From: a virus
Lineage: Duplodnaviria; Heunggongvirae; Uroviricota; Caudoviricetes
Strand: one strand, 5' to 3'
DNA length: 34,820 bases
IMG/VR virus record: IMGVR_UViG_3300037751_000382
Location: 66,619 to 101,438 of that record
In this document: piece after piece, positions 1 through 34,820 of the stretch
Layout: every line of letters begins with the position of its first letter
How positions within the stretch are numbered: position 1 is the stretch's first letter
Notes under the pieces: model-generated
Told to the model about the DNA's origin: nothing
What the model saw: the letters and a program-made list of their open reading frames with translations, nothing else
The model's database searches: none
Position numbers and translations under genes: made by a program

Positions 1-51
1 GAAGCTTCAGTTAATTACTTTGGTGAATTTTCACCTTTAAAGGAGAAATAA
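1..51 (+). CDS. 3' end of a probable HNH-AP2 endonuclease (partial, window edge)
   Basis: Frame 1 reads EASVNYFGEFSPLKEK*, like the AP2 C-termini at 7815 (EASLKLHKDFSPLH) and 14516 (KAAIKYFGKFATL). Confidence 0.55.
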   Translation, partial: EASVNYFGEFSPLKEK

Positions 52-276
52 ATGTTACATGAACAATCAAAACAACGTATTAAAGAAAATGGAATAAATG
101 GAGAATCACTTGCAAATGTTTTAGAGGAAATGGCAAATGAAGCAAGTGAAAATGATATACCCGCTCTAGATACTATAGTAATTTTTCTAGAGGATGGTGA
201 TGAGTTTACAGTTGGGAGTTATGTTCCAGAGATACATTTAATAGTAAGGAGAGTGGATGAATCTGACATTACGTGA
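52..276 (+). CDS. hypothetical acidic protein
   Basis: ORF with AGGAG RBS upstream. Confidence 0.7.
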   Translation: MLHEQSKQRIKENGINGESLANVLEEMANEASENDIPALDTIVIFLEDGDEFTVGSYVPEIHLIVRRVDESDIT

Positions 277-436
277 ACAAATTGAACAATGGGAAGATGG
301 GTTGAAAAATATTCCTATTTACAGATCGTTATTTTACAAAAGTAAGTCAAGTAATTATAGTAGATACAAGGGAAATCGACCCGGCAACTGGCGATCAAGC
401 GAAGCTAGAAAGAAGAGATATGTTAAAACTAATTAA
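257..436 (+). CDS. small hypothetical protein (59 aa)
   Basis: ATG 257 after AGGAG; fills the gap between neighbouring genes; not in the ORF track. Confidence 0.5.
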   Translation: MNLTLREQIEQWEDGLKNIPIYRSLFYKSKSSNYSRYKGNRPGNWRSSEARKKRYVKTN

Positions 437-1160
437 TGGTGATGCTTTCGCGGAAGTTTATGCCTTAGAACCATTTGAAATGGCCTTTCTTGATCCCCCA
501 GATAATCTTGGGCTTCAATATAACAGTCATTATGATAACATTCCAAATAGTATTTACCTGAATAATCTTGATACTCTTATCCATGTTATTGCGGCTAAGT
601 GCCAAGTTATATGGATATCTTTTAATAGTAAGTATACCTTTCCCATGGGTCGAATATTCGAGCGATTCCTTCACTGGGAACCAGGTTGGGTGGGAAAGGC
701 CTGTGTTCAAACGTTTACTTTTTATCAACACAATAAGAATGATCTAGGAGACGCCCATAGGAATCTTTGGAGGTTGATGAAGAAATATGCGCCATTGTAC
801 CCTGACGCTATTAGAGTCCCGTCCTGGCGGCTCCTGAACGGCGACAAACGAGCTAATCCAGAAGGTAAAATCCCAGGCACAAATTTTGACGTTCCCAGGG
901 TCACTGGAAATTCAAAACAACGCCGAAATTGGCATCCGACTCAGCTCGGAGAAGACCTGTACGAACGTTGTATTAAGCTATGTTGTCGAGAACAAGATAC
1001 TGTTGTAGATTTGTTCGCGGGAACAGGGACGTTAGCACGGGTGGCCGATCGATGTGGTGTAAATGCTACTATGATAGAGATTGACAAGATGTATTGTTCT
1101 AAGATAGCTGAAGAGCATCAAATGAAACTAATTTGTGAGGGGGTTTGGGAGCGTGAATGA
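420..1160 (+). CDS. DNA N6-adenine/N4-cytosine methyltransferase, beta class (atypical DPPD motif)
   Basis: N-terminal LDPPDNLG, then HPTQ and C-terminal SAM-binding motif VVDLFAGTGT. Confidence 0.85.
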   Translation: MLKLINGDAFAEVYALEPFEMAFLDPPDNLGLQYNSHYDNIPNSIYLNNLDTLIHVIAAKCQVIWISFNSKYTFPMGRIFERFLHWEPGWVGKACVQTFTFYQHNKNDLGDAHRNLWRLMKKYAPLYPDAIRVPSWRLLNGDKRANPEGKIPGTNFDVPRVTGNSKQRRNWHPTQLGEDLYERCIKLCCREQDTVVDLFAGTGTLARVADRCGVNATMIEIDKMYCSKIAEEHQMKLICEGVWERE

Positions 1161-1347
1161 TTTTCTTGGCAGACAAATTAAGTTAGGAAGTACAGTTATC
1201 TATCCTGTCCGGAGGGGTTCAGATATGCATTTACAAAAAGCTATAGTGATATCCCTGTCACCCCTTACAGTTAAATCTGGCCGATACTCCAGACAACCTA
1301 AACCAGAACGATGTATTGTAATCCCAGGTAAAATTATCTACGTTTAA
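1153..1347 (+). CDS. hypothetical phage protein
   Basis: DFLGRQIKLGSTVIY-type small phage protein; overlaps the upstream stop. Confidence 0.6.
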   Translation: MNDFLGRQIKLGSTVIYPVRRGSDMHLQKAIVISLSPLTVKSGRYSRQPKPERCIVIPGKIIYV

Positions 1348-1358
1348 AGGAAAATATA

Positions 1359-1604
1359 ATGCCAAACTATGATTTAAAATGTACACAATGTGATTATCAA
1401 TATGAAAAATTCTTTACTATAAAAGAGTTCAAGAAAACTAAAAAGATTTGCCCGATGTGTGGTAATAAAGCAGAAGTAACTTTCACCACTGCCCCTGCTG
1501 TCCACAATCATTATCCTCCGTGGGATGCTCGTCATAGAAGGGGTATGGGTAGTCAAGGTTTTAACCCTGAAAAAGATAAGCAGTTTGAAGGTTACCAGAA
1601 ATGA
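1359..1604 (+). CDS. FmdB-family zinc-ribbon protein
   Basis: MPNYDLKCTQC...CPMCG pattern. Confidence 0.8.
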   Translation: MPNYDLKCTQCDYQYEKFFTIKEFKKTKKICPMCGNKAEVTFTTAPAVHNHYPPWDARHRRGMGSQGFNPEKDKQFEGYQK

Positions 1605-1918
1605 ACTTACCAGCACAAAATTTAGATAAATTAAATGAGGACACAAAAGCCTTAATTGCGTATATCTTTAACAAGATATATGTCGGTTGGACTCTTTGTT
1701 ACATGGTAGAAGTAAAGTTAGATGATCCTGTAAATAATCTACTAAACGATAGAAATATTGTACACGGTGGAAATGGAAGCCCACATTACGCTCAACATAT
1801 TGGGGATAATGATTGGGCTGTAATTCATTGCGATAATGTAGAATGGCAAAATATAAATTCAGAGGCACTTATTTTACGTGGTCAAATTGTTGCTTATGGA
1901 GAGACAAATGACGCTTGA
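1601..1918 (+). CDS. hypothetical protein
   Basis: ORF abutting and slightly overlapping its neighbours. Confidence 0.6.
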   Translation: MNLPAQNLDKLNEDTKALIAYIFNKIYVGWTLCYMVEVKLDDPVNNLLNDRNIVHGGNGSPHYAQHIGDNDWAVIHCDNVEWQNINSEALILRGQIVAYGETNDA

Positions 1919-2105
1919 AAAATTTTTTAATTGGTCTCCTGCAGAGGCGCTTTGTACTGATGAGTTTCTTGCAAGCCTTGTAACAGTGGCAAAGTGTTAT
2001 GGTTGGACCGGTAATTATTTAGAAATAAGCAAATTTGTTGAATGGTGTTACAAAAAAGGTGGTAAAGAACTACCTGAAAATCTTGAACCCTATGGAAACC
2101 AATAA
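1908..2105 (+). CDS. hypothetical protein
   Basis: ATG 1908 after GGAG. Confidence 0.6.
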   Translation: MTLEKFFNWSPAEALCTDEFLASLVTVAKCYGWTGNYLEISKFVEWCYKKGGKELPENLEPYGNQ

Positions 2106-2266
2106 TGAGTTACTCTGAACCAAATTATGATCTTTGGTTAGCTGGTTGGGAGCACTGTAGAATATGTGGCTATGAAGGAGTAATGGTGGCCCCGGCTGAC
2201 ATAGATTTGGATAATATGGAATGTGTAAATTGTGGCCACATGACTTGTGAGATTATTAATGAATAA
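2105..2266 (+). CDS. small Zn-ribbon protein (CRIC...CVNC)
   Basis: TAATG coupling with the upstream gene; two CxxC motifs; not in the ORF track. Confidence 0.55.
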   Translation: MSYSEPNYDLWLAGWEHCRICGYEGVMVAPADIDLDNMECVNCGHMTCEIINE

Positions 2267-3176
2267 TAATCCTTTGCCGAGATTAGATAGTAACCCCGAA
2301 ATCAGGGAAAAACTTTTACCATTTTGTCGATTGAAACCTGGTGAAATTTGGTCTGACGGTAAACACAAAGTTGGTTACTGTGATGCTAATAATTTAGAGC
2401 AAGTAAAAACTCTTATGGCTGGGCAAACTGCAACACTTGCCATTCACGATCCACCTTATAACTTTGTAGCTTTTGATTTTCGCTCAGTAGAAGAGTTCAT
2501 TGATTGGTGTCGTATCTGGGTAAGACATACTACAATGTTCTTATCTCAGAACTCTTCATTATATGTTTGGTTAGGCGCTGACCAGAAAAATGGTTTTCAA
2601 CCCTTACCTGATTTTATGGTGATGATGCGAAATGAACCCTATAAATCTCGTAGTTTCATTACTATGAGAAATCAACGGGGATATGGAACCCAGAAAAATT
2701 GGATGTCGGTTAGGCAAGAATTACTCTACTATACAAAAGGTTCCCCTGTATTCAATGTCAATGCTGAATATACAGATATCCCTAAGATACTTCGCGGCTA
2801 TTACAAAAATGTTAATGGCCAAAAGACTGAGAACCTTGAACGAAGCAAATCAGAAAATATTCGAGCCGGAAATGTTTGGGTAGATATCCAGCAAGTTTTT
2901 TATAGAATGCATGAAAATGTTTCGGGGTGCTATGCCCAGAAACCATTGAAATGCACTGAACGTATTATTAAAGCAAGTTCTCTTCCAAATGATATTGTTC
3001 TAGATTTTTTTGCCCACTCCGGTTCAACTTTAATTGCTGCTGAAAAATTAGGACGTAGATGTTATACAATTGATATCGATCCAATTTACTTGGAAATATG
3101 TATTAGAAGATTCGAACATTTCCGTAAAACTGGTAAAGAAGGGTGGCAAAATGGTAACCCATTTTCAGAGATATAA
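2259..3176 (+). CDS. DNA N6-adenine/N4-cytosine methyltransferase, beta class
   Basis: HDPPYN motif IV, QKP, VLDFFAHSGST motif I. Confidence 0.9.
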   Translation: MNNNPLPRLDSNPEIREKLLPFCRLKPGEIWSDGKHKVGYCDANNLEQVKTLMAGQTATLAIHDPPYNFVAFDFRSVEEFIDWCRIWVRHTTMFLSQNSSLYVWLGADQKNGFQPLPDFMVMMRNEPYKSRSFITMRNQRGYGTQKNWMSVRQELLYYTKGSPVFNVNAEYTDIPKILRGYYKNVNGQKTENLERSKSENIRAGNVWVDIQQVFYRMHENVSGCYAQKPLKCTERIIKASSLPNDIVLDFFAHSGSTLIAAEKLGRRCYTIDIDPIYLEICIRRFEHFRKTGKEGWQNGNPFSEI

Positions 3177-3309
3177 GTGCATCGGTTGTGGTAAAGAAGT
3201 GTTAGGCGATGAGTATTATGATACTTGTAAATATTGCTTTTTAACTTATTGCTGTGAAGATTGTATGTTTAGCCATGAATGTTATGATTGCTGGGAGAAA
3301 CTATGTTAA
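3151..3309 (+). CDS. Cys-rich zinc-binding mini-protein
   Basis: CxxC x3 plus HxC. Confidence 0.55.
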   Translation: MVTHFQRYKCIGCGKEVLGDEYYDTCKYCFLTYCCEDCMFSHECYDCWEKLC

Positions 3310-3437
3310 CTATTTGTGAATTATGTGGCACTGAAATTGAAGACATTGAAGTGTGTCAGTGTGAAAGGTGCGGTTTAGAGGGAATTTGTGACGTATGTTT
3401 ATTTGAACATTCATGCGGATACGATTACAGAGAATAA
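3303..3437 (+). CDS. Cys-rich zinc-binding mini-protein, probable paralog of the upstream gene
   Basis: MLTICELCG...CERCG...CDVCLFEHSC; similar Cys/His spacing to 3151-3309. Confidence 0.55.
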   Translation: MLTICELCGTEIEDIEVCQCERCGLEGICDVCLFEHSCGYDYRE

Positions 3438-3593
3438 ATTTCCTAGTATACTGTGTTCTTTAAATTAAAGTTTAAGAAAGGTATTGATGATGAAAGTTGA
3501 AGAAATTATTAATTATATAATAGGTTTGATACTTATAGTCGGTATGGCTGTACCGCTGAGCGCTATTGTATGTATTGGTCTTTGGAAGTTTTT

Positions 3594-3845
3594 ATGGATG
3601 ATTTTAAGTCAATGAGGACTAAGCCTTACACAGCCCAAGGGATCAAACGAAAGAAGTGTATAAGGTGTGGTAAACAAGCTTCTTATCAATGGAACATATG
3701 TTCCTTGGGAAAAAGTTATTGGCCGGTATGTATAACTTGTGACATTTTATTAAATGAATTGGTTTTAGACTGGCTTAAATGGACAGATAGAAAAGAAATA
3801 ATAAAAAAGTACAAGGAGAAGATAAATGAAATACCATGCAAGTGA
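3594..3845 (+). CDS. Zn-finger hypothetical phage protein
   Basis: CIRCG...QWNICS...CITCD. Confidence 0.65.
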   Translation: MDDFKSMRTKPYTAQGIKRKKCIRCGKQASYQWNICSLGKSYWPVCITCDILLNELVLDWLKWTDRKEIIKKYKEKINEIPCK

Positions 3846-4074
3846 TCAAATTAGAAAAATTCAACAATTACAAAATGATAGGAATACTTATGAAGACAAA
3901 ATTAAAGAAATTATCATTGAAATAAATCAACTAGGAGAAGAATTAAAAGATACATATGGTTATCAGTTTGTTTGTGATAATATACCTTATAAATTAGATT
4001 ATAAATCAGCAAGTATTATTATCCATGGGAATTGTTATTGGTTATCACACAATTCTAATGTTAAAGTTATCTAA
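3826..4074 (+). CDS. hypothetical protein
   Basis: AGGAG RBS; coiled-coil-like N-terminus. Confidence 0.6.
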   Translation: MKYHASDQIRKIQQLQNDRNTYEDKIKEIIIEINQLGEELKDTYGYQFVCDNIPYKLDYKSASIIIHGNCYWLSHNSNVKVI

Positions 4075-4304
4075 TGAAAACTAAAAAGAGATGTTGGGGA
4101 TTCTTTAACCAAAGTGACTTAGTAATTGGTCTTGCAAATAGGAGACCTTCAGGATGGCCATTAGCCACACATCTACTAGAGGTCTTTGCACATGAATTCT
4201 GTCATTATGAACGCTACCGAAATGGTAGGGAACAAAATGAACGGGGAATAGATAAAAGGGCGCTGGCTATGGTAAGACGATTCATGAGGGAGGTGGTATG
4301 CTAG
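4074..4304 (+). CDS. small HExxH metallopeptidase-like protein
   Basis: AHEFCHY followed by a downstream E. Confidence 0.6.
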   Translation: MKTKKRCWGFFNQSDLVIGLANRRPSGWPLATHLLEVFAHEFCHYERYRNGREQNERGIDKRALAMVRRFMREVVC

Positions 4305-4510
4305 GCTGGGCGGCCAACATACTGATCATTCTCTCTTGGTACATGATGGCCAACAAAAGTAGGAGCGCAATTATTTTAGGGATAATTGGCTCCTTTTTAT
4401 GGGGTATAGAGGGTTTTAGAATGTGTCGCTGGGACCTTGTTACAATTGAATTTATTCTTGCTTTACTTGGTCTTCGCACTTATTTGCTCTGGCAAACGCC
4501 TCGTCAATAA
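4298..4510 (+). CDS. small membrane protein (PnuC-like)
   Basis: Three short hydrophobic helices; GGAGG RBS. Confidence 0.6.
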   Translation: MLGWAANILIILSWYMMANKSRSAIILGIIGSFLWGIEGFRMCRWDLVTIEFILALLGLRTYLLWQTPRQ

Positions 4511-4784
4511 CTTCAATTGCCTCTTTAATATTACCACTGTTAAGAATTTTCTTCACCTTATTTAGTGTGTCCTTGTAAGTCTTTATCATCTTATCAGTGT
4601 CAGCTACATACTCTTCAACCAATTCACACATTTCTACTACATGACTGTAGTAAGCTACACATTCCTTCGCATAACGTCCAAATCTCTTAATAAGATCGGC
4701 GGCAACTCCCAGCACTTCCCGAAGATTCTTATTAGTTTGTTCAAGTTGCTTGTTACGCTGCACCAACGAAGTCTTGTATTCCAC
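4452..4784 (-). CDS. coiled-coil hypothetical protein
   Basis: GTG start with AGGAG RBS; converges on the + block. Confidence 0.6.
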   Translation of the reverse strand: MEYKTSLVQRNKQLEQTNKNLREVLGVAADLIKRFGRYAKECVAYYSHVVEMCELVEEYVADTDKMIKTYKDTLNKVKKILNSGNIKEAIEVIDEAFARANKCEDQVKQE

Positions 4785-4872
4785 TAGAATACTCCTTAAA
4801 AAAGAGAAAATAGAAAACGGTGTAGAACCAAACTACCCCTAATACGTAAACTGTAAATATAAAATATTTCAT

Positions 4873-5118
4873 TTAGTTGACCTTGTAATGAATTTCTGCG
4901 TCTACTTTTTCAACGATAGTAAACGAGGATTCGTAAAAAGTGTACGTTGTATCTTCTTCAAAGAGCCAGTATTTATCTGAACTAAGCTTCATACGTACTG
5001 TATTAGGACGTAATCTATCAGAACGAAAATTACCTGCTACTAGGAAACATTCTCCTGGCTTCAACTTAGAAAAATGTACACCTTTCAATTCATTGTTTCC
5101 AACCGCAACTACTTTCAT
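4873..5118 (-). CDS. small beta-rich phage protein (family with 8820 and 9770)
   Basis: FSKLKPGECF...MKL...EKVDAEI pattern. Confidence 0.65.
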   Translation of the reverse strand: MKVVAVGNNELKGVHFSKLKPGECFLVAGNFRSDRLRPNTVRMKLSSDKYWLFEEDTTYTFYESSFTIVEKVDAEIHYKVN

Positions 5119-5137
5119 TGTAAACCTCTCTTTCTAA

Positions 5138-5208
5138 AGCCAAGGACAGGAGTCGAACCCGTATCTTTCGGTTACAAACCGATTATAATGCCGTTATACT
5201 ACCCTGGC
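5138..5208 (-). tRNA. tRNA-Thr(UGU)
   Basis: GCCAGGG/CCTTGGC acceptor, TCGG-TTTGTAA-CCGA anticodon arm, GGTTCGACTCC T-loop. Confidence 0.8.
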
Positions 5209-5262
5209 ATTTAAACCTGCAAACTTGATCTTTTTCTTTGTCTACTTTAAAATATTTTCTAG

Positions 5263-5334
5263 AACCGAGAGAGGGATTCGAACCCCCAACCTACTGGCCA
5301 CAAACCAGCGCTCTGCCAATTGAGCTATCTCGGC
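5263..5334 (-). tRNA. tRNA with aberrant anticodon arm (Thr-UGU or degenerate His-GUG)
   Basis: Canonical D and T arms; anticodon region CTGG-TTTGTGG-CCAG is 1-2 nt short. Confidence 0.65.
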
Positions 5335-5640
5335 TTAGCTTTTTCGCTGCACATCATTAATCTTGTTTAATACATCAATAACTAAACTTCGACCATAGTT
5401 AAGTTCTTCATGCTCCGCCTTAACAATGACCCCGGCGTCAAGTAATGTTTCCAACGCCGATAGTGACTTAACAATATTTCCAATATAATCAATGTAAATA
5501 GTATACGTTAAATTTAAAGTATCTTCATTTGTTACTACAGGAAGATATCTCAGAAACCCATGAATTATATCCTTATGTAAATCTACTTGTTCCTTATTAA
5601 ACTCAATCTTAAAATTTACTTCTTCTGATCTAGTAATCAT
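5335..5640 (-). CDS. hypothetical protein
   Basis: ORF downstream of promoter 5683-5711, AAGGA RBS. Confidence 0.65.
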   Translation of the reverse strand: MITRSEEVNFKIEFNKEQVDLHKDIIHGFLRYLPVVTNEDTLNLTYTIYIDYIGNIVKSLSALETLLDAGVIVKAEHEELNYGRSLVIDVLNKINDVQRKS

Positions 5641-5682
5641 TTTTTATTTCCTTTGTTAAAAGGCTCATTTAATGGCTATACA

Positions 5683-5711
5683 ATTGTACTATTTAGAAGA
5701 TATCTTGTCAA
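5683..5711 (-). promoter_or_regulatory. sigma70-like promoter
   Basis: TTGACA-17-TACAAT on the - strand. Confidence 0.7.
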
Positions 5712-5725
5712 GTTTTCACATAAAC

Positions 5726-5962
5726 CTATTCCTTTTTAATCCCTTCATTATACCCTGATTTATACCCTATGCGTGAAGCATGCGCCCAAGCAGCTCTTGC
5801 ACTTGTCTGGGCAAAAACAAGGTAATTACTATTAACTTCTCCTTGATCTTTTATATATCTTTTCCACCATTCCTCAAAATTGTCATTAGGGTGTAAATAC
5901 TTCTTTTCTAATTCTTCAAACGATTCAAGTTTCTCAGTATCTTTAATTTCAAACTTAATCAT
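5726..5962 (-). CDS. hypothetical protein
   Basis: FEEWW...ARAAW phage-type motif. Confidence 0.6.
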   Translation of the reverse strand: MIKFEIKDTEKLESFEELEKKYLHPNDNFEEWWKRYIKDQGEVNSNYLVFAQTSARAAWAHASRIGYKSGYNEGIKKE

Positions 5963-5964
5963 GT

Positions 5965-6243
5965 TTACCTTTCTCTTCCACAAATGTCACAAACATAGCT
6001 ACTATCTGACCCTCCAGAAGGATCAGGGTGATATGTTTCAGCGTCATGCATACATAGGTTACATTGTATCTGAAGTCGTTCTTTATCAATCTCGTCCAAG
6101 ACTTCTTTGTGCCGTTTCAATTCTTGAGACTCTTTCATTTTGACGACACGCATTTTGCTTTCAACTAGCAAAACATTCCCCAAAACTTCAATCGTCACTG
6201 TCGTATTGGTCCCAGCAAGCTTACGAATTAGTTCAGTGTTCAT
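5965..6243 (-). CDS. hypothetical Zn-binding phage protein
   Basis: C..H...YHPDPSGGSDS..CDICG. Confidence 0.65.
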   Translation of the reverse strand: MNTELIRKLAGTNTTVTIEVLGNVLLVESKMRVVKMKESQELKRHKEVLDEIDKERLQIQCNLCMHDAETYHPDPSGGSDSSYVCDICGRER

Positions 6244-6859
6244 AATCTATCCTTCTACAACGAAAAAGATAATTGTAACCGTCTCCCATGGTACATTTGT
6301 TTCTCCTGTAAGGTGGCCGGTGGAAATCGAATCTACATCGACCTGAGTCACAATTCATTAAATAAATCGATTCACCCCGTAAAGTCGCGTGTGAACCAAG
6401 AAACAAATTTTCATCAATTTCACCGATTCTGGACTTTACTGTCTCGTATACCGAACTAGCATCTGCTGATGTGTTATACCTTCCAAGGAAGACCCTGTGC
6501 CCAAACCGTTGAATCTGCGCCCGATATTTTCCGCGATTAAAATTGACACCTTCAGGTAACTCAAACTGCCGCCTTCTTTGGCGATTTCTAGTTTGCGTTA
6601 AACGAGTTGCCCACCGACAGTTATCAGGCGAGTATTTACCGTCAGGGTCTATTCGATCAAGTGTCATTTTAGATGGCCTTGGACCCATGTCGCGATAGAA
6701 ATTTTCAAATGAATTACGCCAATCATCACAAACAACAATACCAATCCCGCCATATCGTGAAAAACTTGCTTTATTTTTATTGTAACATCGCGACAACATG
6801 CTTCTCCACGATTGGTACTCGCGAGTTCCGCACATCCCGTGGCGTGCATTATTAGTCAT
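6233..6859 (-). CDS. HNH homing endonuclease with AP2 DNA-binding domain
   Basis: SWRSMLSRC...YGGIGI...TLDRIDPDGKYSPDNCRWAT; AP2 GV...YRAQI...FLGRY. Confidence 0.85.
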   Translation of the reverse strand: MTNNARHGMCGTREYQSWRSMLSRCYNKNKASFSRYGGIGIVVCDDWRNSFENFYRDMGPRPSKMTLDRIDPDGKYSPDNCRWATRLTQTRNRQRRRQFELPEGVNFNRGKYRAQIQRFGHRVFLGRYNTSADASSVYETVKSRIGEIDENLFLGSHATLRGESIYLMNCDSGRCRFDFHRPPYRRNKCTMGDGYNYLFRCRRIDYEH

Positions 6860-6880
6860 TTGTTACAGAGCCTTGTTTTA

Positions 6881-6953
6881 GGTGACCGGGCAGAATTGAA
6901 CTGCCGTAACCTTGATTCACAGTCAAAGTCCAGATACCAACACTGACGGCCAC
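6881..6953 (-). tRNA. tRNA-His(GUG), degenerate D-arm
   Basis: GTGGCCG/CGGTCAC acceptor, TTGA-CTGTGAA-TCAA anticodon arm, GCAG-TTCAATT-CTGC T-arm. Confidence 0.75.
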
Positions 6954-6955
6954 AG

Positions 6956-7026
6956 TGGCAGGGGTGGGAATCGAACCCACGTACCTGGCGTATGAGACCA
7001 GTGAGAAACCTCTTCTCTACCCTGCT
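6956..7026 (-). tRNA. tRNA-Met(CAU), initiator-like
   Basis: CTGGT-CTCATAC-GCCAG; unpaired 1:72; GGTTCGATTCC. Confidence 0.8.
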
Positions 7027-7161
7027 ATAAAGGTACTTTTTTAACGTGATGACCTTAACCACGGGCAGCCATTAAATTTTCCATCTGCTGGACCACCTAC
7101 AAATAAAAATTTACCTGGAAATAGTTTGTCAGTCATTAAAGTACCTTTCATTCTTATTTCA

Positions 7162-7190
7162 ATAATACTTTATATTTATAGCTTTGTCAA
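7162..7190 (-). promoter_or_regulatory. sigma70-like promoter upstream of the tRNA pair
   Basis: TTGACA-17-TATTAT. Confidence 0.6.
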
Positions 7191-7789
7191 GTTACAACTT
7201 CGTGAGCAATGGAAATTAAAGAAAACGGGCTTTTTTTCACTTCATCATCGGTAGATGTTTCTACTGAATTAACCACAGACATCACTATACAAGCCACCGC
7301 CACTGCCACAGAGTCATCTGACATTGCGAAAGTTGTCGCGACCAAAGACGCTACCTTCAACGCTGGTAACCATGTCGTCTTTGATGCTATCCATGCTGCC
7401 ATATTGTTTTGGTTTTCTCCCCTTAACCATTTGTCAGCCCAATTATTCCATTCTATATTAATATATACTTCCTTAATAAGTAGAATTGCGAACCGAATCC
7501 TTTGCTCCGCTGTGATTTGTGGAAGTTCAATTTGACGAATAGTCTTAAGTCGAGTACACTCAACGTGCAGAGCATTTTCCTTTTCAATATCCCCTTCAGC
7601 TTCCCACAACTGCGGTCTTTTGAAATTACAGTAAATTGGACTTAATAGTACCGCCAATAATGGATCAGTGAACGCATTCAAATCAATTTTAGCCAATTGG
7701 CCGTTTGCTCTGTGCTCTATATTTTGTCCCCATTGGGTGTAGTTTTTAGTTTGTCCATTTTCATTTGTGATTTTGTACAATATTGTCAT
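7187..7789 (-). CDS. phage-type hypothetical protein with Ala-rich C-terminus
   Basis: LYKIT..GQT...QWG...DPLLAVLL.P; AGGAG RBS. Confidence 0.7.
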   Translation of the reverse strand: MTILYKITNENGQTKNYTQWGQNIEHRANGQLAKIDLNAFTDPLLAVLLSPIYCNFKRPQLWEAEGDIEKENALHVECTRLKTIRQIELPQITAEQRIRFAILLIKEVYINIEWNNWADKWLRGENQNNMAAWIASKTTWLPALKVASLVATTFAMSDDSVAVAVACIVMSVVNSVETSTDDEVKKSPFSLISIAHEVVT

Positions 7790-7814
7790 TTTAAACTCCT
7801 AAATGAAGCTTCGG

Positions 7815-8297
7815 CTAATGTAAAGGTGAAAAGTCTTTGTGAAGCTTCAATGATGCTTCCTTGTAAACTTTAGCTGCTTCATTTATATCATCAAAATAAC
7901 CTAAATGTTTATTTTTACCATTAAACATTATCTGAGCCTTCCATTTCTCATTTCCTTTATGCCAACAAACTCCTGTTACTCCGGAAGTATTATTACTTTA
8001 TTTACTTCTATTTTGACAAGTTCCATTTTTAGTAGCTGATCTTAAATTACCATATAAATTATTTAAACTATCTCTATCAATGTGATCAATGTCACAACTT
8101 AAATCTAAACCCATTAGTTCAGCAATTACTCTGTGCATGTAAATTAGGGTACGTTTACCATTTACCCGTTCATTACGAACAGCATAAAACTTTCCGTTCT
8201 TTCTTTTCAATGCATCCCATTTCCATTGTATTAAGTACTTATAATACTTATCACTTACAATTGTAAACTTTCCTTGTGTTAATTTAATCTTTTTCAT
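7815..8297 (-). pseudogene. HNH-AP2 endonuclease interrupted by an in-frame TAA at 7998-8000
   Basis: The frame continues past the stop as SNNTSGVTGVCWHK...KHLGYF...EAAKVY (AP2) to TAG 7815; paralog 14516-15010 is intact. Confidence 0.85.
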
Positions 8298-8812
8298 GTT
8301 ACTATTGAATTAGCTTGCTTTTGAATATCTTCTAACGCCACAGGACCATACTCAGTTTGCTCAACAGAAATATTGATATATTTTCCTTCTGGAGATTTCT
8401 TCTCATGAATATGGCCATGTACATTTGCTTTACACCAATTAGGAATTGATAAAGAGTGAAGGGGATAATGACTTAATAGCAAGTTACTAAATTTCCTAGT
8501 ACCCATAAACTTCTTGAATCCAACTTCAAGATATGATTTATAATCAAATATATCGTGATTTCCAAATATTAATCTCTTGTGACCATTTAATTTTTTAATG
8601 ATTTGAAGGTCAGGGCGACGTATGGCTACATCCCCGAGATGATAAATATGATCACTTGGCTTCACTAGAGAATTCCATTTCTCCATCATATATTCATCCC
8701 CTTCTTTGTAAGATGGAAATTGGTGCCTCACTCGTGTAATTCCATCTTGCCTAAGAAAATGATACATATTTATATGCCCAAAATGTGTATCAGAAATTAA
8801 CCAAATTTGCAT
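8294..8812 (-). CDS. calcineurin-like metallophosphoesterase
   Basis: SDTHFGH, HLGD, GNHD, SHYP, HGHIH motifs. Confidence 0.92.
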   Translation of the reverse strand: MQIWLISDTHFGHINMYHFLRQDGITRVRHQFPSYKEGDEYMMEKWNSLVKPSDHIYHLGDVAIRRPDLQIIKKLNGHKRLIFGNHDIFDYKSYLEVGFKKFMGTRKFSNLLLSHYPLHSLSIPNWCKANVHGHIHEKKSPEGKYINISVEQTEYGPVALEDIQKQANSIVT

Positions 8813-8819
8813 TTAATCA

Positions 8820-9050
8820 CTAAACTTCCCACCAAGTCAATTCGCCACCTAACTTTATAACACGTACGACAGCGCCAACTGAAATTGCTCCTTCACGGGG
8901 CTCATCACCAATACTAATGTATCGATGGTTATCAATTTTTAAACAAACATCCCTTATACAACCAGGAAATCTAAACAACCCCCATACAGGAATATCCTCA
9001 AAACTTAGGCGGGTGTTCGATTTTTTAATTTCTTTAGTTTTCATTTTCAT
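8820..9050 (-). CDS. small beta-rich phage protein (family with 4873 and 9770)
   Basis: FEDIPVWGLF...LKID. Confidence 0.6.
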   Translation of the reverse strand: MKMKTKEIKKSNTRLSFEDIPVWGLFRFPGCIRDVCLKIDNHRYISIGDEPREGAISVGAVVRVIKLGGELTWWEV

Positions 9051-9225
9051 CTTTCACATGAATATACTTTGCAACACTCAATACTTCTATTCTCTTTTGC
9101 TTAAGCCAATTAACATATACATCTGCCGATTCTTTAGATGAAAACCAACTGGTATGATGTAGCTGCTGGCCCATCCATGATCGAATCGATCTTACTCTCC
9201 ACAGCTCTTTAAGCGTATCATTCAT
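9034..9225 (-). CDS. hypothetical protein
   Basis: ORF tightly packed in a - strand run. Confidence 0.55.
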   Translation of the reverse strand: MNDTLKELWRVRSIRSWMGQQLHHTSWFSSKESADVYVNWLKQKRIEVLSVAKYIHVKDENEN

Positions 9226-9227
9226 AA

Positions 9228-9563
9228 TTATTCGCTGGATATATTTTTTAATTTCTGCAAAATTGATTTCCGGCCCGAGTCCCATCCAGCTTTTGCACCG
9301 TCACGAAAGGCCGCATACGTATTTGAACCAATCCAACGACAATCATGTTCATATAACCACTCGGCAAATTCACTTGGGTCTTCTTCAATATTACAAAGCT
9401 GTTCAATCTTTGCCTCATATTGCTGGCATCTTCGGACTAAAGGATTGACAAGTGACCCATCTCCATCTGGAAATAGCTCAAGGATTTTATCATAGTCCCA
9501 TTCTTCGGTCACTTCTTCGTATTGAATAGCTTCACGATTAATAATAATTATAGGTTTACTCAT
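9228..9563 (-). CDS. hypothetical protein
   Basis: ORF tightly packed in a - strand run. Confidence 0.6.
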   Translation of the reverse strand: MSKPIIIINREAIQYEEVTEEWDYDKILELFPDGDGSLVNPLVRRCQQYEAKIEQLCNIEEDPSEFAEWLYEHDCRWIGSNTYAAFRDGAKAGWDSGRKSILQKLKNISSE

Positions 9564-9777
9564 TGTTCCATCCCACACGCCAAAGAATGTCAAGTAAATC
9601 ACCGGTCGCTTTCAGATTTCCAACCGTCAAATTTCCAGCTGCTTCAGCTAACAAGATGAATGTATCAGTGGAATCTTGCTCAGCGATATACTTTAATCGA
9701 CTATACCTTTCAGACACCTCAGTGAGAATTTCGCTATGCTTGCGAATTGCGTCCAGTCTACGTTCACGTTCACTCAT
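9556..9777 (-). CDS. hypothetical protein
   Basis: AAGGA RBS; overlaps neighbours. Confidence 0.6.
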   Translation of the reverse strand: MSERERRLDAIRKHSEILTEVSERYSRLKYIAEQDSTDTFILLAEAAGNLTVGNLKATGDLLDILWRVGWNNE

Positions 9778-10012
9778 TATTATCCTTTCCTAAGTAAATT
9801 GGACGGCGAACTATTAACTCCAAGTCAACTCGATATAATTGACAATTAAATATGTTCGATTTACAGTAAACACTAGAATCTGTAAAACTAAAATATTGAT
9901 CCTTACTGGTTTTAATTTGTGGTTCACGTCCATAATCAACAACGAAACCTTCACCAGGGGAAAGTTCATCCCATGCAACAATTGGACCACTGATAATATT
10001 TGTAATCTTCAT
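9770..10012 (-). CDS. small beta-rich phage protein (family with 4873 and 8820)
   Basis: WDELSPGEGF...IKT...RVDLEL. Confidence 0.65.
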   Translation of the reverse strand: MKITNIISGPIVAWDELSPGEGFVVDYGREPQIKTSKDQYFSFTDSSVYCKSNIFNCQLYRVDLELIVRRPIYLGKDNNE

Positions 10013-10507
10013 ATAATTTCCTCTACAGGTTTAATGGTAAATAAATCAAAACATCCAACTACTTCGGAATGCGAGCCATTAACAATGACGGTCATTAGTT
10101 TGATAATCTTTGATGCTCATTTCGGCTTTCTTTCAAAAGGAACCAAAGTTCTAACTGTTACAGCATTTTTAAGAAGTCCTGTTTCGTGTCGTATAAATTC
10201 AGCATGATTTTCTGCATCCTCAGCCGATTGAAAATACACATGTTCCGGTAATCCTTCACAATAATCAATTTCAATTATATAGAGTTCATTCATTACTAAT
10301 TCCTCATTTATTTAAGTGATGTAGTTTTCAATAGTTTCTTTAGAATATTTTTTTCATATAACAAGTATACCATTCCTTTCTAACAAGTCAAATATAAATT
10401 TGTAACATTCACCTATGTCCTCATTTGGGTGAATTCTTATGTTTATGCTAATTTTTCCATCTTGATCTGGTTGTTGTAATGTGATTACCTCTATTTTAGC
10501 GAGCATA

Positions 10508-10870
10508 TCATTCTCCTAGAAATTTGTTTAAAAATTCATTGGCCTTTGATACTTGCTGCCTTATAGCACTTATTAGTTGCCAGTATTTTGTATAATCAAA
10601 ATATGACCAACGAAATAAACATAATCCTTTTTCAGTTACAAACTCTATGACCATTTGCTTATTTTCAGAATAGTTTTCAACATCTTCATATTCTCTATAA
10701 AGATACTCATACACTGCTATCAAGTGACCGCACACATTGGCCCAATAAACTGGTGGTATAACTTGATTAGGTCTATCAAATGGTATACTAGTTCCCCAGA
10801 CAATTGAACCGTTTACGGTTTCCCTAGTAAGTTTATCTATAGCTTTTTCCCAATCAGTACTAAGTTTCAT
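10508..10870 (-). CDS. hypothetical protein
   Basis: 120-aa ORF with GGAG RBS. Confidence 0.7.
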   Translation of the reverse strand: MKLSTDWEKAIDKLTRETVNGSIVWGTSIPFDRPNQVIPPVYWANVCGHLIAVYEYLYREYEDVENYSENKQMVIEFVTEKGLCLFRWSYFDYTKYWQLISAIRQQVSKANEFLNKFLGE

Positions 10871-11036
10871 TATCTTTCTCCATTAGTTTCTTTAAAAAGG
10901 TTCTGCGTTTCTTATTGACTTGTCTTCGTAATTTAGCAGTGACTAGAGAAGCTTTTCTATTGTTACCTAATCCAATACATTTTGTACTGTGATAGGAGTC
11001 AATAAACTGTGTGGTATGTTGTGTTCTTGGGATCAT
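10860..11036 (-). CDS. small basic hypothetical protein
   Basis: GGAAGG RBS; Lys/Arg-rich C-terminus. Confidence 0.5.
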   Translation of the reverse strand: MIPRTQHTTQFIDSYHSTKCIGLGNNRKASLVTAKLRRQVNKKRRTFLKKLMEKDNET

Positions 11037-11062
11037 ATTTCCTTCCATAACAGATGATATAT

Positions 11063-11434
11063 TTAAGTTGTACATAGATCAGTCTCTGTATCAAAAAGAG
11101 TCAATTTGCCTAGAATAAATTTCTTTCCAATATATTTATAGATTTCACTTTCAATGATAAATGATTCCTTAAGAATTATATATTTTATATCACCACGCTC
11201 ACGATAAATTTCAATGTTTTCTGGAAATTGTTCCGTTATTAATTTAATACATTCTTCATCACTAAGAAGCATAAAGTTATCTGATTTCTCTGTTACATAT
11301 TCATCAATTATGAGTGTTGCGATTCGCGCCGAAAAATTAAATTTTGGGTTCCATTTCATAAGTGTTGAACCAATTTCGTCCCCACTTAAAATGAAATAAA
11401 TACCGTTTTCATCAAATTCTGTCATAATAAACAT
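11063..11434 (-). CDS. hypothetical protein
   Basis: GAGG RBS; TTGACA-16-TAAAAT promoter just upstream (~11456-11483). Confidence 0.65.
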   Translation of the reverse strand: MFIMTEFDENGIYFILSGDEIGSTLMKWNPKFNFSARIATLIIDEYVTEKSDNFMLLSDEECIKLITEQFPENIEIYRERGDIKYIILKESFIIESEIYKYIGKKFILGKLTLFDTETDLCTT

Positions 11435-11519
11435 ATACCTCAGTGTTATATTAATATTTTAGCGTATGTTTGGGATTTGTCAAGTATTATTTATCACTCT
11501 TGACAAGTAACAATACATG

Positions 11520-11714
11520 TTAACATAAATACTTTCTATTAAAGGAAATGGTTTCAATTGTTTCTTTACTAGGTGATCTTGACAAACGATAAGAACTACA
11601 TAGATTATCTAGGGCTAAAGCTAATTCATATAGACCTTTTAAAGATATAGCTGTTTCAAGGTCACCTTTGGCTATTAACTCACTTACCATTATAATTGGA
11701 TGTTTTGGTTTCAT
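11520..11714 (-). CDS. hypothetical protein
   Basis: ORF with GGAG upstream. Confidence 0.5.
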   Translation of the reverse strand: MKPKHPIIMVSELIAKGDLETAISLKGLYELALALDNLCSSYRLSRSPSKETIETISFNRKYLC

Positions 11715-11869
11715 ATTTCTAATATCTCTCCATCTTTAATATTATTTAAAAGATTCAACAGTATTTTTGTAGCTCTGTCAAAATTATGTTGGGGCCATCC
11801 ACCTTGGATAGTTAATTTCTTTAATTGCTTCACAATGTGTTCTAGATCATTTAGTGAATAATGATTCAT

Positions 11870-12139
11870 TTATTTCCCTTTCATAATGTTAACTAAATAA
11901 TAAGTCCATTTTGCACCATAATCGGTATGTCCTAACGCTAAATTTTCACCTTTAACAACATCTTCCATAGTGGGAACTTTTAATCCGTATTTTTGAGCAC
12001 AATCAACAACAGCTTTGTAAACGGCTCGCCTTTCATTTTTAATCCAATCAGAACAAGTATCCCTATGTTGTGCTTCCTTTTGAAAAGCATCATAAATACT
12101 TCTAGCTGGTTCATTTTTCGGTCTAAATATATCTCTCAT
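11870..12139 (-). CDS. hypothetical protein
   Basis: AAGGA RBS; ALGHTDYGAKW motif. Confidence 0.7.
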   Translation of the reverse strand: MRDIFRPKNEPARSIYDAFQKEAQHRDTCSDWIKNERRAVYKAVVDCAQKYGLKVPTMEDVVKGENLALGHTDYGAKWTYYLVNIMKGK

Positions 12140-12164
12140 CTAATTTTCCTTTCTGAGTTCAGAG

Positions 12165-12239
12165 CTGCGGCGGCAGGAATCGAACCTGCGTCAGGGCGGT
12201 TAACAGCCGCTTGCCCGTACCAGCACGGACTCCACCGCA
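12165..12239 (-). tRNA. tRNA-Asn(GUU)
   Basis: TGCGGTG/CGCCGCA acceptor; GCGG-CTGTTAA-CCGC; GCAGG-TTCGATT-CCTGC. Confidence 0.85.
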
Positions 12240-12245
12240 ATTGGA

Positions 12246-12473
12246 TTAGAGTGGCTCTGTATGATAAACCCAAGAGATAGCATAATTCCCGACCTTGCAA
12301 ATGGAAAATGAATCCTTAACACGAGCATTAGGCATAATTACTCCGACATCTCCATTAAATGTCGCGTTCCAATTTTCTCGGCAAATTTCTTTAGCCATTT
12401 CCTCATCATAAGCCAATACTGAAACCATCTTATTTCCATCAATTCTGATCATGTATACACGTGGATAATCCAT
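12246..12473 (-). CDS. hypothetical protein
   Basis: ORF with RBS. Confidence 0.55.
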   Translation of the reverse strand: MDYPRVYMIRIDGNKMVSVLAYDEEMAKEICRENWNATFNGDVGVIMPNARVKDSFSICKVGNYAISWVYHTEPL

Positions 12474-12633
12474 GGTATTCCCTTCTTAAGTAATCAGTGT
12501 TAGCTATAATACATGCCTCGCAACCACATTCACCTTTACATGGGTATGAACACTTTTCTGAACATGTACATACCCAACCTGCATATAATCCATTTTTATA
12601 TATTAGTTTACCAAATTTTGTAGGTTCCTTCAT
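12439..12633 (-). CDS. Cys-rich mini-protein
   Basis: CTC...C...CKGECGCEAC. Confidence 0.55.
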   Translation of the reverse strand: MKEPTKFGKLIYKNGLYAGWVCTCSEKCSYPCKGECGCEACIIANTDYLRREYHGLSTCIHDQN

Positions 12634-12768
12634 TCTTTCTCCAAATAAGTTCACCGTAGTTTCTAGTTTCAAATGCTACTTTTGGACATAGGAACAGTTG
12701 ACTAATTTTATAGTCAAAGGCTCGTTCCCAGCACCAGTAATAGTAGCCATCCTCATTTCTAAAATATA

Positions 12769-12987
12769 TTAGGTGCAATCTAAAGCCTGAAAAAGCCAAG
12801 TCTTGAAGGAGGATTCCATACGCACAATTTCAAATGCTCCATGTTTATCTTCATGTGAAATTGCTAAATTATGTTTTTCACATACAGTCCAAATCTCTTC
12901 AAGGAAAGCATCTATAGTTTTGTTTTCTATTGGCTCAGTTAAATAGTAGTGAAGATCAGTTTTAGGGTAAATTTTATAACGTTTCAT
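12769..12987 (-). CDS. hypothetical phage protein
   Basis: VCEKHNLAISHEDKHGAFEI motif. Confidence 0.65.
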   Translation of the reverse strand: MKRYKIYPKTDLHYYLTEPIENKTIDAFLEEIWTVCEKHNLAISHEDKHGAFEIVRMESSFKTWLFQALDCT

Positions 12988-13346
12988 TGTAGTTCCTTTC
13001 TTAGTGCAAGTAAGGATTTAACAACAACATAGAACAAATGATCCTCATCTCTATGTGACTTTGGAAGTTGGTTATAGGGAACTAGAGTTGGATGTTGTTT
13101 ACGTTCCAAATTTTCTTTGTTTCCCCATGTCCACCCCGCCTTAAACATACGTCCACAATATTCCTCATGGGCTTCTCTTAAAGTTTTGGTAGGATTATCT
13201 TCTAAATATTTAATTGCATTTAGTATGGCATCTTTAGTGAATTGTGGGGCATTTTCCCAATGAGATGGCGAATAATCACTCCTACACTCATAACAAGCTT
13301 CATTAATATTATAGGTTACTTTTGCTATTTGCTCATTCGTAATCAT
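12984..13346 (-). CDS. RyR-domain-containing phage protein
   Basis: HEEY...GWTWG......KQHPTLVPYNQLP...D signature. Confidence 0.8.
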   Translation of the reverse strand: MITNEQIAKVTYNINEACYECRSDYSPSHWENAPQFTKDAILNAIKYLEDNPTKTLREAHEEYCGRMFKAGWTWGNKENLERKQHPTLVPYNQLPKSHRDEDHLFYVVVKSLLALRKELQ

Positions 13347-13518
13347 AATGAATCTTTCTATCAGATTCTGCTCTTAGTAAAATATATAAAAGATTATTGG
13401 TTTCTTTAACGTTCAAAGGTTCCTTGTATTCTGTTACTTCAAACCACTGTAGCCAACAATCAATACAATTTGCTTTTGGTTTACGTTTTGCCTTATACTG
13501 TGGATGTATACAACACAT
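13333..13518 (-). CDS. hypothetical protein (CxxHPxY...CxxCW)
   Basis: ORF tightly packed in a - strand run. Confidence 0.55.
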   Translation of the reverse strand: MCCIHPQYKAKRKPKANCIDCWLQWFEVTEYKEPLNVKETNNLLYILLRAESDRKIHYDYE

Positions 13519-13521
13519 AAA

Positions 13522-13707
13522 CTATACCTTTCCATGATCATACTCGTCAATTGTAATTAATACTCCATTCCTAATACATATAATTCTTCCGTGATCATGT
13601 TCACTAAAATCACGTAAAGCTGATAAGAATCCTTTGCAGTATTCATAATCTTCGTTCATTCTATACGTATGCCATCTATCTTTAATAAAAACCTGAACAA
13701 TATACAT
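13522..13707 (-). CDS. hypothetical protein
   Basis: ORF directly after tRNA-Leu. Confidence 0.55.
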   Translation of the reverse strand: MYIVQVFIKDRWHTYRMNEDYEYCKGFLSALRDFSEHDHGRIICIRNGVLITIDEYDHGKV

Positions 13708-13722
13708 AAATTACCCTTTCAG

Positions 13723-13807
13723 TGGCCAAGGTGAGACTCGAACTCACACGGGAGTAACCTCCCATCGGTTCTTAAGACCGATGCGTCTGCCATTCCGCCA
13801 CATGGCC
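13723..13807 (-). tRNA. tRNA-Leu(UAA)
   Basis: GGCGGAATGGCAGACGC D-arm, TCGGT-CTTAAGA-ACCGA, long variable arm. Confidence 0.92.
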
Positions 13808-13906
13808 ATTTAAATTTTAAATTTTGTCGGCCGGATTTTTCGCTGGCAAATAGTAATAAGTTAATCAGACTATTTCCACCATTTACTTAGCTGTATGCCT
13901 TGTAGG

Positions 13907-14308
13907 CTAATCCAATAACACCAGCTCGTCCGGGTTCCGCAGCACACTGTAATCAAACTCACGCAGCACCCCTTGCCCGATCAAGATGTCACTGTTATCT
14001 GGCACAACGCAAATCGCGACGTTTCGCAGGACGCGATTGCCGACCTCGACAGTTTGTGCATGGCACAGCGTGGCTTCAGAAGTCGAGCCGTCAGCCAGCT
14101 TGAGTTTTATGCTTTTGCCACAATGTAGCCCGAGCCTATTCGCCACAGACCATGGCATATAGATGGTGTTGCAGCCAGAATCTAGGATGCCACGCACATC
14201 TTGGCCGTTAATACGCACGACAATGTGCAACAACCCGAGGTCATCCCACTCCAACGGCACCCGGCAGTTGCTGGTAGGTGTATTAAATACTTCGGCTATT
14301 GTGTACAT
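13907..14308 (-). CDS. retropepsin-like aspartyl protease
   Basis: ILDSGC catalytic motif, LADG flap, ILIG; TTGACA-16-TATAAT promoter upstream. Confidence 0.85.
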   Translation of the reverse strand: MYTIAEVFNTPTSNCRVPLEWDDLGLLHIVVRINGQDVRGILDSGCNTIYMPWSVANRLGLHCGKSIKLKLADGSTSEATLCHAQTVEVGNRVLRNVAICVVPDNSDILIGQGVLREFDYSVLRNPDELVLLD

Positions 14309-14372
14309 TGTTTAATTATACCTTAGATTAGATAATTGTCAACTATTTGACATTTTATTTGTCTGTTTACAA

Positions 14373-14445
14373 TAAGGCCGTCGAGACTTGAACTCGAAAC
14401 CTCTAGATTAAAAGTCTAGCTCTCTACCAATTGAGATACGACCTC
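14373..14445 (-). tRNA. tRNA-Lys(UUU)
   Basis: CTAGA-CTTTTAA-TCTAG; complete cloverleaf. Confidence 0.88.
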
Positions 14446-14515
14446 ATTATACACTTAATTTCAAGGTCATTTTATTTCCACTATTTAATTATATATTGAA
14501 ATTAATAATTGTCAA

Positions 14516-15010
14516 CTATTTTGTAATTTTATTTAAAGTGGCGAATTTACCAAAATATTTAATTGCTGCTTTGTTGTACGCTTTAGCTGCCTCTATTTTA
14601 TCTGTAAAAAGTCCTAAATGTATAGTTTTATTATCAACTGTTATATTAGCTAACCATTTTCCAGTTTTCTTATACCAAGCAACTCCTTTATAGCCTGAAG
14701 TATTATGTTTCGGGATACCGATGTTTCTAGAGTTTCCATTTCTATTTGCCGATCTTAAGTTTCCCCTTAAATTATTTAAAGAATTTCTATCTTTATGATC
14801 AATATCACAGCTTAAATCTAAATCCATTCTTTCAGCTATTACTCTATGCATGTAAATTGTTTTATGTTTACCTGTTGAATAATCACTTCTAATCGCGTAA
14901 AACTTTCCGTTCTTTCCTTTCCGAGCATACCATTTCCATTGTAACAAGTACCTATAATCAATATAATCAACAATTGTAAATTGATTTTGTGTTAATTTAA
15001 TCTTATTCAT
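14516..15010 (-). CDS. HNH endonuclease with AP2 domain
   Basis: YMHRVI...DIDHKDRNSLNN...NTSGYKGV...HLGLF..AAKAYN. Confidence 0.9.
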   Translation of the reverse strand: MNKIKLTQNQFTIVDYIDYRYLLQWKWYARKGKNGKFYAIRSDYSTGKHKTIYMHRVIAERMDLDLSCDIDHKDRNSLNNLRGNLRSANRNGNSRNIGIPKHNTSGYKGVAWYKKTGKWLANITVDNKTIHLGLFTDKIEAAKAYNKAAIKYFGKFATLNKITK

Positions 15011-16061
15011 TATCCGTTCCATTTCGTCGATTGTGGTAGTCTACTGAAACAGACTTTAGAATTACCCTATTCCCACAACTGTCAAGTTGTTCTTTTAAAG
15101 GTGTAATTACTATCCCTTCCCTCCCCTTAAAACCAGTTGTTACGTTAAAAGTTGTCGGTCCGTCAGTATATTCGTCCACTACATCCTGGTTAAACGGGCC
15201 AATGTAAAGAATCGGGACAGTGGGAATATTGTACTGGTTTAGAAGAACATTTACAGATTGATAGTCAAGATACCTACTATTTACACTGATATCATACACC
15301 CTAAATTCCTTCTTATTTAATCCATAATGCATATCTTGAACCTTCGGGCCAAAAATCTCTCCGAAGATGATAACGTCAGCATTATCATTTTGTTCCGAGA
15401 TACTCTTTAGCACTTCTTGAATGTCAGTAGTCATGGGTTCCCAGTACATACTTGGAACACCACTTTCATATTCACTCTTAAGCCTTCTCTTGTGACTTCC
15501 TGCTACAAACATCATGTGACCGTTCTCATCCTTGACATAACCAAGCCTATTGTTTGTGCCATGAATTTTCTCGGTAATACGTACCAGTGTGCCCTCTGGA
15601 ATAAGATTAGGATACCGCTGAATGTTCTCAATATCTGTGTAAATATGGAAATTAGGTAAGGCTCTAGCTGCATCCCCATGATTAGTTACTGGAGGAATGT
15701 ACTTATGTCCCTCATACATACTAGTAACATCTTCACCTATTTCCCAATCATTAGACACTGGTATAACAAAACCGTAACTAGCTACACCTCTAATCCTGCA
15801 CGCGCTAACTCTACACTTAGTTTTTTCAATGTCACCTGGATAAATAGATTCCTTAAGATACTTTTGTACACCAAGATTCAATGAAATGTGCTCAGGGATA
15901 AGGATATCAGGTGGAAAAAAGAAAACTTTATCACCTTCCTTAAAATCATTTCGACCGGTAACAACATGGTAACCTAGAACCTTGATAATATCCAAACGAT
16001 CAGCATTTGGATGGTTCCTAACAAATTCAATCTTTTCACAAGTAATTGCTGTAGTGCTCAT
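15003..16061 (-). CDS. RNA ligase, DRB0094-like (N-terminal OB domain + nucleotidyltransferase)
   Basis: HPNADRL N-terminus; TEKIHGTN motif I; FGEIFG; REGIVI; LKSVS. Confidence 0.88.
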   Translation of the reverse strand: MSTTAITCEKIEFVRNHPNADRLDIIKVLGYHVVTGRNDFKEGDKVFFFPPDILIPEHISLNLGVQKYLKESIYPGDIEKTKCRVSACRIRGVASYGFVIPVSNDWEIGEDVTSMYEGHKYIPPVTNHGDAARALPNFHIYTDIENIQRYPNLIPEGTLVRITEKIHGTNNRLGYVKDENGHMMFVAGSHKRRLKSEYESGVPSMYWEPMTTDIQEVLKSISEQNDNADVIIFGEIFGPKVQDMHYGLNKKEFRVYDISVNSRYLDYQSVNVLLNQYNIPTVPILYIGPFNQDVVDEYTDGPTTFNVTTGFKGREGIVITPLKEQLDSCGNRVILKSVSVDYHNRRNGTDNE

Positions 16062-16263
16062 TATTTATATCTCCGGCTCAATGCGTTTATTGCTATACTT
16101 TCAATGGAATTTAGTGTGTCGCTTTGGTTCTCCTTTACACATAATTTTTTTATTTTTTTCAATGACTCTCTTAAATAATTAAGTTCGTCTAATATACTAA
16201 GAACAGTTTCATGACTAAACATTTTATCCTCTCTATAGCGCTTGTTAAAGTGTTCATGGTAAA

Positions 16264-16350
16264 TGGGTAGGGAAGGAGTTGAACCTCTCGTCGGCCGCCT
16301 TAATTATTTAATGACGACAGATTTACAGTCTGTCATAAGGAACCCCACCC
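16264..16350 (-). tRNA. atypical tRNA-Tyr(GUA) lacking a D-arm, with enlarged variable region
   Basis: GGGTGGG/CCTACCC acceptor, ACAGA-CTGTAAA-TCTGT, GAGG-TTCAACT-CCTT; only 10 nt between acceptor and anticodon stems. Confidence 0.65.
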
Positions 16351-16487
16351 TAATTTAAGGATCATAAATTCTACGACGCTTGTACTCATCCGCTAGGTCC
16401 TTAAGCTTAACGTTGTAATTCTTAAGCACATACTTTTCAGCTTCATAGTATGTCCATTCGTTATCAAGTACAAGGTGCTCAAGGCTG

Positions 16488-16709
16488 TCAACGGCATCCA
16501 TTAATGTGTTCATTTTTAATCCTCTCAGGGATAAGGTTAAACTGATCTTCGGTCAAAGGTACTACTTTTATGGTGCCCATTCCTACATGCTTGTATGAAC
16601 GGAACCCTAGCTTAGGTTCCACTTGGTAGCAATGCGTCCAAGTTTCGTGGTCACTTAGTATCATGGCTGTTCGTTCTTGTTCCCCGTAAGTAAGTTGTAT
16701 TGTGTTCAT
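16488..16709 (-). CDS. hypothetical protein (possibly WYL/SH3-like)
   Basis: LTY...R...GFRSYK pattern; promoter upstream. Confidence 0.5.
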   Translation of the reverse strand: MNTIQLTYGEQERTAMILSDHETWTHCYQVEPKLGFRSYKHVGMGTIKVVPLTEDQFNLIPERIKNEHINGCR

Positions 16710-16732
16710 ATTTATATACTACCTTATTCTTT

Positions 16733-16990
16733 TTAATTGTCAAGTGATCGTTGAATAAAACTTTCTGCGTAACTCAGTGCCCCTAACTTTACACACAAGT
16801 GCGTTAGATCAATGTCACTAAGTTCACCATCTTTTTCCATTATATCACAAACCCTAATAGTAGCTATAAAAGCTAAAGTAGTTAACCTAGACATTATGTC
16901 AGGGTCCTTCATCTTAGTAAAAAGATACTCTGTAAGTTCGGTCTTTTGTTCATCATACTGTCTAATAGTATTGATAAATTCTTTATTCAT
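16733..16990 (-). CDS. hypothetical protein
   Basis: GGAG RBS; helical ORF. Confidence 0.55.
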   Translation of the reverse strand: MNKEFINTIRQYDEQKTELTEYLFTKMKDPDIMSRLTTLAFIATIRVCDIMEKDGELSDIDLTHLCVKLGALSYAESFIQRSLDN

Positions 16991-17139
16991 TTTCTTTCTC
17001 CGGGCCACGGGGCCTCATTGGAATTGAATAAGCCAGTGCGCTACGGACACATTTCTCGCGCCGCTTGGACATTGGATGTGATGTTAGCTCCAACCATCGC
17101 CTTGTCACACATTCTGTCAATTGATCCAAAATCTTTTCT

Positions 17140-17343
17140 CTACGATTCATTTTCTTCTCCTGGGATAATGTTTAGTACTGCGAAATTTTTGTAATGTATT
17201 TTAGCTGCTTCATTGTAGGCTTTCGCTGCTTCAATCTCGGTTTCAAAGTAACCAAGGAATTTTGGTTCACCATTAACATAGATATTAGCTTCCCACTTAT
17301 CGTTAAAATGGTTACGATGTACTCCTATATAAAATTTATACAT
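17140..17343 (-). CDS. stand-alone AP2-domain protein
   Basis: YIGV...KWEANI...FLGYF..EIEAAKAYN. Confidence 0.8.
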   Translation of the reverse strand: MYKFYIGVHRNHFNDKWEANIYVNGEPKFLGYFETEIEAAKAYNEAAKIHYKNFAVLNIIPGEENES

Positions 17344-17562
17344 TTAATCCTCATATTTTTGTAAGAAAATGCCCCAAGCAATAGCTACCCACATGTTACG
17401 ATCTTCATTACACATATCACATGCTTCAATGTCCTCAGCATCTGTTGTTACTCGTATAATATCTATCTCTAGTGCCCGTGGAATATTATACTTATCTCTG
17501 CCCCAAGTAATGTAAACCTCAATATAGGCGTCATTAGTTTCAAATACCATATTACTATTCAT
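17344..17562 (-). CDS. hypothetical protein
   Basis: ORF tightly packed in a - strand run. Confidence 0.55.
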   Translation of the reverse strand: MNSNMVFETNDAYIEVYITWGRDKYNIPRALEIDIIRVTTDAEDIEACDMCNEDRNMWVAIAWGIFLQKYED

Positions 17563-17758
17563 TGTTTTCCCTTTCCATACAATCTCTCCAACCTATAATA
17601 TATGCTAAAATTTGTTTACCATTTTCACTAGGACCTTCATAGTGAAACTCTTTACCGTCAAAATAAAAATAATCATTAATACCTTCCGGGATAATTTTAT
17701 ACTGTTGCAAGGACTCCATGATCCTTTCACCTAGATGGTTTTTCATATTGATGTTCAT
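17555..17758 (-). CDS. hypothetical protein immediately downstream of the CRISPR array
   Basis: ORF begins 5 nt after the terminal repeat. Confidence 0.55.
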   Translation of the reverse strand: MNINMKNHLGERIMESLQQYKIIPEGINDYFYFDGKEFHYEGPSENGKQILAYIIGWRDCMERENNE

Positions 17759-17762
17759 TATA

Positions 17763-18235
17763 CTCTCAGTGGTTATATGATTCGTTCTCCACTCCTGGGA
17801 TATCCCAAGCGGTTTAACAGCATCTTGCGAGCACCACCCTCAGTGGTTATACGATTCGTTCTCCACTCCTGGGATTTTACTGTGCAATCGAATTCATTTA
17901 GGCGCGGCCCCTCAGTGGTTATACGATTCGTTCTCCACTCCTGGTTCCACCATAGGTCCCACAATTGTTTCTAGTTCCTCACCCTCAGTGGTTATACGAT
18001 TCGTTCTCCACTCCTGGGAACTAGTCCTACAAACTTTCCCTGAAATCTCTAATCCCTCAGTGGTTATACGATTCGTTCTCCACTCCTGGGCACCTATACA
18101 AGGTAGAGAGGTAACAATGATTGATTCCCTCAGTGGTTATACGATTCGTTCTCCACTCCTGGAAGATGGCAATCGATCACTACCGCGTGAAAGAACGACC
18201 CCTCAGTGGTTATACGATTCGTTCTCCACTCCTGG
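17763..18235 (-). CRISPR. CRISPR array: 7 x 36-nt repeats, 6 spacers of 36-38 nt
   Basis: Repeat (- strand) CCAGGAGTGGAGAACGAATCGTATAACCACTGAGGG at 17763 (2 mismatches, terminal), 17837, 17909, 17982, 18054, 18127 and 18200; AGTGG/CCACT stem; orientation inferred from the degenerate end and the adjacent gene. Confidence 0.97.
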
Positions 18236-18357
18236 GGCTGCTACGTAAGTGTAGATATCCCAAGCGGTTTAACAGCATCTTGCGAGCACCCCCATAGCCT
18301 ATAGCATATCGGCGCTCACACTCGCCACGGAGGGTGGCGTCATCGATTCGTAACATC
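18236..18357 (-). promoter_or_regulatory. CRISPR leader / candidate tracr- or scout-RNA region
   Basis: 122-nt gap between effector stop and first repeat; CGCCAC/GTGGCG hairpin; 9/10 anti-repeat at 18325-18334. Confidence 0.65.
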
Positions 18358-19731
18358 TTACGTCTCCATGTATTGTAGAATTTGCGAGAGGTTCCCAGCA
18401 TTTCCAAGACACCTAACCTCTCGAAGCCAGTCAACAATTGATTCTAGTTTAAACCATTCACCCATTACACGGCAATGAGCAAATTGTGCGTGGTATTGTT
18501 TCTCAATTTTTCTTAAATTACTTTTTGCAGTTTTATGGGTCGCCAAGACAATGAGTTCTTGACCACCTGCATTTTCAAGTGTTTTTTTCCTCGTGCCTTT
18601 TTTATCCCCTGTCATCCCAATTTTAACTTTCCCGTCAAATTTACCGTTGTTTACCGAAGCTAGAAAATAAACATGGGGTTCATCTAACTCTGCGGGGTGT
18701 ATGTCGTTTGTGATTTCACAGAACGAAAGTCCAACATTCTCACACTTATTTTTTAAAGTTTCACAGAATTTATAATACGGAAACTGTGTCCCAAAATAAC
18801 TCTTAATTGTTCCATCATATTCTAGTGAAGCTACTTTTCGTCGCCTTGCATAGTCTACAATGTGTGCAACTGTTTCTTGAATGAACGAGTTTACCCGGTC
18901 ACAGTATTTCTTTGATACTTTGTTTTGAATTTTAATCAACTGTTGCCGAGTGTGGCCACTTTTACGATCCTGTCGTAATCGTTGTTGCTTACGGTTCCGC
19001 TCATTTTGCCAACTTCGTACGTGGTCAGCGTTCACAGTGAATGGGGTATCAGCATCTGTTTTCATTGCAACTATAAACGATTCTCTGGCTATTCTGACTG
19101 TAAGACAACCGTCCTTAATACAATTATCTTCAGACGGTTCCAATTTACAAGCTAACCCTAACATAGGTATTTCTTTACCCCCTACCTTTTGTAACCAAAT
19201 CTTAGAGTCTCCTACACTGACCGCCTTCTTAATGGTGTTTAGTGGTAGTCGATAATTACTTCCACCTCTCAACTGTACCTTATATTTTTTGCCTGTCAAC
19301 AAAGAAAAATTAGCAATTAAATTACCATCATCGTCCGTTTCAATATTAAGATTGCGTGTAGACTTATTACTAAGCAACGGAACCGAGCAATTTCGCTGAG
19401 TAGGTAGCGAACATCTTCCATTTAATATGTCCCATCTCTTTGAGACATAGACTTTCCAAGCGTTACGCGCTAATGCTGCCTGAACACTCGCACACCCTTT
19501 AAATTGACCAGCTAATACTGGATAGGGGTATATTTTCCCTTGTTTTGGTATAGGTTCACCGCGTGAAACTTTTTCATAAGCATCCTTATCTTGTGATAAA
19601 CACTCCGCTAAACATCGATTTGTAGCAGCTACACATTTTTTAATATCTTGTCGCAGGTCAACATAGAATTCCTTGGGTGTTCCACCCTCAAGTATTTTTG
19701 CGACGGGAATTTTAATGGTTCGTGTAAACAT
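18358..19731 (-). CDS. Cas12f/TnpB-like RNA-guided protein with degenerate RuvC fused to a C-terminal T5orf172/GIY-YIG nuclease domain
   Basis: N-terminal TRTIKI, SLPT, helix RVNSFIQETVAHIVDYARRRKVASLEYD, FPYYKFCETLKNKCENVG; C-terminal VYFL..KVKIGMT..R..IEKQYH..GEWF; adjacent array; ATG 19731 has a GAGGA RBS (track start GTG 19737). Confidence 0.8.
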   Translation of the reverse strand: MFTRTIKIPVAKILEGGTPKEFYVDLRQDIKKCVAATNRCLAECLSQDKDAYEKVSRGEPIPKQGKIYPYPVLAGQFKGCASVQAALARNAWKVYVSKRWDILNGRCSLPTQRNCSVPLLSNKSTRNLNIETDDDGNLIANFSLLTGKKYKVQLRGGSNYRLPLNTIKKAVSVGDSKIWLQKVGGKEIPMLGLACKLEPSEDNCIKDGCLTVRIARESFIVAMKTDADTPFTVNADHVRSWQNERNRKQQRLRQDRKSGHTRQQLIKIQNKVSKKYCDRVNSFIQETVAHIVDYARRRKVASLEYDGTIKSYFGTQFPYYKFCETLKNKCENVGLSFCEITNDIHPAELDEPHVYFLASVNNGKFDGKVKIGMTGDKKGTRKKTLENAGGQELIVLATHKTAKSNLRKIEKQYHAQFAHCRVMGEWFKLESIVDWLREVRCLGNAGNLSQILQYMET

Positions 19732-20060
19732 AATCACATTTCCTCACTGTAAAATCTTTCTAGTCCTTCACGTGCTTCACAAGCACTATGTTTATTAGGA
19801 TAGGGACCGCAGGGATCGTCTTCATCGGGCAGCTCAATCCAGTACTCCCTATCTATCTTTACAATTTTAAGTTTCATTTCTTTTCCTTCTTAAGGGGTAT
19901 TTTAATAGGCAACAAATCACCTAAGGCTTCACGTATCTTAGCAAATGTTTTCAAAGCTAACGAGTGACCAGTGACTTCCTGCCAAGTTCTTTCGATTTCA
20001 CAGGTACAGAAATCCACAAAATCATCTCTATCATGTTTACTCATTTTCATTTCCTTTCAG

Positions 20061-20135
20061 TTGGAAGGGTGGGATTTGAACCCACGACCATCGCCTTATA
20101 AGAGCGCGGCACCCACCAAGCTGTGCTACCTTCCA
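20061..20135 (-). tRNA. tRNA-Ile(UAU)
   Basis: TGGAAGG/CCTTCCA acceptor; CGCT-CTTATAA-GGCG; GTGGG-TTCAAAT-CCCAC. Confidence 0.8.
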
Positions 20136-20207
20136 GTAGTATATTTTCCTCGAGTAAGTTTTATTTCTTTCACACCATAAATTTCTTTTTCAAATGTTTA
20201 GAGCCGA

Positions 20208-20245
20208 AGCGCTTAGCGCTTAGCGCTTAGCGCTTAGCGCTTAGC
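20208..20245. repeat. 7-bp tandem repeat (AGCGCTT)x5
   Basis: Direct reading; related AGCGCT units at 20690-20737 and 34729-34748. Confidence 0.9.
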
Positions 20246-20274
20246 TCCAAAAATTCACCTGTTAAATTAATTCC

Positions 20275-20547
20275 TCACCACTCATAGTCATTAAATTGTT
20301 CATTTACAAACTTTTCGGAACTCAATTTCTTCATTTCTTCTTTGTCACATCTCCCGAAATATGTATCAGCGTCCTTTTGCCAATTCTTTGTACTGATTCC
20401 TGTTGGAAGATAATATCCTAATACACCTTGCATTTCTTCCATTTGCGACTTGTTCAAAGGCACATCACTATAATGGTTCCAGCAATTAATCACTGCCATT
20501 GAACATTCTTTAATAATATCATTTCGAGTTCGTTTGACCTTGCACAT
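20275..20547 (-). CDS. hypothetical protein, paralog of 29452-29661
   Basis: IIKECSMAVINCWNHYSDVPL vs IILECATAVAACWNYYSDIPL; TTGACA-16-TACAAT promoter upstream. Confidence 0.75.
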   Translation of the reverse strand: MCKVKRTRNDIIKECSMAVINCWNHYSDVPLNKSQMEEMQGVLGYYLPTGISTKNWQKDADTYFGRCDKEEMKKLSSEKFVNEQFNDYEW

Positions 20548-20802
20548 TTAGTTATCCTTTCTAAGTAAATTGTAACATGGATTTGGTTACTGTCAAATTA
20601 AAATTTTATATAGAAAGTTTTATCTGAAAATCTCACTTTAAAATTTTTACGAGAAAATTTTTAAGTTCCACGCTCAGCTCGGCCACTATTAATATTAGCG
20701 CTAATATTAGCGCTAATATAAGCGCTAATAGCGCTAATATATACACATTAATTAATGACCAAAACCGCACTAACGAGGAGGTCACCGGACTATCGGACCC
20801 TA

Positions 20803-21020
20803 ATATCTCTATATCTCTATATCTCTATATCCCTATATCTCTGTATCTCTATATCTCTATATCTCTATATCCCTATATCTCTATATCTCTATATCTCTAT
20901 ATCTCTATATCTCTATATCTCTATATCTCTATATCTCTATATCTCTATATCTCTATGTATCTTTATCTATGTGTATCTTTATCTATGTGTATCTTTATCT
21001 ATATGTCTCTGTATCTATAT
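20803..21020. repeat. (ATCTCT)n microsatellite, degenerating rightwards
   Basis: Direct reading. Confidence 0.95.
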
Positions 21021-21035
21021 GTGTCACCTTACCAC

Positions 21036-21341
21036 TTGGCCACCTGACCACCCTGGACAGCTACCAGTCACCTGGCCGATGTCCTAACCACCCTGGACAG
21101 CTACCAGTCACCTGGCCGATGTCCTGGTCACCTGGCCGATGTCCTGGCCACCCTGGACAGCTACAGTCACCTGGCCACCCTGGACAGCTACCAGTCACCT
21201 GGCCACCCTGGACAGCTACCAGTCACCTGGCCGATGTCCTGGCCATCTGGCCGATGTCCTGGCCACCCTGGACAGCTACCAGTCACCTGGACACCCTGGA
21301 CAGCTACCAGTCACCTGGCCGATGTCCTGGCCACCCTGGAC
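21036..21341. repeat. complex tandem repeat of CCACCCTGGACAGCTACCAGTCACCTGG and CCGATGTCCTGG modules
   Basis: Direct reading. Confidence 0.92.
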
Positions 21342-21602
21342 GGTCGCCTTAAGGACAATTATCTATGTCACCAAACTATAGTGAATAGCAAACCTTGTGC
21401 CAACTACAAGAGAGCAAATATCGTGCCAACCCATAAGTCATTGTATCACTTGACTTTCTTTTGTCAAAATAAAATATTTTCATTATCCCATTCGGACAGC
21501 TACCAGTAAAGAAGATAAGTTAATATAAATATCTGATTTTATCAAGTTAAAGATAACTTGATAAAAATATCTGAGTTTAAAAATTTATTTTCCTCGCTTT
21601 TC

Positions 21603-21630
21603 TTGACATCTAATAATCACAAAATATAAT
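21603..21630 (+). promoter_or_regulatory. sigma70-like promoter starting the rightward block
   Basis: TTGACA-16-TATAAT. Confidence 0.7.
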
Positions 21631-21691
21631 TGAGTGTAGGTAAAATGTGTTTTTTACCTTTTCCGGTTACCTTGTAAATAAGGAAATTTGT

Positions 21692-21940
21692 ATGTGCGAC
21701 GACACGTTGACGGTCTTTGGTTTTGAATTCGATGAGGGCCAAGAATTGTCCCCCGAAGCTTGTTGCGTTTTAAACCAATTGAACAAAAAGAATGCGGCAT
21801 ACATTCAACTGGATAGTGGCCAAAATGATTTTGTTGACGAATTGAAAGCTTTGGGAAACGTATACGGTTATTGGGAAACGATCATGGAAAAGCATTTTGT
21901 GGTATTTATTTGTCTTGAGGATTTTAAGCTAGACCTGTAG
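21692..21940 (+). CDS. hypothetical acidic protein
   Basis: ATG after AAGGA. Confidence 0.65.
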   Translation: MCDDTLTVFGFEFDEGQELSPEACCVLNQLNKKNAAYIQLDSGQNDFVDELKALGNVYGYWETIMEKHFVVFICLEDFKLDL

Positions 21941-21946
21941 TAATTG

Positions 21947-21997
21947 ACCATTGGGTAACCTTTACCCCGCGCTGGTGACAGCGCGGTCAAAGCTTAC
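21947..21997 (+). repeat. dispersed hairpin element, copy 1 (identical 51 bp at 22643-22693)
   Basis: GGTAACCTTTACCCCGCGCT-loop-AGCGCGGTCAAAG; further copies at 27372, 29659, 30561 and 31310. Confidence 0.9.
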
Positions 21998-22011
21998 TTA
22001 ATAGGTAGCCG

Positions 22012-22370
22012 GGTCTTGGGTGACCTGTCTTGGGTGACCTGTCTTGGGTGACCTGTCTTGGGTGACCTGTCTTGGGCACGCGGGCCACCAGCCGGGTGAC
22101 CTGTCTTGGGTGACCTGTCTTGGGTGACCTGTCTTGGGTGACCAGCTATGCGACTTATAAAGATAAATTGATAAAAATATCCAATTTTATCAAGTGATGG
22201 ATAAAGATAAATTGATAAAAATATCCGATTTTGTTAATTGGGCCACCAGCCAGGTGACCTGTCTTGGGTGACCTGTCTTGGGTACGCGGGCCACCAGCCG
22301 GGTGACCTGTCTTGGGTGACCAGCTACGCGACTTATAAAGATAAATTGATAAAAATATCCAATTTTAATC
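22012..22370. repeat. 14-bp tandem repeats (GGGTGACCTGTCTT) interleaved with AT-rich AAAGATAAATTGATAAAAATATCC units; block duplicated
   Basis: Direct reading. Confidence 0.9.
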
Positions 22371-22380
22371 CTTAAATAAT

Positions 22381-22408
22381 TTGACTTTCACTGGCCCTAT
22401 GGTATCAT
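22381..22408 (+). promoter_or_regulatory. sigma70-like promoter of the repeated early class
   Basis: TTGACT-16-TATCAT with extended TG; same class at 26126, 30064, 30646, 31625, 31955, 32264 and 33080. Confidence 0.75.
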
Positions 22409-22453
22409 GGTGCTAGTGCATTACACAATTCCATTTCCCCATAGGAGACATTT

Positions 22454-22654
22454 ATGTTCTCGACCACTGATAAATTCGGTTTTGATGGATATCTGAATTG
22501 TGACAACGGAGTATTTCGTTTGTACAATGTGTCTGTCACCTCACCCAATGTGACCGGAGAATTCAAAAAAGTAGATATTGACCTTAACACGGGTAAAATT
22601 ACCTTGACCACAGCCCAAGGGGATACTGATACTTTCCAACTAACCATTGGGTAA
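22454..22654 (+). CDS. hypothetical protein, probable paralog of 30344-30565
   Basis: AGGAG RBS; stop codon lies inside the hairpin element. Confidence 0.7.
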   Translation: MFSTTDKFGFDGYLNCDNGVFRLYNVSVTSPNVTGEFKKVDIDLNTGKITLTTAQGDTDTFQLTIG

Positions 22655-22717
22655 CCTTTACCCCGCGCTGGTGACAGCGCGGTCAAAGCTTACCTTGTTA
22701 TTAGTGGAGCAATTAAC

Positions 22718-23926
22718 ATGCCTATTCATTGTGTACACTGTTGCGACGACTTGCCAAGCACCCATGATCAAATTGTTGACGGGGCTTATGTTTGCGATAC
22801 TTGTTATAATGAGTGTTTTGAATGCGCTAATTGTGGTGCACTATTACACACAAGTGACATGGTTTGCAATGATGAAAATAATTTGTATTGTCCAGACTGT
22901 TATGATGAACGATTCACTAGGTGTGAAGAATGCAATTGTGAAATATCTAGTGATGAGGTATATACGTACAATGATAATCAGTATTGTGCGTCATGTTATA
23001 ATGACAATTATTGTCAGTGTGAAGGGTGCAGCGTAGTTTACCCCCTGGAAACAATGGTTCATAATCCTAACAATTGCAGCCAATGGTATTGTCCAGACTG
23101 CCACGAAAGTGATTGCTGGGACAGTGGCGATGACGTAATAGGCCACACTTTCACTGAATTAAGGTCAACCAGAAGATATGGAATTGAGTTAGAGTTTTCC
23201 CGATGCAATGATTACATGGAATTGCAAGAAAAAACATGTTATGGGGCAAAGAATGATGGCACAAGTGGTGTTGAAAAGGAGTTTGTTAGCCCAATTCTCC
23301 AGGGGGATGAAGGATTAAACATAACAAGGAAATTTTTGCATTATGCCGATGATAATGATTTTGAGGTCGACAAAACTTGTGGCTACCATTTACATATTGA
23401 TTGTACTAATCTAACGATACCACAGTTGCGTGCAATTGCAATGGCATACCAGTATACCTATAAGATATGGAAGTACTTTGTTCCTGAATCACGTAGGTGT
23501 AATTATTATTGTAGGGAATATACCTATAAGTCTAACGATATCCTTTCTATGGATTTTGACGATCTGATAGACCTACCAGAATCTAGGTACATTTGGGCTA
23601 ACTGGGAAGCTTATAAACGGCATCATACTTTGGAGATACGGCTGCACACCGGTAGCACAGATGAAACAAAAATAATCAATTGGGTAAAAGCGCACCTACG
23701 CTTTGTGGATTATGTTCTAGGTTACACTGCGCTGGAGTTACATAACTTGCTCCAAGATGCTGATAAAGACGAATTGTTTAAATTTATGGCTGATACTTGG
23801 AATGATGATGTATTGACTTCATTCTATTTCAAGCGTGCTAACAAATTTGGGGGAAGATTACATTATGAAAATATTAGTGATTCAGACGATTGTAGCGACA
23901 TTTTATGTTCATCACCTATCAACTAA
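22718..23926 (+). CDS. putative amidoligase (COOH-NH2 ligase) with N-terminal multi-CxxC zinc-ribbon repeats
   Basis: YGIELEF, EFVSPIL, TCGYHLHID, RY...N, TLEIRLH motifs. Confidence 0.88.
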   Translation: MPIHCVHCCDDLPSTHDQIVDGAYVCDTCYNECFECANCGALLHTSDMVCNDENNLYCPDCYDERFTRCEECNCEISSDEVYTYNDNQYCASCYNDNYCQCEGCSVVYPLETMVHNPNNCSQWYCPDCHESDCWDSGDDVIGHTFTELRSTRRYGIELEFSRCNDYMELQEKTCYGAKNDGTSGVEKEFVSPILQGDEGLNITRKFLHYADDNDFEVDKTCGYHLHIDCTNLTIPQLRAIAMAYQYTYKIWKYFVPESRRCNYYCREYTYKSNDILSMDFDDLIDLPESRYIWANWEAYKRHHTLEIRLHTGSTDETKIINWVKAHLRFVDYVLGYTALELHNLLQDADKDELFKFMADTWNDDVLTSFYFKRANKFGGRLHYENISDSDDCSDILCSSPIN

Positions 23927-24013
23927 TGAGCTAGTTGACTTGCAACTGGCTCTAAGTATGCTAGGCTTTTGTTACGGGTTTCCTATCCTTCACACTTATA
24001 TAAAGGGTTAACT

Positions 24014-24826
24014 ATGTGCGGCATATTCGGGGCAATCGGTAAAGGATGGAATAAGTCAATCGTCCGTGGACTAGCAATTGCCAATAGGGATAGGGGTACT
24101 GATTCCCTTGGGTTCGTTATTAGTGATTATAGGATGTGGAAGGAAGCCAATGATCCATTGAACTGTATGACTTATGACTCTTTTAATGATTACACCAAAC
24201 TGTGGGATAGCTCTTGGTTTGTGATTGGTCACACTAGAGCCGCAACTAGGGGAAATGTCACGAGAAAGAATGCACACCCCTTTCGACGTGGTAAGTGGGT
24301 AGGTGTCCACAACGGAATTATTTCAGCCCCCACTACATGCGAAGTAGACAGTATGCATCTATGGGAACAATTGAAACGATACAAAGGGGACTACCAAAAG
24401 GCCTGGGAAAACATTTGGGGCAATTGGGGGTTGGCATGGTATGATGGCAACCACGTTTATCTGCAAGCGCACGATCAATCCCTTGCCAGTGTAACTATTA
24501 GCGGGGTGACATACTTTAGCAGCGATCATCGGCACCTTAGTGCGGTCACTGGTGTAAACGAATGCTGGGATTATATTGAGGGGGAAACATGGAAGTATCT
24601 CAAAAACGGATCATGTGTGGAATGTCCCATTTTTGAGGAAAACTTGGAGGTATGCTGGGTTAACCGTAAAAATGATAATGTTAAATTTATCAATTCTCCT
24701 GATCACTTCAAACATGTTGAGAAAATGGATAATGAAAGAGCGTGGGATCATGAAGCTTGGGATGAATATGTAAGGGATTATGACAATAAGGAAAATCACA
24801 CTTATTACAGCGGTAGCGCTGATTAG
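24014..24826 (+). CDS. class II (Ntn) glutamine amidotransferase
   Basis: MCGIFG N-terminal nucleophile, RG.DS.G, GHTRAAT.G, NAHPF, HNG, VDS. Confidence 0.92.
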   Translation: MCGIFGAIGKGWNKSIVRGLAIANRDRGTDSLGFVISDYRMWKEANDPLNCMTYDSFNDYTKLWDSSWFVIGHTRAATRGNVTRKNAHPFRRGKWVGVHNGIISAPTTCEVDSMHLWEQLKRYKGDYQKAWENIWGNWGLAWYDGNHVYLQAHDQSLASVTISGVTYFSSDHRHLSAVTGVNECWDYIEGETWKYLKNGSCVECPIFEENLEVCWVNRKNDNVKFINSPDHFKHVEKMDNERAWDHEAWDEYVRDYDNKENHTYYSGSAD

Positions 24827-24835
24827 GAAATCACT

Positions 24836-25063
24836 ATGTCACCCAGCGGAATTAGGGACCACAGTACAGACTACTGGCAGATATATGGGATTCGTGCGCG
24901 GTTGACTGTGAATTGTCTACACAGTGCGATTGAGCACATAAGAGCATTAGCAGGTACAATGCAAGTCAATCATAAAATTACTATTGTGTCACCAAAAGGG
25001 AATGTGTGGATTATTCCAGCGAATATGGATATAGAGCGCAAAAATGCCAAAAAGGTTTCTTGA
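24836..25063 (+). CDS. hypothetical protein
   Basis: ORF with AGGA RBS. Confidence 0.5.
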   Translation: MSPSGIRDHSTDYWQIYGIRARLTVNCLHSAIEHIRALAGTMQVNHKITIVSPKGNVWIIPANMDIERKNAKKVS

Positions 25064-25121
25064 CAGTAGCTCTTTTACATAGTAGCATTGTAAAAACATC
25101 ACTTGTAAATGGGAATCTAAA

Positions 25122-26099
25122 ATGATCTGTCATTGTTGCTGCGAACAACTTGCTCCTGAAAATGAGCCAATCCTTTACGAGGGGAATTATTTATGCCACC
25201 ACTGCTGGGTTGCAATTACGGGTGTAACGTGTCGTGATTGTCAATGTGTAAGACGTGTTAATCAAATGGTCTATTTTAACGGTTTTCCCTATTGTATCAG
25301 GTGTGCTAAAAAACCCAACTGGAAAATGGGGAAAGACGTTATAGGCCACACTTTCAATGAAATAAGGTCAAAGCGTAGGTATGGTGTGGAATTGGAGGTG
25401 CATCAATGCACACAGCACTACCAATTGAAGGGGAAAACTTGCTTTGGTGCCAAGGATGATGGCACTAGGGGTGTTGCTAAAGAATTCGTTAGTCCTATTT
25501 TACAGGGGGATGAGGGATTAAGGGCCATTAGGGACCTATGCAATAATTCCAAAGGGTTCACAGTTAACCATACTTGCGGATATCACTTGCATATTGATTG
25601 CACCGATCTTACGGAAGATCAGTGTAAGTCGGTGGCCCTAGCCTATAATATGACATATGACGTTTGGGCTAGTTTTGTGAATCAAAAGCGTAGAGACAAT
25701 CGATACTGTAAAATGCATGAGTGGAGTTATTATGATATTCTCAATTATTCATGGAATAATTTACTTAACAATATTTACACTAGATACACTTGGGCGAATT
25801 GGGACGCCTATAAACTCCACCATACGCTTGAAATACGATTGCACCCCGGAACGCTGGATCAAGGTAAAATAATTAATTGGGTCAAAGCGCACTTGCGGTT
25901 TGTGGACTATTTTCTCAAGTTTACTCCACAACACACCTATGATATGCTTAATGACCTAAACAACGATCAATTGTTTGAGTTTATGTGTGACATTTGGAAC
26001 GATTCTAAGTTGAGTAAGTATTACAAGCGTAGGTCTAAGCATTATGGATTAGCCCAAAAGCCAGTGGCCCAAGAGTCATGGGTGAGTGGTGAGTGGTGA
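25122..26099 (+). CDS. second putative amidoligase with fewer zinc-ribbon repeats
   Basis: YGVELEV, EFVSPILQGDEGL, TCGYHLHID, TLEIRLH; close paralog of 22718. Confidence 0.88.
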   Translation: MICHCCCEQLAPENEPILYEGNYLCHHCWVAITGVTCRDCQCVRRVNQMVYFNGFPYCIRCAKKPNWKMGKDVIGHTFNEIRSKRRYGVELEVHQCTQHYQLKGKTCFGAKDDGTRGVAKEFVSPILQGDEGLRAIRDLCNNSKGFTVNHTCGYHLHIDCTDLTEDQCKSVALAYNMTYDVWASFVNQKRRDNRYCKMHEWSYYDILNYSWNNLLNNIYTRYTWANWDAYKLHHTLEIRLHPGTLDQGKIINWVKAHLRFVDYFLKFTPQHTYDMLNDLNNDQLFEFMCDIWNDSKLSKYYKRRSKHYGLAQKPVAQESWVSGEW

Positions 26100-26221
26100 G
26101 TGGTGAGTGGTTACCCAAAAATAATTTGACTTTCACCCGGCACCATGGTACAATAGAAATAACTGCCGAATCGATAAAAGTCACAGATGACCATTTCACC
26201 AAAGTGTTCAGCAGTAAAGGT

Positions 26222-26368
26222 ATGACCCAAATGGATAGAGTTTACGACATAGAAAAGAAAGGGTGGTATTTGGAACGCAGGGGAATGATAAGTCAAGTGT
26301 TCAAAACTCTGCGCGAGGCAATGTTAGCTTTGAAACAAAGTCAGATTATTTGGAAAGGGAAAAACTAA
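26222..26368 (+). CDS. small hypothetical protein
   Basis: ATG after AAAGG, downstream of promoter 26126-26154. Confidence 0.5.
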   Translation: MTQMDRVYDIEKKGWYLERRGMISQVFKTLREAMLALKQSQIIWKGKN

Positions 26369-26369
26369 A

Positions 26370-26600
26370 ATGCTCTACGGTCCAATTGACACGCTGACAA
26401 TTCTATCGGTGGTTCGCAATTCAGAAAGCCTATTGGAAGTCATTGAACGGTTGCGCCACCAGATAATGGATTACAAACGGAACTATAACGGGGGGTATAA
26501 TAGTGACCTGACGGAAAAACTGACGGAGTTAAGAGTTATTCTTGATAATTTAACTTTTCAAGCTAATAATTTAGCGGGCGAAGTGTATTTGGTTACGTAA
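26370..26600 (+). CDS. hypothetical helical protein
   Basis: ORF with RBS. Confidence 0.6.
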   Translation: MLYGPIDTLTILSVVRNSESLLEVIERLRHQIMDYKRNYNGGYNSDLTEKLTELRVILDNLTFQANNLAGEVYLVT

Positions 26601-26628
26601 GGTTTACTTTTACTATGAAAGAGGTTCT

Positions 26629-26844
26629 ATGAAGATTAAGAAAAGTGACGTTGGTAGGTATTGTAGGATTATTTGGGAAGATGTTGGTGCGGAGGATGGT
26701 ATCCTTATTGAGATTAACACTGGATACAAGAATTACAAGGTTTTTACTTCCAGAAGTGGAATTGTATGTGTTGATCGGGATATGATTTCTGAACTAGGTA
26801 TCTACGCCTACATGCAATCTTCCGGTCTGACCGGTTGCAAGTGA
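26629..26844 (+). CDS. hypothetical SH3-like protein
   Basis: GAGG RBS; DVGRYCRIIWEDVG. Confidence 0.65.
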   Translation: MKIKKSDVGRYCRIIWEDVGAEDGILIEINTGYKNYKVFTSRSGIVCVDRDMISELGIYAYMQSSGLTGCK

Positions 26845-26987
26845 AAGTGTAGGTCTTGGTGATTGATCGGAGCCAAATGAAACAATTCAGGTCTAGCTTA
26901 TAAATATATTATTAAATGATTTTAATGATGATGCGGTCTTGGGCGGTTGTGTAGACCGCCCTTTTTACTGCGCTGTATCTGTGTACC

Positions 26988-27139
26988 CTACTGGGTGACA
27001 GGTAGCTGTCCAGGTGACGGGGGCGTCTACTGGGTGACAAGGGGCATCTACTGGGTGACCGGTAGCTGTCCGGGTGACCGGGGCGTCTACTGGGTGACAA
27101 GGGGCGTCTACTGGGTGACCGGTAGCTGTCCGGGTGACA
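26988..27139. repeat. 20/21-bp tandem repeats (CTACTGGGTGAC... / GGTAGCTGTCCGGGTGAC), inverted relative to the 21036 and 33427 blocks
   Basis: Direct reading and reverse-complement comparison. Confidence 0.88.
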
Positions 27140-27207
27140 TTTTATTTGACAAGTACAATTTAGTGTGGTACATTTCATTAGTTACCTATCATCTTGGAGT
27201 TAATGAA

Positions 27208-27363
27208 ATGACAATCAATCGAAAAAATGTACCGCTACTCAAAACTGGAAAGATTGATCAAAGCTACGGGTTATCGGGCAGGTGGTTCGGCGCGCGTTAT
27301 TACACCGGAGTGGATGCTAGGCAAGTCATCACCCGTAGAGTACTTATCTTAACCAAAGGGTAA
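27208..27363 (+). CDS. small hypothetical protein
   Basis: GGAG RBS after promoter 27146-27174. Confidence 0.55.
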   Translation: MTINRKNVPLLKTGKIDQSYGLSGRWFGARYYTGVDARQVITRRVLILTKG

Positions 27364-27412
27364 AAAGTGTAGGTGACCTTTACCCCGCGCTCTTGAGGGA
27401 GCGCGGTCAAAG

Positions 27413-27493
27413 GTTACTCTGTTACTTGTTACTTGTTACTTGTTACTTGTTACTTGTTACTTGTTACCTGTTACCTGTTACCTGTTACCTGTA
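27413..27493. repeat. 7-bp tandem repeat GTTACTT/GTTACCT
   Basis: Direct reading; expansion of the motif preceding TAAGTGGAG RBSs. Confidence 0.9.
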
Positions 27494-27507
27494 AGTGGAG
27501 CGATTTT

Positions 27508-27744
27508 ATGCCTCTAATTAAGACAACATTTCATGGCCATGAGGACGGCGCATTTTTGCTTGCGGAAATGAGGAACCCTGTTAGTGGGGAACATATGGCA
27601 TGGTTAATTCACAATTGGGTGGACAAGCTAAGTATGTTGGAAAATCACCGATCAGTGGTAAAAGACCTTGCTAATTGTCTTGGCTACCACGGGCAATTGA
27701 CTTATGAGGGTCATGGGGCATGTTATACTTGGGTGGTAACATGA
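27508..27744 (+). CDS. hypothetical protein
   Basis: ATG after TAAGTGGAG. Confidence 0.6.
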   Translation: MPLIKTTFHGHEDGAFLLAEMRNPVSGEHMAWLIHNWVDKLSMLENHRSVVKDLANCLGYHGQLTYEGHGACYTWVVT

Positions 27745-27926
27745 CATTAGAGCAATGGGTTACGTTAACTGGTGTACAAGTGACCACAACCTCAAGTGGA
27801 ATCTGTATACTAGTGAACAAACATACATCGATGTACAGTGATCTGTGGCATTTGACAGACTACCTTGTGATCGGTGTAGCTTGTGGGGTGGTCTGGTTAA
27901 CTTCACGAACGAAAAGGATACTGTAA
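27741..27926 (+). CDS. hypothetical protein
   Basis: ATGA coupling; LWHLTDY. Confidence 0.55.
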   Translation: MTLEQWVTLTGVQVTTTSSGICILVNKHTSMYSDLWHLTDYLVIGVACGVVWLTSRTKRIL

Positions 27927-27936
27927 AGGGAAAATA

Positions 27937-28134
27937 ATGGCTACACAAGAACAACGAAAACAATTAGGACAATTGGTAAATGAGTTAGGTTTGTTGGAAG
28001 TTATACATTGCCTAACTGAGAACATTGTTACCCTGCGGATATCAACTGACAAGTATATCTGTGCGCAAGGGGTCTTACGTAAGTGTTCACAAAGCTTATG
28101 GACCCTAGGCTTTTCAGAAGGGACAATCAAGTGA
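27937..28134 (+). CDS. small helical protein (family with 28327 and 29853)
   Basis: LVNELGLLEVIHCLTE. Confidence 0.6.
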   Translation: MATQEQRKQLGQLVNELGLLEVIHCLTENIVTLRISTDKYICAQGVLRKCSQSLWTLGFSEGTIK

Positions 28135-28316
28135 CTTTACGGGACATAATGACTAAGGAAATAGCACAACACGGTTGGATGGATTACGCCTTTGAAAGAG
28201 GGGATGACAATGCCAAGGAGTTTTCATCATATGTTAACTGGTTAAATTCTCTTGATGATGAGGATTTTTTGTATTGTTACAAACGAGTAAGGGATTATGA
28301 AAATAGCTTAGATTAG
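28131..28316 (+). CDS. hypothetical protein
   Basis: GTGA coupling; WLNSLDDEDFL. Confidence 0.55.
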   Translation: MTLRDIMTKEIAQHGWMDYAFERGDDNAKEFSSYVNWLNSLDDEDFLYCYKRVRDYENSLD

Positions 28317-28326
28317 GGGATAAACT

Positions 28327-28509
28327 ATGTGTGCTAGTGATGTAGCAATTGCCGAGTTAAAGGTATTGTGTACTCGTTATGGATATGTTGAAATTATCGG
28401 ATGGCTCTCCGAATTAGTTGATGCACAGTCTAAGGGAAATGACAAATGGCGCGAAGTTAGCTATGATTTGGATCATGCTGCATATGAGCTAAGAAAAATA
28501 TTTCCCTAA
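28327..28509 (+). CDS. small helical protein (family with 27937 and 29853)
   Basis: LCTRYGYVEIIGWLSE. Confidence 0.6.
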   Translation: MCASDVAIAELKVLCTRYGYVEIIGWLSELVDAQSKGNDKWREVSYDLDHAAYELRKIFP

Positions 28510-28542
28510 TGTACACAATCCTTGAGACATCCAGCGCCATGT

Positions 28543-28924
28543 AAAAATTTTTCCGGGAAACTTGACAAGTTACATTTTTGAGCTAGAGTTAAGTAGTTAA
28601 GAGTTACCTATCCACGGAGACTATCATGATTATTCATCAAATAAGTCGCATCGATGGTTCAATTCGCAATAAACTTACACTGGATCAATTCCGAAAGTAT
28701 CTTAGCAAACTGTATATTGACAAGATGAGTCAAGCGGAGGTTGACGAAATTTTACTATCCGTCTTTAGTGGCAACGAACACACAACCACTGGATACGTAT
28801 ATAAACGATTCATCACCTACGGACCGATCCAAGCGTAATTTGGAACAAAAATTTTTACAGGAAACTTGACAAGTTACATTTTTGAGCTAGAGTTAAGTAG
28901 TTAAGAGTTACCTGTCAACGGAGA
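28543..28924 (+). repeat. ~78-bp direct repeat carrying promoter + RBS (28543-28620 and 28847-28924)
   Basis: GGAAACTTGACAAGTTACATTTTTGAGCTAGAGTTAAGTAGTTAAGAGTTACCT..ACGGAGA occurs twice. Confidence 0.9.
28626..28838 (+). CDS. hypothetical protein
   Basis: Lies between the duplicated promoter cassettes. Confidence 0.65.
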   Translation: MIIHQISRIDGSIRNKLTLDQFRKYLSKLYIDKMSQAEVDEILLSVFSGNEHTTTGYVYKRFITYGPIQA

Positions 28925-28931
28925 AAACAAG

Positions 28932-29105
28932 ATGTGTCAAGCTACTCTACAGTCAATCGGCGACATTGTTAACGAGTTTAACGAAAACTGCAAAATGGAA
29001 TTGCACACCGACGAAACGTTTGTTTGGGAACTACTTGAGGAAGTGTATATGCTGGCAACAGGGAAAGAATTGGACACCCGTTGGTGGCCTGAGAAAGCGC
29101 AGTAA
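28932..29105 (+). CDS. small hypothetical protein (57 aa)
   Basis: ATG after GGAG of the second cassette; not in the ORF track. Confidence 0.6.
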   Translation: MCQATLQSIGDIVNEFNENCKMELHTDETFVWELLEEVYMLATGKELDTRWWPEKAQ

Positions 29106-29153
29106 CAGTTTACCTTGTAAGTGGAATTTACCTTTTACTTGAGGAGTAGTGTA

Positions 29154-29411
29154 ATGACCGGTCGGGAGATTGAAAAGAAATTGTTTGATTTGTTCGGTTT
29201 TGATGATTTTGTTTTTCATCGGATAGGCAGCAATCGTGGTGAATTACGGTTGCAAAGGGGGAAATCAATTCTTGCCGGATTCATTGTTGCTAACTATGGT
29301 GCTGATCATAGGTTTTTTGATTGGGAAAATGATACGGGGTGGATGATCGGGGGTACTTTGAATACTGCGCCATATTGCTGGACTAATATAATGGCCATTA
29401 ATGGATTTTAG
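29154..29411 (+). CDS. hypothetical protein, paralog of 30923-31138
   Basis: GAGGAG RBS; FGF..F.FHRI..NRGEL.L...NDTGW. Confidence 0.65.
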   Translation: MTGREIEKKLFDLFGFDDFVFHRIGSNRGELRLQRGKSILAGFIVANYGADHRFFDWENDTGWMIGGTLNTAPYCWTNIMAINGF

Positions 29412-29451
29412 GGAATAGTGGAACGTTTTACTTACTTTTGAAAGGGTTTCT

Positions 29452-29661
29452 ATGTCAACTATACCGCGAGGAGAAATCATTTTGGAATGTGCGACAGCGG
29501 TTGCCGCGTGTTGGAACTATTATAGTGATATTCCTTTGACTAAGGAAACTGTAGAGAATATCGCTTACCATCTTACAGACTACCTTCCACGGGTAGTTTC
29601 AACGGACCACTGGCTGGAATACGCCAATGAGTACAAGGAATATGTTGAGTCTCAAGAATAA
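29452..29661 (+). CDS. hypothetical protein, paralog of 20275-20547
   Basis: CWNYYSDIPL; stop codon inside the hairpin element. Confidence 0.7.
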   Translation: MSTIPRGEIILECATAVAACWNYYSDIPLTKETVENIAYHLTDYLPRVVSTDHWLEYANEYKEYVESQE

Positions 29662-29852
29662 CCTTTACCCCGCGCTCTTGCGGGAGCGCGGTCAAAGGTT
29701 ACTCTGTTACCTGTTACTTATAAGTGGGGCAATAAGTAGAGTTTATAATGGTGAAGGGGATATTTTGGAAGATAGAACGGAATATAATGAAGTTAATCCC
29801 CTTGCCTGGAAAGTAGAAAAAGTTGGAAGTATCAATTATAAGGTAAAAATGA

Positions 29853-30062
29853 ATGACAACTAAGCTAGAGAAATATCATGTTAAACAAGTCATCGAAGAA
29901 ATAGGGATATTTGGCATGGTGATGTGTTTAACGGAGTATTGCCAAGATAAAGAGAATGAAGCGAATAAAAAGGACAATTGGGTAGACTTGCACAAATACT
30001 GTAATGTGCATGAGTCATTAATCCATTGCCAGCAAATACTTTGGAAACATGGTTTCCGATAA
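29853..30062 (+). CDS. small helical protein (family with 27937 and 28327)
   Basis: VIEEIGIFGMVMCLTEYC. Confidence 0.6.
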   Translation: MTTKLEKYHVKQVIEEIGIFGMVMCLTEYCQDKENEANKKDNWVDLHKYCNVHESLIHCQQILWKHGFR

Positions 30063-30127
30063 TTTGACTTTCCCTTGGTTCCATGGTACTGTTGAGTGGA
30101 CGGTTAACATTCACTAAGGGGTCCACC

Positions 30128-30289
30128 ATGAGATACTGGCAAATGTGCACTGGTGACTATTTGGTCAGTGTGCAACAGTTACCTAGTGGCACATGGCTCG
30201 CTAGTACAGGATTGAAAATGGTTCTTGATAAGTGGGGAACCACCCTTAGGATATCTAGCGGAGCAAACGATCGGTGGGTTGTATTTTGA
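30128..30289 (+). CDS. small hypothetical protein
   Basis: ATG after AAGGGG, behind promoter 30064. Confidence 0.5.
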   Translation: MRYWQMCTGDYLVSVQQLPSGTWLASTGLKMVLDKWGTTLRISSGANDRWVVF

Positions 30290-30343
30290 TGTCCCTGATA
30301 GTTTAAGGGACTAACCTTTTACTTGTAAGTGGAGTTAATTGCA

Positions 30344-30565
30344 ATGGGACTAGAAAGACAATTATTCAATTGGGATGGGGGTTGGGATGACATCGATGAG
30401 GGAGTTTATCTATTTTATGATTGCACCTTGGTTGTGCCCATTGGCAATCATCCTGTAGGCGCACATTTTGAGACTGTGATGTTTGATATCCAACATAGTC
30501 AATTGGCTCTGCAAAATGATGGGGAGGAATCTGTTTTCAAGCTACTGGTGACCGTTGTAAGGTAA
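30344..30565 (+). CDS. hypothetical protein, probable paralog of 22454-22654
   Basis: TAAGTGGAG RBS; stop codon inside the hairpin element. Confidence 0.65.
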   Translation: MGLERQLFNWDGGWDDIDEGVYLFYDCTLVVPIGNHPVGAHFETVMFDIQHSQLALQNDGEESVFKLLVTVVR

Positions 30566-30922
30566 CCTTTACCCCGCGCTCTTTCAGGGTAAAGATTACC
30601 TGTAAGTGGGTGGCCTTGTAAGTGGGTGGCCTTGAAAATTTTTATTTGACTTTCGCGGGGCACATGGTACTATTGAGTGTACGGTTAACGTTCACTTTTT
30701 AAAGGGACAAAAATGATCACTTTACTCTGTGCCGGATTCATTGTGTACTGCTGGGTACGAATTAGTTACATCAATCCAAGGACCTACTACTAATGGTCGA
30801 TGGCCAGAAAAGATACAGACGAAACCGATCAGTGGTACGGGTACGTTGGTATGCTTTGTGGCGATCAATCCGGTTTAACCGAAGGTACGGGTTACTGGTT
30901 ACTTGTAAGTGGAGTAGAACCA

Positions 30923-31138
30923 ATGACAATCGGTCAATTGATTAAGGAATTGCATACTTTTTATGGATTCCTCTTTGAGTTTCAACGGGTAGCAGATGAC
31001 CGTGGTTCACTAGTCCTTCGATCCGGGAATCTAACTCCAGTTGCTACGTTTTGTGTATGTAATGTTAATGCTGGATATTCATGCGCAAATGATTCAGGGT
31101 GGCAGTGGGGTAGAGAAGTGTACCATGGTTCCCTCTAA
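30923..31138 (+). CDS. hypothetical protein, paralog of 29154-29411
   Basis: TAAGTGGAG RBS; YGFLFEFQRV..DRGSL.L...NDSGW. Confidence 0.65.
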   Translation: MTIGQLIKELHTFYGFLFEFQRVADDRGSLVLRSGNLTPVATFCVCNVNAGYSCANDSGWQWGREVYHGSL

Positions 31139-31377
31139 AATTTTTATTTGACTTTCGCTGGGCAAAGGAAAGTGCGGCAGTGCGCTGGATTGCAGCATGT
31201 TACTACGCTGGTGTTTACAATACGGAAATGTTGTATTCTTTCTGTTGTCCCGATAGCTGTGGGTTTTCAATGCTTAACCTAGATCAAGTGAAAATGATTA
31301 TTGACTTGAGGTAACCTTTACCTCTTGTGGGAGCGCGGTCAAAGGTTACTCTGTTACCTGTAAGTGGAGTGGTAGTT

Positions 31378-31605
31378 ATGATACCCATAAAAAGAGTTTA
31401 TGTTAAAAACTCAGGGCCTTGTGGTTTTGTGGTTTTTGCAGAATCTGATCATCCGGTAATAACTAATCTTTATCGTTTTGACAATGGTCAAGGTGAAGGG
31501 GTGATTTTTACTGGTTATACTCGTGCGATGGATTTTGTGCAATTTGTTCAGGAGAAGGGACATATTAGCAAAAAGGGTTGGACGTTTGTTGATTCTTATG
31601 CCTAA
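31378..31605 (+). CDS. hypothetical protein
   Basis: TAAGTGGAG RBS. Confidence 0.6.
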   Translation: MIPIKRVYVKNSGPCGFVVFAESDHPVITNLYRFDNGQGEGVIFTGYTRAMDFVQFVQEKGHISKKGWTFVDSYA

Positions 31606-31695
31606 TGTTACTTGTAAATTTTATTTGACTTTCACTGGACACGTGGTACTATTGAGTGTACGGTTACCTTGTTACTTGTAAGTGGAGAGTTGAAA

Positions 31696-31941
31696 ATGCA
31701 CACTTCAGTTAATGACTTGATCCGTTCACTACAACAATTTCCGGGGGATACGCCAGTTATCGGGGTGACCTTGAAAGGGGTAGCTTCGAACGTTATTTCG
31801 GTACAATGTTGTGCAGGGATTGATCCAGAAAAACCTAATAATTGTTTCATCTGTTTTTGGGATGAAATCGATAAAGGTCCATATCTTGGATACGTGGAAC
31901 CAACATGCGAGGCACCGGTGCCCAAGGCATTGTGTGACTAG
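31696..31941 (+). CDS. hypothetical protein
   Basis: SVNDLIRSLQQFPGDTPV phage-type N-terminus; own promoter. Confidence 0.65.
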   Translation: MHTSVNDLIRSLQQFPGDTPVIGVTLKGVASNVISVQCCAGIDPEKPNNCFICFWDEIDKGPYLGYVEPTCEAPVPKALCD

Positions 31942-32020
31942 GTAACAATTTTGTTTGACTTTCACTGGGTACATGGTACTATTGAGTGTACAGTTACCTT
32001 GTAAATAAGGAAACATAACA

Positions 32021-32227
32021 ATGCGTCCAAAATACATACATGCCAACCCCAAAAGAATCCAGGTACTATATGAGCCAGAACAATACAATCCAACGTGCAA
32101 TTGCACAATACCGGGTGCTTGGGTAGCAATACCTGATCATGGCCCAAAATTTACTTGTGGTGACACCTTAGACGAAACCATTGTGTATTTATCGGAAACA
32201 TACCCAAACGCCAAGATTATCCGTTGA
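32021..32227 (+). CDS. hypothetical protein (HicB-like N-terminal fold possible)
   Basis: WVAIPD..FTCGDTLDE pattern; own promoter. Confidence 0.55.
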   Translation: MRPKYIHANPKRIQVLYEPEQYNPTCNCTIPGAWVAIPDHGPKFTCGDTLDETIVYLSETYPNAKIIR

Positions 32228-32338
32228 TCCGTGTGAACTATTACATTGTAACTGTAAAATTATTTGACTTTCACCAGATACATGGTATTATTGAGTAGTT
32301 CAATATTACCCTGTTACTCGTAAGTGGAGTGTACTGAA

Positions 32339-32758
32339 ATGATGCCGAAATTACCAGTTAATGAAATGTTGTGTACTGCGGAAATTAGTGGTGAAGATAG
32401 GGAAATCATTTACGCTTGTTTTAACATGAATACTCAGAGACTGCGATCGGTCAGACCATTTCAAAGTGTGGATTGTGATAAATTTAAGAGTAAGGTCAAT
32501 TATGTGTGGCGGATGCTTTGCTTTTCTTTTTGCTCCAATCGACCCTACTCTTGTATGCCAGTTACTGCGGATTTTGACTTGTGCCATTTTTACTGGGTGC
32601 AGGAAAAGAATGGGTTAATAGGTAAGGAGGAAAGGAGAACAATGGAGAAAGAGACTATTAAGTCTCTTAATGACCTGATCAAGCGGTTTGAGGGTACCTT
32701 GCCTGTTACTTTTCAAACAGGAACAATGCGATGGGCTAGGGCATTTGGGGTCGTATAG
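32339..32758 (+). CDS. phage-type hypothetical protein
   Basis: RLRS..P...YVWRML.F..S....CMPVTADF; own promoter and TAAGTGGAG RBS. Confidence 0.75.
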   Translation: MMPKLPVNEMLCTAEISGEDREIIYACFNMNTQRLRSVRPFQSVDCDKFKSKVNYVWRMLCFSFCSNRPYSCMPVTADFDLCHFYWVQEKNGLIGKEERRTMEKETIKSLNDLIKRFEGTLPVTFQTGTMRWARAFGVV

Positions 32759-32880
32759 ATGGGTGGGAAGGGATTCCCTTTACTTGTAAATTGGATATGT
32801 TTATCTGTAAATTTGTTACCTGTAAGTTTTCAATGTACATCAGGATATATTTGTACATTAGTGAACATAAAATTGATGCC

Positions 32881-33063
32881 CGGTCACCCAGTCACCTAGT
32901 CACCTAGTCACCTAGTCACCTAGTCACCCAGTCACCTGGACGGTCACCCAGTCACCTGGACGGTCACCCAGTCACCTGGACGGTCACCCAGTCACCTGGA
33001 CGGTCACCCAGTCACCTGGACGGTCACCCAGTCACCTGGACGGTCACCCAGTCACCTGGACGG
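32881..33063. repeat. 9-bp and 20-bp tandem repeats (CGGTCACCCAGTCACCTGGA)
   Basis: Direct reading. Confidence 0.93.
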
Positions 33064-33146
33064 GGATGAAAATTTTCATTTGACTTTTGCCAGCCATATG
33101 GTACTATTGAGGGTACGGCTAACCTACTTTCAGAAAGGGTACGCAA

Positions 33147-33287
33147 ATGATCACTGTAAAGGTACGTCCTAATCAGTCTAGTCCATGGCAGTTGTTTGGT
33201 GTGGCCACCAGTTTGCAAAAGGCCTATCGTCTGATCGAATGCTATGGATGCCCCGAATATCACTGTCAAATTGAACGGGTCGGGTGA
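33147..33287 (+). CDS. small hypothetical protein (46 aa)
   Basis: Promoter 33080-33107 and AAAGGG RBS; not in the ORF track. Confidence 0.5.
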   Translation: MITVKVRPNQSSPWQLFGVATSLQKAYRLIECYGCPEYHCQIERVG

Positions 33288-33320
33288 GCGGTAAATGGTG
33301 AGCGGTAAATGGTGAGTAGT

Positions 33321-33358
33321 AAATTAGCCAGGTGACCGGTCACCTGGCTAATTTTTTT
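33321..33358 (+). terminator. perfect 34-bp palindrome running into a T-tract; probable intrinsic terminator
   Basis: AAATTAGCCAGGTGACC|GGTCACCTGGCTAATTT followed by TTTT. Confidence 0.6.
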
Positions 33359-33426
33359 CAATGTTAAAAATGGATATTTTCATCAATTTATCTGTTAATG
33401 AAATGTCACCCAATGAAATGTCGCCC

Positions 33427-33677
33427 GGACAGCTACCGGTCACCCATGAACGTCTACCGGTCACCCAGTAGACGCCCCGGTCACCTATGAGCGTCTACCG
33501 GTCACCCAGTAGACGCCCCGGTCACCTATGAGCGTCTACCGGTCACCCATGAACGTCTACCGGTTACCCAGTAGACGCCCGGTCACCTATGAACGTCTAC
33601 CAGTAGACGCCCCGGTCACCTATGAGCGTCTACCGGTCACCCAATAAAATGCCCCCATGAACGTCTACCGGTCACCT
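33427..33677. repeat. 20-bp tandem repeats with a GGTCACC core (CGTCTACCGGTCACC / CAGTAGACGCCCCGGTCACC)
   Basis: Direct reading. Confidence 0.9.
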
Positions 33678-33712
33678 GTTGGTACATTTTGGTTGACTTT
33701 CCAATATTCCAA

Positions 33713-33840
33713 AGTAAATTGTAAATTGTAAATGGTAAATGGTAAATGGTAAATGGTAAATGGTAAATGGTAAATGGTAAATGGTAAATGGTAAATGGTA
33801 AATGGTAAATGGTAAATGGTAAATGGTAAATGGTAAATGG
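33713..33840. repeat. 7-bp tandem repeat (GTAAATG), about 18 copies
   Basis: Direct reading. Confidence 0.95.
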
Positions 33841-34016
33841 TGGCCGAATTATGGAAAGATTATTATCGGTCAATTTACGGGTGACCGGGTTACTGGTAAA
33901 TGGCTCCAAGTTGCACAGAATGACTTGAGATGAATTTTTTAGGGTAACTGGTGTGTGGGGTGCTTGTTTTGTTTTAAGTTGATTCTAGGGCATTCTGTGC
34001 AATTGAGGGTAAAAAA

Positions 34017-34253
34017 ATGTTTATTCTGAAAAATAGTATTAGGACTAAAATTGTAGGTCCGTATATAAATAAGGGTAAAGTGATTAAAGCATATATTGAG
34101 ACTGTTAGTATTGAGTATGATGAAAGTGTGTCATATGAAATTAATCATTGGCGGGCCAGCAGAGTGCTTAGTAACAGAATAGGGTTAACAGGTGAATTAA
34201 CCGGTATTCTATGTAGTGATGGGCATATGATTTGGAGTGTTAATAGTGAATAA
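34017..34253 (+). CDS. hypothetical protein
   Basis: GAGGG RBS. Confidence 0.5.
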   Translation: MFILKNSIRTKIVGPYINKGKVIKAYIETVSIEYDESVSYEINHWRASRVLSNRIGLTGELTGILCSDGHMIWSVNSE

Positions 34254-34754
34254 TTCGTCTGTACACTATTGAAATTTACGTAAACTCTTACATTGTAAGA
34301 GTTTACGTGAATTCGTAGTGTACAATCGTGTTACTGTCTCAAACACATATATATATTAATCGTGAGTTTTTTTTTTTTTTTTTTAAATAAAAATAAAGAG
34401 TATATAAAGAGAGTAACAAACCCGGTACAGTAACAAACCCCCTCTAGAGAATAAACGGTAGCTGTAAACCCCTGGAAAATCTAGGAAAAATGTGTAACTG
34501 GTTACTCTGTGGGTACAGTGTACAAGTGCTATTGGCTCCCTATATAGAGGGGACACCTGTTCGGGGTAATTGATACTAATACCCCCTCTACTAAGGGAGT
34601 GTGGGGGGTGTTAGTACCAATTACCCTGTTAGCGGGGGCGTACCCCCCTTACTCCCTGAGATGGGGGGTGTTAGTGTCAACTAGTCCATTTGGGGTAGAA
34701 ACCACTTAGGGGGTATTAGTATATAGAGGCGCTTAACTTAGCGCTTAACTAGAT

Positions 34755-34820
34755 GTGAGTGGTCCAGGGTGAGTGGTCCTTGGTGAGTGGTCCTTGGTGA
34801 GTGGTCCTTGGTGAGTGGTC
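34755..34820. repeat. 14-bp tandem repeat (GTGAGTGGTCCTTG) running off the window end
   Basis: Direct reading. Confidence 0.9.

Follow-up and report, generated by a model that had tools for sequence, protein, structure and literature searches.

A phage CRISPR locus encoding a conserved Cas12f-like/GIY-YIG fusion protein next to a putative guide-RNA scaffold

The window, the whole stretch of 34,820 nucleotides that was analysed, makes up the final third of a phage record of 101,438 nt with an estimated completeness of 96%. The following features were located in it.

18358..19731, minus strand: effector gene with ATG start, 457 aa, fusion of a Cas12f-like scaffold and a GIY-YIG domain
18706..19731, minus strand: Cas12f-like WED/REC/RuvC-fold part, aa 1-342, with Arg213 at the RuvC-I Asp position and Asp306 at the RuvC-II position, without zinc finger or RuvC-III motif
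18418..18678, minus strand: T5orf172/MUG113 (GIY-YIG) domain, aa 352-438, with Tyr355, Lys370, Gly372, Arg381, Glu410 and Glu425
18385..18423, minus strand: candidate hairpin within the 3' end of the ORF, 9 bp in the window, where the codons of Arg437, Leu448 and Ser449 are frozen across homologs
18236..18362, minus strand: conserved, putatively structured RNA scaffold in the gap between gene and array, hairpins P1-P5
18323..18339, minus strand: hairpin P2, with loop bases 18330-18333 that can pair with 18201-18204 at the repeat 3' end in a predicted pseudoknot adjoining the guide
18259..18264, minus strand: 6-nt anti-repeat, complementary to 18231-18236 (repeat 5' end and one base before it)
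17763..18235, minus strand: CRISPR array of seven 36-nt repeats and six spacers of 36-38 nt
17799..17836, minus strand: spacer 6 (gene-distal), whose positions 2-38 equal scaffold DNA 18254-18290

The initial annotation had described a single gene of about 457 codons ending 122 nt before a seven-repeat array on the same strand. The ORF at 18358-19731 and the repeats at 17763-18235 agree with this, and all sequence motifs it quoted are present in the translation. An alternative in-frame GTG start at 19737 would give a product of 459 aa. The gene-distal repeat differs by two changes from the others. Two features had gone unnoticed: the conserved RNA scaffold that occupies the 122-nt gap, and the copy of part of this scaffold in spacer 6. 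No match to Cas1 was obtained anywhere in the 101,438-nt record, nor in four further virus records of the family (22-55% complete).

A search with the single protein sequence returned 37 homologs, 32 of them with at least 98% query coverage, at 34-55% identity. A profile search enlarged the family and left a clear score gap to proteins that match up to about position 340 only. In total, 54 full-length sequences carry the fusion, and they diverge as far as about 30-55% identity. Single contigs from two sequencing runs of different studies, one of which may be the source sample, span 18261-19900 and 18254-19900 with zero differences. An assembly chimera, which the initial annotation had named as a way for the claim to fail, was rejected on the strength of these homologs and spanning contigs. 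The family is thus real and conserved, and it is apparently undescribed. Its 22 loci, which represent about 14 distinct systems, all come from viral and metagenome contigs. GTDB genomes contained zero fused homologs (20 DNA-pattern matches, none encoding the protein), no effector homolog was matched in GenBank phages, and a weak test for longer fusions found none among the searched sequences. In the 401 Planctomycetota genomes searched, only the sister clade described below was found, in one genome. Neighbour genes vary from locus to locus, with no shared neighbour seen in an unannotated gene listing. A search for homologs with the same fusion beside arrays had been suggested, and at least two repeats follow the scaffold at 18 of the 22 loci; the remaining four (L004, L018, L019 and L021) stop at a contig edge. 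The loci had been located partly through a GNxGN motif at the scaffold edge and not through arrays. Linkage to a CRISPR array, as expected of a type V system, is therefore consistent, and the order gene, scaffold, array is fixed in the family together with the protein architecture and family-wide conservation.

The N-terminal part of the effector had been assigned a Cas12f/TnpB layout over aa 1-345. In a single-sequence search the effector matched guided_TnpB weakly (E 1.4e-6, under the cut-off). A profile built from 33 family members matched AsCas12f1 (7WJU) at E 1.5e-14 across profile positions 62-340, followed by other Cas12f proteins and dCas12f (9N9C). The AlphaFold2 model of the full effector had a pLDDT of 87.8 and a pTM of 0.50. 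With this model, Foldseek returned OsCas12f and AsCas12f as top matches (E about 1e-16), and the VIA structure search matched 8J12_B (AsCas12f) with Z 19.6, rmsd 9.5 and 322 aligned residues. Profile and structure comparisons thus confirm the assignment, and the N-terminal part does model as a Cas12f fold; the homology stops at about aa 342. By these comparisons it belongs to the Cas12/TnpB superfamily as a single protein with WED, REC and RuvC folds.

The RuvC active site is degenerate. The RuvC-I Asp of AsCas12f1 aligns to Arg213, and this column holds Ser, Ala, Arg, Lys, Thr or Val in 46 of the 54 full-length fused sequences. Neither a GxDxG-type RuvC-I pattern nor a RuvC-III pattern was found in any of the 54, and two CxxC motifs of a C4 zinc finger occur in just one; the GIY-YIG domain sits in that place instead. 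The absence of all three elements, claimed from the window sequence, therefore extends to the family. Because the RuvC-I column is a gap in the joint alignment with outgroups, its assessment rests on the AsCas12f1 profile and the 54-sequence alignment. At the RuvC-II position, LEYDG had been read instead of xxEDL. LEYDG is present as quoted, but the position is not plainly empty: Asp306 is retained in 52/54 sequences, with an ambiguous placement that corresponds to the Asp of EDL according to HMMER and to the catalytic Glu according to MAFFT. Of the D-E-D triad of Cas12f1, Asp306 alone remains, at the RuvC-II position. Position 217 is acidic in 48/54 sequences. The terminal GNxGN helix was considered as a relic RuvC-III, which is unsupported, as the Cas12f alignment halts at aa 342; a codon comparison showed its conservation to be at least partly at the nucleotide level.

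The C-terminal region (aa 346-455) matched Pfam MUG113 at E 4.9e-10 and T5orf172 at E 6.5e-9, both above the curated cut-offs (bit scores of 40.3 and 36.7 against cut-offs of 22.3 and 20). Among 16 homologous domains, 15 matched MUG113 and 13 matched T5orf172 at E up to 1. Tyr355, Lys370, Gly372, Glu410 and Glu425 are invariant in the 54 full-length sequences and Arg381 is present in 50, which bears out the signature and the retained Arg and Glu read from the window. The conserved residues use mixed synonymous codons across 14 loci, so selection acts on the protein. A profile of the domain matched 54/54 fused and 0/111 unfused proteins. Folded alone, the domain reached a pLDDT of 83. Against 48,161 chains, its best VIA match was HIGLE (Z 5.2, rmsd 4.1, 91 aligned), followed by Slx1 (Z 4.6 and 4.3) and then by a plant Grx N-domain, I-TevI, PD-T4-3, UvrC and EF2693 (Z 4.0-4.1), Z-scores of 4-5 being modest for this small domain. 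All of these top eight matches are, or include, GIY-YIG proteins. Comparison with T5orf172 domains among Atlas structures gave TM values of 0.62-0.72. The modelled domain thus has a GIY-YIG fold, with modest scores. When PDB sequences were searched with a profile of the C-terminal region, no GIY-YIG protein was matched. In a weak alignment with the ICP1 protein Odn (E 0.03, probability 1.7%), the counterpart of Glu410 was E180. According to the available text of PMC8263062, Odn belongs to the T5orf172 nucleases and cleaves dsDNA, an activity that the E180A exchange abolishes. The loop carrying Arg381 was poorly modelled (pLDDT under 50 at residues 377-389), and at a full-model pTM of 0.50 the placement of the GIY-YIG domain relative to the Cas12f body is not fixed.

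Conservation extends over about 170 nt between the GNxGN codons and the first repeat, with a mean column identity of 67% in 14 sequences. Compensatory change was seen at 25 of 40 predicted scaffold pairs. In the same 14 sequences, the anti-repeat and the repeat 5' end form 79/84 Watson-Crick pairs (84/84 with G-U) in 11 distinct sequence combinations. Shuffled controls, which ignore relatedness among loci, gave a mean of 57.3 pairs, and 0 of 50,000 reached 79. The pseudoknot between the hairpin loop and the repeat 3' end forms 55/56 pairs in three covarying forms; 4 of 50,000 shuffles, again ignoring relatedness, were as good. A scaffold profile made from the window and 13 loci found the scaffold at 22/22 loci. 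Since both its 6-bp anti-repeat and its 4-bp pseudoknot covary with the repeat, the gap between gene and array is predicted to be a guide-RNA scaffold. The nucleotide constraint extends into the gene, where the codons of Arg437 (CGA) and Ser449 (TCG) are identical in 14/14 sequences; the frozen codons can form a hairpin, in which no compensatory changes were seen. No credible Rfam family matched the scaffold, and a promoter scan stayed at chance level. Pairing of the tracrRNA type within the aligned scaffold comprises these 6 bp and 4 bp only, and a BLAST search of the phage's own genome with the repeat, the sole search for a distant tracrRNA, returned only the array.

Copies of the scaffold, each with a repeat and its own guide, were also found away from the gene in related phages, four in G004 and two in G003. 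These orphan cassettes are 91-98% identical copies, and two of them end in hairpin and T-run terminators. They argue, decisively in our view, that the RNA acts as a unit. As they begin at hairpin P1 or P2, the hairpin inside the ORF appears to be dispensable for them.

The arrays of the family reach 14 different spacers of regular length. In the window, the 37 nt of spacer 6 that copy the scaffold are an exact match within the same locus. An origin as a degenerate-repeat artefact is unsupported: the spacer has normal length, and the 37-nt piece is present at about twice the gene depth (70.7 against 37.5 in run X1). Contigs over the spacer 6 junctions missed the 31-base bridging rule by a single base. 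For a cleaving effector this self-match is the chief anomaly. The 5' flank of the scaffold match ends in GGG, like the repeat; any motif requirement that protects the array would therefore probably protect the self-match too. A lethal nuclease would tolerate this spacer only if the TAM is missing there, and autoregulation by binding is an alternative reading. The spacer searches yielded no foreign protospacer in IMG/VR, GenBank phages, plasmids, 401 Planctomycetota genomes or the family loci. Spacer 1 of the window had 0 matches in IMG/VR, and the window array had 0 in GenBank phages and 0 in plasmids. Against the 401 Planctomycetota genomes, the window array gave one 26-nt match (E 6e-4), counted as chance level, and the L001 array gave nine marginal matches (E 0.004-0.01). 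One spacer each of L003, L002 and L005 matched their own arrays only. When 118 extracted spacer entries, a redundant set with four spurious entries from L007 and L034, were compared with the family loci and their own genome, the spacer 6 self-match alone was recovered, and no spacer matched flanking DNA in the family loci compared.

The 111 nearest unfused relatives, chosen by similarity to the fused family, are about 400 aa long. They are RuvC-degenerate too and C-terminally truncated. Position 213 is Arg or Lys in 70 of them; Asp306 is found in 85 and Asp236 in 102. In 75 of the 82 proteins in which an FP[WY] motif was found, the chain ends 25-52 residues past it, compared with 141 in P0001. 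An N-terminal Cys motif is present in 81/111 unfused versus 0/54 fused sequences. Two unfused genes in the single Planctomycetota genome adjoin CRISPR arrays of other repeat types. In a FastTree analysis of the shared region, with 30 fused and 56 unfused sequences (roughly every second one) and a root weakly set by two long-branch outgroups, fused and unfused proteins formed sister clades (support 92 and 97, together 95). The proposal that the protein swapped its nuclease was not borne out, since these nearest relatives are already RuvC-degenerate and truncated. RuvC loss thus likely came first and the GIY-YIG domain was added later. The simplest reading, likely although its order is unproven, is that GIY-YIG gave a new nuclease to a binder whose RuvC was already dead, and did not take the place of an active one.

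Judged from sequence, the fusion is probably an RNA-guided DNA nickase or nuclease that cuts through its GIY-YIG domain. The scaffold, repeat 1 and spacer 1 would form a natural single guide resembling omega-RNA, and later repeats would use the 6-bp anti-repeat and the 4-bp pseudoknot to pair with a scaffold in trans. By homology to Cas12f, the body, possibly as a dimer, may read a 5' motif and form an R-loop. The GIY-YIG domain, held on a short linker (aa 342-352) in the former place of the zinc finger, would then cut at or near the R-loop. A GIY-YIG domain has one active site, so that one strand would be cut per site and a nick would be the default outcome; to break both strands, two effectors would have to act as a dimer or one nick would have to follow another. 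The putative targets of attack are competing phages, satellites or host defence DNA, and spacers are presumably acquired by host Cas1-Cas2 in trans.

Cleavage is not the only way to read the fusion. Like Cas12m, TldR or CRISPR-linked dCas12f, the protein could bind or repress under RNA guidance and leave its target uncut, with the GIY-YIG domain serving to bind DNA, to stabilise the fold or to trim the guide RNA. The sister clade, which lacks the nuclease domain and still lies beside arrays, indicates that binding alone suffices in the lineage, and autoregulation would account for the self-matching spacer. The available part of PMC13472631 also reports CRISPR-linked dCas12f whose guides target promoters. 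We nevertheless regard this reading as unlikely. Invariant Tyr, Gly and Glu of the catalytic type across 54 such divergent sequences exceed what a binding module usually needs, and the T5orf172 domain of Odn cuts dsDNA (PMC8263062, available text).

Considerably less probable is an RNA-guided homing element, a selfish cassette that, in the manner of TnpB or a homing endonuclease, would cut cassette-free alleles of related phages and spread by repair. Differing neighbourhoods among the phages, the duplication of scaffold cassettes around G003 and G004, and T5orf172 domains in putative homing endonucleases (PMC8263062, available text) would fit it. Against it stand arrays of up to 14 different spacers, which are typical of immunity or competition, the failure of any spacer to match flanking DNA in the family loci, and a gene listing, read without a family-library scan, in which no conserved neighbour of transposase size was seen. 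Slightly more doubtful again is a rearranged RuvC site, composed of Asp306, Asp/Glu217 and Asp236, that would cut one strand while GIY-YIG cuts the other or is idle. Besides the conservation of these acidic residues, it could draw on the rearranged but probably active RuvC sites of TnpB described in the consulted part of PMC10691335; the substituted RuvC-I position and the missing RuvC-I and RuvC-III patterns speak against it. Collateral action, in which target binding triggers non-specific GIY-YIG cutting and thereby damage or dormancy, perhaps as a means of excluding a superinfecting phage, is the least probable of all: the nearest solved folds, HIGLE and Slx1, are structure-specific nucleases that need no fixed sequence, but the self-matching spacer and the phage location speak against a suicidal output, and tethered GIY-YIG domains in general act in cis.

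The preferred reading, GIY-YIG-dependent cleavage by a guided Cas12f-like protein, was compared with known systems. With Cas12f1 (type V-F; AsCas12f1 7WJU/8J12, OsCas12f 9NZQ) the effector shares the fold and domain order of aa 1-342 and the size class, and the locus shares 36-nt repeats, the repeat-then-spacer polarity and a separate scaffold RNA that pairs with the repeat. In contrast to Cas12f1, to which it is about 15% identical, the phage protein has GIY-YIG in place of the RuvC-I Asp, zinc finger and RuvC-III, and its anti-repeat is limited to 6 bp plus the 4-bp pseudoknot in a scaffold contiguous with repeat 1. TnpB/omega-RNA systems and TranC intermediates resemble it in the scaffold at the gene 3' end, the nucleotide constraint reaching into the ORF and the 3' pseudoknot beside the guide, whereas the phage system has multi-spacer arrays and a degenerate RuvC; no transposase was present among the window neighbours.

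The dCas12f-sigmaE and CRISPR-linked dCas12f systems (9N9C; PMC13472631 and PMC10691335, as far as these texts were available) have the same C-terminal truncation without zinc finger and RuvC-III, an omega-RNA-like scaffold with 3' guide and several gRNA copies per genome. Model residues 1-340 matched residues 5-365 of 9N9C with Z 17.1, rmsd 15.6 and 313 aligned in VIA. Unlike dCas12f-sigmaE, the present system is phage-borne and keeps full arrays, and its fused nuclease occupies the predicted sigmaE docking place; a Pfam scan of the window neighbours revealed no rpoE or HTH partner. Odn (ICP1 Gp88) and other chimeric T5orf172 nucleases likewise join a phage T5orf172 nuclease to a borrowed targeting domain, with the weakly aligned catalytic Glu in common, but Odn derives its specificity from a RepA-like protein domain, while that of the effector would come from a guide RNA. 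Arming of an RNA-guided binder with a domain of the homing-endonuclease type is also known from HNH-Cas5/Cas8 fusions and engineered I-TevI-Cas fusions. HNH-DinG, another HNH fusion to a class 1 subunit, follows the same principle in the available portion of PMC11656645. The phage effector differs from the HNH and I-TevI fusions in being a natural, single-protein class 2 effector with GIY-YIG rather than HNH.

The initial annotation had known of no type V effector with a GIY-YIG domain, and this holds for the literature searched, subscription journals and patents aside. The main text and one supplement of PMC10691335 describe RpoE-linked inactive proteins without zinc finger and RuvC-III and, as altered-site groups, V-U24/43/44; GIY, T5orf172 and MUG113 are absent from these two documents, and the datasets of that study may bear on the effector. 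Truncated dCas12f, guides of the omega-RNA type and a CRISPR-linked cluster are reported in the available text of PMC13472631, where GIY does not occur, and in those of PMC11656645 and PMC13565253 GIY-YIG is named only for Odn or homing endonucleases.

By superfamily membership of its fold and by array linkage, the system belongs with the type V effectors and would work like one, although the RuvC triad and zinc finger of Cas12f1 are lacking. As a variant it may merit its own subtype. To our knowledge, type V effectors cut with RuvC or not at all. We lean slightly towards regarding the system as a natural first in class 2 and a new type V subtype, with a GIY-YIG-cutting effector derived from a re-armed, dead and truncated Cas12f and a natural single-guide scaffold copied by phages as stand-alone cassettes. 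If so, class 2 CRISPR would gain a further nuclease family through a Cas12f that is naturally armed with GIY-YIG, and Cas12 inactivation would be reversible via domain gain, in parallel with the HNH gain of IscB/Cas9. With 457 aa and a natural guide of roughly 200 nt, the effector is a candidate for a compact nickase or nuclease that probably lacks the collateral activity of RuvC, and the unfused sister clade provides a built-in control for it.

A large sister clade of the fused effectors consists of unfused proteins of ~400 amino acids (P0068-P0180), which are Cas12f-like and RuvC-degenerate and carry a Cys motif at the N terminus. None of the 13 members compared with curated families matched one above the cut-off. 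This group of RuvC-degenerate Cas12f-like proteins is itself possibly undescribed. Within the set, P0088 looks like a copy with an internal deletion. CRISPR arrays adjoin two sister-clade members in a Planctomycetota genome, at the following loci.

L044:1471-3115, sister-clade locus
L045:700-2616, sister-clade locus

In many homologs (loci L002, L005, L006, L009, L015 and L019), the reading frame runs 45-67 codons beyond the GNxGN motif, across the scaffold RNA and into repeat 1. The C-terminal tails of these homologs are the translated RNA element. At L012:1613-1850, additional sequence separates the gene end from the scaffold, and in L022 (1-891) an array precedes a 3' gene fragment, with a second array behind the fragment. 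The scaffold was also found together with mini-arrays in orphan cassettes, which are dispersed between genes, on both strands, in G004:C1 and G003:C1.

L060, orphan cassette, G004:C1
L061, orphan cassette, G004:C1
L003:4715-4934, orphan cassette, G004:C1
L062, orphan cassette, G003:C1
L002:4050-4223, orphan cassette, G003:C1

One array, at L001:2011-3057, contains two repeat variants differing by 8-10 changes, with six copies of the first proximal to the gene and nine copies of the second distal to it. Near-identical spacer pairs (~89-97% alike) were observed inside single arrays (L003:6726-6905, L001:2706-2950 and L022:1055-1164), which suggests either that variants of one site were targeted repeatedly or that a spacer was duplicated and then drifted. 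Inspection by eye revealed a short DNA palindrome with a 0-2-nt gap at the middle of nearly all repeats (window 18200-18235; L002-L021), the sequence of which varies from locus to locus. This palindrome may act as a signal for integration, or RNAs may pair with each other there.

Downstream of the window array, positions 13907-16061 encode a retroviral-type aspartyl protease, an HNH-AP2 nuclease and an RNA ligase. At 22718-26099, a class II glutamine amidotransferase gene lies between two amidoligase-2 genes, both products of which have Cys-rich N termini. Eight tRNA genes, tRNA-Ile(TAT) among them, are located in 5138-20135. Dispersed repeats of 40-90 nt occur at 30633-33158, where promoter-like hexamers precede short ORFs; these repeats are probably early promoters. 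Long low-complexity tandem repeats with 7-20-nt units occupy parts of the divergent region as well as the end of the contig.

20060-20135, tRNA-Ile(TAT), upstream of the effector gene at a distance of ~330 nt
20747-21333, low-complexity tandem repeat
21999-22322, low-complexity tandem repeat
32883-33846, low-complexity tandem repeat
34755-34820, low-complexity tandem repeat

Follow-up and report, generated by a model that had tools for sequence, protein, structure and literature searches.

A phage CRISPR spacer that matches the predicted tracrRNA gene of its own Cas12f-like locus

The most distal spacer of a phage CRISPR array (spacer X) matches the predicted tracrRNA gene of the same locus. 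It genuinely duplicates sequence from the 3' half of that gene, and we consider it, with a probability of about 0.58, to have been taken up in a one-off capture from self or kin and tolerated. Spacer X alone would be a curiosity; it brought to light a type V family, undescribed as far as our literature searches reach, with its effector and predicted guide-RNA scaffold. The system around the spacer is likely a type V variant with a Cas12f-like effector, a GIY-YIG replacement nuclease and a natural fused guide.

The array and its distal spacer

The window (the whole stretch of DNA analysed) is the final 34.8 kb of a 101-kb virus record (G000), which is 96% complete. A single array was found in it, at 17763..18235 on the minus strand, with seven 36-nt repeats and six spacers of 36-38 nt. 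On the plus strand the repeats start at 18200, 18127, 18054, 17982, 17909, 17837 and 17763. The elements needed here are as follows.

18200-18235, minus strand: repeat 1, the first repeat
17763-17798, minus strand: repeat 7, the terminal repeat, with 2 substitutions and a start codon next to it at 17758
17799..17836, minus strand: distal spacer X, 38 nt, matching the tracrRNA gene at 37/38 positions
17804-17809, minus strand: anti-repeat inside spacer X, predicted to fold back onto the terminal repeat
18254..18290, minus strand: copied segment in the tracrRNA gene (protospacer), with a G-rich 5' flank on the same strand

The first-pass annotation had described the distal spacer as a perfect copy of the array's own leader. 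Sequence comparison confirmed the identity over 37 nt in the same orientation: 17799-17835 equals 18254-18290 (37/37), with 0 further matching bases beyond either edge, and the leader-side copy ends 18 nt away from the first repeat. The spacer as a whole is not a perfect copy, being 38 nt long with a mismatch at position 1. On the crRNA (minus) strand its first base is T, compared with G at 18291, and this is seed position 1.

The minus-strand orientation of the crRNA assumed in that annotation agrees with the direction of the gene, with the way the tracrRNA pairs and with the mutations in the terminal repeat; on the same three grounds the plus-strand orientation of the array was dismissed. 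The two mutations of the terminal repeat were also found as described, at 17764 and 17778, and the remaining six repeats are unmutated. The substitution at 17764 changes GAGG to GAGA and breaks one pair of the loop-repeat helix predicted below. The contrast drawn earlier between a mutated repeat and an unmutated spacer carries no signal. With a Poisson model at the terminal-repeat rate, the probability of at most one difference in 38 nt is 0.38, and there is no statistical sign of purifying selection on spacer X.

Both copies were followed in sequencing runs, of which X1 or X2 may be the sample behind the record and X7 is coded as a different study. In run X1 all four junctions of the two copies were spanned by separate contigs at a depth of 28-38 (single-copy), and the depth of the shared 37-mer alone was 70.7. 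In run X2 contigs crossed 2/4 junctions, and a third contig started at the shared segment and continued into the gene. One 161-nt contig of run X7 (17706-17866) crossed the whole distal spacer with 0 differences. Both copies were present in the three runs and no variants were seen. The check for mis-assembly proposed with the first-pass annotation therefore found none, and an assembly artefact was dismissed as the source of the 37-nt match because junction contigs occur in independent runs.

Downstream of the array, 17141-17167 matches the terminal repeat together with the final four bases of spacer X at 22/27 positions, compared with 18/27 for the best background match elsewhere in the genome. 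It coincides with the start of a small downstream ORF and its ribosome-binding site, and is possibly a repeat relic or a match inflated by the ribosome-binding motif. A related phage in runs X7 and X8 (aligned to 17346-17736, with 43 differences over 283 aligned bases) keeps both genes downstream of the array and runs on into different sequence at the point of the array's start; within this lineage the CRISPR module therefore looks accessory.

Elsewhere in the window, a long 8-nt tandem tract and several families of short G+C-rich tandem repeats were seen at 20747-21340, 22000-22320, 27000-27150 and 32880-33850. Tandem repeats lie near a switch in GC skew at about 21-22 kb, and the tandem repeats are possibly elements of an origin or terminal region. 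A glutamine amidotransferase gene is flanked by two amidoligase-2 genes at 22718-26099, and a conserved promoter-like repeat of about 37 nt recurs at 30061-33112.

The predicted tracrRNA and the effector

The matched DNA had been taken for an ordinary leader. Covarying pairing points instead to a Cas12f-type tracrRNA fused to repeat 1, with the following predicted elements next to the effector gene.

18358..19737, minus strand: effector gene, 459 aa
18236..18372, minus strand: predicted tracrRNA, 137 nt, overlapping the last codons of the gene and continuous with repeat 1
18323..18339, minus strand: 5-bp hairpin with loop CCUC at 18330-18333, equivalent of Un1Cas12f1 Stem 3 / AR:R1
18281..18320, minus strand: long stem, equivalent of Stem 4, with a 3' arm that forms the 5' part of the copied segment
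18259..18264, minus strand: 6-nt anti-repeat CUUGGG, equivalent of AR:R2

The 5' edge was placed from stand-alone copies in relatives, to about +/-10 nt. The loop CCUC is predicted to pair with the GAGG that ends the 3' side of the repeat, and the anti-repeat with the final leader base and the first five bases of the repeat. In the long stem, G18291 faces G18310. The 18 nt between the copied segment and repeat 1 form a hairpin plus linker. Spacer X contains the 3' arm of the long stem, a linker and the anti-repeat, all from the 3' half of the predicted tracrRNA.

We fetched 18 homologous loci, some of them redundant (L002 = L013, L003 = L016). A multi-repeat array follows the gene in 13; in four the sequence runs out within 170 nt, and in L008 the 470 nt after the gene contain no array. 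In 14 anchored loci repeat 1 starts 155-157 nt past a fixed anchor near the gene end. L006 and L008 have a truncated or degenerate copy of the tracrRNA stretch. Between loci the repeats diverge widely, and the tracrRNA stretch is conserved and folds with covariation. Across 11 sequences, 90.4% of cells are paired and both sides have changed in 18/38 pairs; the fold scored above all 500 shuffles and all slid controls, the shuffle control being a generous one since the 11 sequences are related and the structure was drawn from the same sequences.

The pairing with the repeat covaries as well. Taken as the 6-mer preceding a conserved AUA motif in the homologous loci, the anti-repeat pairs with its repeat at 72/72 positions across 12/12 loci (G-U allowed), with compensatory changes; non-cognate combinations average 4.8/6 pairs. 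The observed score was reached by 1/200,000 permutations, computed over ten non-redundant loci with relatedness not modelled. Likewise, the loop CCUC stands opposite repeats ending in GAGG, and UCUC opposite GAGA in 3/11. RNAalifold had paired the repeat 3' end with a CUCUC inside the gene. This pairing was set aside in favour of the hairpin loop, because stand-alone cassettes do not have the upstream CUCUC segment and because the loop covaries. A search of Rfam gave nothing near a gathering score.

Stand-alone tracrRNA copies with one to four repeats and no gene occur in three related records (G002, G003 and G005), and since whole copies stand alone with repeats, the tracrRNA stretch is regarded as a unit. 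There are five copies in the 45-kb record G003 (one inverted), three in G002 and two in G005. The cassettes lie at L033, L035, L003 and L044 (G003), L034 and L032 (G002) and L031 (G005). In some of these cassettes the only repeat leads straight into a gene start or a guide-like stretch.

The effector consists of a Cas12f-like body (residues about 1-340) and a C-terminal MUG113/T5orf172 (GIY-YIG) domain (about 350-435). The 459-aa ORF has a weak OrfB_IS605 match and a MUG113 match (PF13455, residues 371-432) of 37.2 bits against a cut-off of 22.3. We found 48 homologs, mostly full length, the closest of which (P0001-P0009) have 42-55% identity, and aligned the query with 41 full-length homologs (n=42). 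The best solved relatives of the family profile are AsCas12f1 (PDB 7wju/8j12) and other Cas12f proteins (E 6e-18). A structure model (pLDDT 89, pTM 0.57) found the same Cas12f structures best with Foldseek (E 2e-17) and also matched MUG113/T5orf172 proteins in a viral fold library. PADLOC matched the effector as Cas12f, and it scores under the NCBIfam cut-offs for Cas12f. The C-terminal domain folded alone, without an alignment, reached pLDDT 44.5 and was discarded.

The RuvC triad is incomplete. The column of the RuvC-I Asp holds T22/S17/I1/L1/R1, with Asp in 0/42; the RuvC-II Glu is replaced by Asp in 41/42; and the part that aligns to Cas12f ends ahead of both the zinc finger and RuvC-III. 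The C-terminal cysteine (zinc finger) pattern was found in 0/75 proteins (P0001-P0075), and no Cas12f1-like_TNB Pfam match in the 42 family members. In its place, MUG113 is matched at E <= 0.001 in 24/42 members and T5orf172 in 5/42. Y357, K372, G374, E412, F419 and E427 are invariant (42/42) and R383 is present in 41/42; catalytic roles for Y357, R383, E412 and E427 were assigned by analogy with the protein described in PMC8263062, with no structural overlay. The gene in the window is intact and keeps the invariant residues of the family. Since RuvC is incomplete, cutting is likely done by the fused GIY-YIG domain in its place.

A sister group (P0076-P0188) consists of Cas12f-like proteins of about 400 aa that end right after the RuvC-II region. 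They align only over about 4-340; the GIY-YIG domain was found in 0/113 of the matches listed and an N-terminal cysteine pattern in 76/113 of them. By their sequences they are likely nuclease-dead RNA-guided binders. Because the sister group aligns over that part only and has no GIY-YIG domain, the fusion looks like an addition onto an already truncated Cas12f.

Slightly better than even is the chance that these loci hold a phage-borne family of 460-aa programmable DNA nucleases, with a Cas12f body whose RuvC has been lost, a fused GIY-YIG domain that cuts, and a natural single-guide. The latter would be the tracrRNA fused to repeat 1, copied by phages as stand-alone mini-array cassettes. If it is the GIY-YIG domain that does the cutting, RuvC can be replaced naturally in a Cas12, much as HNH has been brought into class 1 effectors, and the result would be a programmable nickase or nuclease of very small size whose cut geometry differs. 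The gene, the tracrRNA with covarying helices and ten repeat variants form a complete parts list, so that a PAM screen is directly possible, with the self-matching spacer X as a built-in negative control for the PAM.

Probable origin and tolerance of the distal spacer

In the reading that we prefer, the gene, tracrRNA and array would be read on the minus strand, and the tracrRNA would hold each repeat, in the manner of Cas12f, by two short helices, acting in cis on repeat 1 and in trans on the rest. The Cas12f-like body would open the target DNA and the fused GIY-YIG domain would cut it. Spacer X would have been captured once from the phage's own locus or that of a clonal sibling. As no Cas1 was found in the 96%-complete genome, capture would rely on Cas1-Cas2 borrowed from the host. 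Because the effector gene is intact, the self-site must escape, and it would be tolerated through the lack of a usable PAM and the mismatch at seed position 1. The expression and processing of the RNAs, the route of capture, the PAM and the activity of the nuclease are all inferred.

Capture is supported by the normal length of spacer X (38 nt; spacers of the family are mostly 35-39 nt) and by its position between two whole repeats. It is also supported by a second locus-derived spacer in the family. A spacer common to G002 and G005 (L002:5643-5678; L027) has its last 14 nt antisense to its own repeat, and its probable source is an array of this family. The sense piece from the leader side in spacer X and the antisense piece from the array side would fit a strand switch, with n=2 and an assumed strand convention. 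CRISPR loci have been described as acquisition hotspots in which the strand switches at the first spacer (PMC5737086), and DNA encoding structured RNAs as a hotspot for type III-A capture (PMC8860593).

Tolerance is argued from analogy with Cas12f. The PAMs of tested Cas12f proteins are T- or C-rich (PMC7229846), and the 5' flank of the self-site ends in TGG, in line with the G-rich flank noted in the first-pass annotation. Un1Cas12f1 has a 5-nt seed adjoining the PAM (PMC8053092), and the single mismatch between spacer and target falls within a seed of that length. The earlier suggestion that the leader copy is protected by a missing PAM is thus consistent with the flank, though the protospacer search came back empty: none was found for 71 spacers in 22 stretches (among them the whole of G000-G003 and G005 and nearly all of G004). 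The window array gave nothing beyond E = 8 matches in the phage collection. In viral contigs, two spacer-derived patterns had no match or matched only the array itself, and the window repeat had 0 matches. No partial array match occurred among the contigs from runs X1-X8 (X4 and X6 gave no contigs).

An autoregulatory guide, the first option of the annotation, should recur across the family, and homologous loci were to be checked for a leader-matching spacer. We compared 71 unique spacers of 28-45 nt (65 from homologs and 6 from the window, with shorter spacers and that of L006 excluded and no loci of the closest relatives P0001-P0009 included) with 11 tracrRNAs. Only spacer X matched any of them, with a runner-up of 21 identities, so the count in homologous phage arrays is 0/65. 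Judged by these arrays, spacer X is not a conserved autoregulatory guide. Its neutrality we infer from its rarity, the feature being seen in one lineage only.

The second option, a guide against the leader of a host CRISPR array, is extremely improbable, here taken together with an assembly artefact. Phage CRISPRs directed at host defences do exist (PMC11656645), but the matched DNA is a scaffold specific to the phage family of the window. Neither the effector family protein nor the repeat family was found in GTDB genomes. A pattern built from the repeat pair matched one unrelated Planctomycetota array only, with a different repeat in another register, and this match was put down to chance.

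In one respect the contents of spacer X speak against a functionless piece of DNA: the anti-repeat within it would, by prediction, fold with the terminal repeat into a hairpin, and this could be functional. In the predicted folds, the 5' bases of the repeat that follows spacer X are unpaired at 0.31, compared with 0.55-0.90 for the other five spacers. Spacer X might therefore regulate, either as a non-cutting guide parked on the tracrRNA gene or as an anti-repeat seal in cis that closes the terminal repeat so that the trailer yields no extraneous crRNA. Repeat 7 is also changed in its second pairing element, and terminal repeats of Cas12a are mutated in a way that blocks extraneous crRNAs (PMC6610086). 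Against this, none of the 65 homologous-array spacers does likewise, about a quarter of sense 38-mers drawn from the 137-nt tracrRNA would hold the anti-repeat by our estimate, and purifying selection leaves no signal (P = 0.38). The target also lies inside a predicted transcribed RNA rather than a promoter, and a promoter scan was at chance (8 sites compared with 7.1 expected, none at the target). We regard such a regulatory role as decidedly unlikely.

A donor other than the phage itself is suggested by the mismatched base. The T of spacer X could form a G-U pair with G18310, where the current tracrRNA has a G-G mismatch, hinting that T at the position of 18291 is an older or sibling state; this would suit an escape change as well as a sibling donor. 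Spacer X could then come from the tracrRNA gene of a competing sibling and disarm the sibling's system, the phage's own copy having escaped through position 1 and the PAM, both of which fall in the most variable part of the scaffold. Viral mini-arrays are mostly aimed at related viruses (PMC11656645), and three arrays of the family have near-identical spacer pairs, as if chasing variants. However, no variant tracrRNA was present in the contigs of runs X1-X8 (contigs drop rare variants), and several homologs also show internal mismatches at the same level of the stem. Such warfare among kin is quite unlikely. The broader idea that a captured anti-repeat has been reused, to seal the terminal repeat or to attack the tracrRNA genes of siblings, is unlikely too.

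The near-identical spacer pairs lie inside single arrays at L018:1055-1164, L003:5725-5905 and L001:2705-2950. In the L018 pair a single codon position accounts for five of the six differences, as though one stretch of a gene had been captured from two variants. At L001:2011-3056 the repeat type changes midway, from six repeats of one sequence to nine of another, and both types keep the two ends that pair with the tracrRNA.

The third option of the annotation was a relic of duplication. Slippage would have copied the tracrRNA's 3' end together with repeat 1, the 18-nt hairpin would have been lost, and later spacers would have displaced the unit. Spacer X does occupy the far end of the array, relatives carry single-repeat tracrRNA cassettes that are duplicated inside their genomes, and the absent 18 nt are a hairpin and a linker. 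At the left junction there is similarity in a G-run, but an extra T leaves no clean microhomology. Two events would be needed, landing on the exact length of a spacer, and no other array begins or ends with such a relic. Sequence alone cannot tell capture and slippage apart. A relic is possible, but given the normal length and the two whole repeats it is less likely than capture, and we rate it as very unlikely.

Comparison with known systems

Like type V-F Cas12f1 systems (AsCas12f1, Un1Cas12f1), the window system has Cas12f as its best profile, best fold and PADLOC match. It also has the order gene-tracrRNA-array without adaptation genes (PMC7229846) and, by prediction, the plan of the Un1Cas12f1 tracrRNA, namely a long stem, a 5-bp stem with a repeat-pairing loop, a long stem and a 3' anti-repeat (PMC8053092). 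Its effector, at 459 aa, is compact (about 400-700 aa in type V-F) and TnpB-derived with a Cas12f fold, and the predicted tracrRNA lies between gene and array with two short helices to the repeat. A complete RuvC catalytic triad and a C-terminal zinc finger (TNB/Nuc) are features of type V-F that were not found. Cas12f works as a dimer on one guide and cleaves dsDNA. In contrast to type V-F, the window family is without the RuvC-I Asp (42/42) and has Asp for the RuvC-II Glu, a GIY-YIG domain stands in place of the zinc finger and RuvC-III, the predicted tracrRNA continues without a break into repeat 1, and the family occurs on phage and metagenome contigs. As the RuvC triad and the zinc finger are wanting, we do not file the system as Cas12f proper; its sequences suggest a system like type V-F. 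The C-terminal domain belongs with the GIY-YIG superfamily (MUG113/T5orf172 type), with a profile score above the curated cut-off and conserved Tyr, Arg and Glu.

An inactivated RuvC is shared with nuclease-dead type V systems (dCas12f with a sigma factor, Cas12m, Cas12k and V-O/V-P; PMC12669027, PMC10691335), and the effector family profile matches 9n9c with E 1e-8. The stand-alone tracrRNA-repeat cassettes recall the tracr/half-repeat fusions described for the RpoE-linked clade. Those systems bind or recruit other machinery, whereas the window family has a predicted second nuclease domain and regular, expanding arrays.

Replacement of a native nuclease by a mobile one is also known from the HNH-substituted I-E2, I-F4 and IV-A2 and from phage II-C2 Cas9 with a dead RuvC (PMC12669027). 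These are class 1 or type II with HNH, and the present case is type V with GIY-YIG. The 2025 classification records type V effectors that have lost RuvC and class 1 effectors with HNH as a substitute; GIY is mentioned neither in its main text nor in its searchable supplementary files (PMC12669027), nor in the text and one supplement of a TnpB/Cas12 survey (PMC10691335). Our literature searches, mostly at the level of titles and abstracts and covering few subscription papers, gave no description of a fusion of Cas12/TnpB with GIY-YIG/T5orf172. The nearest parallel in architecture is Odn (Gp88) of phage ICP1, in which a phage T5orf172/GIY-YIG domain shown to cut DNA is fused to a borrowed targeting domain (PMC8263062). 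Odn is aimed by a protein domain, and the window effector is predicted to be RNA-guided. Cas12r of the Thermus Lalka phages has an active RuvC and no tracrRNA (bioRxiv 10.64898/2026.04.20.719267), and the window system, with its predicted tracrRNA and incomplete RuvC, differs on both points.

As for spacer X itself, the cr-like RNAs CreR, CreA, scaRNA and tracr-L are conserved across homologous loci and partially match a promoter flanked by a PAM. Spacer X differs from them, since it is not conserved across homologous loci (0/65) and is a near-full match inside the body of the tracrRNA instead of a promoter. It is closer to hotspot self-spacers, which derive from DNA adjoining an active array (PMC5737086), and to viral mini-arrays, which are phage arrays without cas1 (PMC11656645). 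Compared with both of these, the captured piece in the present phage is its own predicted tracrRNA including the anti-repeat, and it is fixed in the phage population.
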